A stretch of DNA of 64,000 nt from a bacterium (GTDB lineage Bacteria > CAIWAD01), in contig JAUXWS010000059.1 in assembly GCA_030685015.1 (NCBI GenBank), positions 87,052-151,051 on the forward strand, written 5' to 3'. Below the pieces are notes generated by a model. That model was given only the letters and a program-made list of their open reading frames with translations. It made no database searches and was not told the origin of the DNA. Each line of letters begins with the position of its first letter. Positions within the stretch are counted from its first letter, which is position 1. A program made the position numbers and the translations under genes. Shown here piece after piece: positions 1 through 64,000 of this stretch.

Positions 1-7
1 GGATGGT

Positions 8-418
8 TCAGGCGTTCTTCAGCAACCAGGCCACCGCGTCCTCCTCCGAGGATGCTTCCACCAGGATGATGCCGTGGGGACCCACCTTGGATTGGTAGGT
101 CAGGATCGACATGCGCGTCACGGCGCTATGGGAGGTGATGCTGATGAAGTGCTTGATGCCTTCATGGGCAAAGGCGGGAAAGACCTCACGGTCGATGCAA
201 TCCTGGATCTCTTGGCTGAAAGACCCCCGCGCCGCGCTGCTGTCGACAATCCAGGCCTTTCCCCCCTTGGCCCGGGCGTGGGACAAGCCCTTCTCCAACA
301 CGGCCGCCCGGAACTCCGCCAAGGTCACGCCATAGTTGGTCCAGGTGTCGATGATGGCCCTGCTCGACGGATCATAGCGCACCGTCAACTTGCCCGGAAT
401 GGAGTAGACATGATCCAT
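8..418 (-). CDS. hypothetical protein. The ORF extends to 544, but the first 42 codons are an R/K/H-rich low-complexity stretch, so the ATG at 418 is preferred.
   Basis: ORF track 8..544 (-). Internal ATG at 418 is preceded by an AGAAGG-like RBS. No recognisable family motif. Confidence 0.4.
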   Translation of the reverse strand: MDHVYSIPGKLTVRYDPSSRAIIDTWTNYGVTLAEFRAAVLEKGLSHARAKGGKAWIVDSSAARGSFSQEIQDCIDREVFPAFAHEGIKHFISITSHSAVTRMSILTYQSKVGPHGIILVEASSEEDAVAWLLKNA

Positions 419-577
419 GTCGGCCTTCTGCTTGCGATGATTCGAACCCTTCGTCCTTCGTCGACTGTATCGGTGTGGGTGGTAAGGATCTGAACCAGTG
501 TCAACCTTGAATTGTGCTCGGAAGACATGGGAAGAGGGTCCCAAAGGACCCTCTTCTTCTGAAGTGACTATGACGAA

Positions 578-2998
578 CTACTTGACCAGCAATACCTTTT
601 CGGCTCCGATGCGGGCGCCGTCCACCGCCAGCTCCACCAAGTAATGTCCGCTTGCCATGGCCGCGCCGTTGAACACGACCCGATGCTCGCCCGCTGCGAC
701 CGGACCATCCATCAAACGCGCAACCAGACGGCCCTGGAGATCGAACACGGACAGGCTGGCCCGGCCGGGTCGATCCAACTGGTAGCTGATGGTCGTCATT
801 GGATTGAAGGGGTTGGGCCAGGCGCCGGCGAGGCGGGCCGTCGCCGGACGCGCGCCGCCATCCGGCAGGGAATCGATCAGCTCCTCGTGGCCGAAACAAT
901 GGAAATTGAACTGGAAATTATTGAGGGGAATCAGGGCGTTGTTCACAACCCGGTAGCTGGACACCTCCTCCCAGGTGCGGGGCACCAGTGTCAGGTTGGG
1001 CACAGGTCGAGGATCACCCGGCGTCTGGAAGGATTTCAGTTCCAGGGGCAGGACTTCGATCCAGAAAGGCTGGGTGAAGGGCTCCAACAGGCCGGCCACG
1101 CTGACGCCGATCCAGTCCTCGCTGGCATCGCCGCCGGCGTAGCTCGGCGCATAGTTGTGGTCGGATTGATGGAGGAGCGTCCCATTGACGGGCAGGCCGC
1201 TCCAAACCTTCAGGCGCCAGGCACTGGCATCCTCGGGGGGGATGTTGAAGCTGGCGAAGCGAAGGCGCAGGCTGTCGAGGGCGTAGCCCATGCTGGGGCC
1301 CATCTGGGGTGGCTGGAAGCGCTGGGCGTAGCCCAGGCCCAGGGCGTCACCAGAACCGGTGGTGTGGAGGAATTCAGGATTGGTGACATCCCAGCCGTAA
1401 TCGTTGGCCAGTTCCAGGACGCCGGTCGGCCGCACGATGTAACTGGGCAGATTGAGGCGATCGTTGGGGGCGTAGCCGTCCGGCGTCATCAGGCGGATCT
1501 GTGGAAAGTGCAGGCTGGTGGCGTCCGGGGTCAGCGAGAAGGCGACGTCCACGTGCTGGTGCTGTTCCAGGCTGAAGGTGCCGCCCAGGGCTGTCGGCAG
1601 GTTGTCCATGTAGAGGGACCACTGGACATCCTGCGCCTGGTTGAGACCGAAGTTCTGGAAGGTGGCGGTGCCGGGAATGGGCCGCCCCAGGGTCCGCGGG
1701 TACGGCAGGCGGAACTCCGTCACACCCACGTCATTGGGCAACAGGGGAGATCCCACCACGCGGAAATCGTCCACGAAGAAGCCGGTTCCGGTGCCGCCGT
1801 CGTGGTTGTTGTCCGTCTGGACCCGGAAGCGGAAGAAGACGAGATTGCCGCCCAGGAAGCTCACGTTGGTGGAGCGTCCGTGGCCGCCCCCATCCATGAA
1901 GTGGTACCACTGCCCGCTGCCCGTTTCCGTGTCGTAGTAGTCATAGAAAAGGGAGCGCCAGACGAAACCATCCAGGCTGTACTCCAGCAGGAAGTAGTCG
2001 TCCAGGCTGCTGTCGCCGTCGCCATCGTAGTCCAGCAGGTCGACCTTGGTCCAGAAGTCGATGAGCATGGTGTAGTTGGCCGGCAGGAAGATGGGGGGGC
2101 TGTAGATCACGTTGCTGATGGGCACTGCCTGGTTGGCCACTTGACAATGCACGCTGAAGGGACTGCTGTGGAAGGTGGTGGAGACGGCCCAGTGGTCGCC
2201 CGCCGCCGGCACGCCGGAGTAATGAAGGGTGGGTCCGGGGGTGTCCACGCCGTCGGCATTGTTCTGCAGCAGGATGAGGGCTCCGTCCGCCACCTGGATG
2301 TTGTCCAGCTGCATGCCGGTCAGGGCATCGTCATCCGGAAAGGATGTGTAGTCGTCGCTGGCGAAGGCGAAACGGATGCGGGTGGCGGTGGAACGATAGG
2401 GCGTCAGGTCGCAGACGGCATTGCGCCAGGTGTTGCCCAGCCCGGCCCAGCCCGCCCGGATGCCATGGCCGAAGATTTCCCCGAAGGCGAAGGCGTTGCT
2501 TACCGTGTAGGCCGGCGTCGAGGGCGTGAGCAGCTGCCAGGGTCCGGCGCCCATCTTCACTTCCACGTGGCAGGCATCCCACCCATCGTAGGGGGCGGGG
2601 GCACCGGCCGGGCTCTCCAGCGCCCAGAAGAGGTTGAAGGTAAGCTGCGGGCTGGTGGTGGCGCTCAAATTGAGGGGCGGCAGCTCCAGGAAGAGCAGGG
2701 TGTGGTCCAGGTAGCCGCCCACGTCGACGCTGGCGGACCACCAGTTCCAGGAGCCATCGAAACTGTTGAAGCTGCTCATGTGCCAGGTGCTGCCCTGGTC
2801 GGTCAAGTCCTGGCTGGTCCAACCGTCAAAGCCGGTGATGAAGTTCACCTCGTAAAGTGTCGTGTCCGTCCGGCTGGCATCCCGCTGCACGGGGGGCGGG
2901 AAATCTCGCGTCTCCACCCGGAAGGGGCTGAAGCTTGCGTGGGCAAGTCCCGCCAGGAGCAGCAGGAGGCACAATGCAGAAGCGCGCCGCTTGGCCAT
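578..2998 (-). CDS. large secreted protein with a C-terminal FlgD-Ig / T9SS type-A-like sorting domain
   Basis: ORF 578..3103. Start moved to the ATG at 2998, which begins the signal peptide MAKRRASALCLLLLLAGLAHA. The C-terminal ~80 aa read WPNPFNPMTTISYQL...VFDLQGRLVARL...SGHYLVEL, typical of the Por/T9SS C-terminal sorting domain. Confidence 0.7.
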   Translation of the reverse strand: MAKRRASALCLLLLLAGLAHASFSPFRVETRDFPPPVQRDASRTDTTLYEVNFITGFDGWTSQDLTDQGSTWHMSSFNSFDGSWNWWSASVDVGGYLDHTLLFLELPPLNLSATTSPQLTFNLFWALESPAGAPAPYDGWDACHVEVKMGAGPWQLLTPSTPAYTVSNAFAFGEIFGHGIRAGWAGLGNTWRNAVCDLTPYRSTATRIRFAFASDDYTSFPDDDALTGMQLDNIQVADGALILLQNNADGVDTPGPTLHYSGVPAAGDHWAVSTTFHSSPFSVHCQVANQAVPISNVIYSPPIFLPANYTMLIDFWTKVDLLDYDGDGDSSLDDYFLLEYSLDGFVWRSLFYDYYDTETGSGQWYHFMDGGGHGRSTNVSFLGGNLVFFRFRVQTDNNHDGGTGTGFFVDDFRVVGSPLLPNDVGVTEFRLPYPRTLGRPIPGTATFQNFGLNQAQDVQWSLYMDNLPTALGGTFSLEQHQHVDVAFSLTPDATSLHFPQIRLMTPDGYAPNDRLNLPSYIVRPTGVLELANDYGWDVTNPEFLHTTGSGDALGLGYAQRFQPPQMGPSMGYALDSLRLRFASFNIPPEDASAWRLKVWSGLPVNGTLLHQSDHNYAPSYAGGDASEDWIGVSVAGLLEPFTQPFWIEVLPLELKSFQTPGDPRPVPNLTLVPRTWEEVSSYRVVNNALIPLNNFQFNFHCFGHEELIDSLPDGGARPATARLAGAWPNPFNPMTTISYQLDRPGRASLSVFDLQGRLVARLMDGPVAAGEHRVVFNGAAMASGHYLVELAVDGARIGAEKVLLVK

Positions 2999-3129
2999 GG
3001 GAAGTTCCTCCTCGACAACGCACCTGGAGCCATGATCAGGTGCCGTTGAATACCGCATGCGGCGGAAGGGTGAATCGTCCCTTCTCGCGTGGATCGCCGC
3101 CAATGTGTGGATCGGTTGCCGCCGGGCGC

Positions 3130-3369
3130 CTACCAGGCCTGCTCCACAATGATCTCCGGGTCAACCTCCTGGCGCAGGATGCGCTCGATCCCCGCCTTGA
3201 GCGTGACCGTGGAGGAGGGGCAGCCTGAGCAGGCGCCGCCCAGGCGCAGGAAGACCACCTTGTCGCGGATTTCGACCAGCTCGCAGAAGCCACCGTCCAT
3301 GGCCAGTGCGGGTGCGATCTTCTCTTCCAGGATCTGGGCGATCTGATCCGTCATCGTCGTGTCGCTCAT
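3130..3369 (-). CDS. NifU-like (Nfu-type) Fe-S cluster assembly domain protein
   Basis: Internal ATG within ORF 3130..3510. The product reads MSDTTMTDQIAQILEEKIAPALAMDGGFCELVEI...GGACSGCPSS, carrying the CxxC Nfu signature. Confidence 0.7.
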   Translation of the reverse strand: MSDTTMTDQIAQILEEKIAPALAMDGGFCELVEIRDKVVFLRLGGACSGCPSSTVTLKAGIERILRQEVDPEIIVEQAW

Positions 3370-3479
3370 GGGACCTTTCCACCTTGAACCGGGCTGAACA
3401 TGCCAATCTGCTCGCGGTCGTCGTGTGCTCGTCGGCACCTCGCCCGGCCAGAGACCAGGCAGGAGAACTCGGGACGGAC

Positions 3480-4142
3480 TCAATGAGGCAGATTCGGCCC
3501 CCTGCCGCAAGACGAACCTGAGGGGATGGCTTTCGCCCCGATGGGGCGAAAGGAGGCCGCGTGGCGGCGAAAGTTGCGGATCATGAGCGGTCCGGCGTCA
3601 CTCAAGAAGGACTCTGGATGAAACTGCAGGCCCCACAGTCCCATCTGCTCATGGCGCAGGGACATCAGGAGTCCGGGTTGGCACACGGCATCCACCAGCA
3701 GGCCGGGACCGGCCACGGCCGGAAGGGGCATCGCCCCGCAACCTGACAGCACCAGGCTGTGGTAACGGGCCACGGACAAGTCCGGCGGACAACCGGCGAA
3801 CAAGCCCAGGCCCGAATGCCGCAGCGGCACGGCATGGCCATGCACGGGGCGGGGGGCGCGGACCAGCTTCATGCCCAGCCACTCGCCGATGGCTTGATGA
3901 CCCAGGCAGATGCCCAGAATGGGCATCTGCCCGGCGCAGGCCGCCAGAATCTCCCATAGCCCGCGGCATTGCCGGGGTCGGCCGGGACCTGGGGACAGGA
4001 TGAGGGCTTCGGGGCGATGCCCCGGAAGCGCGCCGGGATCCACCTTGTCCACGCGCGCCACCACCGGCTCCTTCCAGGCCAGCGCCAGCAGATGCGCCAG
4101 GTTGTGCGTGAAGGAGTCGTGGTTGTCGATCAAGAGCAACAT
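3480..4142 (-). CDS. class-I glutamine amidotransferase, anthranilate / aminodeoxychorismate synthase component II (TrpG/PabA family)
   Basis: N-terminal MLLLIDNHDSFTHNLAHLL, GICLGHQAIGE with the catalytic Cys, and LQFHPES with His/Glu. These match the TrpG/PabA family. Confidence 0.8.
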   Translation of the reverse strand: MLLLIDNHDSFTHNLAHLLALAWKEPVVARVDKVDPGALPGHRPEALILSPGPGRPRQCRGLWEILAACAGQMPILGICLGHQAIGEWLGMKLVRAPRPVHGHAVPLRHSGLGLFAGCPPDLSVARYHSLVLSGCGAMPLPAVAGPGLLVDAVCQPGLLMSLRHEQMGLWGLQFHPESFLSDAGPLMIRNFRRHAASFRPIGAKAIPSGSSCGRGPNLPH

Positions 4143-4143
4143 G

Positions 4144-6552
4144 TCATGCTTTCGGGGCGATGCCCCGAAAGCGCCGCCGCCCCTTCGGCAACAGGATGAG
4201 CTTCAGCACCTCCTCCATCCGCCGCACCGGCACGAAGTCCAGCTTGTCGCGGATGGCAGCGTGCATGTCCACCAGGTCCCGTTCATTGTCGGCCGGGATC
4301 AGCACCCGGGCGATTCCGGCCCGCAGGGCCGCCATCGCCTTCTCATTCAGCCCGCCGATGGGCAGCACCTCGCCATGCAGGGTCACCTCCCCCGTCATCG
4401 CCGTGTCGGGCCGCACCAGGCGACCCGTGGCCGCGCTGGCCATGGCCGTCACCAGGGTGATGCCGGCCGAGGGCCCGTCCTTGGCGATGGCGCCCTCCGG
4501 GATGTGCACATGGAGATCCTGCTTGTCGAAAAACCCCGGCCGGATGCCCAGCTCGTCGGCGTGCGTGCGCAGCCAGGTCAGTGCCGCCATGGCGCTTTCC
4601 TTCATCACGTCGCCCAGCTTGCCGGTCATGGTCAGGCGGCCACGCCCCGGATAGATCCCCACCTCGATCTGCAGCAGATCGCCGCCCACGGGCGTCCAGG
4701 CCAGGCCGACGGCGCGCCCCAGCATCGCCTCCTGCGGAGCCCGCTTCTCGATGATGTTGGGCAGACCCAGATAACCCGTCAGCGAAGCCTCGTCCACCAC
4801 CACCGTCGGCGGCCGCCGGACACGCTTGCGACCGGCGGCGTCGGCCCGGCTCACCTGTTCGCGCGCCACGCGCCGGCAGATCTTGGCGATGCGGCGCTCC
4901 AGGGTACGCACCCCCGCCTCCTGCGTGTACTGCATGATGAGGGCCTCCAGCGCGGTCTGCTCGAAGCGGACCAGGGCCGGATCCAAGCCGTGCAGGGCCA
5001 CCTGGCGCGGCACCAGGAAGTCGGTGGCGATGCGCTGTTTCTCATGCAGCAGGTAGCCGGGCAGATTGATGATCTCCATGCGGTCGCGCAGGGCGGGAGG
5101 AATGTCCGCCGCCACATTGGCCGTGGTGATGAACATCACCTCGCTCAGATCGAAGTCCAGGTCCAGGTAGTGGTCGTTGAAGCTGTTGTTCTGCTCCGGA
5201 TCCAGCACCTCCAGCAGCGCGGCCGAGGGATCGCCGCGGAAGTCCATGGACATCTTGTCGATCTCGTCGAGGAGGATGACCGGGTTGTGGCTGCCCGCCT
5301 TCTTCATGCCCTGGATCAGCCGGCCGGGCATGGCGCCGATGTAAGTCCGCCGGTGGCCGCGGATCTCCGCCTCGTCCCGCACGCCACCCAGGGACATGCG
5401 GACGAAGTTGCGCTTGAGGGCGTTGGCGATGCTGCGGCCCAGGCTGGTCTTGCCCACGCCGGGCGGTCCCACGAAACAGATGATCTGCCCGCGCATCTTC
5501 TTCACCAGCCGCAGCACGGCCAGGTGTTCCAGGATGCGCTCCTTGGGTTTGTCCAGGCCGTAGTGGTCCTCGTTCAAGGTGCGCTCGGCGTTGGCGATGT
5601 CCAGGTTGTCCGCCGTGCGCCCGGTCCAGGGCAGGGCGAAGATCCAGTCCAGGTAGGTGCGGATGACATGGGCCTCCGGACTCATGGACGGCATCTGGCG
5701 GAGCTTGTCCAGCTCCTCCTCCACCCGCTGCCTTGCCTCGGCCGGCAGCTCCGTCTTCCCCAGCTGCTCCTTGTAGCGGCCCACCACGCCGTCCTCGTCG
5801 TCGGACTGCTCCCCCAGCTCCTCGCGGATGACACGAAGCTGTTCCTGCAGGTAGTAGGCACGCTGGTGCTTGCTGATCTTGTCGCGCACCTGGCCCTCGA
5901 TGGTGCGCTCCAGCTCGAGGATGCTGTTCTCACTCTCCAGCAGCGCCGTGATGTACTCCAGCCGGTCCACCAGCTCTTCCGCCTCGAGGATGGGCTGCTT
6001 CTTGTCCACGCCGTGGACGATGTGGGCGGCGATGAAGTCGATCAGCAGGCTGATGTTGGGCAATTGCTCGATGCTGGCCAGGATCTCATCGGGGAGATTG
6101 GGGTTGAGATTCACATAGCGCCGGAAGAGGGTGGCCGCCACGCGAGAGAGAGCCTGCAACTGCGGCGTGTCCGCCTTCTCCTCGCCGGCCAGGGCCTTGA
6201 TCTCGACGAAACGCACGCCCTTGGCCTGGGTGTAGCGGCTGATGCGGGCGCGGGTGACGCCCTCGACCAGGACGCGCAGCACGCCGTTGGGCATTTTCAG
6301 CACCTGGAGGATCTTCACCATGGTGCCCACCGGGTAAAGGCCGTCGCGGCGGGGCTCCTCGTCCTGGGCGTTGCGCTGCGCCACCACGAAGAGGAGACGG
6401 TCCCGCACCATGGCCGCCTCCACCGCCTTGACCGAGGTCTCCCGCCCGATGAGGAGCGGGAAGATCATGTAGGGGAAGAGCACCACATCGCGCAGGGGAA
6501 TGGCGGGCAGTCGCTCCGGGATCTTGATGGGTTTGGGACGGGCCTCTGGCAT
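4144..6552 (-). CDS. lon: ATP-dependent Lon protease
   Basis: 802 aa. It has the Lon N-terminal domain, a Walker A motif GPPGVGKTS in the AAA+ module, and the C-terminal proteolytic domain with the PKDGPSAG Ser block. Confidence 0.95.
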   Translation of the reverse strand: MPEARPKPIKIPERLPAIPLRDVVLFPYMIFPLLIGRETSVKAVEAAMVRDRLLFVVAQRNAQDEEPRRDGLYPVGTMVKILQVLKMPNGVLRVLVEGVTRARISRYTQAKGVRFVEIKALAGEEKADTPQLQALSRVAATLFRRYVNLNPNLPDEILASIEQLPNISLLIDFIAAHIVHGVDKKQPILEAEELVDRLEYITALLESENSILELERTIEGQVRDKISKHQRAYYLQEQLRVIREELGEQSDDEDGVVGRYKEQLGKTELPAEARQRVEEELDKLRQMPSMSPEAHVIRTYLDWIFALPWTGRTADNLDIANAERTLNEDHYGLDKPKERILEHLAVLRLVKKMRGQIICFVGPPGVGKTSLGRSIANALKRNFVRMSLGGVRDEAEIRGHRRTYIGAMPGRLIQGMKKAGSHNPVILLDEIDKMSMDFRGDPSAALLEVLDPEQNNSFNDHYLDLDFDLSEVMFITTANVAADIPPALRDRMEIINLPGYLLHEKQRIATDFLVPRQVALHGLDPALVRFEQTALEALIMQYTQEAGVRTLERRIAKICRRVAREQVSRADAAGRKRVRRPPTVVVDEASLTGYLGLPNIIEKRAPQEAMLGRAVGLAWTPVGGDLLQIEVGIYPGRGRLTMTGKLGDVMKESAMAALTWLRTHADELGIRPGFFDKQDLHVHIPEGAIAKDGPSAGITLVTAMASAATGRLVRPDTAMTGEVTLHGEVLPIGGLNEKAMAALRAGIARVLIPADNERDLVDMHAAIRDKLDFVPVRRMEEVLKLILLPKGRRRFRGIAPKA

Positions 6553-6665
6553 CGTGCGTCACTTTCCATGGTCTGCCGCGCTCCCGCCCGCCGCCAATGG
6601 GCCGCCGTGCGCGTGGATGGTGCGTGGGATGGCAGAATGTAGGAAAGGCGGACCCGGGACAGGAT

Positions 6666-7577
6666 CTATCCCCCGAACTGCTCCGCCACAGCCTCCGCTT
6701 CCCGCAGGAGAAGCTCCGCGTCCAGCCCGCTGATTTCCCCGCCCAGATCCCGGCAGGCCAGGCCGCCCGCCACCGCGGCGCAGGCCAGGGCCTGGCGCAA
6801 GGGGTAGCGCTTCAGCAAGGCCCAGGCCAGGGTGCCGTGATAGGCGTCACCGGCGCCGGTGGTGTCCACCACGGTTCCCGGAGACCAGGCAGGCACCCAG
6901 CCGGGCTCGCCGCCCCGCTCGCACACGATGGCCCCGCCCGCCCCCATGGTGATGATGGCCAGACGCGGCCCGGCCTCGGCCAATTGGGCGGCGGCCTTCA
7001 GCAGGTCCAGCCCCGGGTGCCTGCTCATGACAAAGGCCTTGGAGACGGCCACCACGTCCGCCGCCGCCACCAGCGGCGCAATCTCCTCCCGCGGGCCGCC
7101 CAGATCCAGCAGCACGGTCATGCCGCCGGCGCGGGCGCGGCGGGCGGCCTCCCGCGCGATGGGTTCCTTGCCGTCCAGGAGCAGGCAGCCCTCCCCCCAG
7201 GGCAGACGCTCCAGCAGGGTGGCCGGATAGTCGGGCAGGCCGCCCCGGTCCAGCACGACCGTGCGCTTGCCGTGGCGCGCCTCCACCCAGATCGAGGCGC
7301 GCGGCGTGGCCTGTCCGGCGCAGACCTGAAGACCATCCAGATCCACACCCGCCGCTTCGAAGTCCCGGCGGATGCGCTGGCCCGCCTCGTCGTCACCCAC
7401 ACAGCCGGCGAAGTGAACCTCGGCCCCCAGCGCCGCCGCCGTGATGGCCGCCCGCGCCGCCGGCCCCCCGGTGCAGGTGCGGCCGCGGCGGGCGGTCACT
7501 TTGCTGTCCATGGCGGGATAGTGGTCCACCAGCAGCAGGTGGTCCAGCACGATGTGGCCCAGGGCGATCAGACGCAT
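6666..7577 (-). CDS. PfkB-family carbohydrate kinase (ribokinase-like)
   Basis: ORF 6666..7625, with start taken at the ATG for MRLIALGHIVLDH. The C-terminus carries the DTTGAGD anion-hole motif typical of PfkB kinases. Confidence 0.75.
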   Translation of the reverse strand: MRLIALGHIVLDHLLLVDHYPAMDSKVTARRGRTCTGGPAARAAITAAALGAEVHFAGCVGDDEAGQRIRRDFEAAGVDLDGLQVCAGQATPRASIWVEARHGKRTVVLDRGGLPDYPATLLERLPWGEGCLLLDGKEPIAREAARRARAGGMTVLLDLGGPREEIAPLVAAADVVAVSKAFVMSRHPGLDLLKAAAQLAEAGPRLAIITMGAGGAIVCERGGEPGWVPAWSPGTVVDTTGAGDAYHGTLAWALLKRYPLRQALACAAVAGGLACRDLGGEISGLDAELLLREAEAVAEQFGG

Positions 7578-7811
7578 GAGAAGTCCTTCCGGCAAGGATG
7601 GCGGAAGGTAGGGAAGCGCCTGCACCCCGGCCGGTCAATGATGGGCCGAGCGCATCCCGGGTGGCAGGTGGATTCGGCTGACCCGATCGCCACCTTCCGT
7701 CCAGGAATCTTGACGCGTGGAACCTGCGCCCGCGGCCCGCGGTCTGGTGGCCGCGCCGGCCATCCGCGGGGGCGGCCGCCACCGGTCCATATCAGCCAGG
7801 GACTTCAGCTC

Positions 7812-10667
7812 ATGAACAAAGCGGCCTGGGGATTGCTTCCCTTCATCCTGATCCTGCTGCTGCCCCATGCCGGCGGCGCCATGTTCCACTTGATGACCGG
7901 CGCCAACCACGCGGAGCTGGCTTGGCGCAGCCTCAGCACCGAGCATTTCCGCATCCACTACCACCAGGGCCTGGAGCAGACGGCGCGGGATTGCGCCGAC
8001 ATCGCCGAGCAGGTCTATGGCCCCATCACCCGCCAACTGGGCGTGGAACCGCGTGGCCGGACGGAGCTGGCCATCACCGACGTCGACGCCGTGGTCAACG
8101 GCTTCGCCTTCCGTGACCGCATCGCCATCTGGGTGCACCAGAACGACTACATCAAGCACTTCTCCCAGCGGCGGGAGTGGCTGCACCAGGTCATCGCCCA
8201 CGAATTCCAGCACACGGTGGCCTTCGAGGCCCTGCGCGACTGGCGGGGCGCGGCGGGCCTCGGTCTCTCCGGCACGCCGGCCTGGTGGATGGAGGGACTG
8301 GCCGAGTACTACACCGAGCACTGGAACCTGCTGCGCTCGGACGAGGCGCTGCGCCGGGCCACCTTGGACAGGCGCCTCAAGGAGAGCGAAGCGCACGACG
8401 CCGGCTACGCCAAAGTGCTCTACCTGGCCTGGCGGGACGGGGACAGCACGCTGGTGAAGATCACGCGCTGGCGGCATCCCCGGTTGCGCACCCACTCTTT
8501 CCGGCGGGCCTTCAAGGAGGTCACCGGCCAGTCGCTCAGCGCCTTCGAGGAGGAGTGGTCGCGCCTGGTCTTCGCCCTCTACCACACGGAGCTGGCCCTG
8601 GGCGAGGCCCTGGACGAAATCGGCCGGCGGGTGGAGACGCCCCTGGCCCGCGTGGACTGGATGGCCCTCCTGCCCGACTCCAGCGCCTGGGTCGCGGTGG
8701 GACGGGACAGCCTCTCCCGCCGGGATCGGGCTCTCTACCGGATCTCCTGCGACTCCATGGGCCGGGCGGAAAGGCTGGCCCAGGGCCGCTTGCTGGACCG
8801 GGCGGCCCTGTCACCGGACGGAGGGCGGGTCGTGTTCGCCCGCAGCCTGCAAAACCGGCACGGTTCCTGGATCCCCGACCTCTGGGCACTGGATCTGGCC
8901 ACGGGCCGCGAGGAGCGGCTGACGAGCGGCGCGCGGGCGCAGGACCCGGCCCTGGCCACCGACGGCGCCCTGGCCTGGCTGGCCACTTCAGGGGACCGCC
9001 ATCGCCTCATGCTGGAGGAGGATGGCGAGACGCGGGTCCTGTGGGATCCCGGACCGGGCTGGGAGATGATGCGGCCGGATTTCTCCCCCGACGGCCGCCG
9101 GTTGGCCCTGGCCACCGACGATCCGGAGTCGTGCCGACGCATCACGCTGCTGGACCGGGCCAGGGGCGGGGCCACCCACCTGGAACCGCATTTCGAGGAC
9201 GAACGCGATCCCGTCTGGATCTCCGACAGCCTGCTGGCGATCACGGTCTTCGCGGACTTCCGGGCCAACCTCGCAGTCCGGGATCTGCACGGCGGCCTGC
9301 GGCGCGTCAGTGACAGCGGAGAGGGCCTGCGCAGCCTGGGCGCCGTGGGGCACGCGGACCAGGTTTGCTTGCTGACCCTCGCCCTGGATTCGGCCCGCGT
9401 CAGCCGCCCCCTGCTGGTGGATCCGGCCCGGCAGGCGGTGCCGGCGGAGCTGCCGCTGCACGCGCGGTACACGTCCTGGCGCCACCAGATGCCGGAGATC
9501 CGCGTCCCCGACTGGCGGCGCGGGGAGCGGACGGTGATCCTGGCCGATCGGCGCTACAACCCATGGGCGCTGAAGCCCCTGGCCGCGCTACTGCTGCCCC
9601 TGCCGGGCGGCGGCATGGGTGTGGCGGCCCTGGCCGACCCCCTGATGAAGAACATGGTGACCGTGACGGGCGGCGTGCTGGGCGATGACCTGCCCGTGGC
9701 CCAGGTGGGCTGGGAGAACCGGCAGCTGGACTGGACCCTGGGCCTGGCGGCGGGATGGAACACGGGATACGGTCTCGTCCTGGTCGACGACCGGGTGGTG
9801 GAGGTGAACAGCTCCCACCTCTCGACCTGGCTGGGGCGCCGTTGGCCCTTCTTCGCCAAACCCTATGAGCAGGTGGCGCTCAGCATCGGCCTGCGGCTGG
9901 AGGACGGATGGCGCACGGGCGACACCGGCGACACGCTGAGTTCACCCTTCCTGCCGGTGGACGGCCGTCGCGGCCAAGTCTCCCTCACCGCGGCGTGGAG
10001 CGGCCGCCCGCTGGAGGCCGACGCGGTCTGGTGGCCCAGCTGGAGCCATGGCCTCCAGCTTCACGGCGCCCTGGCCCGGCCCTGGATCCTGGGCGACGAG
10101 CAGCTGGACTACTGGCGGGCCGGCCTCTACCGCATCCAGCCATTGTTCCACCCCGCGGCGCGCCTGGTCGCCTCCGCCCGCCTCGACGCCTTCACCGGCA
10201 AGCGCCACACTTGGCGCGCCCTGGGCTTCTCGCCCGACCCCTTGCTGAACGCCTTGGACCTGGGCGATGCGACGGCCGGGGTGGCGGGATTGCCCAGCGG
10301 GCCGGTCTCCCACCTGCGGGCCCTGCCGCGCACCGTGGCCGGCGACCGGGTATTCCAGGCCAGCCTGGAGCTGCGCCTCAGTCCGGGGGCGCCCCCCCTC
10401 TTCCAAGTGTTGGACCTGGCCAACGGGCGCCTGACGCTGGCGCCCTTCGCCGACGTCGGCCATGTGGCGGACCGCGCCCGCCTGGAACCCGGCCAGCCCG
10501 CCCTCTGGCTGTGGACGAGCGGCCTGGAGCTGCAGCTGGGGTTGGTCGTGAAGAAGCTCACCATCGCCAGTCTCGGCCTGGGCGTGGGCGGAGAGGACCT
10601 GGACTGGCTGCGCGCCTCCCGTCATCGTCAGAGCTATTGGCGCATCCTGCTCAGCCGGCCGATCTGA
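7812..10667 (+). CDS. secreted multi-domain protein: N-terminal HExxH metallopeptidase-like domain, PD40/TolB-like beta-propeller repeats, and a C-terminal beta-barrel-like domain
   Basis: Part of the 1356-aa ORF 6597..10667. Start taken at the ATG at 7812, which begins the signal peptide MNKAAWGLLPFILILLLPHAGGA. Motif VIAHEFQHTVAFE (HExxH). Repeats of the form SPDGGRVVFARS and DFSPDGRRLALATDD. The C-terminus has alternating hydrophobic beta strands ending LGLGVGGEDLDW, which is Omp85/ShlB-like. Confidence 0.7.
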   Translation: MNKAAWGLLPFILILLLPHAGGAMFHLMTGANHAELAWRSLSTEHFRIHYHQGLEQTARDCADIAEQVYGPITRQLGVEPRGRTELAITDVDAVVNGFAFRDRIAIWVHQNDYIKHFSQRREWLHQVIAHEFQHTVAFEALRDWRGAAGLGLSGTPAWWMEGLAEYYTEHWNLLRSDEALRRATLDRRLKESEAHDAGYAKVLYLAWRDGDSTLVKITRWRHPRLRTHSFRRAFKEVTGQSLSAFEEEWSRLVFALYHTELALGEALDEIGRRVETPLARVDWMALLPDSSAWVAVGRDSLSRRDRALYRISCDSMGRAERLAQGRLLDRAALSPDGGRVVFARSLQNRHGSWIPDLWALDLATGREERLTSGARAQDPALATDGALAWLATSGDRHRLMLEEDGETRVLWDPGPGWEMMRPDFSPDGRRLALATDDPESCRRITLLDRARGGATHLEPHFEDERDPVWISDSLLAITVFADFRANLAVRDLHGGLRRVSDSGEGLRSLGAVGHADQVCLLTLALDSARVSRPLLVDPARQAVPAELPLHARYTSWRHQMPEIRVPDWRRGERTVILADRRYNPWALKPLAALLLPLPGGGMGVAALADPLMKNMVTVTGGVLGDDLPVAQVGWENRQLDWTLGLAAGWNTGYGLVLVDDRVVEVNSSHLSTWLGRRWPFFAKPYEQVALSIGLRLEDGWRTGDTGDTLSSPFLPVDGRRGQVSLTAAWSGRPLEADAVWWPSWSHGLQLHGALARPWILGDEQLDYWRAGLYRIQPLFHPAARLVASARLDAFTGKRHTWRALGFSPDPLLNALDLGDATAGVAGLPSGPVSHLRALPRTVAGDRVFQASLELRLSPGAPPLFQVLDLANGRLTLAPFADVGHVADRARLEPGQPALWLWTSGLELQLGLVVKKLTIASLGLGVGGEDLDWLRASRHRQSYWRILLSRPI

Positions 10668-10673
10668 TGACGG

Positions 10674-13106
10674 TCAGCCCGTGGCGCCGGTGCCATGGAA
10701 GCCCTCCAGGTTGTCCAGCAGCTCGCCGGGCAATTCCAGCTGCAAGGGGCGGGCGTCGTAGAACTCCTCGATGACGGCCAGGTTGTCCGCCTGGCTGAAG
10801 CGGTCGCAGAAGAGGACGATGCTGCCGCGGTCGTCGGGCCGGCGGATGACCCGGCCGGCCGCCTGCAGCACCCGGCAGAGGCCGGGCAGGCGGTAGGCCT
10901 GGTCGAAGCCCGACTCCCCGCGGGATTCGTACCAGAGGCGGGCCAACTCCCGCTCGTGGGAAAGCTGGGGCAGGCCGGGGCTGATCACCAAGGCGGCCTC
11001 CAGCATGCGGCCGGGATAATCGACAGCCTCGGCGAAAATGCCGCCCATCACGGTCAAGAGCAGGTGTGGACTCCGCCGCTCCAGTTTGCGCAACAGGGCC
11101 AGGCGGGCGGTCTGCTCCAGCTCGCCGTCATGGACAAGCAGGGGCAGGCCGGGGGGAAGCTGCTGGCGCAGGGATCGCAGGTAGGCGAAGGAGGGGAGGA
11201 AGACGGCCGTGTTGCCGCCCACGCGGCGGAAACAATCCGCCACGAGGCGGCCCAGCAGCGGCAGGCCGCGGCGGCGATCGCGCCAACGGCTGGACATGCC
11301 CTCGAAGATGACCAGGTTGCGATGCCCGGGAGGGAAGGGGGAGGGCGCGGCCATCGTTTCCAGCCGGCTCTCGCCGCGCAGGCCCAGCTCGCCCAGGTGC
11401 CAGTCCCACGGGCGCAAGGTGGCGGAGAAGAGCACGGCGGCGGGAAAGCGCGCCACCTGCTCCTGGATCCAGTCCCCGGCCCATGAGCAGCGGATCTCGA
11501 GCACCAGTCCGGGCGGTCCTTCCGGGCATGGCCTGACCAGGACGAGGGAGCGCCGCGAATCCTTCTCCTCCCGCGCCAGGGTGACGAAGCGATCCAGCCC
11601 GCGGTAGAACTCCACCGCCGGATCCTTCTCCACCACCAGGCCCATCAACACTCGGGTGAGGAGCAGGTCCACCAGATGGCGCTCATAGAGGGCCAGCACG
11701 GCCTCCAGCTCCTCATGGTCGAACCGGGCCGACAAGGCCCGGACGCCGTCATCGTAGGCGAACTCGAAGTCGCCATCCACCATCTCCTCGACCCGTCCGA
11801 AGAAGTCTTCCAGACGCTGCGCGGCCTTTGCCAGTCCCCTCAGCGGGCGCTGGAGGGGACCGCCCTGGAAAAGGTCGCCCCCCGCCAGCTCGACCTGCAG
11901 GTGGCGGGACAGCGCGGCCACGGCATCGCGGGAAAGTTCGCCGCTGAACCAGGAGCGGCCGCGGGGGGCCAGGTTGTGGGCCTCGTCGATGACGAGCACG
12001 AAATCCTGGGGATCGCCCTCCACAAAGAGACGGCGGATGCGCACCTGGGGGTCGAAGACATAGTTGTAGTCGCCCACCACCAGGTCGCGCGTCTCGGTCA
12101 GGGCCAGGGCGATCTCGTGCGGGCAGACACGGTGGCGCAGGCCGGCCGCCACCAGCTCCTCCCGATCCACCAGCGGCACCTCCGCCAGTTCGCGCAGGGC
12201 CTCCTCCAGGCGCGGCGCCATGCCCTTGAGCAGGGGACAATGCTCCTCGTGGCAGAAGTAGACCTCGGCCGGGCACATGCCCTCGCGACTGGACATGGCC
12301 ACGGCCGTGACACAGGTCTGCCCCCGGTTGAGCGCCCGCGCCACCTGGAGGGCAGCCTCGCGGCCCGTGTTCTTCGCCGTGCAGAAGAAGACGCGGCGGC
12401 CCGCCGCCATGGCCGTGCGCAAGGCCGGCAGCAGGACGGAGACGGACTTGCCCAGTCCCGTGGGGGCGTTCAGCAGCAGGAGGCGGCTCCGGACCAGGGC
12501 GTTCTCCACGTCCTGCATGAGGGCGCGCTGGCCGGGCCGGGGAGCGGGAAAGGGGAAGTCCAGCCGCCGGGAGCGCGCCCGGCGTTGTTGGCTTGCCCCG
12601 TCCTGCGCCTCCTCGCGGGCCAGGGCGAGGGCGACCTGGGTCTCCAGCACGGCCAGCAGTTGGGCGGCGGGGCGCTCCAGCTCCAGCACGCGCTCGGACC
12701 CGTCCCCCAGGTTGACCAGCCGCAGGCGGGCCTGCACGGTGGCGGCGGGCTTCAGCATCCAGGCGTAGAAGAGGGCCTGCAGGGCGTGGCCGGGGAAGTC
12801 CTCGGCCCGGAAGCGCCTCATGCGTTCGGCCGAGGCGAGCACGGTCTTCACCTCCTCCACCACGCCCTCGGCGTCCACCAGGTCGGCGCGGCCCTGGAGC
12901 TCGACCTCCTGGTCCAGCAAACGGCCCCGCCAGGAGAGGGGAAGCTCGACGCGGGCGCCCTCGGCCATGGCGCGCGTCTGGTGCTGCATGTGCAGGCGCT
13001 GCCCCTGGCGGGCGCGGCCGGGAATCCAGCCACCGCCGTCGTTGCGGCCGCCCTCGGCCAGTTCGCAAAGGGCCTGGACGGAGAAGTGGCGCACGGGCTC
13101 AGGCAT
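10674..13106 (-). CDS. DinG/XPD-family ATP-dependent DNA helicase (Fe-S) with an N-terminal PD-(D/E)XK (RecB/Cas4-like) nuclease-like extension
   Basis: Helicase motif I LLLNAPTGLGKS, DEAH box VIDEAHNL, and four Cys in the Fe-S insert (CPAEVYFCHEEHCPLL...CPHE). The N-terminal ~170 aa carry GRADLVD...VEEVK...QALFY, matching PD-(D/E)XK nuclease motifs II, III and QxxxY. Confidence 0.8.
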   Translation of the reverse strand: MPEPVRHFSVQALCELAEGGRNDGGGWIPGRARQGQRLHMQHQTRAMAEGARVELPLSWRGRLLDQEVELQGRADLVDAEGVVEEVKTVLASAERMRRFRAEDFPGHALQALFYAWMLKPAATVQARLRLVNLGDGSERVLELERPAAQLLAVLETQVALALAREEAQDGASQQRRARSRRLDFPFPAPRPGQRALMQDVENALVRSRLLLLNAPTGLGKSVSVLLPALRTAMAAGRRVFFCTAKNTGREAALQVARALNRGQTCVTAVAMSSREGMCPAEVYFCHEEHCPLLKGMAPRLEEALRELAEVPLVDREELVAAGLRHRVCPHEIALALTETRDLVVGDYNYVFDPQVRIRRLFVEGDPQDFVLVIDEAHNLAPRGRSWFSGELSRDAVAALSRHLQVELAGGDLFQGGPLQRPLRGLAKAAQRLEDFFGRVEEMVDGDFEFAYDDGVRALSARFDHEELEAVLALYERHLVDLLLTRVLMGLVVEKDPAVEFYRGLDRFVTLAREEKDSRRSLVLVRPCPEGPPGLVLEIRCSWAGDWIQEQVARFPAAVLFSATLRPWDWHLGELGLRGESRLETMAAPSPFPPGHRNLVIFEGMSSRWRDRRRGLPLLGRLVADCFRRVGGNTAVFLPSFAYLRSLRQQLPPGLPLLVHDGELEQTARLALLRKLERRSPHLLLTVMGGIFAEAVDYPGRMLEAALVISPGLPQLSHERELARLWYESRGESGFDQAYRLPGLCRVLQAAGRVIRRPDDRGSIVLFCDRFSQADNLAVIEEFYDARPLQLELPGELLDNLEGFHGTGATG

Positions 13107-13202
13107 GGCGGCGGCTCATGGCGAGGCGGCGGGCGCGGAGGAACCGGCCTCGCCGGGTTGATCGGGGAAGGGCTGGGCTGGCGTTCGCCGCATGGTCGGG
13201 GC

Positions 13203-14471
13203 TCAGGTTTTCTGCTTCTTCTTCTTGGCCGCGGGGAAGAGCACGTTGTTGAGGATGAGACGGTAGCCGGGCGAGTTGCGGTGCAGGCTGAGCTGGGTCT
13301 CGGGGTCGCCCACCATGTGCCGGTAGTCCTCCGGGTCGTGGCCGCCATAGAAGGTGAAGGTGCCCTTGCCCACGTTGCCGTGGATGTAGCGGGTCTCGTT
13401 GCTGCCTTCGATCTCGCCCATCACCAGCACGTGCGGCTTGAGACGGTCGCGGCGGAAGGCGGTGGTCTGGCCCATGAAGCCGCGCACCCAGGAGACGTGG
13501 TTCTGGGTGAGCATGGTGGGCACTGGATCCCATTTGGCGCTGAACTCGAAGAGGCTGAACCAGTCCTGCTCCTCGGGGATGTTTCGACCGGTGACCGGTC
13601 CCAGGTCGATGTCGGAGAATTCGTAGACCATGGGGTCGGTGATGATCTGGAAGTCGGTGAAGGCCACGCACTGGCTGTAGTCGATCTTGCCGGCCCAGCC
13701 CGGATCGATCCCGTCACCATCGAACACCGCGTCGCAGATGTCCGTGTCCATGGCGGAGAGGGCGACGTCGTAGGAGTCGGTGGCGCTGCACATGGCGAAC
13801 ATGAAGCCGCCCTGCTCCATGAAGTCGCGGATGGCCAGGGCCACGGCCAGTTTCGCCCGCGAGACCTTGGCGAAGCCGAGCCGGCGGGCCAGGGCCTCGG
13901 CCTCGGCCTGCTGCCTGATGTACCACGCCGCGCTGTGGTACTGCGCGTAGAACTTGCCGTACTGGCCGGTGAAGTCCTCGTGGTGGAGGTGGAGCCAATC
14001 GTAGTCGGGCAGCTTGCCGGTCAGCACCTCCTCGTCCCAGATGCGATCGAACTCGATCTCAGCGTACTCGAGGGCCATGGTCACGGCGTCATCCCACGGC
14101 TGGCTGTCGGGCGGGGCGTAGATGGCCACCTTGGGCGCCTTCTCGAGCAGGATGCGATCCATGTTCTCCTGCTCGATGGTGGCATGGATCGCCGCCGCCG
14201 CGGCGCCGCCCACCGACTCCCAGCTCACGCCGGTCAGGCGCAGGCGCTCCTCGAGGGCGGGGAACTCATCCATCATGAAGCTGCCGCCGCGATAGTTGAG
14301 CAGCCATTCCACGTCCACGCCCTGGCTCAGCGTCCACCATGCCACGCCGTAGGCCTTCAGGTGGTCGCGCTGGGCCGGATCCATCGGGACGAGGATCTTG
14401 CCTTCAAGGGCCGGCGCCCCCGCCAGGGCAAGGGCCGCCAGGGCGGTGGCGATGCGGGTGGTGGGTCTCAT
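13203..14471 (-). CDS. secreted hypothetical protein (possible ThuA / class-I amidotransferase-like fold)
   Basis: ORF 13203..14510, with start at the ATG for the signal peptide MRPTTRIATALAALALAGAPALEG. No confident family assignment. Lys-rich C-terminal tail. Confidence 0.55.
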   Translation of the reverse strand: MRPTTRIATALAALALAGAPALEGKILVPMDPAQRDHLKAYGVAWWTLSQGVDVEWLLNYRGGSFMMDEFPALEERLRLTGVSWESVGGAAAAAIHATIEQENMDRILLEKAPKVAIYAPPDSQPWDDAVTMALEYAEIEFDRIWDEEVLTGKLPDYDWLHLHHEDFTGQYGKFYAQYHSAAWYIRQQAEAEALARRLGFAKVSRAKLAVALAIRDFMEQGGFMFAMCSATDSYDVALSAMDTDICDAVFDGDGIDPGWAGKIDYSQCVAFTDFQIITDPMVYEFSDIDLGPVTGRNIPEEQDWFSLFEFSAKWDPVPTMLTQNHVSWVRGFMGQTTAFRRDRLKPHVLVMGEIEGSNETRYIHGNVGKGTFTFYGGHDPEDYRHMVGDPETQLSLHRNSPGYRLILNNVLFPAAKKKKQKT

Positions 14472-14506
14472 GCCGCTTGTGCCTTCGTTTCCTTCAACAG
14501 CCAGGA

Positions 14507-16405
14507 TCAACGCGGTCGGCCGTCGCCGACGGGCTCAGCTGGACTGACCGCGGCGCCTTCGCCCGGACTTCCGCCCTCCCAGCCGCGCAGGCGACGCCGC
14601 ACGGCGTCCTGCAGCAGGCTCTGGGGCCAGGTCCGCAACAAGTCCAGGGCCTGGGCGCGCAGGCTGTCCACGGGCTGGCCCTCCCCTTCCATCGCCTCCA
14701 GTTCCATCCAGGCCAGTCGGTCCAGGCGGACCGACTCCGGTTGCCGTAGCCGGTAGCGCGCGTACTCGGCCCGGGCCTCGGTCGGCGGCATTTCCCTGGT
14801 GGCCAGCAGGCAGGCCCGCCAGTCCAGCCACTCAGCCAGGCGGCCGGTGGAGCTCTCCGCCGTGGCATGGAGCAGATCCAGGGCCTCCCGCCAGCGGCCC
14901 GCGTAGGCCAGGCGGTCCGCCCGGGCCGCTTCCACCACCTTCGCCGAATCCGTCGTGGCGAAGGCCATCAGGTCCATCAGCTCGATGGCGTCGTTGAAGA
15001 CTACCTGCCGGGTGCTCGTCTTGAGGAAGGCGCCCAGGCCTTCGCGGCAGGCGCTCAGGCGTCCGGCCCACCAGTCCAGGCTCAGGCCCAGCCAGTCAAG
15101 TTCCGACGCGCCCTCAGCGCCGGGACCTTGTTGCGCCCGCAGGCGGCGCAAGGCGTCGCGGGCCCGCTCGTGCTCACCCTGACAGCCCAGCAGCAGGACC
15201 AGTCGACGCCCCGCCTCGCGGTGGGAGGGCTGACGCGCGAGGACGCCCTCCAATTCCCGCGCCGCTTCCGGCAAGTGCCCCAAGGGGCGGTGGAGCAGGT
15301 CGGCCGCCCTCATGGCGGCGGGAAGACCCTTGGCCCCGCCCGTGCCAGCGGCCTGGCGGAAGAGGGCGAGCGCCTCCTCGGGCTTGTCCAGCGCGGCCAG
15401 GCATTCGGCCTTGAGCAACAGGAACTCGGGCTGCGTGGCGGGGTGCCGACCCCGGCGGGCCAGATCCTCGAGCAGAGCAAGGGCCGCCTTGTGGCTGCCG
15501 TCCCGCACCAGATCGCCCGCCAGGCGGAAGGGCGCCGCCCCCGTCCCGTCCGTGTCCAGCCGCCAGGCAAGCGGCACGGCCTTGCCGACCCAGCGGTGCT
15601 GGACCAGGATCCCCAGCACGGCTTCGCCCAGGGCGGGGCAGGTCTCCTTGCCGCCTTCCACCCGCTTCAACATGTGCTCGATCAGGACCCGGCGGTCCGT
15701 CGCGCCCTCGGCCAGGGCCAGCAGGCGCGGCTCCAGCACGCGTCCCGCCGCCTGCTGGCGGCAGCCCCAGAGGGCCAGCTCGTCGAAGGCTTCGCGGGGG
15801 TGGCCCGATTCCTCGTGCATCTGGGCCAGCTCCAGGGCCCACAGGTCCACGGAGGAGGCGCGCCGGCGCTGTTCGGTGGCCCAGGCATGGGCCTCATCAA
15901 TCAGACGAACCTGACGATAACTGTGAAACACGGCCAGGGCCAGGGGCTCGGAGCTTGCCTGCTCTTTCATCTGCTTCCACAGGTCGGCGGCCCGGGCCGG
16001 GCGGCCCAGGCGATAGTGGGCGCCGGCGAGAGCGCCGGCGATCTGGAAATCAGGGTAGCTGACCAAGCGCCCACCGGTCGGCAAGCGGGCGGCGAGTTCT
16101 TCCATGCTGCGTCGCGCCCCCTCCTCGTCGTTCAGCCGCACTTGGAGGTCCAGCATCTGCAGCAGGGGTCCCGCGTCGGAACGCCGCCCGGACAGACTCT
16201 CGAGGATCAGGAGCGCCTGCTGGAACTGCCCTTGCTGGATGAGGCGGTTGGCCCGGTCCTGCAACTCGTTCTGGCGCCTCGCATCGGGCTCAAGACCATC
16301 GGCCTGGCCGGAGACGCCCGCTGGTTGCGCCTGCAGTCCCACAACCGGCGCCATGGCGAGCAGCAACCCAAGTGACAGGATCGTGCAATATCTGACACCC
16401 TTCAT
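14507..16405 (-). CDS. TPR-repeat protein with signal peptide
   Basis: ORF 14507..16435, with start at the internal ATG for MKGVRYCTILSLGLLLAMAPVVGLQA. The body is Ala/Leu-rich helical TPR-like repeats. It overlaps the downstream gene start by 4 bp. Confidence 0.6.
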   Translation of the reverse strand: MKGVRYCTILSLGLLLAMAPVVGLQAQPAGVSGQADGLEPDARRQNELQDRANRLIQQGQFQQALLILESLSGRRSDAGPLLQMLDLQVRLNDEEGARRSMEELAARLPTGGRLVSYPDFQIAGALAGAHYRLGRPARAADLWKQMKEQASSEPLALAVFHSYRQVRLIDEAHAWATEQRRRASSVDLWALELAQMHEESGHPREAFDELALWGCRQQAAGRVLEPRLLALAEGATDRRVLIEHMLKRVEGGKETCPALGEAVLGILVQHRWVGKAVPLAWRLDTDGTGAAPFRLAGDLVRDGSHKAALALLEDLARRGRHPATQPEFLLLKAECLAALDKPEEALALFRQAAGTGGAKGLPAAMRAADLLHRPLGHLPEAARELEGVLARQPSHREAGRRLVLLLGCQGEHERARDALRRLRAQQGPGAEGASELDWLGLSLDWWAGRLSACREGLGAFLKTSTRQVVFNDAIELMDLMAFATTDSAKVVEAARADRLAYAGRWREALDLLHATAESSTGRLAEWLDWRACLLATREMPPTEARAEYARYRLRQPESVRLDRLAWMELEAMEGEGQPVDSLRAQALDLLRTWPQSLLQDAVRRRLRGWEGGSPGEGAAVSPAEPVGDGRPR

Positions 16406-16473
16406 GGGGAGCAAGGTAGGCAGCTTGGGCCGCAATTGAACAGGGTGGCGTGGCGGGGGAGGACACTGCTCAC

Positions 16474-16513
16474 ATCTTGAACAATCTTAACAAGTAGCCC
16501 GAATCTTCAATCA
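16474..16513 (+). promoter_or_regulatory. three direct repeats ATCTT(G/A/C)AACAA in a low-GC intergenic region, a possible regulator binding array
   Basis: Seen directly: atcttgaacaa, atcttaacaa and atcttcaatca within 40 nt. They lie between the divergent TPR gene (-) and the small ORF at 16586 (+). Confidence 0.3.
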
Positions 16514-16557
16514 GGGCAAGCGATTGCGGGCTATGGCGATCTGGACTGATTGTGAAA

Positions 16558-16572
16558 TGGTACGCGGTTTGC
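16558..16572 (+). promoter_or_regulatory. sigma54-like -24/-12 element TGGTAC-N5-TTGC
   Basis: TGGTACGCGGTTTGC has correct GG-N10-GC spacing, with one mismatch to the TGGCAC consensus. It lies only ~14 nt upstream of the ATG at 16586, so the leader would be very short. Confidence 0.25.
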
Positions 16573-16585
16573 TGTCGGGGAGCTC

Positions 16586-16867
16586 ATGAAGAACGACGGC
16601 GTGGAAAAACAGGATCTCATCCGCTATCGAACCTACGCGGACGCGCTCATCCGCCTCAACAATGCGGCCAGCGTCTTGTTGCAGGAGGGAGCCGACCCGG
16701 AGGCGATCAAGCTGATCCTCTCCGGCGCCGCCAAGCTTTATGCGGAACTGGAGCGCCGCATGGTGCAAGCCTTCTCCGAGGAAGGGCCGCGCAACATCGA
16801 TCCGGACTTCCCGGATCCTGCGCGGGGAGGCTGGACCATGCCGCCCGTCTCACCGCCAGGACCCTGA
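16586..16867 (+). CDS. small hypothetical protein (93 aa)
   Basis: ORF in an otherwise non-coding 470-nt gap. GGGGAG lies just upstream of the ATG. No family recognised. Confidence 0.4.
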   Translation: MKNDGVEKQDLIRYRTYADALIRLNNAASVLLQEGADPEAIKLILSGAAKLYAELERRMVQAFSEEGPRNIDPDFPDPARGGWTMPPVSPPGP

Positions 16868-16910
16868 GCCAACCATCCCAACTGAACTTGCGCCGGGGCG
16901 CAGGCCTCCA

Positions 16911-17816
16911 TCAATCGCACCGCGGGCGGCGGTAGACTCCCGGGTGGACTTGGTGACCGTCCAGGACCGCGCCGCAAAGATCCACTCCCCCCGTAAGCAG
17001 CCACCCGCCGGGACGCAGAACCTCCGCGTAACGTCGCACCACGGCGCGACGCGTCTCCGGGTCGAGATAGCGCAGCGCGCCGGCGCAGAAGACGGCATCG
17101 AGGCCGTGCGTGACAATGGGCAGCCGCGCGGCCGAGCTGTGCCGGCGGAAGCGGACCAGGCCGCGCAACCGGTCGGCCACGCACCAGTTCTGTGAATCCG
17201 CCTCATCAAAGCAACGGGTGCGCAGGTCGCAGGGGAGGCGCCGCAGGCTGTCGTCGTCGTAAACGCCTTCCATGGCGGTGGTCAGGGCCTGCGCCGAACA
17301 ATCTGTCCCCAGGATCGAGACGCATTCCGCCGCGGCGGGGCCGAGGCGCTCATCCAATTCGCAGGCCAGCAGCCAGACATCCCCTCCCGTGCCGCAGCCC
17401 GGAACCCAAAAGCGCAGGACGCGCCCCTTCCTCCGCCCCTCTTCCCAGGTGGGCAGCAATTCGCGCCGGAGCAGGTCAAGGTGGATGCGCGCGGGCTGGA
17501 ACTCGCCGACGGTGGCGCCAAGGCGGTTGACCACCTCAAAGGCCAGCTTTCCGGTCCGGTCCTCTTCCACCAGATCCAGGAAGTCGTCAAAGGCGGGGTA
17601 GCCCCGGCTGTGGGCGAGGCGCAACAGTCCGCCCACTTCGTGGGGAGGTCGGCAATCCGTCAGTTGAAGCCGGAAGCGCTCACGGACCAGCCGATGCAAG
17701 CGGGTGGCGGCGGCGGGAGAATGTTCAGGAAGCACGGGCGTCTCCTGGCTGCTGTAGGGAGGCGGGATCCTGTCCTCCGGGGGAGGGTCGCGATGGTCCC
17801 GCACGGATGGCCCCAA
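16911..17816 (-). CDS. CheR-type protein-glutamate O-methyltransferase (SAM-dependent)
   Basis: SAM-binding block LRFWVPGCGTGGDVWLLACEL matches the CheR motif (RIWSAGCSTGEE). There is an all-alpha N-terminal region. No other che genes are in the window. Confidence 0.65.
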   Translation of the reverse strand: MGPSVRDHRDPPPEDRIPPPYSSQETPVLPEHSPAAATRLHRLVRERFRLQLTDCRPPHEVGGLLRLAHSRGYPAFDDFLDLVEEDRTGKLAFEVVNRLGATVGEFQPARIHLDLLRRELLPTWEEGRRKGRVLRFWVPGCGTGGDVWLLACELDERLGPAAAECVSILGTDCSAQALTTAMEGVYDDDSLRRLPCDLRTRCFDEADSQNWCVADRLRGLVRFRRHSSAARLPIVTHGLDAVFCAGALRYLDPETRRAVVRRYAEVLRPGGWLLTGGVDLCGAVLDGHQVHPGVYRRPRCD

Positions 17817-18001
17817 CGACCACGCATCCCTTATCGGCCATCATGTCGTCTCCATTCACCAAGCTGGCGCCGGGAGGGGCTCCATGCCAATCATCGGGAT
17901 GGCAGGGCCAGCCACACGGCCGATCATGACTTCTGGCATTGTGTTCATTAACCCAGAAGCCGGGTTCTGCCGCGCGGGTGCCACAAAGCTGTCACACGAG
18001 C

Positions 18002-18016
18002 TGGCACCGCCTTTGC
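18002..18016 (+). promoter_or_regulatory. candidate sigma54 (RpoN) promoter TGGCAC-N5-TTGC
   Basis: cTGGCACcgcctTTGCt is an exact match to the -24 GG / -12 GC consensus spacing. It lies ~175 nt upstream of the C25 peptidase ATG at 18191. An inverted repeat GGTGCCA-N17-TGGCACC overlaps it. Confidence 0.45.
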
Positions 18017-18190
18017 TTCCATGAGTCCGTTCAGTGAACCCAAAAGCCTGCCGGGCTTGGACCTTCGACGGGATCACGCCCATGTCGAGGACCATACGGT
18101 GGGGGAATCGCGTCGCGTAACGGCACTTACTCGCAAGGAAACCGCGTCGAGAGGGGCCGACTGGCTCCCGGCCCCTGGTGGGAGATCATT

Positions 18191-21100
18191 ATGCCTTGCA
18201 GGTTGATCCCATTTTTCGCCCTCCTGCTTGTCCTGGTCGGTACCGCCCGGGTCCGGGCCGAGGGCTGGCAGGCCCGGGCGCAAGACTGGCACATGAAGCT
18301 GGTGGCCGAGGACGACCAGGGTTTGACCCTCAGCCTTCAGTTGGAGGAGAGCTTGGCCAAGGAGCTGGCGGATGGCCGCTTGCGGCCGGAGGCGCGGGGC
18401 GAGGACGATCCGCCCCTCGTCCTGGGCCGCTGGATCGCGCTGCCCGCCTCCGCCGTGGCGGATGTGGAGCCGGTGTCCCAGCTCTGGTCCCGGGCAAGCC
18501 CGGCGGGATCGCTTGACTGCTGCGATTTGTCGGCGCCCGTGCAGCGTCTGGGACAGCGCATGGCCAGCCTGGGCATCCAGCCCGTGGCCGATGACGGGAC
18601 CGTGCTGCTCGAGATGACCCTGCGCATCCGCTTCGTGGGGGGAGAGGCCGCCCAGCCTGGCGCCGTGCCCCGCGCCGGGTCGTGGCTGCAACTGGAGCGG
18701 GCCGGACGCCAGGTGCTTAATCCGGGCTTGACCCTGCGTCAACTGGCCGGACGCACGGCGGATCTGCCCCTGGGCCGTTATCTGGTGGTGGGCAAGGAGG
18801 CGTCCCTGACCTACATGGCGAACTGGGCCGCCTGGCGCCGCCAGCAGGGCTTCGAGGTCGCCCTTGTCTCCAGCGAGTCCCTGGGCGTGACCGGCAATTA
18901 CTGGGCGCCCATCCGCGACGCGGCCCAGGCCATGGCCGCGGACGAGGGGTTGGATTACCTGCTCCTGATCGGCGACATGAACATCGACCAATCCGGCTAT
19001 CATCTGCCCGGCGACCTGGTGCCCGGCGGCCAGTACGCGGAAACGAACTGGGGACGGCGCATCGTCAGCGATCACACCCTGGCCCTGCTGGAGGGGGACG
19101 ACTACTTCGCCGACGTGCTGGTGGGGCGCTTCTCCGCCGACAACGCCACCCAGGTCTCAATCATGGCCAGCCGCGCCCTGCTCTACGACCAGCAGCCGAC
19201 GGTGTCGGGGGATGCCTGGCTGAGCAAGGCCCTCATGGTCTACGACGTGGCGGGCGCCGCCAGCCGGCGCGAGACCTCCTTGTCCATCCGACAGCACCTG
19301 ATGGCGCGGGGAATTGCTCCCGTGGACACCATCCGCAACAACCGCTACACAAATCCGCAATCGCCCACCCTGGTCACCAATGCCATCAATGACGGCCGGG
19401 TGGTGGTGAACTACCGCGGTTACGGCTATCGCTATTCCTGGAACGGGCCGCTCTTCGGCGTGAGCAACATCAACCAGTTGTCCAACTACGGGCGGTGGCC
19501 GCTGGTGACCAGCATCGTCTGCGGGGGCGGGGATTTCGCCAGCGCCAATTACGACCCCTGCCTGGGCGAGGCCTTCCTGCGCGTGGGCTCGACCTCCGAG
19601 CCGAAAGGGGCCGTGGCCTTCATCGGGCCCTCCGAGGAGGACACCCACACCAGGTGGAACAACACCATCAACATGGGGATCTACCAAGGCCTGCTCGAAG
19701 AGGGCATCCGTGACGTGGGGGCCTTGATGGATCGCGGCAAGGCCGAGCTGTGGCACTGCTTTCCCAACCACCGCACCCAGATCTGGCACGACCCCGGCTC
19801 CCCCAGCCAGACGACGAACGCACCCTTCTACTTCTACTGCTACAACCTGTTGGGCGACCCCGGCACCCGCCTGCGGCTGGGCAGCCAGCGCACAGTGGCC
19901 CAACCCGCCTGGACGCCGCCGCCGGCGGGCTCCACCCAGCTCGAGCTGATGGTGAGCGACACGGAGGGACAGCCCGGCGCCGAGTTGTGGGTCTGCCTGA
20001 GCGGATCCGACAACCGCCGTCTGGCCCTGGCGCGGACGGATGCGGACGGACGGGCCGTGCTGGATTTCGCGCCGCTGGCCGTTGAGGCCTCCCACCTCGT
20101 CATCCACGGGGATGACTGGATCCCCCTCGATCTGGAGTTCACGCCCGCCCCGGCTGGATCCAACCTGGTCCTGCTGAACTGGTCCGCCGCGGCGGAGGAT
20201 AGCCTGCTGGCGGCCGGCGACGAGTTCGCCCTGGCGCTGAGGCTGCGTGAGGCCGGCGTGGCCGGCAGTCCGGCCGGGCGACGGCTCTCCGTCGAGGCGC
20301 TGGACGACGGACTGACCGTGCTGGTGGACGAGATGGACTTGCCCGCCCTGGCCTCCGGGGAGATCCTGGAAACGGAAGGGATGGCCCTGCGGCTTGCCCC
20401 CAGTGTGGAGCATGGCCGGGAACTGCCCATGCGCCTGACCTTGCGCGAGGCGGCGGGCGAGCTCCTGTGGGAACGGAGGCTGGTGGCCGTGGCGGCGGGG
20501 GCGAGGCCCGAGCTGCTGCAGTTGCAGACCTTGCCGCCCACGCCCGTGCCGGGGGCGGTGGTGGAGCTGCTCCTGACCTTCCGCAATGCGGGCCCGCTGC
20601 TCCTGGATGCCAACAGCTGCCGCCTCTTTCCATCCAGTACCGCCTGCACGATGTTGGACGCCGACGCCGCCCTCGACCCGCTGGAACCGGGCGCCGAGGG
20701 TGCCGCCTCCTTCCGCCTGCTGCTGGCGTCCGGCGTGCTGCCCGGGGCGCGACTCAACCTGGAACTCGTTTGCTTCCGCGCCGACCACTCCATGGCGGCC
20801 CGCCTGCCCATCACCCTGGCCGTGGGGGAGGCCGGCCCCACGGATCCGGTGGGCCCTGACGACCACGGCTATCTCATCTACCATCACGGCGACAGCTCGC
20901 CGCGGGCCCCCGTCTACGACTACCACGACATCACACAGCTGGGGACCGAGCTTCCCATGAACGACGAGGGCGCCATCTTCAACGATGACGGCGTGGACGG
21001 AGTCAGCCGCGTGCTGCCCCTGCCCTTCCCCTTTCGCTTCTACGGCGTGGACTACGACACGATCACGGTCTGCTCCAACGGCTGGATCGCCATGGGCGCG

Positions 21101-21841
21101 CAGCCGGATCACATCATCGGCCTCAACACGCCCATCCCCGCGGCCCAGGGGCCGGCCGCCATGGTCGCCGTGTTCTGGACCGACCTCTACAACTACTACG
21201 GCGGCTCCCGCTTCGGCCGCTGCTACCGCCATCACGACGAAGCGGAGCACACCTTCACGATCCAGTGGAACAACTTCCACCACACGGGCCATCCCTACCA
21301 GGACAACTGGTTCCAAGCCGTGCTGCGGGATCCCGCCTGGTGGCCCACGCCCACCAGCGACGGCGAGATCCTGCTGCAGTATCAGGACATCGTCACCACC
21401 TTCGGCGAACACATCTTCACGGTGGGGGTGGAGCGCCCGGACGAGGCGGCCGGGCTGCAGTACACCTTCAACGGCCAGTACCCGCCCGCCGGGCAGCCCG
21501 TCACCAGCCAGACGGCCCTGCTCATCACCACCGCGGAGCGCTTCGAGGAGACAGCCCTGCCAGCCGGGGAGCGCCCCCGCGCCCTGGCCATGGCGCCGGC
21601 CGCCCCCAATCCCTTCAATCCGGAGACCATCATCCGGCTGGAGCTGCCCAGCGCCGCTCCACTCCAGCTCAGCGTCTACAACCTTCGGGGCGAGCTGGTG
21701 CGACGGCTCCACAACGGCCCGGTGGCGGCCGGGCACCGCCAGTTCCGCTTTCACGCCGGCGGCCTGGCGGGCGGCGTCTATCTGGTGGAGGCGCGACAAG
21801 GAGGACACCACGTCGTGCAACGTGTGCTCCTCTTGCCCTGA
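18191..21841 (+). CDS. peptidase C25 (gingipain-like cysteine protease) family protein with a C-terminal FlgD-Ig/T9SS type-A-like sorting domain
   Basis: Signal peptide MPCRLIPFFALLLVLVGTARVRA. Gingipain-like blocks YLLLIGDMNID, NYRGYGYRYSWNG, TSIVCGGGDF. C-terminus APAAPNPFNPETIIRLELP...LSVYNLRGELVRRL...GVYLVEA. Confidence 0.85.
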   Translation: MPCRLIPFFALLLVLVGTARVRAEGWQARAQDWHMKLVAEDDQGLTLSLQLEESLAKELADGRLRPEARGEDDPPLVLGRWIALPASAVADVEPVSQLWSRASPAGSLDCCDLSAPVQRLGQRMASLGIQPVADDGTVLLEMTLRIRFVGGEAAQPGAVPRAGSWLQLERAGRQVLNPGLTLRQLAGRTADLPLGRYLVVGKEASLTYMANWAAWRRQQGFEVALVSSESLGVTGNYWAPIRDAAQAMAADEGLDYLLLIGDMNIDQSGYHLPGDLVPGGQYAETNWGRRIVSDHTLALLEGDDYFADVLVGRFSADNATQVSIMASRALLYDQQPTVSGDAWLSKALMVYDVAGAASRRETSLSIRQHLMARGIAPVDTIRNNRYTNPQSPTLVTNAINDGRVVVNYRGYGYRYSWNGPLFGVSNINQLSNYGRWPLVTSIVCGGGDFASANYDPCLGEAFLRVGSTSEPKGAVAFIGPSEEDTHTRWNNTINMGIYQGLLEEGIRDVGALMDRGKAELWHCFPNHRTQIWHDPGSPSQTTNAPFYFYCYNLLGDPGTRLRLGSQRTVAQPAWTPPPAGSTQLELMVSDTEGQPGAELWVCLSGSDNRRLALARTDADGRAVLDFAPLAVEASHLVIHGDDWIPLDLEFTPAPAGSNLVLLNWSAAAEDSLLAAGDEFALALRLREAGVAGSPAGRRLSVEALDDGLTVLVDEMDLPALASGEILETEGMALRLAPSVEHGRELPMRLTLREAAGELLWERRLVAVAAGARPELLQLQTLPPTPVPGAVVELLLTFRNAGPLLLDANSCRLFPSSTACTMLDADAALDPLEPGAEGAASFRLLLASGVLPGARLNLELVCFRADHSMAARLPITLAVGEAGPTDPVGPDDHGYLIYHHGDSSPRAPVYDYHDITQLGTELPMNDEGAIFNDDGVDGVSRVLPLPFPFRFYGVDYDTITVCSNGWIAMGAQPDHIIGLNTPIPAAQGPAAMVAVFWTDLYNYYGGSRFGRCYRHHDEAEHTFTIQWNNFHHTGHPYQDNWFQAVLRDPAWWPTPTSDGEILLQYQDIVTTFGEHIFTVGVERPDEAAGLQYTFNGQYPPAGQPVTSQTALLITTAERFEETALPAGERPRALAMAPAAPNPFNPETIIRLELPSAAPLQLSVYNLRGELVRRLHNGPVAAGHRQFRFHAGGLAGGVYLVEARQGGHHVVQRVLLLP

Positions 21842-22294
21842 GCGTGCTTTTCATGCTGTGTGCGGCAAGGGTCGGCGCCGATGGTGACGGCCCTTTCCTT
21901 CACATGATTCCGCTGGTCGGACCTTCCCCCATTCAGTACCTTCGAATGCCAGCGTCCCCCCCGCGCTGGATCTCTTTCGGGCTTGGATCCTGGACGGAGT
22001 TCGCGCATGGCTGGATCCCGCCACTCCAGTCTTGCCGGGCCGGCCGGCGTCAAGACCAGGGACTTCGCCATGCTCCGACGGGATGAATGGAACGGACCAT
22101 TCAGGCCAAGCCGGCCATGTCCCTGACAGCACAGAAGCTCCAGAGTTGAAGCAGAGGTGCAAGTGGGCCACCTTCCCACAGAAGACTGGGCCGCAAGCCG
22201 GAACCCGTCGCCCGGGAAGGTCGATCCAGGCCCTGTCGCTCTTCTGGAGCTGCCCCGGCGCCGGCTCTTCATCTTCGGTGGCCTGTTCCGCCTG

Positions 22295-24694
22295 ATGGCT
22301 ATCAGCCTGCTGTGCATCGCCACCGTGGCCCTGCTGGCGGGAGCGCTGATGGAGTTTGCGCTGTCCCCCGGGGTGGGCTGGCTGGCCAGGCCCTTTGACA
22401 CGAGCACCCACTTCGGCAAGGTGGAGCTGGCCGAGCTGACCGGCGACGACGGCCTGGACCGACTTCTCAACAGCGAGCCGCGGTCCTCCGAACCCCCCTC
22501 CCTCAAGATTGTCTCGACCACGCCGACGCAGGCCCGCCCGAACCGCCAGCTCTACCTGGCGGGCAAGGTCATGCTGGGGGGCGTCGTGACGGCCCGCGCG
22601 ACCGATGGCAGCCGGTGGATCGCCGCCTTGTCCACCAGCGGCGACAGCACGACGATCCTGCTCAACCTGTTCCGGGCCGACTCGACCGGGGAGAGCAAGC
22701 CCTTCTGGCAGGGCGTGCTGTTCTCCCCGGCCCACCACCCCCATTCCTGGCGGGATGTGCCGCGCCTGACCAGCATGCGCTTCCATCAGTCGGAAGGCCG
22801 CGGGTGCGCCCTGCTCTCCGTGGGCGCGGCCTTCCAGGGATGGCGGGGCGTGGTGCGGCTGGAATTGACATCCGGCGCCGTCACCGTGGAGCGCCACCCC
22901 TGCGGCCTGGAGATCCACTTTCCGCCAGGACCGTCCCTGGTGGATGAGGAGGGCCGGTCCTGGCTGGCCCTGAGCAGTTTCGCGCCCCACAACGGCAACG
23001 ACCTGGGTGGCATCAACGACACATGCGCCGCCCTCCTGCTTTTCTCGCCGCACGACGGCCGCTTCCGCGTGATCGACACGGGCGATAAACACAATTCGCT
23101 TCAGGTCCAGGTCCTGCCCGACCAGCGGCATCTCGTCTTTCATTCGCGCCAGGAGATCAAGTTGCCGGATGGACGCCGCGGGCACGCCTTCCTTTTGGAC
23201 AGCTGGGCGGAGCGGGTGCTGCGGACCTGGTGGATACCAACGCTGAAGGCCCTGTGGCTGGCCGGGGACGACCGGGAAGACAGGAGCGCCAGTCCTGCGC
23301 TGCATGGCCTGGCCGGGACCCGGGTGGTGGCGTTGGCGGCGGCGGATTCGGCCAGGACACTGTGGGAATGGCCGCCGGAATGGGCCTTGCCGTCCTACCG
23401 GGACGGCTGGCTGGTCGGCGACGAGGGGGCGGGGACCAGCAGGGTGATCAGCCTGGATGGCCGCCAGCGGGTCGTAGTGCGCTACGCCGGATCCGGCCAC
23501 CTGCGCATGGAATCCCGCGGTTCCAGTCTGGACGACGCCCTGGCCCATGTGGTGCAGGGATCCTCCATCACTTCTTTCACCTTGCACGCCGTGCCGGTCT
23601 GGAGCCGCCTGCTGCGCAGCCCGGCCACGCGCCTGTCGGCCGAGGTGGCGGCTTTCTTCTTCCTGCTGCTGCTGGTTTTGCGCTTGCGCCGCCAGGACAA
23701 CCTGCTGCGCGGCATCCTGGACGACAACTCCCAGCCGGTGGGGCTGCTGGATCCCCAAGGACGCCTCACCTTCGCCAACCAGGAGTTGCGTCGTCTGCTG
23801 ACGGATCCACAGCAGGGACCCGCCTTGAGTACGCTGGCAAAACGCCTCCGTCCCGGTACCGGCGAGTTGCATCAATCGGGTGAGCGCTGGATGCGCTGGC
23901 TCCTGCGGCCCGTCCGCCCCGGCAGGCAGGAGGTGGGGAGCGTCATCTTCGGCATCGACGAAACGGCCCTGGTGGCCGCCGAGGACGGGCGCCGCTACCG
24001 GTCCCTGACCGGTCTGATCACCCACGAGCTGAAGACGCCCATCGCGCCCATCGGCCTGGGCCTGGACCAGCTGCAGCGCGAGGTTGAGCGCGCCCTGCAA
24101 CCCATGCCGGAGGGATTGCAGCGGATCATCGGCCGCATGCGGGCGGAGTTGGATCGCTTGCGCCAGTTGATCCGACACTTCACCGCCATCTCCGGCGAGC
24201 GCCGCCATCGGGAGAGAGTGGACCTGGTGGCGGCTCTGGCCGCGGGCGCCCGGCGCGCCGAATTGGCCGGCATGCCCGGAATCCAGTGCAGCTGGCACCT
24301 GCCCGACAAGGCGGAGGTGGTGGGCGACGCCGAAACCCTGGCCCTCGTCTTCGGCAGCCTGTTCAACAACGCCGTTGAAGCCATGGAGCACCGGGGCCGC
24401 CTGATGATCGGCCTGGTGCCGGCCAGCGACATGGCCACGAGCGGTTGGACGATCTTCATCGAGGACACGGGGCGCGGCGTGCCCGCCGAGATCCGGCACC
24501 GCATCTGGGAGCCGGGCTTCAGTTCGAGGCGGGGGGGCTATGGCTACGGCCTCTACTTCGCCCGCCACCTGTTGCAGGACCTGGGCGGCCAGATCAGCCT
24601 CGACCCCTCGGCGGCGGGGGGCACCCTGGTCCGCATCGATCTGCCGCAGGCTCCCGCTGGGCTGGAGCCGTCGGACAAGCTGGAGGACGTCTGA
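22295..24694 (+). CDS. sensor histidine kinase with a large periplasmic domain (two TM helices, HisKA + HATPase_c)
   Basis: TM1 is AISLLCIATVALLAGAL and TM2 is AAFFFLLLLVL, flanking a ~440-aa periplasmic region. H-box LITHELKTPIAPI. G-boxes IEDTGRGVP and GYGYGLYF. An alternative start at 22157 is possible. Confidence 0.8.
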   Translation: MAISLLCIATVALLAGALMEFALSPGVGWLARPFDTSTHFGKVELAELTGDDGLDRLLNSEPRSSEPPSLKIVSTTPTQARPNRQLYLAGKVMLGGVVTARATDGSRWIAALSTSGDSTTILLNLFRADSTGESKPFWQGVLFSPAHHPHSWRDVPRLTSMRFHQSEGRGCALLSVGAAFQGWRGVVRLELTSGAVTVERHPCGLEIHFPPGPSLVDEEGRSWLALSSFAPHNGNDLGGINDTCAALLLFSPHDGRFRVIDTGDKHNSLQVQVLPDQRHLVFHSRQEIKLPDGRRGHAFLLDSWAERVLRTWWIPTLKALWLAGDDREDRSASPALHGLAGTRVVALAAADSARTLWEWPPEWALPSYRDGWLVGDEGAGTSRVISLDGRQRVVVRYAGSGHLRMESRGSSLDDALAHVVQGSSITSFTLHAVPVWSRLLRSPATRLSAEVAAFFFLLLLVLRLRRQDNLLRGILDDNSQPVGLLDPQGRLTFANQELRRLLTDPQQGPALSTLAKRLRPGTGELHQSGERWMRWLLRPVRPGRQEVGSVIFGIDETALVAAEDGRRYRSLTGLITHELKTPIAPIGLGLDQLQREVERALQPMPEGLQRIIGRMRAELDRLRQLIRHFTAISGERRHRERVDLVAALAAGARRAELAGMPGIQCSWHLPDKAEVVGDAETLALVFGSLFNNAVEAMEHRGRLMIGLVPASDMATSGWTIFIEDTGRGVPAEIRHRIWEPGFSSRRGGYGYGLYFARHLLQDLGGQISLDPSAAGGTLVRIDLPQAPAGLEPSDKLEDV

Positions 24695-26106
24695 TGGGAG
24701 CGCCCCACATCCTGATCCTCGAGGACAACCGCAACGTGGCGGAGTCCTTGCGCGAGTCCCTCTGCAGTGAAGGCTACGTGGTGGGGCTCGCCCAGGATGC
24801 CGCCCAGGCCCGTCGCCAGACACAGGATCGGGTGCCCGATCTGCTGCTGCTGGACATCGGCCTGTCCGGCGCCCACCAAGGCGGCCTGGACTTCCTGCGT
24901 GAGCTGCGCCCGCGGGCGCCCCGCCTGCCGGTCGTGGTCGTTTCCGGCAAGGACACCACGGAGAACTTGCTGGAGGCCGGGCGTCTGGGCGTGGTCCAAT
25001 TCCTCTCCAAAAGCGACCTGAACGAGACCATGCTGCTGGACACTGTGCGCAAGGCCCTTGATGCCGCCCGCCCGGACCCGGCCGACGAGCGGCGCGGGGT
25101 GGGTCGCCTGCTGGGGAGCAGTCTCCCCATGCGCCGGCTGCGTGAGCAGATCCTGAACTACGCGCCGCTGGACATGCCGGTGATGATCTCGGGGGAGACG
25201 GGCAGCGGCAAGGAGCTGGTGGCCAAGGCGCTGCACGAGGAGGCTCCCGGCCGTGCCGACCGCCCCCTGACCATTGTCAACTGCGCCGCCATTCCTGAGT
25301 CCATCATCGAGAGCCACCTCTTCGGGCATCGCAAAGGGGCCTTCACCGGCGCCATCCACGACCACCCCGGCATCATCCAGCAGGCCGAAGGCAGCACCCT
25401 CTTCCTGGACGAGGTGGGCGAACTCAGCCACGACGCGCAGAAGCGCCTGCTCCGCTTCCTGGAATCCGGGGAGGTCCAGGCCGTGGGTCAAACAGACTAC
25501 ACCCATGTCCGGGCCCGGGTGGTGACGGCGAGCCATCAGAACCTGTCCCAACGGGCGCTGGAGGGGCGTTTCCGCCCCGACCTGAGATTCCGGCTGGACG
25601 TGCTGAAGCTGAACCTGCCTTCCCTCAGGGAGCGGCGGGAGGACGTGGAGGAACTGGCCCACGTCTTCCTGGATGCGGTCGCCCGGCGCAACAACCTGCC
25701 CACCAGGAGCTTGAGCCGGGCAGCCCTGGGTCTGCTGCAGGACCATGACTGGCCGGGCAACGTGCGGGAGTTGCGCAATCTGATGGATGGCCTGCTGGCG
25801 GGTTCGCGCCACCCGGTGGTGGATGTGGACGAGATCCGTCCCCTCCTGTCCACCATCCACGACCATGGCCACGCCGGACCATGGGACGGAGCCTGGCCGG
25901 GCGGAGCATCCACGGACTCTGTTGGATTCCTCCCACAGAGCGTCGAGGAAATCCAACCCTTGCGCCAATGGCGGCAGGACATCCAGCGGGAGTACATCCA
26001 GCAAGTGCTGCGCCTCTGCCAGGGCAATGTTACACGATGTGCTGAATTGCTAGCGGTGGATCGCACAACTATATACGCATTAATCGGACAGAACCGTGAT
26101 TCATGA
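24694..26106 (+). CDS. sigma54-dependent response regulator (NtrC family: receiver + AAA+ sigma54-interaction + HTH)
   Basis: The ATG overlaps the kinase stop (ATGA). Receiver domain ILILEDN...LLLLD. AAA+ block GETGSGKE...ESHLFGH...GAFTGA. The GAFTGA motif contacts sigma54. C-terminal HTH. Confidence 0.9.
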   Translation: MGAPHILILEDNRNVAESLRESLCSEGYVVGLAQDAAQARRQTQDRVPDLLLLDIGLSGAHQGGLDFLRELRPRAPRLPVVVVSGKDTTENLLEAGRLGVVQFLSKSDLNETMLLDTVRKALDAARPDPADERRGVGRLLGSSLPMRRLREQILNYAPLDMPVMISGETGSGKELVAKALHEEAPGRADRPLTIVNCAAIPESIIESHLFGHRKGAFTGAIHDHPGIIQQAEGSTLFLDEVGELSHDAQKRLLRFLESGEVQAVGQTDYTHVRARVVTASHQNLSQRALEGRFRPDLRFRLDVLKLNLPSLRERREDVEELAHVFLDAVARRNNLPTRSLSRAALGLLQDHDWPGNVRELRNLMDGLLAGSRHPVVDVDEIRPLLSTIHDHGHAGPWDGAWPGGASTDSVGFLPQSVEEIQPLRQWRQDIQREYIQQVLRLCQGNVTRCAELLAVDRTTIYALIGQNRDS

Positions 26107-26310
26107 AAGTAAGTCGGGTCAGAACAGGCTCGCAAGCTGCACAATCCACGTCTTGGCACATGTTTTGCCAATAACAGCCCGTGGTCGGTTCCACCACGTC
26201 ACCGCCCTGGCGCGGGCGGCAGGAAATGGCGTCGTCGCACTCGTCAGGTTGTGGGACTTGAACCGGGGGGCTGCAGCTCACACACTGCACGCAGTGGATG
26301 CGGCGACGCA

Positions 26311-26340
26311 GGTGGGGCGGACTTCTTGTCCGCCCCTTTT
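26311..26340 (+). terminator. rho-independent terminator-like hairpin GGGGCGGAC-ttctt-GTCCGCCCC followed by TTTTT
   Basis: Seen directly. A 9-bp GC stem plus a T5 run on the plus strand, ~200 nt downstream of the NtrC-family gene stop. A second hairpin CACTGCacGCAGTG lies just upstream. Confidence 0.55.
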
Positions 26341-26481
26341 TGTGCCCTGGCCACATGATGTATGTGCATCCAGCCGCATTGCAGCAGCTGGGGGCAGGAC
26401 CGAAGATCATGCACAGGCAGGGAGGGGAGGAGAGAAGCGACACCAGGTGGATGCGCCACAACGAAGGGTGGGCGCCCGGCT

Positions 26482-26994
26482 TCACTCTCGCCGGCGGTTG
26501 GCTCCCAGCCAACGCTCAACCAGGTCCTCCTGCTCCGCCGTCTCCACGCTGCCTGGACGCAGGCGGCGGATGCGGGCCAGGGCGGTCGCGCCGTCCAGTC
26601 CCAGCTCACGACCCAGCAGGCAGGCGAGCAGGGTGCCCGTGCGGCCAACACCGGCGGCGCAGTGCAGGGCCAGGACCTGCCCTGGCGGCAGGGTGGAGAA
26701 GAGGCGCCCCAGCTCGTCGGCTTGTTCCAGGGACGGAGCCGTGTAGTCATCGACCGGCAGGTCGATCAGGTGCAGCCCGTCCAAGGTGGCGCGGGCGGCG
26801 GCGGGATAGGCTTCGCCGGTCAGGTTGACCAGTGCGGCGACGCCAGCCTCCCGCAGGAGGGCGGCGACGGCCTCAGGCCCTGCCTCGCGGCGGAAGGGCC
26901 AGCCCAGACCGGCCAGGCGGCCGGGCAGGACGATGGAGAAGTTGAGGCGGCGGGCCAGCGCAGCAGCATCCGGGCGCGCGGTGTCGTCGGTCAT
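26482..26994 (-). CDS. dual-specificity / protein-tyrosine-phosphatase-fold protein
   Basis: P-loop LHCAAGVGRTG (HCxxGxxR). It is the last gene of the minus-strand operon. Confidence 0.75.
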   Translation of the reverse strand: MTDDTARPDAAALARRLNFSIVLPGRLAGLGWPFRREAGPEAVAALLREAGVAALVNLTGEAYPAAARATLDGLHLIDLPVDDYTAPSLEQADELGRLFSTLPPGQVLALHCAAGVGRTGTLLACLLGRELGLDGATALARIRRLRPGSVETAEQEDLVERWLGANRRRE

Positions 26995-27000
26995 GACGTG

Positions 27001-27864
27001 TCAATTCCCTTTCTGCAGAGGCGATGTGCCCAGCAGGCGCAGGGCGTCCCGGAAGGCCGGACCCTCCACGTCCACCAGCTCCATGTCTCCCACGAAGTCA
27101 GGCAGGATGCGGCGGGCCAGGGCCTGGAAGGCCTCGGTGCGATCGCTGAAGACAAAGCGCCGGTGGCCCGGCTCCAGGTTGGGGGTGGCCAGGTCGCGTT
27201 CCGCCAGGATGGCCGCCAGCTCCCGCGCCGTGCCCTCCGCCGCGTCGACGATGCGCAGGCCCTCCCCCAGGACGCGGGCCATCGCGGGTTGAAGGAGCGG
27301 GTAGTGGGTGCAGCCCAGCACCAGGGTGTCGATGCGCGAGGGGCGGATGTCCCCCAGATAGTGGCGGATGACCGCCTCGGCCACCGGCCCGTCCACGATG
27401 CCGTCCTCCACCATGGGCACGAAGAGCGGACAGGCCCGGCTCAAGGTGCGCACCGAGGCGTCCAGCCGCGCCACGGCATCGGGATAAGCGCGGCTGGCCA
27501 CGGTGGAGGCCGTGCCCACCACCGCCACTTCGCCATTGCGCGTGGCCTCCACCGCCTGGCGGGCGCCCGCCTCGACCACGCCGATGACGGGGACGGGAAG
27601 CGCGTTGCGCAGGTCGGGCAGGGCCACGGCGCTCACCGTGTTGCAGGCGACGACAATGGCCTTTACCCGGTTGGCCAGCAGCCAGGCGGCGATCTCGCGG
27701 CTGAACTCGCGGATCACCCGCGGGCTGCGGATGCCGTAGGGGACGCGGGCGGTGTCGCCGAAGTAGATGAGATCCTCGCGGGGCAGCTGCGCCAGCACCT
27801 GGGCGACGACGGTGAGGCCGCCCACGCCGGAGTCGAACACGCCGATGGGCTGGGGGGAGGGCAT
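27001..27864 (-). CDS. murI: glutamate racemase
   Basis: ORF 27001..27960, with start at the ATG for MPSPQPIGVFDSGVGGLTV. Blocks ACNT (VVACNTVSAVAL) and GCTHYPLL match MurI. Confidence 0.85.
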   Translation of the reverse strand: MPSPQPIGVFDSGVGGLTVVAQVLAQLPREDLIYFGDTARVPYGIRSPRVIREFSREIAAWLLANRVKAIVVACNTVSAVALPDLRNALPVPVIGVVEAGARQAVEATRNGEVAVVGTASTVASRAYPDAVARLDASVRTLSRACPLFVPMVEDGIVDGPVAEAVIRHYLGDIRPSRIDTLVLGCTHYPLLQPAMARVLGEGLRIVDAAEGTARELAAILAERDLATPNLEPGHRRFVFSDRTEAFQALARRILPDFVGDMELVDVEGPAFRDALRLLGTSPLQKGN

Positions 27865-27869
27865 GGCGG

Positions 27870-29204
27870 CTACTCCTTCGGCTCGGGCAGCGCACAGACC
27901 AGGTCCCGGAAGCGCCGCCCCCGCTCCTCGAAGTTGACGAACTGGTCGAAGGAGGCGCACATGGGGCTTAGCAGGACGACGTCGCCCGGGCGGGACAAGG
28001 CCGCGGCCCGGGCCACGGCGCCGGCCAGGTTGTCCTCACGGTGCACGGCCAGCTTGTCCGCGAACCAGTCTCCGATGATGCCGCCGTCGCGGCCGAAGAC
28101 GACCAGCTCGCGCACCCGCTCCCTCACCAGCCCCTCCACCGTGCTGTAGTCGTCCGTTTTGGCCTCGCCGCCCGCCAGCAGGATGACGGAGCCGGGCGCG
28201 AAACCGACCAGGGCCTTGGCCGTGCTGTCCACGTTGGTGGCCTTGCTGTCGTTGATCCAGCGGACGCCCCGGCGCGTCCGCACGATCTCGATGCGGTGCT
28301 CGACGGGCGAGAAGTCCAGCATCGCCTGCCGCACAGTGGCCAGGTCGAGGCCGAGGTCGCGGGCGGCCAGCAGCACGGCGGCCATGTTCTCCAGGTTGTG
28401 GGCGCCGATGAGGCGCGGCGCGCCCGCCTCGATGAAGAGGCCGCCCGGCCACTCCTCCAGCCAGAGGCCGCGCTCGTCCACGCGCGCGGCGGCGGTCCGG
28501 CCGCCGGCGGAGAAGCGGTGGACGCGGCAGGAGAGGGAGTCGGCCCGAGGGGCCAGCAGCGGATCGTCGGCGTTGACCACCACGCAGCCGTCCTCCGCCA
28601 CCTGCTCGGCCAAGCGCCACTTGGCCGCCAGGTAGCCTTCCATGCTGCCGTGGCGGGCAAGGTGGTCCTCGCTCAGGTTGAGCAGCAGGGCGGCGCGCAC
28701 CCGCAGGTCGCGGCTCAACTCAAGCTGGTAGCTGCTCGCCTCCAGCACGGCCCAGTCCGGCGGCGGCTCCTCCAGCGCGACCAGGCTGAGCGGGTGGCCC
28801 ACGTTGCCGCAGGCCTCGGCCCGGCAGCCGCAGGCCTGGAGCACGGCCGCCGCCAGCAGAGTCGTCGTCGTCTTGCCGTTGGATCCGGTGACGGCCAGCA
28901 CCTCGCCGGCGAACCAGGTCCGTGCGAAATCCGGCTCGCTCTGCACGGGCAGGCCGCGCCGCAGAGCCTCCGCCACCAACGGATGGGACGGGGGGATCAC
29001 CGGGCTGGGCACAACCAGCGTCAGGTCGGAGGGCAGATCATTCCCCAGATGGACGGCCACCGGCAGGCCGGCCAGCTTCCCGCCCATCTGCTCCAGACTC
29101 AGCAGGTCGTCGTGGAGCAGGACCTCATGGCCGCGGGCCAGACCCAGCCGGGCCGCCGCCAGACCGCTGCGCGCCACGCCGATGATCAGCAGGCGGCCTG
29201 TCAT
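27870..29204 (-). CDS. murD: UDP-N-acetylmuramoyl-L-alanine--D-glutamate ligase
   Basis: Lies within ORF 27870..29792. Start at the ATG for MTGRLLIIGVARSGLAAARL, the MurD Rossmann N-terminus. Contains GSNGKTTTT. Its start overlaps the murE stop (ATGA). Confidence 0.9.
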   Translation of the reverse strand: MTGRLLIIGVARSGLAAARLGLARGHEVLLHDDLLSLEQMGGKLAGLPVAVHLGNDLPSDLTLVVPSPVIPPSHPLVAEALRRGLPVQSEPDFARTWFAGEVLAVTGSNGKTTTTLLAAAVLQACGCRAEACGNVGHPLSLVALEEPPPDWAVLEASSYQLELSRDLRVRAALLLNLSEDHLARHGSMEGYLAAKWRLAEQVAEDGCVVVNADDPLLAPRADSLSCRVHRFSAGGRTAAARVDERGLWLEEWPGGLFIEAGAPRLIGAHNLENMAAVLLAARDLGLDLATVRQAMLDFSPVEHRIEIVRTRRGVRWINDSKATNVDSTAKALVGFAPGSVILLAGGEAKTDDYSTVEGLVRERVRELVVFGRDGGIIGDWFADKLAVHREDNLAGAVARAAALSRPGDVVLLSPMCASFDQFVNFEERGRRFRDLVCALPEPKE

Positions 29205-30715
29205 GCCGGGCGCTCCCAGCATTGCCGCAGCACCTCGCGCTCGTCGAAGGGCCGCTTCTCGGTCCCGATCAGTTGATAGCGCTCGTGCCCCTTGCCCAGC
29301 AGCAGAAGCAGATCCTCCGGCCCCGCCTCCGCCAGCATGGCGGCGATGGCGGCGGCGCGATCGTCCAGGCGCGTGATGCGGGCGTCCCCGCCCTGCTCCG
29401 CCAGGATGTCGCCGAAGATCTGCGCCGGATCCTCGCCCCGGGGATTGTCCAGGGTCAGCCAGACACGGTCCGCGTGGACCAGCGCGATCCGCAGCATGAC
29501 CGGGCGCTTGCCACGGTCCCGCTCGCCGCCGCATCCGAAAAGCACGTGCAGGCGACGCCGGGGCAGGGCGGCCACTGCGGCGAAGGCCTTCTCGTAGCCG
29601 TCCGGGGAGTGGGCGTAGTCGATGAGGACGCGCGGGCCGCCCGCCAGGCGGAGGGGCTCCATGCGGCCGGGCACCGGATCCAGGTCGGCCATCAGCTCTC
29701 GCAGGCGGGGGCGGGGAATGCCCAGGGAGTCGGCCACGATCCAGGCCGCCGCGGCGTTGGAGGCGTTGTGGGAGCCGGGCAGGGGAATCCACAACTCTTC
29801 ATCGGCGCCGGGTCCCAGCAGGCGAAAGGCCTGTCCCTCGCCCTCGCCGCGTTCATCGGCGAGGCGCCAGTCGACCCCCGCCTCTCGGCCGAAGGTGACG
29901 ACGGGGAGGGGGTCCAGCTCCTGTGCCAGCCGCCGGCCCCAGGTACAGTCCGTGTTCACCAGGCGCAGTTCCGCCTCGGGGCGGCGCAGGAAGGATGCCT
30001 TCACCCGGAAGTAGTCCTCCATGCCCTGATGATAGTCGAGATGCTCCGGGCTGAGGTTGAGGAAGACGGCGCTGCGGAAGCCGAAGACCGCTTCCCGGCG
30101 CTGATGGATGGCGTGGCTGGAGACCTCCATCACCAGATGCCGTCCGCCCGCCTCCAGCAGCCTGCTGGCGAAGGCGGCCAGCCAGGGGGAGTCCGGCGTG
30201 GTGAGCGTGGCGGGGGCGGCTTCGCCGCCGCCCAGGCGGCTGCAGATGGTGCCCACGAGGCCGGCCCGGGGATCCAGCGGTCGCAGGAGCTGCTGCAGGA
30301 TCCAGGTGGTGCTGGTCTTCCCGTTGGTCCCGGTGACGCCATGCACGACGAGGTCCGCTTGTTCCAGGCCGGCGATGCGGGCCACGGCGCGGGGCAGCCA
30401 ATCCTGCGTGTCCTCGACCACCAGTTGGCCCGGCGTCCGGCGCAGGGGTTCCTCCTGGGCGAGGTGCCAGCCGGCCTCCACCACGCAGGGGAAGCCGTTG
30501 GCCAGCAGGGCGGGCGCATGGCCGTGTCCGTCGTGGGAGTATCCGCGCAGCGCCACGAAGAGGTCCCCCGGGCGGCAGCGGCGCGAGTCCGTGCGCAGGA
30601 GGGGACCGTCGCCACCCAGCTCCTCAAGGCCCCAGGGTCCCCCCGCCTCCAGTTGGAGGCGCCGGACACCCGGGAGGGCGCAGAGCCATCCCAGCGATGC
30701 TTCGCGTCGTGTCAT
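29201..30715 (-). CDS. murE: UDP-N-acetylmuramoyl-L-alanyl-D-glutamate--2,6-diaminopimelate ligase
   Basis: Lies within ORF 29201..31240. Start at the ATG for MTRREASLGW. Contains GTNGKTST and the DNPRGEDP (DNPR) meso-DAP specificity motif. ATGA overlap with the upstream sugar transferase. Confidence 0.9.
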   Translation of the reverse strand: MTRREASLGWLCALPGVRRLQLEAGGPWGLEELGGDGPLLRTDSRRCRPGDLFVALRGYSHDGHGHAPALLANGFPCVVEAGWHLAQEEPLRRTPGQLVVEDTQDWLPRAVARIAGLEQADLVVHGVTGTNGKTSTTWILQQLLRPLDPRAGLVGTICSRLGGGEAAPATLTTPDSPWLAAFASRLLEAGGRHLVMEVSSHAIHQRREAVFGFRSAVFLNLSPEHLDYHQGMEDYFRVKASFLRRPEAELRLVNTDCTWGRRLAQELDPLPVVTFGREAGVDWRLADERGEGEGQAFRLLGPGADEELWIPLPGSHNASNAAAAWIVADSLGIPRPRLRELMADLDPVPGRMEPLRLAGGPRVLIDYAHSPDGYEKAFAAVAALPRRRLHVLFGCGGERDRGKRPVMLRIALVHADRVWLTLDNPRGEDPAQIFGDILAEQGGDARITRLDDRAAAIAAMLAEAGPEDLLLLLGKGHERYQLIGTEKRPFDEREVLRQCWERPA

Positions 30716-32040
30716 GTGCGCAGCTTTCCCACCCGGGGCTGTCGCAGACTGCGCAGACCCTTGAGCACGGACTCCAGCATGATGCGCAGATCCATTTGCG
30801 GCGACCAGTTCATGGCGTAATACATGTCCATGGCCAGGCGTTGGCCCGGCTCGAAGTAGCCATAGTCGCTCACTTGCCAGAGGCCGGTGAGGCCGGGGCG
30901 GATGCGGGCGAAGGCCGCCAGATCCCCGGGATAGGTCTCGAACTCGCGCTCGATGAGCGGCGCGGGACCCACCAGGCTTTGCGATCCGACCAGCACGCCC
31001 AGCAGCTCCGGCACTTTGTAGAGTCCGGACTGGAAGAGCCAGCCGCCCCGCTCGTAGTCCACACGCAGCTGGAGCAGGGTGAGAGGGCGCCGCGTGAGGT
31101 CGTAGCGACGGATGCGCATGAGGGGTCGGCCCCGCAGGAAGGGCGTGGCCGCCACCACGGTCAACAGCACGAGCGGCAATCCGAGGAGGCCGGCTGTCAG
31201 GTCGACCAGGCGCTTGAGCAAGCGCTTGGCGGGTCGCCACAGGCTTTGCTCCAGGGACAACAGCGGCTGGTCGTCGAGGCGCACGATGCGGGCCCCCATC
31301 AGGGCCATGGTGGCGGCGTCGGGCACCAGCTCGATCGTGCGCACCCGGATCTCGAACTTGCGCAGCACGGTGGTAAGGCGGCGTCGCGGCATGCCCTCCA
31401 TGAAGACGACCACCTTCTGCAGGCCCTTGTCCGACACCAGGTGGTCGACCTGCTCATTGCATTCCGGCCGGAAGTCCTCGCCCTGCTCATCAAACAGCTC
31501 ACCCGGCGCCAGGCGGGCCAGTTCATCGTTGCCGCGACGGAAGCGGTCGCGGCCCACGGCGTCCAGAAAGGCCTCCACGCGGGTCGGGCTGCCGATGAAA
31601 AGCATGGGCGCCCGCAGCAGTCCGCCGCGCTGGATGAGCTGCCAGGCCGCCACACGAGCCACAGGCAGAAGGAGGAGGAGCCAGCCCATGGCGAATAGGG
31701 TTCCCAGGCGACTGAACTCGAAATCCAGGCGGAAGATGACGAGATAGGCGAGGACGACGGGGAAAAGCCAGGCCACGACCTGCAGGGAGCCGTAGACCTG
31801 GCGGCGCAACCCCAGGTCGCCGAAGCGGTAGAGGCGGGCCCGGGCGGCGAAGATCACCAGCAGGATGGAGGCCGGCGCCAGCACGTCCAAGTAGAGGCTC
31901 CAGGGCTGCTGGACGCTGACCAGCCCGGGCAGCAGCGGCGGCAGCAGCATGAAGCGGGTCCACCAGCCCAGCCAGAAGGCCAGCAGCAGGCAGGCAAGGT
32001 CCACCAGGACAAGCCCGGCGCGCAGCAGGTAGCGGGTCAT
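30712..32040 (-). CDS. bacterial sugar transferase family (polyprenyl-phosphate glycosyl-1-phosphate transferase, WbaP/EpsL-like)
   Basis: Lies within ORF 30712..32754. Start at the ATG for MTRYLLRAGLVLVDLACLLL. N-terminal TM helices. C-terminal catalytic blocks SLVGPAPL and RPGLTGLWQV. Confidence 0.8.
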   Translation of the reverse strand: MTRYLLRAGLVLVDLACLLLAFWLGWWTRFMLLPPLLPGLVSVQQPWSLYLDVLAPASILLVIFAARARLYRFGDLGLRRQVYGSLQVVAWLFPVVLAYLVIFRLDFEFSRLGTLFAMGWLLLLLPVARVAAWQLIQRGGLLRAPMLFIGSPTRVEAFLDAVGRDRFRRGNDELARLAPGELFDEQGEDFRPECNEQVDHLVSDKGLQKVVVFMEGMPRRRLTTVLRKFEIRVRTIELVPDAATMALMGARIVRLDDQPLLSLEQSLWRPAKRLLKRLVDLTAGLLGLPLVLLTVVAATPFLRGRPLMRIRRYDLTRRPLTLLQLRVDYERGGWLFQSGLYKVPELLGVLVGSQSLVGPAPLIEREFETYPGDLAAFARIRPGLTGLWQVSDYGYFEPGQRLAMDMYYAMNWSPQMDLRIMLESVLKGLRSLRQPRVGKLRT

Positions 32041-32960
32041 CAGGCGGGGCGCGTGCGCTTGAAGAGGTTGAAGACAAGCAGGACGGCCATGCGCAGGTAG
32101 ATGCCGAGGTGGACGAGGGCGGTGGTGGCCCAGGAGTAGTGGCGGCGGTAGTGCTTGTTGTAGAAGATGCGCATGGAGTCGTGGAAGTGGAAGATGACCC
32201 AGGGGGCGCGCTTGTTGGTGGTGCCGCCCTTGCGGTGCAGCATGGCCACGTCGCCCAGGTACCAGACCTCGCCGCCCCGCTGCTTGACGCGGTAACAGAG
32301 GTCGATGTCCTCCCCGTAGAAGAAGAAGTCCTCGTCGAAGGGACCGGGGGGCAGCGCCTCGCGCCTCGCCATGAGGAAGGCGCCCACCAGACTGTCCACC
32401 TGGTAGCGTTCCTCCTCCGGCATGTAGCGCAGGTCGTAGGCGGCGAAGCGCCGACTGCGCGGGAAGAGGCGGTTGAAGCCCAGCAGTTTCCACAGCGACA
32501 CGGAGGGCGTGGGGAAGGATCGGCGGCAAGCGCTGTCCAAGCTGCCGTCGCTCTTGAGCAGGCGGCAGCCGGCCAGGGCGGCCTGCGGCTCCGCGTCCAG
32601 GAAGGCCGCCACCTGGCGCAGGGCGTCGTTCTGCACTTCCGTGTCCGAGTTGAGGAAGAGGAGGAGGCGTCCTCTGGCCTGGCGGGCAGCGATGTTGTTG
32701 GCCTCGCCGAAGCCGATGCCGCGATCCAGCCGCAGGAAATGGAGCCAGGGGCAAGCCGCGGCCAGCCGCCCTCCGGAGCCGTCGCTGGAGCCGTTGTCCA
32801 CCAGGAACACCTCCACCGCAAGGCCATTCCGCTCGCGCAGGATGGACTCCAGGCAGGCCCGGGTGAGCGCCTCCGTGTTGAAGTGGACGACGATGATCGA
32901 AAGATCGGGCGTCGCGACAGCCGGCAGGGCGGGGCGGTTCTCCACCAGGCGCGCGCTCAC
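32040..32960 (-). CDS. family 2 glycosyltransferase
   Basis: Lies within ORF 32040..33665. GTG start (VSARLVENRP...) overlapping the rlmN stop (GTGA). Blocks SIIVVHFN and FLVDNGSSDGS (DxD-type region). Codon arithmetic gives 306 aa. Confidence 0.7.
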   Translation of the reverse strand: MSARLVENRPALPAVATPDLSIIVVHFNTEALTRACLESILRERNGLAVEVFLVDNGSSDGSGGRLAAACPWLHFLRLDRGIGFGEANNIAARQARGRLLLFLNSDTEVQNDALRQVAAFLDAEPQAALAGCRLLKSDGSLDSACRRSFPTPSVSLWKLLGFNRLFPRSRRFAAYDLRYMPEEERYQVDSLVGAFLMARREALPPGPFDEDFFFYGEDIDLCYRVKQRGGEVWYLGDVAMLHRKGGTTNKRAPWVIFHFHDSMRIFYNKHYRRHYSWATTALVHLGIYLRMAVLLVFNLFKRTRPA

Positions 32961-34039
32961 GGGGCGGCCTCGCGGCGCTCTTCCTTGACGAGCAACTGGC
33001 CGCAGGCGGCGTCGATGTCGGTGCCCATGTTCTGCCGCAGGGTGACAGCGAAGGGCGCGGTCTGCAGGTCGGCGAAGAAGCGCTGGTAGATCTCCGCCCC
33101 GCTGGATTGGAAGCCGCGCTCCGTCGGGTTGTAATAGATCAGGTTGAGTTTGCAGGGGAGGCGGGAGAGGCGGGCGCGCAGGCCGCGGACGTCCTCCCGG
33201 GTATCGTTGACGCCCTCCATCAGGATGTACTCGAATGTGACGCGCTGGCCGGTCCGCTCGGTCCAGTCCTTGCAGGCGGCGAAAAGATCGTCCAGGGGAT
33301 ACTTGCGGTTGATGGGCATCAGGCGCGAACGCTTCTCGTCGGTGACGGCGTTGAGGGAGACAGCCAGCTTGCAGGGCAGGTCTTCTTCGGCCATCCGCCG
33401 GATCTGCGGCACAAGCCCGGCGGTGGAGACCGTCATGCGGCGACGGCTGAGCCCCAGCCCGCGGTTGTCGTGCAGCAGGCGGAGGGCCCGGGCCACGTTG
33501 TCGTAGTTGTGCAGGGGCTCGCCCATGCCCATGAACACGACGTTGCTCAGCTGGAGGCCTTCCTGGGCATTCACCCAGAGGACCTGCTGGACGATCTCGG
33601 CCGCGCTCAGATGGCGGCGGAAGCCCATGGTCGCCGTGGCGCAGAAGGCGCAATCCAGGGCGCAACCCACCTGGGTGGAGACGCAGAGCGTGCTGCGGCG
33701 CTCAAAGCCCATCCAGACGGCCTCGATGCGGGCGCCGTCGGCCAGGCGGAAGAGGAACTTCTCGCAGTTGGACACGGCGCTTCGCACGCGCCGCGCCGGC
33801 TCGATCTCGAGGACGGCGTAGCGCTCCGCCAGGTCGCGGCGCAGGTCGCGGGCCAGGTTGGTCATGTCCTGGAAGTCGAAGGTGCGGCGGGCATGGATCC
33901 AGTTGAAAATCTGGTCGGCGCGCCAGGGCGCCAGTCCCTCCGCCGCAAGGCGCTCCCGCAGGCTTTCCAGGCTGTCGCCGGCCAGGCTGGGGCGGGCTTG
34001 GACAGGGGGGGGCGGAGTCTGGCTGGCGAGCGACAGCAC
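32957..34039 (-). CDS. rlmN: 23S rRNA (adenine2503-C2)-methyltransferase RlmN (radical SAM)
   Basis: Lies within ORF 32957..34489. The RlmN body begins near LESLRERLAAEGLAPWRADQIFNWIH. Radical-SAM CxxxCxxC block CALDCAFCATA. Start uncertain: the GTG at 34039 is chosen because the upstream ORF portion overlaps the receiver gene and is non-conserved, Pro/Arg/Gly-rich sequence. Confidence 0.75.
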   Translation of the reverse strand: MLSLASQTPPPPVQARPSLAGDSLESLRERLAAEGLAPWRADQIFNWIHARRTFDFQDMTNLARDLRRDLAERYAVLEIEPARRVRSAVSNCEKFLFRLADGARIEAVWMGFERRSTLCVSTQVGCALDCAFCATATMGFRRHLSAAEIVQQVLWVNAQEGLQLSNVVFMGMGEPLHNYDNVARALRLLHDNRGLGLSRRRMTVSTAGLVPQIRRMAEEDLPCKLAVSLNAVTDEKRSRLMPINRKYPLDDLFAACKDWTERTGQRVTFEYILMEGVNDTREDVRGLRARLSRLPCKLNLIYYNPTERGFQSSGAEIYQRFFADLQTAPFAVTLRQNMGTDIDAACGQLLVKEERREAAP

Positions 34040-34059
34040 GGGTGCGGGGCCCTCCGGGC

Positions 34060-34443
34060 CTAGCTGGACGGCGACAGCTGGGAGTCGATGCAGGACTTCA
34101 AATCCACCATTCGATAGGGTTTGAACAGGTGTGGTGGATCCCCGGCGGGGGGATCCGGATCGGGGTCCCCGCTGCAGAAGATGGCCGGGGCGTCGGGCCG
34201 GATGCGCCGCAGCTCCAACAGCAGTTGGCGTCCCGTCATGCCGGGCAGGTTGAGGTCCAGCATCAGCAGGTCGAAGCGGGCGGGATCCTGCTTGAAGACG
34301 GCCAGCGCCGCGGGACCATCGACCACGGCCGTGACCTGGTAACCCAACAGGGTCAGCATTTGCGTGCTGATGTCGCGGACAGCTTCCTCGTCCTCGACGA
34401 GCAGGATATGCGGCGTCACGCCCGGCTCCCCTGTTGAATCCAC
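34060..34443 (-). CDS. single-domain response regulator (CheY-like receiver)
   Basis: ILLVEDEEAVRD...LLMLDLNLPGMTG...LFKP carries the phospho-acceptor Asp and conserved Lys blocks. Confidence 0.75.
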   Translation of the reverse strand: MDSTGEPGVTPHILLVEDEEAVRDISTQMLTLLGYQVTAVVDGPAALAVFKQDPARFDLLMLDLNLPGMTGRQLLLELRRIRPDAPAIFCSGDPDPDPPAGDPPHLFKPYRMVDLKSCIDSQLSPSS

Positions 34444-34522
34444 ACAATTTCTCCCCTGTGAAGGAAGGAAAACAACGGCTTGGGTTCAAGCTGAAGGCCC
34501 TGCTTGAGCCCTGACCGATGCC

Positions 34523-35005
34523 TCAGATCACCCTGTCCCGGCCCAGGAGACGGCTGGCCATTGACAGGCATCCAGTATGGTGCGCCTCGTGGTGGGACAG
34601 GTGCACCAACACTTCCGCCTTGGTGGCGAAGAAGCGGCTGGACTCCACCGGGGGGGACTTCAGCATGGCCGTCGTCGCCTTTTCCAGCCAGGCGGTCAGA
34701 TCCTGGCGGCGCTCCGCCAGGACGGCGCGGCATTCATCCGCGCCGGGCAGCTGATCGCATTCCGCGGGAGGGCAGCCCAGACCGAAGAGGGCGGGCCAGC
34801 GCTCGTCCCAGGTCCGCTGCCCGTTGAGCAGATAGAGAAAAAGGCCGCGATGGTAGGCCAGATGGCCCAGGGTCCACAGGGCGCAATTGGGCAGGTCCGG
34901 CGGCAGGGCCGTCCAGTCGTCGCCGGAAAGGCGGCTGGTGAAGGTATCGATGAACATGTCGCTACGCTCCAGGCCCAACCAGAACGCCTTGGCCATGGGA
35001 TCCAT
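34523..35005 (-). CDS. DinB/YfiT-like (DinB_2, DUF664) four-helix-bundle metal-binding protein
   Basis: His-rich motifs LGHLAYH and HLSHHEAHHTG are typical of the DinB_2 superfamily. Confidence 0.65.
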   Translation of the reverse strand: MDPMAKAFWLGLERSDMFIDTFTSRLSGDDWTALPPDLPNCALWTLGHLAYHRGLFLYLLNGQRTWDERWPALFGLGCPPAECDQLPGADECRAVLAERRQDLTAWLEKATTAMLKSPPVESSRFFATKAEVLVHLSHHEAHHTGCLSMASRLLGRDRVI

Positions 35006-35059
35006 CCGGGTCCACCTCTGTTCTTGAGATAGGAGGTCGGGACGCGACGCGTCGCGTCC

Positions 35060-35863
35060 CTACGGCCGCGGCCGGTAATTCCTCCTCGCCTCGGGCATCA
35101 GCTTCCTTAGCTTGGCGATGCGCGCGGCATCCGAGGGATGGGTGCTGAGGAATTCCGGCGGCTCCCCCCCCTTGCCCGCCGACATGCGCTGCCAGAAGCC
35201 CACCGCCGCCTCCGGGTTGTAGCCGGCCATCGCCATGAAGATGAGGCCCATGCGGTCGGCCTCGCTCTCGTGGGTGCGGCTGTAAGGCAGCATCACTCCC
35301 AGGGTGGAACCCAGGCCGTAGGCCGTCATCCACAATTGCTGGGTCTCCGCCGGCTTCTGCTCCAGGTAGGTGGAGAGCGCCAAGCCGCCGAACTGCTGCA
35401 GCATGCCCTGGCTCATCCGCTCGTCGCCGTGGCGGGCGATGGCGTGGGCGATCTCGTGCCCCATCACCACGGCCAGGCCCGCCTCGTCCTGCGCCACCGG
35501 CAGCAGACCCGAGTAGACGACCACCTTGCCCCCCGGCATGCACCAGGCGTTCACCTCGTCGCCTTCCACCAGGTTGAACTCCCAGTCATAACCGGCCAGC
35601 TGGTCGGTCAGGCCTTTGCGGGTCATGTACTCTTCCACGGCGGCCTGGATGCGACCCCCCACCCGCGCCACCATGGCACTCTGGGTCGTGTTGGCGATGC
35701 GCGGATTCGTTTTGATGAACTCGTCGTACTGCTGGTAGCTCACGGCCTGCATCTGGGATGCCGGCACCAGGGCCAATTGACGGCGGCCCGTCAGCGGGAC
35801 CGTGCTGCAGGCGGCGATCAGCAGCAGGATCGCCAACGCAGCGGGGAAGGTGCGGTTGTACAT
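35060..35863 (-). CDS. M48-family zinc metallopeptidase, lipoprotein
   Basis: ORF 35060..35899, with start at the ATG preceded by an AGGAG RBS. Lipobox LLIAACS. HExxH in VMGHEIAHAIARH. M48-like ESEADRMG block. Confidence 0.8.
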   Translation of the reverse strand: MYNRTFPAALAILLLIAACSTVPLTGRRQLALVPASQMQAVSYQQYDEFIKTNPRIANTTQSAMVARVGGRIQAAVEEYMTRKGLTDQLAGYDWEFNLVEGDEVNAWCMPGGKVVVYSGLLPVAQDEAGLAVVMGHEIAHAIARHGDERMSQGMLQQFGGLALSTYLEQKPAETQQLWMTAYGLGSTLGVMLPYSRTHESEADRMGLIFMAMAGYNPEAAVGFWQRMSAGKGGEPPEFLSTHPSDAARIAKLRKLMPEARRNYRPRP

Positions 35864-36028
35864 GGAAGACTCCTGATTTCTTTGGCTCCAATATCGCACT
35901 CGCAGCTAGTTGGAACGGGAACAATGGGAGCCTGATCCGTCCAATCAGCGGCGCCTTCCCGACAGGCTGCTAGAGGGCCTGGGCGGGAACCAGGAGGCAG
36001 GCGGGCAGCCAAACGATGGGCCAGGACC

Positions 36029-36397
36029 TCATGCTTTCTCCCGCGGCTGGACCAGCTCAAGCAGGTTGCCGTCCGGATCCTCGAGCGCGGCGTAGCGTCC
36101 CTGGGGCACCGTGAGGATCTCCGTCAGGAAGCGCACGCCGGCCACCCTCAGCCGCGCCGTCTCCGCCTCGATGTCGCCGCAGGCCAGGCAGAGAACCGTG
36201 GCGCGTTCGCGGCCGTAATTCGCCTGGTGCGGGGCGGGGGACGCCCCGGCCATCAGGATCAGCTCCACGCCGCAGTCCAGGGCCAGCCAGCCCTCGCCGC
36301 CCTGCCTCACCGGCAGGCCCAGCACGCCCTCGTAGAAGGCGCGGGCCCGGGCCAGGTCGGAGACGAAGCTCTGGATCTCGGCGAAGCGCAGGCTCAT
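36029..36397 (-). CDS. VOC family (glyoxalase/bleomycin-resistance fold) protein
   Basis: 122 aa. The N-terminus MSLRFAEIQSFVSDLARARAFYEGVLGL is the VOC beta-alpha-beta-beta-beta module pattern. Confidence 0.65.
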   Translation of the reverse strand: MSLRFAEIQSFVSDLARARAFYEGVLGLPVRQGGEGWLALDCGVELILMAGASPAPHQANYGRERATVLCLACGDIEAETARLRVAGVRFLTEILTVPQGRYAALEDPDGNLLELVQPREKA

Positions 36398-38337
36398 GCT
36401 CCCGCCTCCCGTTCCTTCCGGGGGACGAGCAAGGGCATGGGCAGGTCCAGTCCACGGGCCAGGATCCGGATCAGGAAGAGGCCGTCCGGGGTCAGCTGGT
36501 TGTCCAGCGCGCCGCAGGCCATGGCCCCGCGCATCAACCGGATGCGGTCGGGCCGGGGCAGGGCGCCCAGTTCCTCCATGGCCGCCTCCAGTTCGCGACC
36601 ATCCCCCGGGGGCGGGGGCAGGGCGCCCTCTTCAGGCAAGGCGGCCTCGCGGCAGCCGGCGGCGAAGGCGCGGGCCGCTCCCTCCTCATCCTCATGCTCC
36701 AGGCGGGCCAGGGCGGTCAAGAGCAGACGGGCGGAAGGCGCAGCCTGGACCAGGTTCCCCCGGTGCGCCGGCGGGCGTCGCCCCAAGCCATGGGCGCCGT
36801 CCAGGTGGTGGAGCACGAGCCGCTGCAGAAGCCACTCCCGCAGACTGATTGCCTGGTCGGCCTCGATCAATTCCAGCAGGGCCTGGCGGAAGAGCAGGGC
36901 CTGCGGGCGCGACAGGCCGTGCAGTGTGGCCAGGGCCAGGTCCACGAGCGGCAACCTAAGCTCGGGGGCAAGGGCCTGCATGGGCGGGACCAGCTTGTCC
37001 GCCAGGTCCGCCAAGCCGCCCGCGCCCAGGGCGCGCACCAGCACCAGCTGGCGTTGGCGGGCCTCCGGCGTGGCATCCGCCGCCAGGGCGAGCAGAAGTG
37101 CCTGGGCGCCCAGGGGGTCCTGGCTTTCGCCCGCCAGATCGGGCGGCAGTCTGCCCAGCAGGCCACGGGCATAGCCCAGGCTGCGCGTGTCCGCCTGGCC
37201 GGCCTGATCCAGCGCCTCCAAAGCCGCTGAGACACTCAAGAGGCGGCGGACCGGAGCGGCCGCAGCCGGGCGGCCCGCCGCGGCGGGCAAGGGGGCCGGA
37301 TTCCGCGCCCGCGGCAGCGGCTCCTGCCAGCGGCCGTCCCAGTCCGGGTCCAGGCGCCGCACCCGCTCCGCCAGCGGGGGATGCGTGGCCAGCGGATTGC
37401 GGAGGGAGGCCTTCACCCCCAGGCTGAAGTAGGCGTGGCTGAACTCCGAGGCGTTCGGCGTTCGCAGGAGGGATCCTTGCGGGGCGCCGCCGATCCTTTT
37501 CAGAGCCCCGGCCAGGCCGGCGGGGTGGCGCGTGTATTGCACGGCGGCAGCGTCCGCGTGGAACTCGCGCTGGCGGCTGATGAGCGCCTTGATCAGGTTG
37601 CCGAAGAAGGAGCCGATGTAGCCCACGGCCAACAAGGCCAGCGCGGCCAGGCCCAGCGCCGCGCCGACGCTTCCCACGCCGCCACGGCCCCGCGTCCCGC
37701 CCAGGCGCACTCCCCGCAGGTGGCGCAGGACGAACTCGCCGGTCAGGCCCAGCAGCAGGATGCCGTGCAGGGTACCCGCCAAATGCAGGTTCCTCGCCAT
37801 GTCGCCCCCCGTGATGTGGCTGATCTCGTGGGCGACGACGCCCTGCAGCTCATCGCGGGACAAGGATTCCACGGCACCGCGCGTCACCCCGATGACGGCA
37901 TCGGCGGGAGTCCAGCCGGCGGCGAAGGCGTTGATCGCCGGCTCGTCAAGCAGAAAGACGGCGGGCACGGGGATGCCGGCGGCCAGGGCCATCTCCTCGA
38001 CCACGTTGAGCAGCTTCCGCAGCTGTGGGTCCTGGCTGGAGGGGTGCACGCGCCGGCCGCCCAGCCCTTCCGCCACGGTTCGGCCGCCGCCGGCCAGCTG
38101 CCTCAGCTTGAGCAGGCTGCCCAACACGATCACGGTCAGCACGGCCAAGGCCACGGCCAGGGCGAGGCCCGGCTCCTGGCCGCTGAGGATTTGCCCCGAC
38201 CAAGTGCGGGTCCCCTTGAGGGCGAGCAGGACCGCGGCGACGGCCGCCGCCATGATGCCCGCCACGGCCAGCCCGAAGAGCAGCACCAGCCAGCCCGTGT
38301 TGCGCCGGGCGAGATCCTGGGCGTGGTGGAAGTTCAT
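36394..38337 (-). CDS. HtpX-like M48 membrane metallopeptidase with a long C-terminal helical extension
   Basis: N-terminal TM helices. HExxH in VVAHEISHITGGD. ~350-aa Ala/Leu/Arg-rich C-terminal region. ATGA overlap with the VOC gene. Confidence 0.8.
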   Translation of the reverse strand: MNFHHAQDLARRNTGWLVLLFGLAVAGIMAAAVAAVLLALKGTRTWSGQILSGQEPGLALAVALAVLTVIVLGSLLKLRQLAGGGRTVAEGLGGRRVHPSSQDPQLRKLLNVVEEMALAAGIPVPAVFLLDEPAINAFAAGWTPADAVIGVTRGAVESLSRDELQGVVAHEISHITGGDMARNLHLAGTLHGILLLGLTGEFVLRHLRGVRLGGTRGRGGVGSVGAALGLAALALLAVGYIGSFFGNLIKALISRQREFHADAAAVQYTRHPAGLAGALKRIGGAPQGSLLRTPNASEFSHAYFSLGVKASLRNPLATHPPLAERVRRLDPDWDGRWQEPLPRARNPAPLPAAAGRPAAAAPVRRLLSVSAALEALDQAGQADTRSLGYARGLLGRLPPDLAGESQDPLGAQALLLALAADATPEARQRQLVLVRALGAGGLADLADKLVPPMQALAPELRLPLVDLALATLHGLSRPQALLFRQALLELIEADQAISLREWLLQRLVLHHLDGAHGLGRRPPAHRGNLVQAAPSARLLLTALARLEHEDEEGAARAFAAGCREAALPEEGALPPPPGDGRELEAAMEELGALPRPDRIRLMRGAMACGALDNQLTPDGLFLIRILARGLDLPMPLLVPRKEREAGA

Positions 38338-38356
38338 GGCGCGCCCCCGGTTCTCC

Positions 38357-38956
38357 TCAGAAACTCACCTTGGGCGCCGCCTGGAACTGCGCGCTGTCGG
38401 CGAACTCCAGCAGGGAGGCGTCGACGGGGTGGCCGAAGACCGGCGCGAACAGGGTGGTCGGAAAGGATTGGCGCGTGCTGTTGTAGTCCGTCACCTGGTC
38501 GTTGTAGGCCTGGCGGGCGAAGGCGACCCTGTTTTCCGTGCTGGTCAGCTCCTCGCTGAGCTGCATCATGGTGGTGTTGGCCTTGAGGTCCGGGTAGGCC
38601 TCCATCACGACGCTCAAGCGGCCCAGGGCATCGGAGAGCCCGCCCTCCGCGCGGCCGAGCCCGGCCATGGCCGCCCCGGCGCCTGGTTGGGCCTTGGCCG
38701 CCTCAAGCATGGCCAGCGCCGTGTTGCGCGCGGCGATCACCGCCTCCAGGGTCTCCCGTTCATGCGAGATGTAGCCCTTGGCCGTCTCCACCAGGTTGGG
38801 GATGAGGTCGTAGCGGCGCTTGAGCTGCACCTCGATCTGGGCGAAGGCGTTCTGGTAGCGGTTGCGCAGGAGCACCAGGCGGTTGTAGATGCCGATCACG
38901 TAGAGGAAGAGGACACCCAGCAGCGCCAGCACAATGACGATTCCCAGCATGATCAT
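38357..38956 (-). CDS. LemA family membrane protein
   Basis: ORF 38357..39025, with start at the ATG preceded by AAGGAG. Product MIMLGIVIVLALLGVLFLYVIGIYNRLV...RYDLIPNLVETAKGY is the LemA signature. Confidence 0.85.
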   Translation of the reverse strand: MIMLGIVIVLALLGVLFLYVIGIYNRLVLLRNRYQNAFAQIEVQLKRRYDLIPNLVETAKGYISHERETLEAVIAARNTALAMLEAAKAQPGAGAAMAGLGRAEGGLSDALGRLSVVMEAYPDLKANTTMMQLSEELTSTENRVAFARQAYNDQVTDYNSTRQSFPTTLFAPVFGHPVDASLLEFADSAQFQAAPKVSF

Positions 38957-39223
38957 CTCCTTGATTGGCGGGCGCGGACCGCCCGCGTCGGGGGGACGCC
39001 CCAATACGGCGAAATCAGGACGCAAGTGGAAGCGGCATGGCCCAGCAGCCTGTCGGACTTGGCCACTTGGCGGTCTTCATCGCCCCATTCGGTCCGGATT
39101 TTCCGCAAGTTTCTTGAACAGACCACCAGTATGCCCTGCGAAACTTCCGAAAAACCGGCCTCGATTTGGGCGCGAATCCCATCCAAGGCCCAAGCCCGAC
39201 AGGCTGTTAGTCGCCGGGGAAGG

Positions 39224-40537
39224 TCAGGCGCACTCCTGGCCTGGCAACAGGCCGCGGCGGACGTAGACGGCGTGGGCCATCTGCCGCAGTCGCGGCATGC
39301 GCGGCAGCGCCAACGCGGCACAGGCGGCGTAGACCAGGGCGCCGCAGGCCAGGGCCCAGGGGGCGCTCCAGACATCCGCCAGCCAGCCCAACAACAAGGC
39401 CCCCACGGGGAAGCTGCCCATGAAGGACATGGTGTAGAAGCTCATCACGCGGCCGCGCTGCTCGTCCTCCACCAGGGTCTGCAACAGTGTGTTGCTGCCG
39501 GCCATCTGGATCATCTGCCCGAATCCGATGGGCAGCATGAGCAGCAGGGAGAGCCAGACCGAGGTGGAGAGGGCGAAGGCGACCAGGGCCAGGCAGAAGA
39601 TGCCCGCCGAGATGACGATGAGTCGGCCGAGACCCAGGACGCTGCGGCGCGAGGCCAGATGAAAAGCTCCGCCGAGGGCGCCCACGCCCACGCCGCCCAT
39701 GAGGAAGCCCAGCGTGTCCGGGCCGCCGCCCAGGATGTCGCGGGCGAAGACGGGGAGCAGCACGGTGTAGGTCATGCCGACGAAGTTGAAGACCATCAGC
39801 AGGAGCAGGATGGCCCAGAGCGGGGGATTACCCATGACATAGCGCCAGCTCTCGCCCAGGCCCTCCCGCAAGCCGCGCCGCCGCTCCCGGGCACGGGCCT
39901 CGTCCCGGGCGGGGAGTCGCATCATCAGCAGGCAGGCCAGCACGGCCACATAGCTCAGGCCGTTGGCCAGGAAACAGACCCCCTCACCGGCCAGCGCGAT
40001 GAGCAGGCCGGCCAGGGAGGGTCCCAGCAGGCGGGCGCCGTTGAACATGGAGGAGTTGAGGGCGATGGCATTTCCCAGATCCCGGCGGTCGTCCACCAGC
40101 TCCACCAGGAGGGCATGGCGCACGGGCATGTCGAATCCGTTGATGGCGGCCATCAGCACGCTCAAGGCGACGACGTGCCAGAGCTGGATCCAGCCGCCCA
40201 GCACCAGCGCCGCCAGCAGCAGGGCCTGCAGCATGGACATCACTTGGGTGGCGAAGAGCAGACGGTGCTTGTCCACCCGGTCGGCGATGGCGCCGGCCAG
40301 CGGCGCGATGAGGAAGGTGGGCAGGTTGCCGGCGAAACTCAGCAGGCCCAGCAGGAAGGCCGAGTCGGTCAGGCGGTAGACCAGCCAGGCCAGCGCCACC
40401 CGCTGCATCCAGGTCCCCACCAGCGACACGCCTTGTCCCAGGAAGAAGAGCCGGTAGTTGCGGTGACGCAGGGCGCGCCCCACGATGGCCAGACGGGGGA
40501 TGGGCGCGAAATCGCGCCAGGCGGAGAGGCGGAGCAT
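39224..40537 (-). CDS. MFS transporter (EntS/YbdA-like)
   Basis: 437 aa with about 12 predicted TM helices. MFS block GAIADRVDKHRLL. Confidence 0.8.
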   Translation of the reverse strand: MLRLSAWRDFAPIPRLAIVGRALRHRNYRLFFLGQGVSLVGTWMQRVALAWLVYRLTDSAFLLGLLSFAGNLPTFLIAPLAGAIADRVDKHRLLFATQVMSMLQALLLAALVLGGWIQLWHVVALSVLMAAINGFDMPVRHALLVELVDDRRDLGNAIALNSSMFNGARLLGPSLAGLLIALAGEGVCFLANGLSYVAVLACLLMMRLPARDEARARERRRGLREGLGESWRYVMGNPPLWAILLLLMVFNFVGMTYTVLLPVFARDILGGGPDTLGFLMGGVGVGALGGAFHLASRRSVLGLGRLIVISAGIFCLALVAFALSTSVWLSLLLMLPIGFGQMIQMAGSNTLLQTLVEDEQRGRVMSFYTMSFMGSFPVGALLLGWLADVWSAPWALACGALVYAACAALALPRMPRLRQMAHAVYVRRGLLPGQECA

Positions 40538-40625
40538 GCGGGCGCCTTCAGGTCGGGACGGGTCTGTGGTCCTCGCCGGTCGAATCCGATGGGCCGCAAG
40601 CTAAGGAACTGGCCGCAAGCAGGGC

Positions 40626-41120
40626 TCAGGCCGCATCCTTGTCGTCCGACTGCTTGCCGCTCAGGGACTCGATCTCGATGGCCCACACCCGCGTCCGCTC
40701 CAGGCTGGCCGGCTGGTAGTCCCAGGCGCCCTGGCCGCCATAGTGGCGCATGATTTCGTCCAGGGCGGCGCGCCGCTCGTCGTGGCTGCGCAACTCCCGC
40801 ACGAGGCCGGTGCCGATCACCGAGCGGTAGGCGAAGCTCCAGGAGCAGGCCCTGTCCGGATGCGTCAGCAGGCGCAGGTCGCAGTGGGCCGCGAAACAGA
40901 CGCGGGGGTTCCTGGCCAGCATCTCCAGTTTGCGGCCCTCCCGCGCCGTGTGGAAGAAGAGGCGGCGGCCGTCATAACCGAAGGAAAGCGGCACCAGGTA
41001 AGGCTCCTGATCCACCGCCATGGCCAGGTGCAGCAGCTCCGCGCCGTGGAGCACCTCATCCAGGCCGGCCCGCGAGTCCATGGCCTTGTCCCGCCGGCGC
41101 AGGGGCCGTTGCATGTCCAT
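40626..41120 (-). CDS. pyridoxamine 5-prime-phosphate oxidase-like FMN-binding split-barrel protein
   Basis: ORF 40626..41234, with start at the ATG for MDMQRPLRRRDKAMDSRAGLDEVL. Contains LSFGYDGRRLFFHTAREGRKL. Confidence 0.6.
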   Translation of the reverse strand: MDMQRPLRRRDKAMDSRAGLDEVLHGAELLHLAMAVDQEPYLVPLSFGYDGRRLFFHTAREGRKLEMLARNPRVCFAAHCDLRLLTHPDRACSWSFAYRSVIGTGLVRELRSHDERRAALDEIMRHYGGQGAWDYQPASLERTRVWAIEIESLSGKQSDDKDAA

Positions 41121-41193
41121 GGCTCCCCCAAAAAGACCAGCCCCCGATCCGGACGGGGGCTGGTGGATTGTCCACGTGGGCTGGTTCGAAGGG

Positions 41194-41577
41194 CTAGAAA
41201 CGACGGTTGCCGCCGCCTCCGTAGCCGCCACCACCGCCGCCGCTGCGATTGCCGCCGCCGCCGCCGAAGCCGCCGCGACCGCCCCCGCCCCCGCCGAAAC
41301 CGCCGCCGCCGCGGGGCCGGCTGCCCTCCTCGCGCGGACGGGCCTCGTTGACGGTGAGGGCGCGACCGTTGATCTCCTTGCCGTTCAATTCGGCGATGGC
41401 CGTGGCCGCCTCGCCGTCATTGGCCATCTCCACGAAGCCGAAGCCTTTGGAGCGATTCGTGTCGCGATCCATGATGACCGTGGCCGACGTGACCTGGCCG
41501 TAGGCTCCGAACAGCTCCTCGAGGTCCTGGCTGCCCATGGTGAAGTTCAAGTTGCCGACGTACAACTTCTTGCTCAT
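41194..41577 (-). CDS. RNA-binding protein, RRM domain with Gly-rich C-terminal tail
   Basis: RNP2 block LYVGNL and RNP1 block KGFGFVEM, followed by a GGGFGGGGGGRGG tail. Confidence 0.85.
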   Translation of the reverse strand: MSKKLYVGNLNFTMGSQDLEELFGAYGQVTSATVIMDRDTNRSKGFGFVEMANDGEAATAIAELNGKEINGRALTVNEARPREEGSRPRGGGGFGGGGGGRGGFGGGGGNRSGGGGGGYGGGGNRRF

Positions 41578-41887
41578 CGAAAAGACTCCTGTTGGAAGAA
41601 CTGTGAGGATCCACGCCGTGCCTTGAACGTGTCAGCCCGGAGCTGCCTCGTTTCGAACCACGCCCCTGTCACGTCGCCCCGGCCGTCCGGCCCAGCGGAG
41701 CGGACCCGGATTCCCGCCCGAATGCTCCTTCCAGCAAGGACATACGCGACAAGCGGCGCGGGAATGTAGTGTTAGCGGGGGGGAAGTCCACTCACAATTT
41801 CGCATGGACAATCGCCGATCCAGGCCAGGCCGGGATCTCCCTTCACAGTCCGGAGCATGGCTGGTCGGCGCGATCGCGGTAAATGAA

Positions 41888-41911
41888 AGAGGGTGCCCGC
41901 GGGCACCCTCT
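41888..41911 (-). terminator. 24-nt perfect palindrome AGAGGGTGCCCGCGGGCACCCTCT followed by UUCAUUU on the minus-strand transcript: intrinsic terminator of selenoprotein candidate 1
   Basis: Seen directly, 23 nt downstream of the stop at 41935. Confidence 0.5.
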
Positions 41912-41934
41912 TCGGCGTCAGGATGTCGTCGGCC

Positions 41935-43722
41935 TCACTTGACCAGCATGACCTTCATCGCGTCGCGGGGCAGGCCGTCCACCACCAGCCGCACGAGGTA
42001 GAGGCCGCTGGCCAGCTCGGCGCCGTCCAGGGTGCGGGCGTGGGTGCCCGCCGCCTGGCGGCCCGCCTCAAGACGCCGCAGCTCCTGCCCCAGGGTGTTG
42101 AAGACGGCCAGCGCCACCGCGCCTTCCCGCTCCAGGCGATATTCCACCGTGGTGGTCGGATTGAAGGGGTTGGGCGTGGCCTGCACCAGGCGGAAGTCCT
42201 GCGGGCCGGCCGCCGGCGCCGGCGTCACGCCGGTCCCCATGAAGTAGTCCATGACGTGCTCGAGGAACATGGGCATGTTCATGGAACCGGTGACCGAGGA
42301 ATGGATGCGCGTGGCCTCAACGGGGAAACCGCAGAATATGGCGGCGTAGGGCGTGCCGGTGGTGTAAACCGCCGCCGGGGCGTTGGCCACCTGCCGCCAG
42401 GTGCCGAAGACCACGCCGGGTGCCGTCACGTCCAGCACGTCGGGATCCTGGCTGTTGTTGGCGCCCTGCACGCCGGTGATGACGAAGGCGGTGCCGTCGA
42501 ACCAGGTGTCGCCCGCCACGCCATCGATCACGAAGACGGAGCCGGCATCGGTGTCGGTCACGGTCACGCCGAAGTAGTCGGCCAGGAAGTCGGCCCGGGC
42601 GGGATTGGTGGACATGAACTGGCTCGACAAGAGCAGCCGTCCTCCGCCGTCCAGGAAGGTGCGCAGACCAGCCTCCTCGGCGTCGGTGACGTCGTTCTGC
42701 TTGATGCCGCCCAGCCACAGGATGCGCTCATAGCGGCCCATTTCGTCGGCGGCCAGGGGATTGTTCAAGCCGGACCAGACGTCGTGGCCGATCCCGGCCA
42801 GATCCAGGGCGGAGGTGACGAAGCTCTCGTTGTCGTCCATGCCGCCGTCGCTATCCACCAGCAAGGTGGCCGGGCGGCCAATGCGCTGGGTGTGGGTCAG
42901 CGTGCCCGTGGCCGTGCCGCCGTTGTAGGGGGCCGAGTACGCGAAGCTAAAGGTGGCCCAGTGCGGCTCGATGCCGGCGGCGACGGTGTAGACGAAGGGG
43001 CCGCTCCCTTCCACGGTCTCGCCCGGTTGGGCGGCTGGGAAGGTGACGGTGTTCTGGGTGATGGTCACGGCCGGGTCGCTGCAGGTCATGACCACCGTGC
43101 AGCCGTTGGCGGGGACGGCGATGGGGCTGTTGCGCAAGCTCAGGTCGTAGTGGATGGTCTCGCCGCCGTCGGGCCGGCCGTCCCCGTTGTCGTCGGAGAC
43201 GATGGCCAGCGATTGCACGGTGAACACAGGATAAGCAACCGACATGTACTGGTTGATGATGTTGTGCATCGCGCCTTCACTGAACCCGCTAGCCGTGTAG
43301 CGGACGATACCGTCTGTGTCCAGAATGACGTTGTATGGTATGTAGTTGTTGCCGTATTGGCTGTAGATGCTGGCGCAGCCCGTCAACACCAGGAAGGTGG
43401 GGTTGTACTGGTCCCAATGGGCATGCAGGGCGGCCGCTGAGGCGTTGTCCGTGTCGATGTGGACCAGTTCGAAGGCGGCGGGATCGTAGACTTGCTCAAA
43501 GTTGGTTTGAAGCACCGGAAACTCGGTGTTGCAGGAGGGTCACCACGTGGCACCGAAGTTTATCACCACCACCTTGCCCCGCTGGGCGTAGAGGTTCCAG
43601 CTGCCACCGTTCCAGTCGTTGCAGGTGAAGTCCGTCGGCGTTTGGCCCACCATCCAGGCGGCCTCAGCCGACAGGGCCATGCCCAGGGTGACCACGCCCA
43701 GCGCGATCGCGTTCTTCATCAT
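41935..43722 (-). CDS. candidate selenoprotein: secreted TlpA-like thioredoxin-fold oxidoreductase (UxxC active site) fused to a large C-terminal region with a FlgD-Ig/T9SS type-A-like sorting domain. In-frame UGA at 43540..43542 is read as Sec.
   Basis: ORFs 43540..43854 and 41935..43515 are in the same frame, separated only by TGA. Start at the ATG at 43722 with a GGGAGG RBS and signal peptide MMKNAIALGVVTLGMALSAEA. Read-through gives KVVVINFGATW-U-PSCNTEFPVLQ, which aligns with TlpA/ResA WCxPCRxExPxL. C-terminus TPNPFNPTTTVEYRLE...GLYLVRL. Confidence 0.65.
43511..43530 (-). promoter_or_regulatory. SECIS-like hairpin AA-CACCG-AGUUUC-CGGUG-CU; the core stem starts 11 nt 3-prime of the UGA at 43540..43542 (9 nt to the extended AA/UU stem)
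   Basis: Seen directly on the minus-strand mRNA. The core stem begins 11 nt after the UGA (9-nt spacer to the flanking AA/CU extension), and the loop contains GU. Position and shape fit the bacterial SECIS model. Confidence 0.5.
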
Positions 43723-43793
43723 TCCGCCTCCCTGATGGGTCCATGTATTGAACCATGGACCTGTGTTGTTCCGATTGAATGCTTTGTCAACCG

Positions 43794-43822
43794 CCGGGAG
43801 CATGATCGCACCATGCTCCCGG
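43794..43822. other. perfect 11-bp inverted repeat CCGGGAGCATG-N7-CATGCTCCCGG between the two paralogs
   Basis: Seen directly. It lies ~50 nt downstream of the copy-2 stop (43871) and ~70 nt upstream of the copy-1 start. No U-tract follows, so it may be a terminator-like or processing hairpin. Confidence 0.4.
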
Positions 43823-43870
43823 GAGATTTGGCAATTCCGAAGCAAATTCAGCAACTCCCGCGCCAGAAGA

Positions 43871-45595
43871 TCAGCGCACGGCCCGCACCTGGAAGTAGAG
43901 CTGTTCCACGCCGGGCAGGAACAGAACCGCGGGGGGCTGCTCCGTCTCCATCACCGGCTGTCCTGGAAAAGTCCAGGGCTGGGCCGATTGGTACACGCGA
44001 TATCCGGTGGCGCCGGGCACGGGCGTCCAATGCAGCGTGGCCGCGCCGGCGGTCATGCCCAGCGACAGGTCCGTCACCGGGTCCGGGGGCGTGGCGGGAT
44101 GGGCCGCGTGCCAGGCGAAGGCGCGCTGCAGGAAGCCGGCCATGGTCACGGAGGCCGGCAGCGGTCCATAGAGACGCAAGGCCTCGAGGGGGAATCCGCA
44201 GAAAATGCTGTTGAATCCGCCGCCCGCCAGGTAGGCCGCGGCGGGACCCAACGTCCCCTGGCGCCAAGCGGCCATCTGCACCGCCGGCGGCGTCACCGCG
44301 ATGACATCGGGATGCACGTTGTTGTTGGCCGCCGCCGCCCCCGACAGGATGAGGTCCATGCCGCCGAACCAGGGGTCGTCGGCCGTGGTGGTGGCCCAGA
44401 AGATGTTGCCGCCGGTGAGCGCCGTCGTTTGCACGCCGAAGCGCTGGGCGAGGAAGGGGGCGTTCTGCGCGTTGCTGGAGGCGTACTGGCTGGAAAGCAC
44501 CAGCAGGCCGCCACGGTCCAGGAAGGCCTCCAGCACGGCCCGCTCCGCCGCGGTGATGTCCGGGTTGCGGATGCCGCCCAGCCAGATGATGCGCTGGTAT
44601 CTCAGCGCCTCCACCTCGCTCAGGGCGCCCTGCTGGTCCAGGGCCCACAGGTCGGCGGCCACGCCCAGGGCCGAGAGCGCGTTCAGGGCGTAGCTCTCGT
44701 TGTCGTCCATCTCGCCGTCGGCATCCACCAGCAGCAGGTCGGGACGGGCGATGCGCTGCTGGACCAACAGGTTCTGCTCCCAGGTGCCGCCCTCGAAGTT
44801 GGCCGACACGTGGATCTGGAAATCCGCCCAGTGCGGCTCCGCTTCGGACGACACGATGAAACTGAAGGCCGGCGTCTGCACGACCTGGCCCGGTGCCATG
44901 GCCGCCACCGTGGCTTGCGCCACCTGCGGTGACAGGGCGCTGGAGGTGGTCGACCAACTGATGTTGATGGACTGGGCGGCCATGCCGTTGGGACTGTTGC
45001 GCAAGGTGAGGGCGAAGCTCACCTGCTCGCCGGGATCTGGCCGGCCGTCGCCGTTGTCGTCGGACAGGATGTCCACCGACAGCAGGTTGAAGAAGGGGTT
45101 GGGCAGGCTGAGATACTGCTGGATGACGGCGTGGATGGCCGACTCGTTGAAGCCCGAGGCGGTGTAGCGGACGATGCCCTCCGTGTCCAGCACCACGTTG
45201 TAGGGGATGTAGTTGTTGCCGTATTGATTGTAGATGCTGGCGCAGCCCACGAGGACGGGAAAGGTGGGGTTGTATTGGTTCCAGTGGGCGTGCAGGGCGG
45301 CGGCGCTGGCGTTGTCCGTGTCGATGTGGACGACTTCGAAGGCGGCGGGATCGTAGGAGGCCTCGAAGTTGGATTGCAACACCGGAAACTCGGTGTTACA
45401 AGACGGTCACCACGTGGCGCCGAAGTTGAGGAGGACCACCTTGCCGCGCTGGCTGTAGAGATTCCAGCTTTGGCCGTTCCAATCCGTGCAGGTGAAATCG
45501 GTGGGCGTGCTGCCGATGGTCCAGACGGCGGCCGCGGGCGCGCAAAGGACCATCGACAGAAACAGCCCGGTCAACAAACGGGCGCGGTGCTTCAT
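43871..45595 (-). CDS. candidate selenoprotein, paralog 2: secreted TlpA-like thioredoxin-fold (UxxC) protein with the same middle region and an FN3-like C-terminus. In-frame UGA at 45407..45409.
   Basis: ORFs 45407..45595 and 43871..45382 are in the same frame, separated only by TGA. Signal peptide MKHRARLLTGLFLSMVLCAPAAA. Read-through gives KVVLLNFGATW-U-PSCNTEFPVLQ, identical in the active-site block to copy 1. RBS AGGGGGGA. Confidence 0.65.
45378..45397 (-). promoter_or_regulatory. SECIS-like hairpin AACACCG-AGUUUC-CGGUGUU (7-bp stem) beginning 9 nt 3-prime of the UGA at 45407..45409
   Basis: Seen directly. The hairpin-forming nucleotides are identical to copy 1, while flanking synonymous positions differ. 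Confidence 0.5.
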
Positions 45596-45768
45596 TAATC
45601 CCCCTGGTTCACAAGCGGAACAAACGTAAGGGCTGAGGTGGCTCGCTCCAAGAGAAAAGAGCCATCACGTCAATTATTCAGCGGGCGGGGATAGGCCTGA
45701 TGACACCCAGGCAGCTTGATGTCCCACCCCCCCGACACCTTGCCGGCGAATCACAAAGGAGGTGTCCC

Positions 45769-46128
45769 ATGATCAAGCAGAAAACCAACAAGCCGGTGAT
45801 GGTCAGCTTCCGCCGGAGCGTGGGCGAGCTTCGCCTGCTGGGGCTGGTGGCCTGGGGCGGGCTGTGCCTGGATCTGGCCGGGCTGCGCGGCCGGGACGTG
45901 GCGCTGCGCCTGGGGGCGCCCCGCATGTGGATGGAGACGATGCTGGAGGCCGTGGCGCAGGCGGGATCCCGCCAGCTGGTGCTGGTGGATTTGGATCTCA
46001 GCGTCTTCCTGGGCGATCCAAGCGAACTGGCCGGCCGTCTGGAAACTTGGGCGGCGCGGCAGGGCGTCCGCCTGACCCGCCTGTCCACCCAGGGCCTGTC
46101 CGCCGCCGGGTCCGCACGGGCGGCATGA
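45769..46128 (+). CDS. hypothetical protein (119 aa)
   Basis: Strong RBS AAAGGAGG 7 nt upstream of the ATG at 45769. It sits inside ORF 45700..46128. Confidence 0.5.
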   Translation: MIKQKTNKPVMVSFRRSVGELRLLGLVAWGGLCLDLAGLRGRDVALRLGAPRMWMETMLEAVAQAGSRQLVLVDLDLSVFLGDPSELAGRLETWAARQGVRLTRLSTQGLSAAGSARAA

Positions 46129-46156
46129 ATGGACGGGGCGGATGCGCTGGCATGCC

Positions 46157-46840
46157 CTACCAGCCGACCTCCTCTTCATCGCGGATGAAGCGGCCGCTGG
46201 GTCCGCCCTCAGGCAGCAGGGCGAGCCGCAAGAGGCCGCGGGCGCCCTCGTCGGGGCTGCGGTCGGCCTCCGGCCCACCCATGCGGGTCCGCACCCAGCC
46301 GGGACTGACGGCGTTGACCAGCACTCCCGGCGGCAGCCCGTGTGACAAAGACACTGTGAGAGCGTTGAGGGCGGCCTTGCTGACGCTGTAGGAGGCGGGT
46401 CCAGCCATGCCCTGGGTGAAGGAGCCCCAGCCCGAGGAGACGTTGACCACGCGACCCCAGCCCCGTGCGATCATGGGCGGCATGAAGGTCCGACAGCAGC
46501 GCCAGGCGCCCAGCAGGTTCACCTGGAGGGATTCCAGGATGTCGGTCTCGTCCACCGTCAGCGCGTCGCCCCGCACCAGGACGGCGGCATTGTTGACCAG
46601 GATGTCCACGGCCTGGCCCTGCATGTCGAGCAGGCGGGCACAGGTGGCGATGGAGGCGGGGTCGGCCACGTCCAGCTCCACGGGTGTGATGGAGCCGGCG
46701 CCGGCCACGGCGCGCAGGGCCTCCGCGCCGGCCTCCTCGTCGCGGCATCCCATCAGCACGTGTACGCCGGCTTGGGCCAGTTGCCCGCAGAGGGCAAGGC
46801 CGATGCCGCGGTTGCCGCCGGTGACCAGGGCCGTGCGCAT
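46157..46840 (-). CDS. SDR-family short-chain dehydrogenase/reductase
   Basis: ORF 46157..47026, with start at the ATG with an AGAGGAG RBS. Cofactor motif TGGNRGIG and active-site YSVSK (YxxxK). Confidence 0.85.
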   Translation of the reverse strand: MRTALVTGGNRGIGLALCGQLAQAGVHVLMGCRDEEAGAEALRAVAGAGSITPVELDVADPASIATCARLLDMQGQAVDILVNNAAVLVRGDALTVDETDILESLQVNLLGAWRCCRTFMPPMIARGWGRVVNVSSGWGSFTQGMAGPASYSVSKAALNALTVSLSHGLPPGVLVNAVSPGWVRTRMGGPEADRSPDEGARGLLRLALLPEGGPSGRFIRDEEEVGW

Positions 46841-47258
46841 GGTGCTCCTCTTGTCTGCTTCCACCTCTGTTTCCGCCGCTGTACGCGGCGAGTCCGCTCC
46901 TTCCTGGCAACCCGGTGCCCAAGCAGCTTGTCGGGCTTGGCCATGAGCGACGCGTTGTGCGGCGCAAGATGTCGCGCCGGCTTGGGACATCTCGATCACC
47001 ACGCGACAACCCCTTTGCTCGGTCAACCCTTGCCACGGGGATGGTCGAAATCAATGTTTGCTGACGCCCGTGTGCTCGACGACCTGCAAGAGTTCGTGCT
47101 CGGCTGCAGCTTGCCGGCCAAGGCATCGAGGTCTCCTCGATATCCTGACCCAACCTCACGGTTGTAACACTCATGATCACCTTCAAACATCTGGCAACCA
47201 TGTAATACAAGGCGGTTGTCGTGGGAATCTTAGATGCAATCCGAATACGTGAGCCCAG

Positions 47259-48590
47259 CTACGCGTTATGCCTCACCCGGAAGCGCACCGTGCGCGTCTC
47301 CCCGGCCTTGACGGGCACCTGCATCTCCAGGGTGCCGGCGTCCTTCTTCTCCCACGCCACGTCGGATGAGAGGACGCTCCAGTCGCCCCACATCCGCTCC
47401 CGCACGATGATGGTGGCGGACTCTTTCGCCTTGCGGTTGCGCAGGACGACCTCGATCTCGCGGTCAACGCTGCGTCCGCTGCGCTTCTCGTCCAGGACCT
47501 TGCGCTCGGCCACCAGGTCGAAGGCCTTGCCGGCGCTGAGCTTCACTCTCTCATCCACCGGCGTGTGCTTGACGGCATCCTCGCCCACCATCTGCCGGCG
47601 GCCGCGGTTGTCCAGCTTGTAGAGGCGCACCGTGCCCTCGGGCAGCGGCAGGCCGGGGCCCTTGTCCTTGCTGTTGACGAACTCCAGCTCCACCTGCACC
47701 TCGTTGCCGCGGTTGCTGTCCGTGATGTAGCGCTTGGCCAGCGTGACGCGCTTGGGGTCGAAGAGGGAAACCTGCTTGTCCTGGCGGTCGCGGATGGTCA
47801 CCGGGCGTTCCAGGGTGTAGAGGTGGTACTCGAAGAAGGCCTCCTCGGCGAAGCCGCCGGCGGCGTCGGCCATCTCGGCCATGGCCATGCGCGGCGCCTT
47901 GGCCCAGTTCTCCATGGCGGGCCGCACCCGGTTGACCTTGCCCGCCACCAGCTGCAGGGTGGCGTCCTCCCAGGTGAGGCCGGTCTGGTTGCCGAGGTTG
48001 ACCCAGGAGGCCATCTCCATGCTGTTGTCGTCCTCGGCCAGCAGGCAGACGTACTCCGCCTTCCAGCCCAGCCCGCCACTCAGGTAGCTGATCGTCGCCT
48101 TGCGGTTGCCGGCGTTCTGCGCCTCCAGCTCCCAGCGCAGGGCGGGCCGCAGGCGCAGACCCTCCGGCAGGCTGGGATAGCGCACGGCGACCAGGGCCTC
48201 CGGCCGCAGGCTGGTCACTCCCTGGGCCGTCTGCAGGATGAGGCCCATCCCGCCGGCGAGCAGGGTGCCGCGCAGCCACTCGCCGCCCTCCAACTGGGCC
48301 TCGATCTCCTGGCCCAGGTAGCGGCGCAAGAGGGTGCCCTCGTCCACCAGGTCGTACTCGTAGTTCTGCTCCAGGAGGCGGACCCCCTCGCAGGAGAAGA
48401 GGACGGTGGCCGGCTCGATCTGCTGGCTGACGCCGTCGAAGAGCCACTCCTGGCGGCCTTTCTTGAGCGGCAACTCGCGCTCCTCGCTGATCAGGCCGAA
48501 GCCGTCGCTGTAAATGGTGATGGAGCCGGCGCACCAGGCCACGGGCGCCATCAGCGTGGCCAGCAGGGCGGCGGTCAGGGTGCGGGTCAT
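47259..48590 (-). CDS. DUF4139-domain secreted protein (mucoidy-inhibitor MuiA-like)
   Basis: ORF 47259..48728, with start at the ATG with an AAGGAG RBS. Signal peptide MTRTLTAALLATLMAPVAWC. Family assignment is by overall pattern, with moderate certainty. Confidence 0.6.
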   Translation of the reverse strand: MTRTLTAALLATLMAPVAWCAGSITIYSDGFGLISEERELPLKKGRQEWLFDGVSQQIEPATVLFSCEGVRLLEQNYEYDLVDEGTLLRRYLGQEIEAQLEGGEWLRGTLLAGGMGLILQTAQGVTSLRPEALVAVRYPSLPEGLRLRPALRWELEAQNAGNRKATISYLSGGLGWKAEYVCLLAEDDNSMEMASWVNLGNQTGLTWEDATLQLVAGKVNRVRPAMENWAKAPRMAMAEMADAAGGFAEEAFFEYHLYTLERPVTIRDRQDKQVSLFDPKRVTLAKRYITDSNRGNEVQVELEFVNSKDKGPGLPLPEGTVRLYKLDNRGRRQMVGEDAVKHTPVDERVKLSAGKAFDLVAERKVLDEKRSGRSVDREIEVVLRNRKAKESATIIVRERMWGDWSVLSSDVAWEKKDAGTLEMQVPVKAGETRTVRFRVRHNA

Positions 48591-48628
48591 GACGATCTCC
48601 TTGCCGGCGGCGGCCGGCCCGTGGCGGG

Positions 48629-49117
48629 TCATTTCTTCTCGAAATCCAGGGATGCTGAGTTGACGCAGTAGCGCAGGCCGGTGGGCTGGGGGCCGTCCTC
48701 GAAAACGTGGCCCAGGTGGGCGCCGCAATTGGCGCAGACGATCTCCGTGCGCTGCATGCCGTGGCTGCTGTCCGGCCGGGTGGCGACGCGGTCGTTCTCG
48801 GCGGTGAAGAAACTGGGCCAGCCGCAGCCGCTGTCGTACTTGGTCTCCGACTGGAAGAGGGTGACGCCGCAGACCACGCAGCTGTAGCGGCCGTCCTCGT
48901 GGTGGTTCCAGTACTGGCCGGTGTAGGGCGCCTCGGTGCCGCGCTCCTGGGTCACGCGGAACTGCTCGGGGCTGAGGCGGGCCTTGAGGTCGGCGGAATC
49001 GGGTCGACTTGCCTCGCTCATCGCATGTCCCTCCGCGCTGGGGCTTCGTCCCGACTCGTGGTGGCAGGCCGCCAACAGCAGCAAGGCCAGGACGGAACAG
49101 ATCAATGGATGTCGCAT
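48629..49117 (-). CDS. msrB: peptide-methionine (R)-S-oxide reductase MsrB, lipoprotein form
   Basis: ORF 48629..49297, with start at the ATG with a GGAGG RBS. Lipobox LLLAAC. MsrB blocks CVVCG...CGWPSF...RYCVNS carrying the two CxxC pairs. Confidence 0.85.
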
Positions 49118-49215
49118 GGGACCTCCGCGCGGCTGCCGGACGGCCGGACTCCCGGCCTCTGCAGGGCGCGGCGCAAGGTAGGAAATCATCCGCCCGGCGG
49201 AGCTCTTGTCGAAGG

Positions 49216-50408
49216 TCAGGCCGTGCGCGTCACGGTCAGCCGCACCTGGCCGTGGTTGTTCTTGTAGAAGTTCCAGGCCTCGTTGGCGTGGCAGCAAAGG
49301 TAGCCGGCGCGGGACGGCGTGCGGCTGTGGGCCGTGCCGATGCGGAAGGTCTCCAGGGGAGCAGGCGTGCCGTCCGGCCCCGGATCGCCGCCGTTGGCGA
49401 TGGCGCCCATGAGGGCCATCCAGGGCTCCTGCTCGGCCCGCCGCGTGCCCCAGAAATCCGCCTCCTCGTTGCCGGTCACCTTCTTCACCAGTTGTTCGAA
49501 GCGACCCCAGACCCCCGCGGCGACGTGAATCAATTCACCCTTGTCGAAGCGGCCATCCTTGGTGCCCCCTGGGGCCGCAGACCAGGTCGCGGTCCATCCA
49601 CTGGCCCTCGGCACTGGACTCGCAAGTGGCGCCCGCCTACAGCCAGAGGCCAGTGATGTTCCAACGGTCGGCGGGCGTAAATGGCCAGCTGGCAGGATTC
49701 ACCCACGGCGAGCTGTTGCGTCCGCCGGCAGGGCGCTTGGAGGATGGGCGGATCCTCCAGGCGCTTGAGGGCGGTGGAATGGATGTGATCGTCGCCGCTC
49801 GTCAGTTTTGGCGTGTGGCGGGGCTGGGTGCGCAGCAGCTTGAAGACGCCGGAGCAAGAGTCGTGCAGGACGTCCTGGTGGTTGGGGCGGACCTGGCGCA
49901 GCATGCCCGGCTTGAAGGCCTAACCCTGGGCCTGGGCCTCCTCGATCATCCACTGCAGAGCGCCGTTGGAGAGGCCGGTCTCGGCGTAGCCGCCCCCCAC
50001 GTCGCAGTGCACGCCGCGCTTCCAGCGGTCGACGTCGGACAAGCCGGTCAGATCGGGCAGGCCGCAGGCCGACATCAGTCCGGCCAGACTGCGCACCGTG
50101 CAGGCGCCGCGGCTGAAGCCGATAAGGAAGAGGCGGCCGCCGTCCTGCACGTTGCGGCAGAGCCAGTGCCAGGCGCTGAGGATGTTCTTGCTCAGCCCTT
50201 CGCCCACGCTGCCGCCCTTGGCCTTCTCCCACCATCTGTCTTCGGTGCCCGCGCCGGGATGGTGTTAGGCCAACTGGTGCCTGCCCTGGGCGTCTGTCTC
50301 GGCCAGCGCGTTGTGGAGACGCACCACGTTGGCGGGGACAGGAGTGCCGCTCTCGTCCTGGTCGGGTGTGCTCCAGGTGCCGTCGCAGCAGATAACCAGC
50401 CGCCGCAT
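49216..50408 (-). pseudogene. disrupted DUF2235 (T6SS Tle1-lipase-like alpha/beta hydrolase) gene. In-frame TAA at 50265..50267 and TAG at 49920..49922, plus a frameshift in 49530..49614.
   Basis: N-terminal fragment MRRLVICCDGTWSTPD...NVVRL carries the DUF2235 CDGTW and NVxRL blocks. The next same-frame fragment has GFSRGA (GxSxG) and GVHCDVGGGY. Four consecutive ORF-track pieces lie on one strand. Confidence 0.5.
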
Positions 50409-50541
50409 GGGGTTTCCCCGTTTCAGATGTGTATTGGATGTGCCGTGTGGTGGCCAGCATATCACCGCCATGCGGGGAAGAGGCGATGTCAAGGGGAAAA
50501 CCGATTCAGGAAGATGCCCGCCACGGCATCCTGCTGACTGG

Positions 50542-52572
50542 TCATGGGCGCCGACGGTCCGGGTTGTGGAAGTAGTTGAAGCGCCAGAGCGCCTCGTCGC
50601 CATGGCAAGTGGCGCACAGGGTCTCGCTGCTCTCGGCCGTGAGGAATTGCACTCGTCCATGCTCACGACCTTCGCGCCAGGGCTGATGTGGATTGTGACA
50701 GGTGCGGCAATCCACATGCAGGTAGCGTCGCTCTTCCGGAACGATGGAGGGCAGCGGCCCCTTTTCCCAGGCGGGGTGGAACCAGGCCTTGGGCACGCGC
50801 TGTCCGACTCCGGAGTCGTGGTGGCAGGCCAAGCAGCCGATGGCGCCGGTTGTCCAATTGTCGGGCTGCCGTTCCCGGCTTCCTTCGGCCCAGTCCGATT
50901 CGGGCATGAGATGACCCAGGTTCGATCCGGCCACGGCGGAGCTGAGCAGGGCCGGCGTGGCCGCCTGGTGCGGACTGTGGCAGGCTGCGCAGGGATTGGG
51001 CGATTCGCCGGGCATTCCGCGCCGGTCGTGCATGCTGCCCAGGATGGAGCCCTGGTTGGTATGGCAGTCCATGCACAAGGCGCCGTCATGATTGCCCGCG
51101 CGAAGGAAACTGGAGGCATCGTCGCCGTTCATGCCCCGTGCCCATGCAGCCCCGACGGGACTCCACTGGTGTGGGTCGTGGCAGGTTTCGCAGCCGATGC
51201 GCTCATCCGCAAGGCGTGGCAGCCAGGAAGGCCGGAGGGCTCCGATTCCCCTTCCCACCGGATGGCTGAATTCACCCACGGAGCTGAGCCCCGGAGTGTT
51301 GGCTGCGGCATCCTCGTGACAGCGAAGGCACAGGCGCGTGGCCGGGCTTAGCAGGCCGGCCTCGGCGGGACCATCGGGACTGGTGGCCAGCACGTCGCGG
51401 CCGTGGGCATCGTGACAACTGCTGCAGCGCCACACCGACTGACCCGAGAGGGAGATGAAAAGCGGTTCGTCGGCGCCATGGTCGGAGGCCAGAATGGAAG
51501 CTTGGCCTGGGTGGCAACTCAGGCAAAGGCCATCTTCAGCCTGGTCCATGCGCCGCAGGAAACTGGTTCCCGGCGTGCCGGGCTGGCCTGCGTCGGTCTC
51601 GCCTCCGACGGACCACCGATGCGGATCGTGGCAGGTGATGCAAGCCACGTGGCCTTGTCGCAGGGGCAAGTCGCCACTTCCCTCCGGCACCGCGCCCAAG
51701 GGATGGCCCCAGGCATGCGCGGCGTCCTCGCTGTGGGATTGCGGCGCCGCGTGACAGCGTTGGCAAAGGGCGTTGCCGCGAGAGTCGGGCGAGGCGTTGG
51801 CGTGGGGCGCATGACAGGTCGAGCAGGCGTCGTGCTCCCCGGGCTTCCCACTGGACAGGCTGTGACGGGTGGACAGGACCTCCTGTTGCGGCTCATGGCA
51901 TGCGGCACACAGCCTGCCACGATCCTTGCCCTCCGTGTTCCGCGTGGGATGCGCGCTGTGCATCTTGTGGCAACTGAGGCATTCCACCCGGTCCCGCGGG
52001 GTGAAGGAATTGGTCAGCGAAGCGCCTCGACCATCCTTGAGCTGTGCGTGGATCGGGTGATTCCCGGCATTGCCCGCGTGGTCCGCATGACAGTTGAGGC
52101 AAAGCTCCGAGGCGAGAATGCCGTCTCGGATGAAGGGCGACAGCTCGTACTTGCGCCCCATTTTGTGCGTGTGCGGCGTGTGGCAGGTGCCGCAATAGAC
52201 GTCGCCATTCAGGTCGAGCGGAAGACTGCCCGTGGAAAAACCCTTGGGGAGTTTCCGCAAATGGATGTCGCCGGGGCGAAACGCAGTGCGGCTGTCCTTC
52301 ACGTAGCCATCGTGGCAGGACCAGCACATTTCTTCCGAGCTGTTGCGCGCCGGCTCGCCGTCCAGGATCACCGGGTTCTTCAGGGGAGGCAGGAAGGGCT
52401 CCAGGCGGTCAAAATCGTCGCCCCAGTTGATATGGCAGATGATGCACTGACGGAGGTGCTCGGCGCGCGATACCACGGCAAGGCTGTTGGATGAAGCACA
52501 CAGCAATGCCAGCAGGAGGACGCGAAAGGTCAGGTTCTGGCTTGGGATCACAAGGGGCCGGATCTTGGCCAT
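50542..52572 (-). CDS. multiheme c-type cytochrome with 18 CxxCH motifs, secreted
   Basis: Signal peptide MAKIRPLVIPSQNLTFRVLLLALLCASS. I counted 18 CxxCH motifs in the translation. Confidence 0.85.
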   Translation of the reverse strand: MAKIRPLVIPSQNLTFRVLLLALLCASSNSLAVVSRAEHLRQCIICHINWGDDFDRLEPFLPPLKNPVILDGEPARNSSEEMCWSCHDGYVKDSRTAFRPGDIHLRKLPKGFSTGSLPLDLNGDVYCGTCHTPHTHKMGRKYELSPFIRDGILASELCLNCHADHAGNAGNHPIHAQLKDGRGASLTNSFTPRDRVECLSCHKMHSAHPTRNTEGKDRGRLCAACHEPQQEVLSTRHSLSSGKPGEHDACSTCHAPHANASPDSRGNALCQRCHAAPQSHSEDAAHAWGHPLGAVPEGSGDLPLRQGHVACITCHDPHRWSVGGETDAGQPGTPGTSFLRRMDQAEDGLCLSCHPGQASILASDHGADEPLFISLSGQSVWRCSSCHDAHGRDVLATSPDGPAEAGLLSPATRLCLRCHEDAAANTPGLSSVGEFSHPVGRGIGALRPSWLPRLADERIGCETCHDPHQWSPVGAAWARGMNGDDASSFLRAGNHDGALCMDCHTNQGSILGSMHDRRGMPGESPNPCAACHSPHQAATPALLSSAVAGSNLGHLMPESDWAEGSRERQPDNWTTGAIGCLACHHDSGVGQRVPKAWFHPAWEKGPLPSIVPEERRYLHVDCRTCHNPHQPWREGREHGRVQFLTAESSETLCATCHGDEALWRFNYFHNPDRRRP

Positions 52573-52798
52573 GGAGGCCTCCGCGGGGATGAAGAGAATG
52601 TGCTTCCGTCAGAACAGGAGTCGGTGGCCAACGGCCGCAGGGGGCGATAGCCTCAATTGTGAAACTGTTGCCAAGTTAATCCCCGTCGTGGGCAATTCAA
52701 GTGCAAGCCAGCGGGTTTCCAACTTGACATGGCAGCTTTCGTCACAGACCTTGAATCGACGAAAGCCGTTGGCAAGTTGAGTTCATGCTGGCCTTGGG

Positions 52799-53542
52799 AT
52801 GTGTATGAAGATCCGGATCCTGTTCCTGTTTTTGTTGACGGCGGCGGTTGCCGCGGGCGCCGCCGGTGCCGGGCGGCCCTCTCCCAAGGGCGCATGCCTG
52901 GTCTGTCACAAGTTGAAGACGCCAAATTTGTACGCGGACTGGCACTCCTCCGCCCATGCCAAGAACGGAGTGACCTGCCTGGACTGCCATGAGGCGCGGG
53001 CCAGCGAACCGGATTCCTATGCCCATGGTGGAGCCACCATTTCACTTTTCGTGACCCCGAAGGATTGCGCCGGATGCCATGAGGTGGAGACAAGCCAGTA
53101 CGCGCGCTCCGGACACGCCGGCGCCGCTGTGGATCTGGAGAGCATCGACCCCGGGCTGCGCGCCAATTACGGCGAGCCCGGGTCCTGCAGCAAGTGCCAT
53201 GGTGGTCACGCCCGTCGCGATCCCGACCGGCCCATCGGCCAGCCCGTGGTGCCCCGTCCGGAACACGGCGTGGGTCGCCTGAACCAGGACGGATCGCTGG
53301 GGGCCTGCACGCCTTGTCATGCCGAACACCGCTTTGCCAGGGACGTGGCGCGCAAAGACTCAACTTGCACGGCCTGCCACGGGGAGGAACACCGTCCCCG
53401 GCATGAAGGCGCCATTCTTGCCGCCGGCGGACGGCGCGCGGGCGTGCCCCCCCTGGACAGTCAAGTGGCGTGCGCCAGTTGCCACATGTCCGTGGGGCGG
53501 GGGCGGCCAGTGTCGCATCTCATCCAGCGCAAGGGACAGTGA
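52799..53542 (+). CDS. multiheme c-type cytochrome with 7 CxxCH motifs, secreted
   Basis: Signal peptide MKIRILFLFLLTAAVAAGAAGA. Motifs CLVCH, CLDCH, CAGCH, CSKCH, CTPCH, CTACH and CASCH. Confidence 0.8.
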   Translation: MCMKIRILFLFLLTAAVAAGAAGAGRPSPKGACLVCHKLKTPNLYADWHSSAHAKNGVTCLDCHEARASEPDSYAHGGATISLFVTPKDCAGCHEVETSQYARSGHAGAAVDLESIDPGLRANYGEPGSCSKCHGGHARRDPDRPIGQPVVPRPEHGVGRLNQDGSLGACTPCHAEHRFARDVARKDSTCTACHGEEHRPRHEGAILAAGGRRAGVPPLDSQVACASCHMSVGRGRPVSHLIQRKGQ

Positions 53543-53605
53543 CCGCTGTGCTTCCGCACGTCCAGTTAGAGTGCCTCAGCCCATTCCAGTAGTCTCGGAG
53601 CCGAC

Positions 53606-55204
53606 ATGAACCTGGCGTACTTCAGAAACATCTGGCTGGCGGTGTTGCGCAGTCTGGCCATCAACAACATCAGTCGCGCCGGCGTGGCCATCACGACCTC
53701 GGCATTCGTCTCCTTCTTCTTCTTTGAGATCAGCATGCTGACCGGGGTCCTTCACAACCCCTACGTGGGCATGATCACCTACCTGGGCATTCCCATGCTG
53801 TTCATCCTGGGCCTGATGTTGATCCCGATCAGCTGGGTGTGGGAGGCACGACGCCGGAAATGCAGCATCAAGGCCCTGTTGTGGGAGAGGTTCGATCGAC
53901 GCATGCTGGAGCGTCGTGCGCGCGGCGCATTGGCCTTGCGTGTGCTGGTCATCATGAGCTTCGTCAATGTGGGCTTCATCAGCGTGGTGGGATTCCAGGC
54001 GGCCAAGCACATGGACGAATCTGAATTCTGCGGCACCACGTGCCACACGGTGATGGGTCCGGAATGGGCCGTGTATCAGGGGTCTCCGCACGCCCGTGTG
54101 CAATGCGTGCATTGTCACATCGGCGAAGGCGTGGGTGCCCTGGTGGACGCCAAGCTCAACGGCGCGTGGCAGATGATCGCCCTGTCCCTGGGCATCTATG
54201 AACGGCCGATTCCCACTCCGGTCCACAACTTGCGCCCGGCCCGCTTCACCTGCGAGAAGTGTCATTGGCCCGCGCTTTTCCACGGCAACCAATTCAAGAA
54301 CATCGTTCACTACGAAGAGGACGAAAGCTCCACGCCGCGCCACACGACCCTGATGATGAAGACCGGGTCGGGCGAGCCGGGGCATGAGCACGGCAGTCAT
54401 TGGCACGTGTCCCCCAGCAATCAAGTGCATTACGCGTCCCTGGATGACAAGGGCGAAACCATGGTCTGGGTTGACATGCGGTTGCCCGACGGAGGGGTGC
54501 GTCGCTACCACAACAAGTCCTTGTCGAAGGCGGACGCCGAGCGTGCTGGACTAACACACACGATGGACTGCGTGGATTGCCACAACCGGGCCACGCATGT
54601 CTTCGAGCTGCCTGCGGTTGCCGTGGATCAGCGGATTCGCCTGGGACTCATCAGCCGGGATCTGCCCTACATCAAGCGTCAGGCGCTGGCCGCTCTTGTG
54701 CAGGCGTACCCTGATCGCGACGCCGCGATGACGGGGATTGACGCAAGCATTCGCGGATTCTATCATCAGGAATACCCCGAACTTGCCATGGCCCGCGCCA
54801 CCGCCCTGGACTCCGCGGTCACGACGGTGCAGGCCATCCACCGGCGCAACATTCATCCGGACATGAAGGTGGTCTGGGGGAGCTACCCCAACCACCTGGG
54901 TCACGGCAGCACCTCAGGGGGCTGTTTTCGGTGTCACAATCAAGACATGGTGGATGATTCGGGAGCCGGCATCCCGGACGACTGCGTGCTCTGTCATTCG
55001 ATCCTCTCCAACGACGAGCCGGAGCCTTATCTCTATCTGTTCCGGCCGGACGAGTACGCGCCGCGGGAAACACAGGAGATGCAGCGATTCCTGCGGACGG
55101 AATTCTGGGAATACACACGGGATGCAGTGGAAAAGGGCGCCCGCCCGAATCAGTCACCACCGGACTGGTTCAACAAGGCGGCGGGCCGCGAATCCGGGGA
55201 TTGA
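53606..55204 (+). CDS. membrane-anchored multiheme cytochrome c with two N-terminal TM helices, 5 CxxCH and 1 CxxxCH; NapC/NirT or ImcH-like architecture
   Basis: TM helices VAITTSAFVSFFFF and ITYLGIPMLFILGLMLIPI. Heme motifs CGTTCH (CX3CH), CVHCH, CEKCH, CVDCH, CFRCH and CVLCH. Confidence 0.8.
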   Translation: MNLAYFRNIWLAVLRSLAINNISRAGVAITTSAFVSFFFFEISMLTGVLHNPYVGMITYLGIPMLFILGLMLIPISWVWEARRRKCSIKALLWERFDRRMLERRARGALALRVLVIMSFVNVGFISVVGFQAAKHMDESEFCGTTCHTVMGPEWAVYQGSPHARVQCVHCHIGEGVGALVDAKLNGAWQMIALSLGIYERPIPTPVHNLRPARFTCEKCHWPALFHGNQFKNIVHYEEDESSTPRHTTLMMKTGSGEPGHEHGSHWHVSPSNQVHYASLDDKGETMVWVDMRLPDGGVRRYHNKSLSKADAERAGLTHTMDCVDCHNRATHVFELPAVAVDQRIRLGLISRDLPYIKRQALAALVQAYPDRDAAMTGIDASIRGFYHQEYPELAMARATALDSAVTTVQAIHRRNIHPDMKVVWGSYPNHLGHGSTSGGCFRCHNQDMVDDSGAGIPDDCVLCHSILSNDEPEPYLYLFRPDEYAPRETQEMQRFLRTEFWEYTRDAVEKGARPNQSPPDWFNKAAGRESGD

Positions 55205-55497
55205 GCGTCGGTGAAGGTCACCTTGGAACCCCGATGCATCGCCGCGGGCCGGGTCGATCGAATCGGGCGCATTCACAGTCCAGTTGGGCGGCACAGGTAG
55301 CGCCTCAGATATACATTAGGCGTAAAACAAAACCGGTCATTTTTTCAAACCAAATGTTAGGTTCTTGACGGGCTGGCGATGCGGGTCATTCCACGCTCCG
55401 TTCCGTGTTCCAGCCGAACGTTGCGCATTCCTGATCGATCGAACTTCCAGGGCGGCCGGCCATGGCTGCTTGCGCCCGAAGCCCCAGGAGCCCGCGC

Positions 55498-56259
55498 ATG
55501 AAGTCCTGCACCAGACGTTGCGTCCTTGCTGCCCCATTGGCGCTGCTTGTGTTTGTGGTGGCCATGCCCGCCATATCCGCAACCGACACCTGCCTGGATT
55601 GCCACGCGTCTCCAGATTTGAAGGTGCGCGCCCCCGGTCTGCAAGCCTGCTACCAAGCCTGGCGCAATTCTCCTCATGCCAAGGCCGGCGTAGGGTGCGC
55701 GGACTGCCACGGCGGCGGCGATGCGGCCACCCGGGACCAGTGCCCTTCCACGTCGGAACGGAATGTCAACGACTTCCGCCGGATACCCGAGACCTGCGGC
55801 CAGTGCCATCAGGTTCTTCTGATGACCTTTCGCGAGAGCGTGCACTTCACCCAGCTTCAGGAGGCTGAAGCGGGGAAGGAAGGGCCCAATTGCGTGACCT
55901 GTCACGGCTCCATGGGAGCATCTCGAGTGGAAACCGCCCAAGTGGAGGCTTTGTGCGCCACCTGTCATGACGGTGTTCGTGCGTCCGACGATGGAATTCC
56001 CGCACGAGCGCGATCCGTTCTTGAGGTTCTATTGGGCGTGCGGCAGTTCAGCGCATGGCTGGGACTTCATACCCAGGACCCCGAACTGGAGGTGAACGAG
56101 CGAAGCAAGCAGATCGCTCATTGGCATAGATTCGAACTGGCCGCCCTTGAAATGCAAAGCGCAAAACAACTGGAGGAATTGAAAGCCCGAGTGAATGATG
56201 TTCGGGTCAAGGAAGGCCAGCTTCGACGTGAAAAGCGAAAACTGGGGCAGAAGGAATAG
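55498..56259 (+). CDS. multiheme c-type cytochrome with 5 CxxCH motifs and a C-terminal coiled-coil
   Basis: ORF 55462..56259, with start at the ATG for MKSCTRRCVLAAPLALLVFVVAMPAISA. Motifs CLDCH, CADCH, CGQCH, CVTCH and CATCH. Confidence 0.75.
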   Translation: MKSCTRRCVLAAPLALLVFVVAMPAISATDTCLDCHASPDLKVRAPGLQACYQAWRNSPHAKAGVGCADCHGGGDAATRDQCPSTSERNVNDFRRIPETCGQCHQVLLMTFRESVHFTQLQEAEAGKEGPNCVTCHGSMGASRVETAQVEALCATCHDGVRASDDGIPARARSVLEVLLGVRQFSAWLGLHTQDPELEVNERSKQIAHWHRFELAALEMQSAKQLEELKARVNDVRVKEGQLRREKRKLGQKE

Positions 56260-56465
56260 AACGGGAAGCGGTTAAGCAGTAGACGGCGTTTGCGATGTGG
56301 AGAGAAGTTGATAAACGAAGTTAATTGTCGCCTTAAGGCTACTACAGATAACAGCATCAGATCGAGATCATAGATATAAACCGGTACTCAAACATGTGTT
56401 GGCTGAAGGTAGCCTACGAGTCCTTATGCAATTTCTAAGCAATCCGATGAAGAAAGGAGACAACC

Positions 56466-57404
56466 GTGGAGAAGGAAGAACGTGTTCATGACAGGCATGA
56501 CCCTCGACATGGCAGCAGGACCCAGGGGGAACATGTGTCGTTGGGCGGAACCCTGCGCGCCGTTGTCTTCATCCTGCCCGTGGCGGTGCTTGCCCTGATC
56601 CTGTTGTCCATGTCATCCCGCGGGGCCATGACGCTGACCTCGGCGATCATGGTGTTGGCAATCCTGATGATAATCCTTGGCATCGTTGTATCGGGCATCC
56701 GCGTTGCAGCCCAATGGGAGCGCGGAGTCGTCCTGCGCCTAGGCAATTTCCGCTCGGTCAAGGGCCCCGGACCACTCTACATTGTTCCAATCTTCGAGAG
56801 TGTCCGCTTCATCGATACCCGCCTGCTGGTCTTGAACATTCCTCGGCAGAAGGTCATCACCAAGGACAATGTGCCGGCGGAGATCGATGGCGCGCTCTTC
56901 TTCATGGTTTCGGACAGCCAGAAGGCGGTGATCACAATCCAGGACTTCCGTTTTGCCGTAGCGCAGTATGCCCAGGCTGCACTTAGGGACATCGTCGGCG
57001 GATTGACCTTGGACGAACTGCTCTCGGAACGGGAGCAAATCCAGGCCCACATCAAGGAGCATGTGGAGCAGCGGGTCAAGGATTGGGGACTGAGCGTGGA
57101 TTCCATCCAGCTCCAGGACATCGAGCTGCCGGAGGATCTGAAGCGAATGATGTCCAGGCAGGCGTCCGCTGAAAGGGAGAAGCGCGCCACCATCACCAAG
57201 GCCGAGGGCGACATGCTGGCGGCGACGAATCTGGCGGAGGCAGCCAGGATCATGTCGGCCAGCCCCATCACCCTGCAACTTCGGACCCTGCAGATGATCG
57301 ACGGCCTGGGTGCCAGCCAGTCCAACACGGTCATTTTGTTTCCCGCGCAGATGGGGGAGCTGCTTGAAAGCCTTGCCGCCGGTCGTGCCAGGGCCAACGA
57401 ATAG
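56466..57404 (+). CDS. SPFH/band-7 (stomatin-prohibitin-like, slipin) membrane protein
   Basis: GTG start preceded by an AAAGGAG RBS. TM helix VVFILPVAVLALILL, followed by an SPFH domain and a coiled-coil. Confidence 0.85.
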   Translation: MEKEERVHDRHDPRHGSRTQGEHVSLGGTLRAVVFILPVAVLALILLSMSSRGAMTLTSAIMVLAILMIILGIVVSGIRVAAQWERGVVLRLGNFRSVKGPGPLYIVPIFESVRFIDTRLLVLNIPRQKVITKDNVPAEIDGALFFMVSDSQKAVITIQDFRFAVAQYAQAALRDIVGGLTLDELLSEREQIQAHIKEHVEQRVKDWGLSVDSIQLQDIELPEDLKRMMSRQASAEREKRATITKAEGDMLAATNLAEAARIMSASPITLQLRTLQMIDGLGASQSNTVILFPAQMGELLESLAAGRARANE

Positions 57405-57501
57405 GGGAAGTGCCCATGGTTGAAACATCCTCCAAGGGTGCGCCACAAGGGCGGTGGCCGGCCTTCCGTTCGCGCTGCAATCATGGCCTGAATCGGGCGC
57501 G

Positions 57502-58335
57502 GATATGATCCGGATTTCATTGCTGGTCATGTTGGCGGCCTGTCTGCATGGCAGGGTCGGACATGGTGTCGAGACTCCCGCCCACAATGACAGGGTCAAG
57601 TTGCTCTGGGAGTTCCATGGCTACTATCCCTGCATGGACTGCCATTTCAACCAGGAGACCAACCGGAGGCCCCGGGTGCTTGAAATGGAGCACGAGAAGC
57701 CTCTGGATTGGATGGACGACGACGGCGTGATTCACCGCGTGGAATTCGGCGAGCGCCTGCCTTTGGCGGAACTTCTTGGGAAGGGGCAGGCTCGTGGCCT
57801 GCGCCGGGAGACACTGGAGCGCATCGGACGGCGCATGAATCTGCGCGACCACATGTCCGCCCAAGGCCTTGGCGTAACGGACTCGATCTGGGTGCTGACG
57901 CATGGTGGTGGCAATGTGTGGTGCCTGGATTGCCACTCAGCCAGCGAACGGGACATGCTGGTGCTGCATGATGGCAGCCTGTTGAGTTTCAATGAAAGCC
58001 AGAGGCTGTGCGGGCAATGTCACGGGCCCACACTGATTGACTGGGATGCGGGAGCCCACGGCCGCACCAATGGCTACTGGAATCTGGAGTTGGACTCCAC
58101 GGGCATCAGCAGGCGCTTGTTGTGCGTGGAGTGCCACAACCCTCACGCGCCAGCCTTCCGCGGCATGATGCCTCTTGCCGGACCCGTCAACCGACTTGAC
58201 AACATTTCTCAACCCGCCCCTGGCACGCACAGAAAAGAAACCATCAAAGGGACGCGGGATGATATGGGGCCGCAGCCATGGCAGACTTCGCCGCGAAACG
58301 GGACGAGCGATCGCTCCAGGGAGGGCAACCCGTGA
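57502..58335 (+). CDS. tetraheme c-type cytochrome (4 CxxCH), periplasmic partner of the downstream NrfC/NrfD-like module
   Basis: ORF 57454..58335, with start at the ATG for MIRISLLVMLAACLHG. Motifs CMDCH, CLDCH, CGQCH and CVECH. Confidence 0.7.
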   Translation, partial: DMIRISLLVMLAACLHGRVGHGVETPAHNDRVKLLWEFHGYYPCMDCHFNQETNRRPRVLEMEHEKPLDWMDDDGVIHRVEFGERLPLAELLGKGQARGLRRETLERIGRRMNLRDHMSAQGLGVTDSIWVLTHGGGNVWCLDCHSASERDMLVLHDGSLLSFNESQRLCGQCHGPTLIDWDAGAHGRTNGYWNLELDSTGISRRLLCVECHNPHAPAFRGMMPLAGPVNRLDNISQPAPGTHRKETIKGTRDDMGPQPWQTSPRNGTSDRSREGNP

Positions 58336-59273
58336 AGCCCAGCAAAAAGAACATGATGCGGGGCCGCGCGGACTCCGTGGACCGGCGCGGATTCCTCAAG
58401 GCCATGGCATCCACGGTCGCCGCCCTGAGCCTGCCCGTGTTGAGCAAGGACGCCGGGGCCTTCTCCTGGGATGAGTTTTTCCAGAAGCATTTCTATGAGC
58501 TAAGTCGGGAAGAACTGGAAAAGCGGATCAAGCGCCTCGAAAAGGAATACAACGAGAAGTTCCACAGGACGGACTTCAGCGTGAGCACCGATGGCCCGCT
58601 CAAGGATGTGCGCTTTGCCTACGCGCTAAGCCTGTCCAAGTGCATCGGTTGCAGGAAGTGCGTACACGCCTGCGTGGCGGAGAACAATCAGCACCGGGGT
58701 AGCGAATCGCGCCGGGACGTGGTGGAGTACATCCGCGTTCTGGAAATGGAGAAAGGTTCGCTGGACCTGGAGAAAGCCGTCCACGACTACAGCCACCCGG
58801 TTCCCGCGGAAGGCAAGTACTACATGCCCGTGCAGTGCCATCACTGCAACAACGCGCCCTGCACGAAAGTCTGTCCCGTGGAAGCCACTTGGCAGGAAGT
58901 GGACGGCATCGTTGTCGTCGACTACGAATGGTGCATCGGATGCCGTTACTGCCAGGCGGCCTGCCCCTACTTCGCCCGGCGCTTCAACTTCAGCGAGCCC
59001 AGGCTTCCGGAGGCGGAAGTCAATCCCGTGACCCATTACCTGGGCAATCGCCCGCGGAGCAAGGGGGTCATGGAAAAATGCACCTTTTGCATCCAGCGCA
59101 CACGCAGGGGATTGAATCCCGCCTGCCTGGACGTCTGCCCCACAGGCAGCCGGAAGTTCGGCAACCTGCTCGACCCAGATAGCGAAATCCGCTACATCAT
59201 CAATAACAAGCGGGTGTTCATCCTCAAGGAAGAACTGGGCACGATGTCCAGCTTCTACTATTACTTCGATTGA
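58332..59273 (+). CDS. Tat-exported 4Fe-4S ferredoxin-type iron-sulfur subunit (NrfC/PsrB/HybA family)
   Basis: GTG at 58332 overlaps the cytochrome stop (GTGA). The ATG at 58353 is an alternative. Twin-arginine motif RRGFLKAMAS. Four Cys clusters: CIGCRKCVHAC, CHHCNNAPC, CIGCRYCQAAC and CTFC...C. Confidence 0.8.
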   Translation: MKPSKKNMMRGRADSVDRRGFLKAMASTVAALSLPVLSKDAGAFSWDEFFQKHFYELSREELEKRIKRLEKEYNEKFHRTDFSVSTDGPLKDVRFAYALSLSKCIGCRKCVHACVAENNQHRGSESRRDVVEYIRVLEMEKGSLDLEKAVHDYSHPVPAEGKYYMPVQCHHCNNAPCTKVCPVEATWQEVDGIVVVDYEWCIGCRYCQAACPYFARRFNFSEPRLPEAEVNPVTHYLGNRPRSKGVMEKCTFCIQRTRRGLNPACLDVCPTGSRKFGNLLDPDSEIRYIINNKRVFILKEELGTMSSFYYYFD

Positions 59274-59280
59274 AGAGGGC

Positions 59281-60513
59281 GTGGTGGTCCATATCAGTCT
59301 TTACCCTCGCTTCGTCATTGATGCCATGCGTTCGATGATGGGGGATTCGGGGCTTTACCGACTTTGGTTGGTTTCCTTGTCGTGCCTGATTGGAGCAGGA
59401 GGATGGGCCTACGCCCAGCAGCTCGAATCCGGTCTGGCCGTGACGGGGATGAGCGATCAAGTTTCCTGGGGCGTCTACATCGCCAATTTCACCTTTCTCG
59501 TGGGCGTCGCCGCGGCGGCCGTCATGATGGTGATCCCGGGCTACCTGTATCACATCAAGGAAGTCAAGGACGGCGTCCTGATCGGTGAAATGGTTGCCAT
59601 TGGCGCCATCATCATGTGCCTGCTCTTCGTGGTGGTTGACCTCGGCCGCCCGGACCGGATCTGGCACATGATTCCCGGAATCGGCCGCTTCAATTTCCCC
59701 ATGTCACTGCTAAGCTGGGATGTGGTAGTCCTGAACGGTTACCTGTTGTTGAATCTGCACATCCCTGGATACATCCTCTATCAAAGGTGGTTGGGAAAGG
59801 AGCCGAGAAGGGGATACTACATGCCCTTCGTTTACATGAGCGTGGTCTGGGCAGTCAGCATCCACACCGTCACGGCGTTCCTGTACAATGGATTGGGTGG
59901 GCGACCTTTCTGGAACACGGCCATCCTTGCCCCTCGCTTCATCGCCAGTGCCTTCACGGCTGGCCCGGCCTTCATCATCCTCGTGCTTTATCTGGTAAGG
60001 CGGTACACGGACTTTCATGTGGATGGCCGGCTCTTCCGCTTCCTGCGCATGGTGGTGTTGATCTGCGGCCTGATCAACCTGTTCCTCCTGGGCAGCGAGG
60101 TGTTCACCGAGTTCTACACAGACTCCACACATGTGGCAAGCGCCCGCTACCTCTACTTTGGCCTGCATGGACACACGGCCCTTGTTCCCTGGATCTGGGC
60201 TTCCGTCGGCATGAACGTGCTGGCCATCCTGATGCTGCTGTCGCGACGCTTCGAGTTCAGCACCACGGCACTGAAAGCCCTGCCCTTGGTACTGCTGATT
60301 GTGGCCATCTGGATTGAGAAGGGCATGGGCTTGATCATCCCCGGTTTCATCCCGACTCCCCTTGGGGAGATCTTCGAGTACATGCCATCCGCGACGGAGA
60401 CGTTGATCTGCCTGGGAGTCTGGGCGGTGGGCTTGCTGGTCATGACCCTGCTGATCAAGTTCGCCACGGACGTGGAGACGGGCCGGATCAGCGCTCCCAG
60501 AACGGAGTTCTGA
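59281..60513 (+). CDS. NrfD/PsrC-family integral membrane quinol-interacting subunit
   Basis: 410 aa with ~8-10 TM helices. The sequence pattern matches polysulfide-reductase NrfD-like membrane anchors. It lies immediately downstream of the Fe-S subunit. Confidence 0.8.
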   Translation: MVVHISLYPRFVIDAMRSMMGDSGLYRLWLVSLSCLIGAGGWAYAQQLESGLAVTGMSDQVSWGVYIANFTFLVGVAAAAVMMVIPGYLYHIKEVKDGVLIGEMVAIGAIIMCLLFVVVDLGRPDRIWHMIPGIGRFNFPMSLLSWDVVVLNGYLLLNLHIPGYILYQRWLGKEPRRGYYMPFVYMSVVWAVSIHTVTAFLYNGLGGRPFWNTAILAPRFIASAFTAGPAFIILVLYLVRRYTDFHVDGRLFRFLRMVVLICGLINLFLLGSEVFTEFYTDSTHVASARYLYFGLHGHTALVPWIWASVGMNVLAILMLLSRRFEFSTTALKALPLVLLIVAIWIEKGMGLIIPGFIPTPLGEIFEYMPSATETLICLGVWAVGLLVMTLLIKFATDVETGRISAPRTEF

Positions 60514-60886
60514 CCCGTGACCCAAGGCTTACGCGAGATGGCCCGAAACATGCGCTGATCCATCCCCAGTGTCAGCGGCTCCATGTAGACAGCCGTGCTG
60601 GATCCTTAAAGAACCGGAATGGGAGATTCGCTCCAGGGCCCGTTCACGACAGTCGCGCTTTGCATCACACACTGCCAGTTGTCGAACCGGCTACTGTCGA
60701 GGCGCCGGGGACCAGTTCCTGGTCAACACGGCTCTGCAGGTGTCCGGGTAACTGGGACTGCACGATCAAAGAACGCTCTAAGTCAATGTCTGTCAATAGC
60801 TTAAGCTGACGGAGCGGACAAGGCTGTGACTGGCTTGTCTTGGATCGGGCACTTGGAGGAACGGGACACGCCAAGCGGTCAAGGGC

Positions 60887-63577
60887 TTAGCCCAGCTCCG
60901 CCAGATTGTGCTGGAGCTTCTCCAGATCCAGCCGCACGGCCTCCCGCTTGGCCTGCTCCTTTTCGACCACCTCGGCAGGCGCCCGGGCCAGGAAGTCCTG
61001 ATTTCCCAGCTTGGCGTCCTGACCTTTCAATAGACCTGCCACACGCAGGATTTCCTTTTTCAGGCGGAAACGCTCCACGTCGAGATCGATGAGACCGGCG
61101 AGCGGCACCCACACGTCGATCCCCTCCACCACGTTGGCGGCAACGGGCGTGGGCCGCTCCGCGTTGAGGCGGATCTCCGCGGCCTGGGCCAGGTCGCGGA
61201 TGTAGGGCAGGGCCGGCTCGAGCAGGGCCAGGCGTTCCCGGTCGCCGTGCAGCACGACCGAGATGGGCTGCCGCGGCTTGAGGTTCTGCTCGGCACGGAT
61301 GTTGCGCAGCGCCGTGGTGACGCCCTGGACCAGGGCGAACTCCTCCTCGACGGCGGGCAGGACCAGGCCCGGGTCGACGATGGGGAAGTCGTGACACATG
61401 AGATGCGCGCCCCAGGGCAGGGGCAGGCCGCGCCCGGCCAACTCCTCCCGCGTGACACGCCAGACCTCCTCGGCGATGAAGGGCATGAAGGGCGAGAGCA
61501 GTTGCATGGCCCGCAGGAAGACGTGGAGGGCGTGCTCGAGGGCGGCCTTGCGCGCCGCGGGTTCGCCTTCCTTGTAAAGGCGCGGCTTCACCAGCTCCAC
61601 GTACCAGTCGCAGAACTCGCCCCAGATGAAATCGTAGAGCGCCGCCTGTGCCTCGTTGGGCCGGAAGCGGGCGAAGCCCTCATCCACCTTGGCAATGGTG
61701 CTGTGCAGGCGGCTGAGGATCCACTCGTCGGCCAGCTCCCGCGGGCAGGGGGCGGCCAGGTCGGTCGCCGCGTCGAGCAGATCCCAGTCCTGCATGTGCA
61801 GGAAGCGGAAAGCCTGCCAGATCTTGTTGGCGAAGTTGCGCCCCATCTCGAACTTCTGCTCGGAGAGCTTGATGTCCTGGCCTTCCGTGTTGAGCGCGAT
61901 CATGCAGTAGCGCACGGCGTCCGCCCCGTAGCGCTCCACCATCGCCAGCGGATCGATCCCGTTGCCCAGGCTCTTGGACATCTTGCGGCCCTGGGCGTCC
62001 TTGACGATGCCGGTGAAGTAGACGTCGCGGAAAGGCGGGCGGCCGGTGAACTCCACGCCGGCCATGATCATGCGGCTTACCCAGAAAAAAATGATGTCGT
62101 AGCCCGTCACCATCAGGTCCGTGGGGTAGTACTTGCGGAAGCGCGGGTCGTCCGTGTCGGGCCAGCCCAGCGTGGTGAAGGGCCACAGCCAGCTGGAGAA
62201 CCAGGTGTCCAGCACGTCCTCGTCCTGGGCCAGGTGCGCCGAGCCGCAGGCCGCACAGGCCGTCGGATCCTCCCGTGTCACCATCACGTGGCCGCACTCG
62301 CCGCAGGTGAAAACGGGGATGCGGTGCCCCCACCACAGCTGGCGGCTGATGCACCAGTCACGGATGCCTTCCAGCCAGTGGAAGAAGACGTTCTCCCAGC
62401 GCTTCGGGTGGAACTGCACCTCGCCCCGCCGCACCGAGTCCATGGCGGCCTCGGCCAGGGGTTTCATCCGCACGAACCACTGCCGCGAGAGGTAGGGCTC
62501 CACCACCGTGTGGCAGCGCTGGCACTGGCCCACCGCGTTGCTGTGGTCCTCAGTCTTGCGCAGCAGGCCCTGGGCCTCCAGATCCTCCAGCACCTTCTGG
62601 CGGGCCTCGTAGCGGTCCAGCCCGGCGTAGGGGCCACCCTGGTCGTTGATGCGGCCGTCCACGTCCAGCACTTTGACCGGTGTCAGACCGTGGCGGCGTC
62701 CCATCTCGAAATCGTTGGGGTCGTGGGCGGGCGTCACCTTGACGCAGCCGGTGCCGAAGGCCGGATCCACAAAGTCGTCGGCGATCACCACCAGCTCGCG
62801 GCCCAGCAGCGGCAGGCGCAGCCGGCGTCCCGGCAGATGCCGGTAGCGGGCGTCCTCCGGGTGGACGGCCACGGCCACGTCGCCCAGCATGGTCTCCGGG
62901 CGCGTGGTGGCCACCACCAGCTCCTCGCCCGTGGGCCGGCCCTGGTCGTCCAGCACGGGATAAGCCATGTGCCACAAGTGGCTGGCTTTCTCCTCGTGGT
63001 CCACCTCCTCGTCGGAGATGGCCGTGTGGCAGCGCGGGCACCAGTTGACGATGTAGTCGCCCTGGTAGATGAGGTCCTTCTCATGGAGGCGGACGAAGAC
63101 CTCGCGCACGGCGCGGGAGGGCCCGGGGTCCATCGTGAAGACCTCGTGGCGCCAGTCCGCGCTGTCCCCCAGCTTGCGCTTCTGCTCCATGATGATGTCG
63201 CCGTAGGTGCGGCGCCATGCCCAGGCGCGCTCCAGGAAGGCCTCGCGGCCCAGGGCGTGGCGGCTGCTGCCTTCCTGGGCCAGCAGCTTCTCCACCACGT
63301 TCTGGGTGGCGATGCCGGCGTGGTCCTTGCCCGGCTGCCACAGGGCGTCGAAGCCCTTCATGCGCTTGTAGCGGATGAAGGCGTCCTGCACGGCGTCCTG
63401 CAGGCCGTGGCCCATGTGGAGCTGCCCGGTCACGTTGGGGGGCGGCATGTTGATGACGAAGGCGGGCCGGCCGCCGGCGGGATCCGTGTGGAAGCAGCCG
63501 TGCTCCTCCCACATGCGGTACAGAAGGGGTTCCAGCTCCTGGGGTTCCCAGGTCCGCGACAGCTCCGTGCGCGTCAT
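60887..63577 (-). CDS. valS: valine--tRNA ligase
   Basis: ORF 60887..63772, with start at the tandem ATGs 63577/63580 with an AGGAGAC RBS. HIGH region NVTGQLHMGH. Ends with the ValRS C-terminal coiled-coil. Confidence 0.95.
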   Translation of the reverse strand: MTRTELSRTWEPQELEPLLYRMWEEHGCFHTDPAGGRPAFVINMPPPNVTGQLHMGHGLQDAVQDAFIRYKRMKGFDALWQPGKDHAGIATQNVVEKLLAQEGSSRHALGREAFLERAWAWRRTYGDIIMEQKRKLGDSADWRHEVFTMDPGPSRAVREVFVRLHEKDLIYQGDYIVNWCPRCHTAISDEEVDHEEKASHLWHMAYPVLDDQGRPTGEELVVATTRPETMLGDVAVAVHPEDARYRHLPGRRLRLPLLGRELVVIADDFVDPAFGTGCVKVTPAHDPNDFEMGRRHGLTPVKVLDVDGRINDQGGPYAGLDRYEARQKVLEDLEAQGLLRKTEDHSNAVGQCQRCHTVVEPYLSRQWFVRMKPLAEAAMDSVRRGEVQFHPKRWENVFFHWLEGIRDWCISRQLWWGHRIPVFTCGECGHVMVTREDPTACAACGSAHLAQDEDVLDTWFSSWLWPFTTLGWPDTDDPRFRKYYPTDLMVTGYDIIFFWVSRMIMAGVEFTGRPPFRDVYFTGIVKDAQGRKMSKSLGNGIDPLAMVERYGADAVRYCMIALNTEGQDIKLSEQKFEMGRNFANKIWQAFRFLHMQDWDLLDAATDLAAPCPRELADEWILSRLHSTIAKVDEGFARFRPNEAQAALYDFIWGEFCDWYVELVKPRLYKEGEPAARKAALEHALHVFLRAMQLLSPFMPFIAEEVWRVTREELAGRGLPLPWGAHLMCHDFPIVDPGLVLPAVEEEFALVQGVTTALRNIRAEQNLKPRQPISVVLHGDRERLALLEPALPYIRDLAQAAEIRLNAERPTPVAANVVEGIDVWVPLAGLIDLDVERFRLKKEILRVAGLLKGQDAKLGNQDFLARAPAEVVEKEQAKREAVRLDLEKLQHNLAELG

Positions 63578-63725
63578 CATGTCTCCTGATCGGCCTTCCC
63601 GCGTCCCGCCATCCTCATTGTCGGGCAAGAAGGTAGGGCCTGGGGCGCGGAGCACAAAGCCGGACCGGGCGCCTGGCTGGACATGGGCGCAGGGCTTGTC
63701 CACAGGGGGCGGCAAGCCTTGCCGA

Positions 63726-63756
63726 GGTGTCCGACCATGGGTCGGACACCTGTTCG
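63726..63756. repeat. palindromic repeat unit GGTGTCCGACCATGGGTCGGACACCTGTTC (REP-like), copy 1
   Basis: Seen directly. Stem GTGTCCGAC/GTCGGACAC with loop CATGG. Confidence 0.5.
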
Positions 63757-63916
63757 TAGGCTCAGACACCATCCGGCCGCCTCACCAAAATGGGGCAACA
63801 GCTCGCCCGCCCGGCGCGACACCCGCCCGCCGGCAAGTTCTCCGGCCCTGGCGAGACGCACCCGCCGACAGCTGTCTCAGCGAAGGGCCGTACATGCGGG
63901 CGGCAACAACTGCCAG

Positions 63917-63947
63917 GGTGTCCGACCCATGGTCGGACACCTGTTCC
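63917..63947. repeat. palindromic repeat unit GGTGTCCGACCCATGGTCGGACACCTGTTC (REP-like), copy 2, ~190 bp from copy 1
   Basis: Seen directly. Near-identical to copy 1, including the trailing CCTGTTC. Confidence 0.5.
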
Positions 63948-64000
63948 GCCATCATTACACAGGAGCGGTCCTCCTCCCGACCTGTCCACCGTTGTCCAGC

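Follow-up and report, generated by a model that had tools for sequence, protein, structure and literature searches.

Does a TGA codon that interrupts a long reading frame end a gene or encode an amino acid? The question is posed by the second of two tandem paralogs (copy 2) on the minus strand of a bacterial sequence of 64,000 nucleotides, the whole of which is referred to here as the window. Copy 2 occupies 45595..43871 in a single frame, from an ATG at 45595 through a TGA at 45409..45407 (codon 63) to a last stop TGA at 43873..43871, and the full read-through gene comprises 574 codons including selenocysteine (Sec) 63. Judged from its sequence and that of its relatives, the UGA within this frame almost certainly encodes Sec by programmed recoding, and it does so at the active site of an exported thiol-disulfide oxidoreductase of the ResA/TlpA-like type. 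The best explanation, in which we place high confidence, is that copy 2 is a genuine selenoprotein gene acting by the four-step mechanism described below.

Gene structure and the tandem paralog

Translation of the minus strand from 45595 to 43871 bears out the first-pass annotation, which had read the gene as one frame broken by the TGA at 45407..45409 alone. The peptide context of this codon is KVVLLNFGATW-TGA-PSCNTEFPVLQSNFE, and GC3 falls from 0.90 on its upstream side to 0.84 on its downstream side. A purine-rich, putative Shine-Dalgarno-like element, AGGGGGA (45599..45605, minus strand), lies 3 nt before the ATG. The frame opens with a predicted Sec-type signal peptide, MKHRARLLTGLFLSMVLCAPAAA (45527..45595, minus strand), in which inspection by eye finds a charged n-region, a hydrophobic core, and an AxA site, with cleavage likely after AAA. 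In the AF2 model of a Cys homologue, P0040, the N-terminus forms a helix over residues 2-16, and a linker of low confidence comes next. A promoter and terminator scan found nothing relevant near copy 1 or copy 2.

Copy 1 lies at 41935..43722 on the same strand, with its predicted Sec-UGA at 43542..43540 in the context KVVVINFGATW-TGA-PSCNTEFPVLQTNFE. The two genes had been described as diverged paralogs of about 65% identity with an identical active-site block and with different signal peptides and C-termini. The block is indeed without a difference over a 19-residue core, NFGATW-U-PSCNTEFPVLQ, and the ends diverge as described: the signal peptides are 41% identical, and the C-terminus of copy 1 is a T9SS type A sorting domain, that of copy 2 an Fn3-like domain. 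The overall figure was too high, as pairwise alignment gives 50.5% (278/551), with 81% across the redoxin domain and 40-44% outside it.

When all TGAs in the window are screened for coding signal on both sides (GC3 >= 0.8), only three remain: those of copy 1 and copy 2 and a same-frame junction at 27003, which was rejected as a recoding site because it is an ordinary MurI/phosphatase gene boundary. The occurrence of a TGA at the same position in both copies is far above chance. A same-frame TGA junction at 34523 was also considered as a recoding site and is an ordinary DinB/RlmN gene boundary.

The UGA at a redoxin active site

The UGA falls within a TlpA/ResA-like redoxin domain of thioredoxin fold (residues 25-165; 45101..45523, minus strand), assigned by Pfam and by alignment to ResA. 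This domain scores 53.2 bits against AhpC-TSA, 49.6 against Redoxin, and 41.4 against Thioredoxin_8, all over the Pfam gathering cut-offs of 26, 26.6, and 27, respectively. Alignment to Cys homologues and to ResA places codon 63 (45407..45409, minus strand) at the first position of a U-P-S-C redox motif. The UGA column coincides with the Cys of WCGPC in homologues P0014, P0015, P0016, P0021, P0040, and P0044, and full-length Cys homologues of 568-597 aa have WCGPC where the UGA stands. Bacillus subtilis ResA aligns end to end over domain residues 4-133 (E 5e-15), with the first active-site Cys of its motif (WCEPC/WCPHC) opposite the UGA. Two AF2 structures were used, one of P0040 and one of the exact 503-aa ORF that is annotated downstream of the UGA. 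P0040 is modelled as a complete thioredoxin fold at pLDDT 92, and its helix 61-75, with pLDDT above 90, begins at the WCGPC motif.

Gene callers in several databases instead annotate a split gene, in which a 62-aa secreted peptide is followed by a separate 503-aa protein translated from a GTG at 45382, 24 nt past the UGA. Such a split cuts the thioredoxin fold at its active site, and the 503-aa product is modelled at pLDDT 52-69 across its first 90 residues, compared with 92 for the full-length Cys homologue. It also has no signal peptide, whereas every relative that bears the same C-terminal carrier is an exported protein with a signal peptide ahead of its head domain. Moreover, the 24 nt between UGA and GTG encode the conserved PSCNTEFP, including the resolving Cys. 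The GTG, which reads as the Val of PVLQ, is replaced by ATT (Ile) in L001_12478, ATC (Ile) in L008, CAT (His) in L005_1137 and L009, and CAG (Gln) in L011, and the proposed start codon is therefore not conserved. We judge two separate genes to be highly improbable.

Conservation and selection

Across the window and 13 other contigs, 23 distinct gene copies have a TGA at the same codon, among them copies on a complete chromosome of Delongbacteria (L008; OY760505.1, with the TGA at L008 position 2974) and in a genome assembly of KSB1 (L011). The redox motifs of these 23 copies are U-PS-C, U-PG-C, U-GG-C, U-SG-C, and U-PA-C. Synteny around the copies is conserved, and Delongbacteria-like genomes contain conserved tandem arrays of Sec, Sec, and sometimes Cys paralogs.

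Purifying selection on both sides of the UGA, which the first-pass annotation had named as a sign of read-through, is seen between the paralogs (dN/dS 0.16 upstream and 0.21 downstream). Among orthologs, dN/dS is 0.07-0.14 ahead of the UGA and 0.13-0.33 in the region directly after it, and it is 0.3-0.9 in the far C-terminal domains. These domains appear to be fast-evolving rather than decaying, because the frame downstream of the UGA is open in all orthologs (over 510-512 codons, and over 510-534 codons in the full set of copies examined) and the domains are modelled at pLDDT ~90.

These data bear on the proposal that both copies are nonsense pseudogenes or that the TGA arose from a mistake in assembly or sequencing. 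Only a single-base change is needed to convert TGC or TGT to TGA, but neither event accounts for the same TGA in all 23 copies, for dN/dS well under 1 on both of its sides, or for a downstream frame that stays open throughout. Furthermore, an independent metagenome contig specifies a 503-aa product with no differences, again preceded by the same 62-aa ORF. The proposal is effectively refuted by conservation and is hardly credible. The earlier preference for a functional Sec codon over two pseudogenes is thus supported by selection, by the downstream hairpin, by the Cys homologues, and by retention of the UGA across assemblies.

Some 40 homologues in databases are 'truncated' proteins, 484-529 aa in length, whose start lies just past the UGA. 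The labels given to the ~40 subfamily relatives are 'hypothetical' or 'T9SS sorting domain', and orphan ORFs of ~60 aa adjoin them. Public databases systematically misannotate the subfamily as a truncated gene; its members are stored without their N-termini, and the redox head and signal peptide are therefore lost from annotation. The practical value of the finding lies in annotation.

Genetic code and selenocysteine machinery

Another way to read through the UGA would dispense with selenium: the codon may be decoded as Trp, Cys, Arg, or Gly, either by hairpin-stimulated near-cognate suppression or under a reassigned code. Downstream hairpins are able to stimulate read-through in general. In addition, no part of the Sec machinery turned up in the sequences searched, with no selA, selB, or selD domains in the 64-kb window or the other loci examined (Pfam scans took ~30 window ORFs) and no tRNA, tRNA-Sec included, detected by ARAGORN in the window or in 13 loci. 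However, TGA is the terminator of 24 of the 31 recognisable window genes (30 from the window ORF table plus MsrB), copies 1 and 2 included, and the genetic code is therefore standard. Nor does suppression fit the position of the UGA at the catalytic CxxC Cys, where only Cys or Sec would keep function, and leaky read-through would yield mostly truncated product despite the strong purifying selection on the gene. The geometry of the hairpin and the G-U in its loop also fit the SelB-dependent bSECIS model. Decoding as one of the standard amino acids is therefore considered very unlikely, and insertion of Sec is preferred.

A candidate bSECIS hairpin

Folding predicts a bSECIS-like hairpin at 45374..45401 (minus strand) of copy 2, with an 11-bp stem and a 6-nt apical loop, AGUUUC (45390..45385), that starts 16 nt past the UGA and has G at its second position, followed by U. 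Over 40 nt from the UGA the MFE is -16.0 kcal/mol, and over 60 nt it is -19.7 kcal/mol (z -2.8). The bSECIS model calls for a loop of 3-9 nt, a stem of 4-16 bp, a spacing of 16-37 nt, an MFE <= -7.5 kcal/mol, and a G within the first two loop positions (PMC13188914), and the copy 2 hairpin lies inside all of these bounds. The SECIS check suggested by the first-pass annotation thus returned a SECIS-like hairpin at the correct distance from the UGA, to which binding of SelB is predicted. The hairpin of copy 1 (core at 43528..43513) has the same loop and spacing and a 5-bp core, and at -7.2 kcal/mol it falls marginally short of the -7.5 threshold.

Several features of the hairpin sequence are conserved. 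The Phe codon in the loop is TTT in both window copies and in 22 of the 23 copies, the exception being TTG (Leu) in the KSB1 copy (L011); TTT accounts for 9% of Phe codons among window genes, so a rare codon is kept in the loop. An 18-nt segment, AACACCGAGTTTCCGGTG, is identical between the paralogs at a synonymous divergence of ~0.5 per site in the domain. In L005_1137, L008, L009, and L011 the stem sequences and amino acids are different and a hairpin still forms, with its register shifted by one. The hairpin is absent from two Cys paralogs.

In a fixed-register covariation count over 21 sequences, 82.7% of cells are paired versus 82.0% in shuffles, which is not significant, and RNAalifold finds no consensus structure for the 21 hairpin sequences. 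Neither method can credit pairing that is shifted by one register in divergent sequences. When synonymous codons are randomised, copy 2 gives p = 0.09 and copy 1 gives p = 0.70; neither value is individually significant, since most of the stem is dictated by the peptide NTEFPV itself. Run against the window, a covariance model built on the UGA and hairpin recovers only the two known sites; the model left the shifted stems unaligned and therefore provides no covariation support. Rfam at gathering thresholds has no match in the window.

Proposed mechanism

In step 1, the UGA at codon 63 would be recoded as Sec, with the downstream hairpin serving as a bSECIS that recruits SelB and Sec-tRNA(Sec). 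In step 2, the 574-aa precursor, led by its N-terminal signal peptide, would be exported over the inner membrane. Step 3 would be carried out by the ResA/TlpA-like head through its U-P-S-C motif, in which, by homology, Sec takes the place of the exposed nucleophilic first Cys of CxxC. Sec may act by nucleophilic attack on disulfides or oxidised thiols of the substrate and then pair with Cys66 in a selenenylsulfide before it is recycled. In step 4, the head would work while mounted on its ~420-aa carrier, probably in the envelope or on the surface of the cell, a location suggested by the secreted peptidase heads with which the carrier is shared and by the T9SS signal that usually accompanies it.

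The C-terminal carrier and possible secretion

The carrier begins with a β-sandwich domain (residues ~169-282; 44750..45091, minus strand) that has an invariant DDNGDGRPDPGE motif and is modelled by AF2 at pLDDT ~90. Foldseek matches it to Ig-like β-sandwiches, its hits against the PDB being dominated by generic β-sandwiches with low TM-scores, and Pfam has no match for this domain. Next is a class I glutamine-amidotransferase-like (GATase1/ThuA/GIFT-like) α/β domain (residues ~287-501; 44093..44737, minus strand), for which membership in the enzymatic class would need a catalytic Cys-His-Glu triad. The last element is an Fn3-like β-domain (residues ~511-574; 43874..44065, minus strand) recognised by its AF2 secondary structure and without a match in Pfam or NCBIfam. 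Pfam searches with the C-terminal segments return DUF4159 alone, at E 0.03. Pfam and NCBIfam searches find no T9SS sorting domain (Por_Secre_tail/TIGR04183) in copy 2; copy 1 scores 27.0 against TIGR04183, over the cut-off of 23.

The same three-part carrier is common to secreted peptidases, and in related candidate phyla it bears secreted peptidase heads, usually together with a T9SS sorting signal. Moreover, on the same carrier L012, L013, and L015 have another UxxC head, thioredoxin-like but unrelated to the first, which contains an in-frame TGA of its own. It is possible, although we put this forward tentatively, that these proteins form a family of extracytoplasmic, perhaps cell-surface or T9SS-secreted, selenoproteins in which a Sec redoxin head is placed on the carrier that, with or without a T9SS signal, bears secreted peptidases in FCB-group candidate phyla. 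If so, selenium redox chemistry would take place outside the cell, beyond the usual inner-membrane DsbD/CcdA electron supply, and a location outside the outer membrane would raise the question of how the enzyme is recycled. A full-text literature search for selenoproteins and type IX secretion found no joint discussion, the sole co-mention being an unrelated rabbit-nutrition study, and a search for Delongbacteria and selenocysteine found nothing.

Relation to known selenoproteins and redoxins

UxxC thioredoxin-fold oxidoreductases are among the high-confidence predicted prokaryotic selenoprotein families (PMC13188914, Table 1). UxxC redoxin/TlpA-like selenoproteins are thus already known as a class, and the recoding itself is ordinary biology. 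Copy 2 shares with them a thioredoxin-fold redoxin domain that scores over the cut-offs of the same Pfam models, Sec as the first residue of UxxC, Cys homologues, and a hairpin directly after the UGA. It differs in that its redoxin domain accounts for just the first ~165 aa of a multidomain protein of 574 aa, predicted to be exported, and is followed by the β-sandwich, the GATase1-like domain, and then an Fn3-like tail or T9SS signal. Its motif, W-U-P-S-C, differs from the WCGPC of the Cys paralogs, and its tandem Sec/Sec(/Cys) arrays set it apart from the known families, which were compared by class features. What is new here is the carrier shared with secreted peptidases, the tandem arrays, and the systematic misannotation. 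The biological interest is modest and resides in a selenoprotein head on a peptidase-shared secretion carrier, in tandem arrays, in a poorly studied candidate phylum.

At the active site copy 2 parallels B. subtilis ResA (PDB 1st9, 3c71), in which NFWGTWC-xx-CKKEFP corresponds to NFGATWU-PS-CNTEFP and the Pro of LPTTF aligns with IPYNV of copy 2. An N-terminal export or anchor signal is likewise shared with ResA and the TlpA/CcmG/DsbE extracytoplasmic thiol-disulfide reductases. Unlike ResA, copy 2 has Sec in place of Cys and a large C-terminal carrier, and genes for cytochrome c maturation, to which copy 2 could be linked, are absent from the window. Against the model for ResA proper (NCBIfam NF002854) it scores 69.2 bits with a cut-off of 170, and it is therefore not a ResA ortholog. 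NCBIfam NF041054 ('ResA-like WAxxUGC motif-containing protein'), a curated selenoprotein family, also has its ResA-like domain as part of a longer protein, and its redox motif likewise contains Sec. Membership in that family was rejected, as copy 2 scores 39.6 bits with a cut-off of 300 and has GATW-U-PSC rather than WAxxUGC.

The hairpin resembles the SECIS elements of E. coli fdhF and fdnG, and bSECIS elements in general, in its position just 3' of the UGA and inside the coding sequence, its 16-nt spacing, and the G-U in a small apical loop. It has no sequence resemblance to the E. coli elements, and its majority form is without a bulged U. Some orthologs (L005_1137 and L008) depart from this majority form and have a one-base bulge in the hairpin.

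Reading frame and the paralog pair

The gene under study (copy 2) runs on the minus strand from an ATG at 45595 to a TGA stop at 43873..43871, and its sole interruption is the TGA at 45409..45407, codon 63, in the context KVVLLNFGATW-[UGA]-PSCNTEFPVLQSNFE. Its tandem paralog (copy 1; 43722..41935, minus strand) has a TGA at 43542..43540 within KVVVINFGATW-[UGA]-PSCNTEFPVLQTNFE. Re-reading the frame from the sequence returned the coordinates and peptides that the first-pass annotation had given for copy 2. Its figure of about 65% identity between the paralogs is wrong: the read-through products align at 50.5% overall (278/551), falling from 81% in the redoxin domain to 40-44% across the next two domains and 24% in the tails. 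A scan of every TGA in the window for strong coding signal both before and after it (GC3 of at least 0.8) picked out nothing but the two paralog sites and a single ordinary gene junction. The interrupted frame is thereby confirmed, and it is very likely that the UGA is a functional selenocysteine (Sec) codon, as first proposed; pairing with Cys, conservation of the UGA, two-sided selection, and a standard genetic code all support this reading.

In the 148-nt spacer between the copy 2 stop and the copy 1 start, two 9-bp arms, GGGAGCATG and CATGCTCCC, form a perfect inverted repeat around 7 nt (43795-43820, minus strand). No T-run follows the repeat and a terminator scan made no call there; the repeat is possibly an intergenic hairpin or a regulatory site.

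Conservation, selection, and genetic code

A database search found six full-length homologues (568-597 aa) with WCGPC where the UGA sits. About 40 further proteins (484-529 aa) start a few residues past the UGA position and were therefore likewise cut short by gene callers. Orthologous-locus DNA taken from genome and metagenome collections shows TGA at this codon in 23 distinct gene copies, from the window and 13 other contigs. Among these contigs are the complete chromosome of a Candidatus Delongbacteria member (L008, YPT-U-PGC) and a genome assembly from KSB1 (L011). The active site varies between U-PS-C, U-PG-C, U-GG-C, U-SG-C, and U-PA-C. Gene order is also kept: copy-2-type, copy-1-type, sometimes Cys-type, RRM protein, PNPOx, MFS transporter, M48 peptidase, DinB, and RlmN. 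Some genomes add a third paralog to the tandem straight after the two Sec genes (L001:14278-16053; L053 around 4467): a Cys form of full length (WCGPC, 591-597 aa) that ends in a T9SS tail. The window lacks this Cys paralog and has the two Sec copies only.

Such conservation, together with the selection data, excludes the possibility that the genes are pseudogenes or the TGAs sequencing errors. Purifying selection on both sides of the UGA had been named as the sign of read-through, and this is what dN/dS indicates: the window paralogs give 0.16 in the mature region upstream and 0.21 in the remaining redoxin domain, and copy 2 against its true orthologs gives 0.07-0.14 upstream and 0.13-0.33 downstream. 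Values of 0.3-0.9 in the domains beyond are unreliable at such divergence and with GC3 near 0.9. The frame stays open for 510-512 codons past the UGA in every copy 2 ortholog. Genome-wide reassignment of UGA to a sense codon is likewise excluded, because TGA terminates 24 of the 31 recognisable window genes (30 from the window ORF table plus MsrB), both paralogs among them.

The redoxin head

Residues 25-165 of copy 2 score above the gathering thresholds of Pfam AhpC-TSA, Redoxin, and Thioredoxin_8. Along its whole length this segment also aligns with Bacillus subtilis ResA (PDB 3c71, 1st9; E 5e-15 to 6e-14), whose first active-site Cys lies opposite the UGA (NFWGTWC-xx-CKKEFP in ResA versus NFGATWU-PS-CNTEFP), showing homology of the head to ResA at the level of sequence. 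Inspection of the N-terminus suggests a Sec-type signal peptide. Copy 2 is not ResA proper (69 bits where the NCBIfam model needs 170) and falls outside the NCBI curated ResA-like WAxxUGC selenoprotein family (39.6 bits where 300 are needed).

In the predicted model of the annotated 503-aa ORF, the first 90 residues form an amputated thioredoxin fold with pLDDT of 52-69, whereas the model of P0040, a full-length Cys homologue, has pLDDT of 92 and a complete fold in which helix α1 starts at the WCGPC motif. The domain thus makes structural sense only with translation through the UGA. A split gene, yielding separate products of 62 aa and 503 aa, is disfavoured: it would cut the thioredoxin fold at its active site, leave the ~420-aa part after the head (the carrier) without a signal peptide, and need a GTG start where several orthologs have ATT or ATC (Ile), CAT (His), or CAG (Gln).

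The hairpin after the UGA

Sec insertion at codon 63 also accords with the RNA that follows. The bacterial SECIS model calls for a 3-9 nt apical loop on a 4-16 bp upper stem, a G at the first or second loop position, usually with G or U next to it on the 3' side, a UGA-to-loop distance of 16-37 nt, and a minimum free energy of -7.5 kcal/mol or lower (PMC13188914). The copy 2 hairpin, 8 to 36 nt after the UGA, agrees with 5/5 of these criteria, with an 11-bp stem, a 6-nt loop (AGUUUC) having G-U at positions 2-3, a spacing of exactly 16 nt, and an energy of -16.0 kcal/mol over the first 40 nt (-19.7 kcal/mol, z = -2.8, over 60 nt). Copy 1 shares this loop and spacing but is borderline, with a perfect core of only 5 bp and -7.2 kcal/mol; this weaker form also occurs in several orthologs. 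A covariance model of UGA plus hairpin, searched over the window, finds the two paralog sites only, and the hairpin is absent from the two Cys paralogs with DNA at hand (GPCN[DE]EMP). Decoding of the UGA as a standard amino acid is disfavoured both by its falling on the catalytic Cys position and by the SelB-type geometry of the hairpin.

Formal structure statistics are weak here, and we place little weight on them. Counting pairs in a fixed register does not set the real sequences apart from shuffles, RNAalifold on the hairpin sequences yields no consensus structure, and randomising synonymous codons gives p values of 0.09 (copy 2) and 0.70 (copy 1), since most of the stem is already dictated by the peptide NTEFPV. 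Selection on the RNA itself is supported by three other features. TTT encodes the loop Phe of both paralogs and of 22 of 23 copies (the exception is TTG, Leu, in KSB1 L011), although window genes use TTT for only 9% of their Phe codons. Over the 18 nt AACACCGAGTTTCCGGTG the paralogs do not differ at all; synonymous differences in the domain run at a proportion of ~0.5, and the three codons immediately 5' of the block all differ at third positions. Finally, stems that differ from copy 2 in nucleotides and amino acids (L005_1137, NAEFPH; L008, RTEFPI; L009, NTEFPH; L011, TVELPQ) still fold with G-U-U at the apex and the register shifted one base, with a one-base bulge in L005_1137 and L008.

Proposed mechanism

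The hairpin would recruit SelB with Sec-tRNA(Sec), leading to Sec insertion at codon 63, and the copy 2 precursor would be exported via its signal peptide. At the N-terminal end of helix α1, the U-P-S-C centre would perform thiol-disulfide (selenenylsulfide) exchange, with Sec as the putative attacking nucleophile and Cys66 as the putative resolving residue; this chemistry is our inference, as are export and the electron donor. No tRNA gene or Rfam match occurs in the window, about 30 scanned window ORFs contain no SelA, SelB, or SelD domain, and the fetched loci contain no tRNA-Sec. Absence from the window says little, as 64 kb is a small part of the genome.

Carrier module and T9SS link

The carrier of copy 2 consists of a β-sandwich, an α/β GATase1-like domain, and a tail. 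The module of the first two domains, with DDNGDGRPDPGE in the β-sandwich and LLVDDDGG...WxTG...LSGQ in the α/β domain, recurs in KSB1, LCP-89, WOR-3, TA06, Gemmatimonadota, Eisenbacteria, and Krumholzibacteriia genomes behind heads that are subtilisin-like, papain-like, M14-like, or M1-like by sequence motifs only, not Pfam-confirmed. Whole ORFs with such peptidase-like heads come from many FCB-group candidate phyla (L018, L019, L022, L024, L027, L029, L030, L032, L055, L057). Most end in a T9SS-type sorting tail, and two Gemmatimonadota copies (L024, L029) end otherwise. The module has the look of a general scaffold for secreted cargo.

Copy 1 closes with a T9SS type A sorting domain (TIGR04183; 27.0 bits, cut-off 23), whereas Pfam and NCBIfam profiles detect no sorting signal in the copy 2 tail, which ends in an Fn3-like domain. 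Their locations could therefore differ: copy 2 may stay in the periplasm or envelope and copy 1 may be displayed or secreted. A 1267-aa window protein (18038-21838, plus strand) has a Peptidase_C25 (gingipain-like) domain, a typical type of T9SS cargo, and is consistent with an organism that has a T9SS.

Three other loci (L012, L013, and L015, each at 2431-2433) have an in-frame TGA at a UxxC site in a different thioredoxin-like head, followed by the carrier with T9SS tail. Their contexts are EYFGNTN-U-SYCPAA, EVFTASW-U-VYCPDA, and EYLGNTG-U-PYCPDA; each has a signal peptide before and a hairpin of -14 to -19 kcal/mol after the TGA. This head is probably another misannotated selenoprotein family.

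High-confidence predictions of prokaryotic selenoprotein families already include UxxC thioredoxin-fold oxidoreductases (PMC13188914), and NCBIfam curates a ResA-like selenoprotein family, so a UxxC TlpA/redoxin-like selenoprotein is a known kind, which copy 2 joins as a new member. The multidomain carrier architecture of a selenoprotein, the selenoprotein-T9SS cargo link, tandem Sec/Sec/Cys arrays in Delongbacteria-like genomes, and the uniform misannotation of these genes in public databases appear undescribed in the searchable literature, where no paper on Delongbacteria and selenocysteine was found.

Other neighbours

Directly upstream of copy 2 and divergent from it lies a small conserved protein, ...PVMVSFRRSVGELRLLGLVAWGGLCLD... 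(45700-46128, plus strand), with no Pfam match. A sequence homologue occupies the equivalent position on the complete Delongbacteria chromosome (L008:2021-2569, minus strand), and an unannotated 119-aa ORF (L065:3189-3548) is matched by position alone. About 3 kb from the selenoprotein pair is a Cys-form MsrB (SelR/PF01641; 48629-49297, minus strand); its N-terminal extension is long, and its synteny recurs on an independent contig. Farther on, a 114-aa ORF ending in TAG is followed by a same-frame ORF with no family match (49923-50264 and 49533-49919, minus strand). Of the 287 positions in the T6SS Tle1-like phospholipase catalytic domain, the former matches 47-122 only, and it appears to be a fragment of a gene or a pseudogene. 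Beyond it, 50545-60510 encodes a multihaem cytochrome c cluster (MtrC/MtrF-like domains, NapC/NirT-like, paired CXXCH) with a 4Fe-4S dicluster protein and an NrfD-like membrane subunit, which suggests an extracytoplasmic electron-transfer module.

Follow-up and report, generated by a model that had tools for sequence, protein, structure and literature searches.

The 64-kb stretch of DNA analysed here (the window), from a Delongbacteria-like MAG, holds eight neighbouring genes, five of them crowded with haem-binding motifs. Where would such a locus take its electrons from, and where would it deliver them? An earlier note read it as one conduit leading from quinol to the periplasm and on to the outside of the cell.

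Gene and haem-motif content

All eight open reading frames of that note, A to H, are present where it placed them. Gene calls put the true starts probably inside the longest frames (B 52805, D 55498, F 57505 or 57454, G 58332). The features are as follows.

50542..52572, minus strand: A, secreted 18-haem c-type cytochrome of 676 aa, putative MtrA-like haem wire, divergent from B-C
52573..52804, no strand: A-B intergenic, divergent region, presumed site of promoters
52805..53542, plus strand: B, periplasmic 7-haem cytochrome, short form of the imcH-accompanying cytochrome family
53606..55204, plus strand: C, predicted ImcH-family inner-membrane multi-haem quinol oxidase of 532 aa
55498..56259, plus strand: D, periplasmic 5-haem cytochrome with a charged helical C-terminal tail, F-G-H partner
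56466..57404, plus strand: E, stomatin-type SPFH membrane protein, apparently inserted between D and F in this lineage only
57454..58335 (start likely 57505), plus strand: F, tetrahaem subunit of an NrfCD-type complex, LAAC lipobox in the signal peptide
58332..59273, plus strand: G, Tat-exported 4x[4Fe-4S] subunit of the DsrO/NrfC/PsrB family, GTG start
59281..60513, plus strand: H, NrfD-family integral membrane quinone-binding subunit, DsrP type, GTG start

About 40 haem-binding motifs in five multihaem cytochromes had been claimed, and the motif count agrees: 39 CxxCH and one CxxxCH, 40 in all, lie across five reading frames in 50542-58335. A carries 18 CxxCH, B seven, C five (plus CGTTCH, a CX3CH), D five and F four. 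Outside the cluster, the six frames of the 64-kb window contain just four CxxCH, so the clustering is far above chance.

The earlier note had left room for these cytochromes being canonical NrfA or MccA subunits. Membership of a nitrite or sulfite reductase is ruled out: a motif search found no CxxCK in any cytochrome of the cluster, all scores against NrfA, NrfB, MccA-like and Otr models fall far below cut-off, and housekeeping genes flank the locus in three related genomes. No catalytic haem was found among the cluster cytochromes either.

An ImcH-type cytochrome and its neighbours

Cytochrome C was described as having two transmembrane helices; we find three (residues 25-49, 52-82 and 105-133). 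The CGTTCH motif follows at residue 142, immediately past the third helix, with CxxCH at residues 167, 216, 322, 440 and 460. This pattern of helices, CX3CH and CX2CH is common to all of the best 120 of more than 4300 homologues. The protein scores 29.1 bits against Pfam NapC/NirT (cut-off 24.1) and matches NrfH in the PDB (2j7a_C, 2e-4).

Judged by this architecture, C is an ImcH-type inner-membrane cytochrome, and the proposed ImcH-like entry point holds. It shares with ImcH of Geobacter sulfurreducens (GSU3259; Zhong and Shi 2018, PMC6295460) the three N-terminal helices, the CX3CH beside the third of them, the NapC/NirT-like region and a neighbouring c-type cytochrome gene. The likeness is one of architecture and spacing, the first six haem motifs being almost identically placed (25/49/106/118/20 in C, 24/49/106/117/20 in GSU3259). 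However, GSU3259 has seven motifs and C six: the C-terminal one near residue 486 is missing from C, as it is from the homologues of Anaeromyxobacter, Acidobacteria, Zixibacteria and Geothrix, and the C-terminal tail of C is about 25 residues longer. The published list of ImcH proteins (PMC6295460) is without Delongbacteria, the group that the host of C resembles. The alternative label, CbcL-like, had to be dropped: nothing in the cluster fits it, and a cytochrome b domain is absent. As for function, ImcH of Geobacter is reported to oxidise quinol when the acceptor lies above -0.1 V (PMC5322298). ImcH homologues are also common in bacteria without known mineral respiration, an observation that counts against the electron-output reading developed below.

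B appears, from its gene neighbourhoods, to be a conserved partner of ImcH. A homologue stands immediately 5' of an ImcH-type gene in about 28 loci, there as a protein of 441-473 aa with 8 haems, and all seven haem motifs of B are invariant across 29 sequences. In locus L090, a long-form gene of the same family precedes an F-G-H trio; one carrier family would thus serve both kinds of quinol module.

A resembles an electron carrier. Its 18 haem motifs, together with 16 further histidines, are invariant among 39 homologues, and the best match of its structure model is MtrA. Unlike MtrA, which forms the decahaem wire in MtrCAB (PDB 6r2q), A fits 18 haems in 676 aa and is without an adjacent MtrB-like barrel or MtrC-like partner; its score of 74.8 stays far short of the family cut-off of 192. 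The absence of an outer-membrane porin-cytochrome partner from the window, already remarked upon, extends to the related loci: neither a porin nor a surface-sorting domain or signal was found in the window or in any of them. A has no lipobox in any of these loci, and with all three features absent the sequence gives extracellular transfer no support. The region between A and B shares a block of about 35 nt, including TTGACA, with locus L004; a consensus promoter scan of it gave matches no better than chance.

The F-G-H trio and its partners D and E

The NrfC/NrfD-like quinol module of the earlier note was recovered as F-G-H. The three genes are translationally coupled, as proposed: the stop of F and the start of G overlap as GTGA (58332-58335), preceded by GGAGGG, and G and H are separated by 7 nt rather than 8 (the stop of G ends at 59273, the GTG of H is at 59281).

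All four CxxCH of F are invariant among 32 homologues. The protein belongs to a broad family of tetrahaem proteins of about 200 aa (934 representatives at E<=1e-10), from which it is set apart by about 58 extra residues inserted past haem 1; its structure model (pLDDT 58) is too poor for use. In every locus examined, the F homologue is followed by FeS and NrfD genes. G has 16 cysteines in four groups of four and a visible twin-arginine motif, DRRGFLK; it reaches 179.5 bits against NCBIfam DsrO (cut-off 200) and matches ArrB (2e-31) and PsrB (3e-29) in the PDB. H has about 10 hydrophobic segments and matches Pfam NrfD (4e-40) and NCBIfam DsrP (418 bits, cut-off 350). With H above the DsrP cut-off and G closest to DsrO, the two fit a quinol-oxidising NrfCD pair.

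Several known systems share this design. In E. coli, the NrfBCD quinol dehydrogenase consists of a multi-haem cytochrome, an NrfC-like FeS protein and an NrfD-like membrane subunit; the NrfBCD-like NetBCD of Aeromonas reportedly feeds an extracellular electron transfer conduit. F-G-H has the same make-up, but against the NrfB, NrfC and NrfD models its scores stay far short of the cut-offs, and neither NrfA nor MtrCAB is nearby. By layout, Cbc4 of G. sulfurreducens (CbcS-CbcT-CbcU, GSU0068-0070) has the same gene order and three subunits: its tetrahaem cytochrome is tethered to the membrane and is followed by a 4x[4Fe-4S] protein and a subunit integral to the membrane. Cbc4 is proposed to pass electrons from menaquinol to periplasmic cytochromes (bioRxiv 10.1101/2025.04.14.648717). 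CbcS, however, is a TM-anchored, NapC/NirT-like protein of 160 aa, whereas F has 276 aa, a cleavable or lipoprotein signal and no NapC/NirT match in Pfam.

DsrO/DsrP homologues also lie outside dsr operons, beside a bis-His tetrahaem cytochrome, in cable bacteria, some Desulfobulbales and Gamma/Betaproteobacteria (DsrOhPh-tetrahaem), where quinol-to-periplasm transfer has been suggested (PMC13047784). The likeness is again in gene layout: here the cytochrome comes first, the TMH1 gene of that locus was not found, and the extra partners are pentahaem D, stomatin E and the ImcH module. With DsrMKJOP itself, F-G-H has in common the NrfD subunit as likely site of quinol oxidation; cryo-EM work assigns quinol oxidation and periplasmic proton release to DsrP (bioRxiv 10.64898/2026.08.25.746951). 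F-G-H as a Dsr complex was rejected, since it has a tetrahaem cytochrome and lacks DsrM, DsrK and DsrJ.

D has full-length homologues (28-33% identity) adjoining F-G-H in L087, L088 and L089. The SPFH identity of E is confirmed by Band_7 (1.5e-39), PH stomatin (3bk6, 9e-43) and human stomatin (1e-42). Like the prokaryotic stomatins PH1511 and QmcA, it combines a complete SPFH domain with a membrane anchor at the N-terminus, where hydrophobic segments lie; in contrast to them, it lies within a cytochrome operon, and Pfam finds no NfeD partner among the cluster proteins. E turned up in the window and in L004 alone (79% identical), its stop codon in L004 running into the start of F, and it was not found in L087 to L092. 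From this distribution, it appears to be a lineage-specific insertion and a conserved part of neither module.

Two modules and the direction of electron flow

One Delongbacteria MAG and one Calditrichaeota MAG have A/B/C but not D-H, and D/F/G/H occur without ImcH in four other loci, the trio being accompanied there by a D-like or B-like cytochrome. Each set being found without the other, gene content points to two joined modules with separate evolutionary histories. Of the proposed conduit, the ImcH and NrfC/NrfD quinol modules remain; its unitary layout does not, and its extracellular end lacks both porin and sorting signal. In L008, imcH adjoins a CbcL-like gene, by analogy a precedent for a pair of quinol oxidases at a single locus.

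We hold it somewhat probable that the two modules are independent menaquinol:cytochrome c oxidoreductases working in parallel, a composite respiratory electron-output locus feeding periplasmic multi-haem carriers. They could instead be functionally unrelated neighbours, D-F-G-H being a general quinol dehydrogenase for a soluble-substrate reductase elsewhere (e.g. NapAB or NrfA), only A/B/C forming the ImcH pathway and no electrons leaving the cell. We think this unlikely, though it has several facts on its side. Relatives of F-G-H, short-form trios, adjoin napD-napA-napB in L091 and L092 (G 52-54% and H 55% identical, against 68-78% for H in L087 to L090) and nrfH-nrfA in L091; nap accessory and molybdenum-cofactor genes lie less than 8 kb from D-F-G-H in L087; the Delongbacteria locus L005, syntenic in all else, lacks D-H; and a porin is absent. 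Yet the 64-kb window contains no nap, nrf or other reductase genes, D-H lie directly 3' of imcH on the same strand in both the window and L004, and the F subfamily bearing the insertion always has a multi-haem partner and never a reductase gene. The B-family cytochrome before F-G-H in L090 likewise ties the trio to the carrier network of ImcH. Deletion of cbcS in Geobacter, which gave no Fe(III)/Mn(IV) phenotype (bioRxiv 10.1101/2025.04.14.648717), counts against electron output.

Could the electrons run inward, from a donor in the periplasm or outside the cell (for instance Fe(II), reduced humics, another cell acting as partner, or H2/formate by way of cytochromes), with F-G-H reducing menaquinone electrogenically as Qrc does? 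NrfD/FeS dimers are reversible redox modules, and complexes of the NrfD type are able to work backwards: QrcABCD, a cytochrome c3:menaquinone oxidoreductase, reduces menaquinone (PMC6303296, PMC13059093). The haem chains, being bis-His, have no intrinsic direction. Even so, we judge inward flow improbable: one study reported ImcH homologues from Fe(III) reducers alone, with none in oxidisers (PMC6295460), H is nearest to DsrP and far from QrcD (31 bits, cut-off 570), oxidase genes of the Cyc2 or MtoAB type are absent, and the Nap-linked relatives of the trio fit an electron-output role. That one cytochrome, most plausibly A, is a catalytic reductase of nitrite, hydroxylamine, sulfite or tetrathionate supplied by the others is very unlikely: CxxCK, CX15CH and other active-site motifs are absent, NCBIfam scores are far below cut-off, 16 extra invariant histidines for 18 haems suggest mostly six-coordinate haems, and the best structural match of A, MtrA, is a non-catalytic wire. 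Least credible of all is a role in dissimilatory sulfur metabolism with G and H as true DsrO and DsrP. H does exceed the DsrP equivalog cut-off and DsrO is the top match of G, but dsrM, dsrK, dsrJ, dsrAB and dsrC are missing from the window and L004, F is tetrahaem rather than trihaem and matches no DsrJ model, and tetrahaem-linked DsrOP homologues occur in organisms without sulfur metabolism (PMC13047784).

In the composite electron-output locus that we propose, C would oxidise menaquinol on the periplasmic side of the inner membrane and pass electrons through its six haems to B and then probably to A, the A-B link being suggested by gene adjacency in four loci. In parallel, H would oxidise menaquinol with release of protons to the periplasm, and electrons would pass along the four [4Fe-4S] clusters of G to F and on to D, much as proposed for Cbc4 and the cable-bacterial DsrOhPh-tetrahaem (bioRxiv 10.1101/2025.04.14.648717; PMC13047784). 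A possible role for E, which is transcribed together with F-G-H, is to act as a scaffold for the membrane complex or to keep it stable. Both modules would load one shared pool of bis-His periplasmic multi-haem carriers, from which electrons may also be exported past the outer membrane. The likely purpose would be the respiration of an acceptor beyond the cytoplasmic membrane, with two entry points that may be tuned to differing redox potentials, as are ImcH, CbcL and CbcBA in Geobacter.

Composition and genomic setting of the cytochrome cluster

Eight open reading frames, A to H, occupy positions 50542–60513 of the window, and five of them encode c-type cytochromes:

Haem-binding motifs of the cluster cytochromes (window 50542–60513)
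A, minus strand, 18 CxxCH
B, plus strand, 7 CxxCH
C, plus strand, 5 CxxCH and one CGTTCH (CX3CH)
D, plus strand, 5 CxxCH
F, plus strand, 4 CxxCH

The 40 haem sites (39 CxxCH and one CX3CH) bear out the earlier note's estimate of about 40 motifs in five multihaem cytochromes; in the remainder of the 64-kb window, all six frames yield just four CxxCH. Without exception, the 39 homologues of A retain all 18 of its motifs and 16 additional histidines; all 7 motifs of B (29 sequences) and all 4 of F (32 sequences) are likewise invariant. The other three genes encode a stomatin (E), a 4x[4Fe-4S] protein (G) and a membrane protein (H). F and G overlap by GTGA at 58332–58335, as described before, with a GGAGGG box 5' of the overlap, and H starts 7 nt (not 8 nt) past the stop of G.

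A scan for promoters and terminators gave counts no higher than shuffled expectation. In the divergent A/B intergenic region (window 52720–52760), a block of about 35 nt (CTTGACATGGCAGC...CAGACCTTG) is common to the 78%-identical relative L004 and not to L005, a Delongbacteria MAG with identical flanks; it may be a promoter or operator. Beyond this block, the region contains no sigma-54 or operator motif, and nothing in it is conserved in L005.

Independent assemblies of three samples gave the window sequence, and F matches a protein of an NCBI MAG at 100% identity. Outside the cluster, the window encodes housekeeping functions: Lon, helicases, Mur ligases, RlmN, M48 peptidases, LemA, an MFS transporter, a two-component system and valS. 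This remainder holds no other cytochrome, reductase or recognisable porin. The flanking order DUF4139, MsrB, Tle1-like gene, cluster, valS is common to the window, L004 and L005, the last named Candidatus Delongbacteria by NCBI; ValS of the window is 80% identical to that of both. Judging from this shared order and the ValS identity, the host is a high-GC bacterium of the FCB-type phyla, close to Delongbacteria (Fibrobacterota–Chlorobiota–Bacteroidota and allies). Some window ORFs have a coding-type GC3 signal and no Pfam match at 1e-4:

Window ORFs with coding-type GC3 signal and no Pfam match at 1e-4
578–3103, minus strand, 841 aa
6597–10667, plus strand, 1356 aa
41935–43515, minus strand, 526 aa
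43871–45382, minus strand, 503 aa

The Tle1-like gene adjoining A (DUF2235/PF09994; window 49219–50408, minus strand) has become a pseudogene: about 110 codons (residues 130–238) of the 504-aa gene that is intact in L004 are gone, and at least two frame changes are present. These breaks are identical in three independent assemblies and are therefore no sequencing error. All eight cluster genes have a third-position GC of 0.65–0.81, versus 0.88–0.97 for the flanking genes, while the homologous genes in L004 and L005 match their flanks (0.85–0.96). A donor of lower GC may have supplied the window copy as a replacement, or the codon pressure on this copy may differ. L004 carries an insertion downstream of H and before valS, made up of a PMT_2 glycosyltransferase gene (L004:16915–18177, minus strand; GC 37.5%, that of the genome being about 69%) and three small ORFs. 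Gene gain and loss appear to concentrate at this site, delimited by the Tle1-like gene and valS.

The ImcH-type protein C and its cytochrome partners

By the published definition, an ImcH homologue has three TM helices at its N-terminus, an adjoining CX3CH of atypical form and between five and nine CX2CH (Zhong and Shi, PMC6295460). C has all of these features. Three hydrophobic helices, in place of the two first counted, are seen in its hydropathy profile (segments 25–49, 52–82 and 105–133; the TM segments of GSU3259 are 13–35, 45–67 and 100–122, PMC6295460). CGTTCH at residue 142 comes right after the third helix: C142, C146 and H147 are invariant among 17 homologues, and CX3CH is found in 120 of the 120 best ones. 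The motifs of C, five CX2CH among them, lie at positions 142, 167, 216, 322, 440 and 460, those of GSU3259 at 132, 156, 205, 311, 428, 448 and 486 (Table S3, PMC6295460). The resulting spacing is that of the family: 25/49/106/118/20, versus 24/49/106/117/20 in GSU3259 and 24/49/109/117/20 in Zixibacteria RBG-1. Only the seventh motif of GSU3259 is missing, and six-motif members like C occur in Anaeromyxobacter, Acidobacteria, Zixibacteria and Geothrix (PMC6295460). All 120 best homologues have the six-motif fingerprint; none of the C homologues matches an entry of Table S3 (PMC6295460) exactly in length plus motifs.

C also resembles NapC/NirT: PF03264 scores 29.1 bits (cut-off 24.1) over residues 112–191, from the third helix to haem 2, and the NrfH structure 2j7a_C is matched at 2e-4 over residues 103–220. 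Homologues number more than 4300, measure about 500 aa and carry no annotation beyond 'NapC/NirT family cytochrome c'; relatives at 38–42% identity come from Acidobacteriota and Holophagae, both of which the published ImcH list includes. Because of its helices, CX3CH, motif spacing, and NapC/NirT and NrfH matches, we file C as a predicted ImcH-family protein, by architecture and the published motif positions of GSU3259. This upholds the ImcH-like inner-membrane entry proposed in the earlier note. The CbcL-like entry named alongside it was discarded, as no cytochrome b domain is present in the cluster. In Geobacter, ImcH is needed for acceptors above about -0.1 V (PMC5322298).

We scanned species-representative genomes for imcH synteny and examined the best 80 of at least 597 related loci; these 80 all come from FCB-type phyla or Acidobacteriota. 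In about 28 FCB-type loci among these best 80, the gene immediately upstream of that for ImcH belongs to the B family; in many Acidobacteriota loci of the same set this position is taken by another cytochrome of about 11 haems. B-family cytochromes at imcH loci usually have 441–473 aa and 8 haems. Relative to this form, seen at 26 other loci, B of the window (52805–53542, plus strand; 245–247 aa, 7 haems) is truncated, and it is also short in L004 (259-aa ORF, 7 haems) and L005 (225 aa). A Crp/Fnr-family regulator lies a few kb upstream of the B–imcH pair in 24 of the examined loci, for example at L012:5955–6632 (plus strand); none is found near the cluster in the window. Published surveys describe imcH genes beside cytochrome genes, without adjacent mtrAB.

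A sequence search of A against the PDB gave no match. As it has a Sec-type N-terminus, with neither lipobox nor secretion-tail domain, A would by default be periplasmic.

The F-G-H trio and the stomatin E

In F, G and H, a tetrahaem gene adjoins co-oriented, coupled FeS and NrfD genes, and this trio recurs in L004 and in six further loci (L087 to L092). G contains 16 cysteines in four groups of four, i.e. four cubane sites, and a visible twin-arginine motif, DRRGFLK, although the Pfam TAT_signal model scores 16.3 bits, under its cut-off of 22.7. H is a Pfam NrfD-family membrane protein. The quinol module had been described as NrfC/NrfD-like, which holds; its nearest models are DsrO and DsrP. 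H exceeds the cut-off of the DsrP equivalog NF045798 (NCBIfam; 418 bits, cut-off 350), and G remains below that of DsrO NF045797 (179.5 bits, cut-off 200), which is still its best match.

A DsrMKJOP complex was rejected: H passes as DsrP, but G falls short of DsrO, neither DsrM nor DsrK is encoded in the window or L004, and F gives no DsrJ match, being a tetrahaem protein where DsrJ is trihaem. The same architecture of tetrahaem, FeS and NrfD-type subunits is found in two known systems. Cbc4 of Geobacter comprises the tetrahaem CbcS, the 4x[4Fe-4S] CbcT and the membrane subunit CbcU, and is a proposed menaquinol:cytochrome oxidoreductase with no phenotype yet (bioRxiv 10.1101/2025.04.14.648717). 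A DsrOhPh-tetrahaem locus occurs in cable bacteria and some Proteobacteria, including organisms without sulfur metabolism, and quinol-to-periplasm electron transfer has been speculated for it (PMC13047784). For DsrMKJOP itself, a cryo-EM preprint places quinol oxidation at DsrP, with protons released to the periplasm (bioRxiv 10.64898/2026.08.25.746951).

F has no PF03264 match of the NapC/NirT type described for CbcS, only weak Paired_CXXCH and c7 matches. Its family profile, run against 1.84 billion representatives, retrieved only two full-length clusters and 934 matches at E<=1e-10, tetrahaem proteins of about 200 aa; F corresponds to this family, enlarged by about 58 residues that are inserted behind haem 1. 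A conserved lipoprotein anchor was ruled out for the F subfamily, most close homologues having ordinary signal peptides; many short-form relatives have lipoboxes. The AF2 model of F (pLDDT 58) was too poor for a fold search. No plausible small ORF, such as a TMH1-like gene, was found in the C–D and D–E gaps.

Short-form tetrahaem–FeS–NrfD trios stand directly beside napD-napA-napB at L091:2327–11318 and L092:6001–12204, the former also beside an Rrf2 regulator and nrfH-nrfA; their G and H counterparts are 52–54% and 55% identical to those of the window. This placement suggests that in these organisms periplasmic nitrate reductase has the short-form trio as its quinol dehydrogenase. It argues for the trio as a general quinol dehydrogenase delivering electrons to periplasmic acceptors. 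At L090, the trio follows a B-family cytochrome of the long form, which shares 42% identity with the partner of imcH in the Calditrichaeota MAG L006, and an Rnf operon (rnfCDGEA and apbE; L090:1711–7031, plus strand) lies immediately upstream of both.

E has an SPFH domain (PF01145, 136 bits; PDB stomatins, about 1e-42) and an N-terminal membrane anchor, its hydrophobic region spanning residues 23–85. None of the cluster proteins matches NfeD, and no small ORF in the gaps adjoining E is plausible. The E stop codon and the F start codon overlap in L004, which makes co-transcription of E with F-G-H probable. As read from these loci, E was inserted specifically in the lineage of the window. The earlier note called an SPFH scaffold in a cytochrome operon unusual: the gene is indeed embedded, and by tblastn an E-like gene accompanies just one of about 80 other imcH loci (best 80 of at least 597), which rules out SPFH as a conserved feature of such loci. 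L006 has a flotillin-type SPFH gene 1.8 kb downstream of imcH (L006:13305–14855, plus strand); this is another subfamily than that of E and probably a coincidence.

Two quinol modules and their possible electron acceptors

L004 carries all eight genes in the order of the window. L005 has only A (divergent), B and C, followed directly by valS, and L006 a divergent A-like gene, a B-like gene and C. Conversely, L087, L088 and L089 encode F-G-H with neither an ImcH gene nor an SPFH gene (G and H 68–70% identical to the window, F about 51%), each with a D-like cytochrome of 236–240 aa at 28–33% identity over its full length. Since A/B/C occurs without D–H in two loci, and F-G-H with a D-like cytochrome and without ImcH in three, the cluster is, on gene content, two modules, A/B/C and D/F/G/H. 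The single quinol-to-exterior conduit of the earlier note is thus retained for its quinol modules (ImcH-type C, DsrO/DsrP-like G and H) and not for its unity, the two being separately conserved. An Ignavibacteriales MAG, L008, provides a precedent for two quinol oxidases in one locus: there, an 800-aa multihaem protein with a C-terminal, CbcL-like cytochrome b561 domain (L008:5580–7982, minus strand) adjoins an ImcH-type gene.

Cofactor content, family assignments, the F-G-H coupling and the modular conservation are observed; the direction of flow, the order of carriers, their acceptor and the role of the stomatin E we infer. Electrons from menaquinol would enter at two parallel points, C to B to A and H to G to F to D. 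Both routes would deliver into one shared pool of periplasmic multihaem carriers with mostly bis-His ligation, and E may scaffold the membrane complex. A single network fed by both modules is argued chiefly by the pairing of a B-family carrier with either of them. The scheme would parallel the potential-specialised ImcH, CbcL and CbcBA routes of Geobacter.

The acceptor might also be a reductase. The case named in advance as fatal to the conduit, cytochromes that are canonical Nrf or Mcc subunits, did not materialise: CxxCK is absent from all cluster proteins, no catalytic cytochrome with a CxxCK or CX15CH haem (NrfABCD, MccACD, Otr) exceeds its family cut-off, NrfA models reach 19–27 bits against cut-offs of 595–692, NrfB, NrfC and NrfD stay far under theirs, and the cluster is flanked by valS and the Tle1-like gene. 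Module 2 (D/F/G/H) may nevertheless serve a soluble-substrate reductase encoded elsewhere, and the trio relatives adjoining nap genes in L091 and L092 speak for this. As for export, no MtrA/DmsE-family decahaem exceeds its cut-off. No beta-barrel porin gene is found among the Pfam-matched ORFs of the window; the absence of a recognisable porin–cytochrome partner reported earlier is thereby confirmed. Among the best 80 of at least 597 imcH loci no beta-barrel gene is conserved, and across 83 related loci there is no conserved non-cytochrome neighbour of the porin kind. Nothing in the sequence supports transfer across the outer membrane, which leaves the extracellular part of the proposed conduit unsupported.

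A more far-reaching reading, which we hold to be improbable, sees in the trio a widespread type of quinol dehydrogenase, with over 900 cluster representatives, that is functionally interchangeable with ImcH, as the same B-family cytochrome pairs with either. Here it would have been recruited into an electron-export operon feeding an 18-haem wire of sufficient length to span the periplasm, with a stomatin cage organising the membrane complex. If so, stomatin would be a dedicated scaffold for a bacterial respiratory supercomplex.

Every protein of the cluster falls in a recognisable family, and the locus implies no new principle. What is new is the joining of ImcH and a DsrOP-homologue/tetrahaem module in one operon-like array, the stomatin gene embedded in it, the pairing of B-family cytochromes with either module and the trio relatives that flank nap genes. 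Of all steps in extracellular and periplasmic electron transfer, that of the ImcH-type and NrfCD-type quinol oxidases is understood least, and Cbc4 and the DsrOP-homologue complex of cable bacteria both lack an assigned function. Across this locus and its relatives, both module types use one periplasmic cytochrome family, and they swap in and out of a single genomic site in an uncultured lineage. The nap adjacency of trio relatives gives Cbc4-like complexes a testable function, and, through the stomatin gene in the operon, the idea that SPFH proteins organise respiratory complexes of bacteria becomes accessible to simple genetics.
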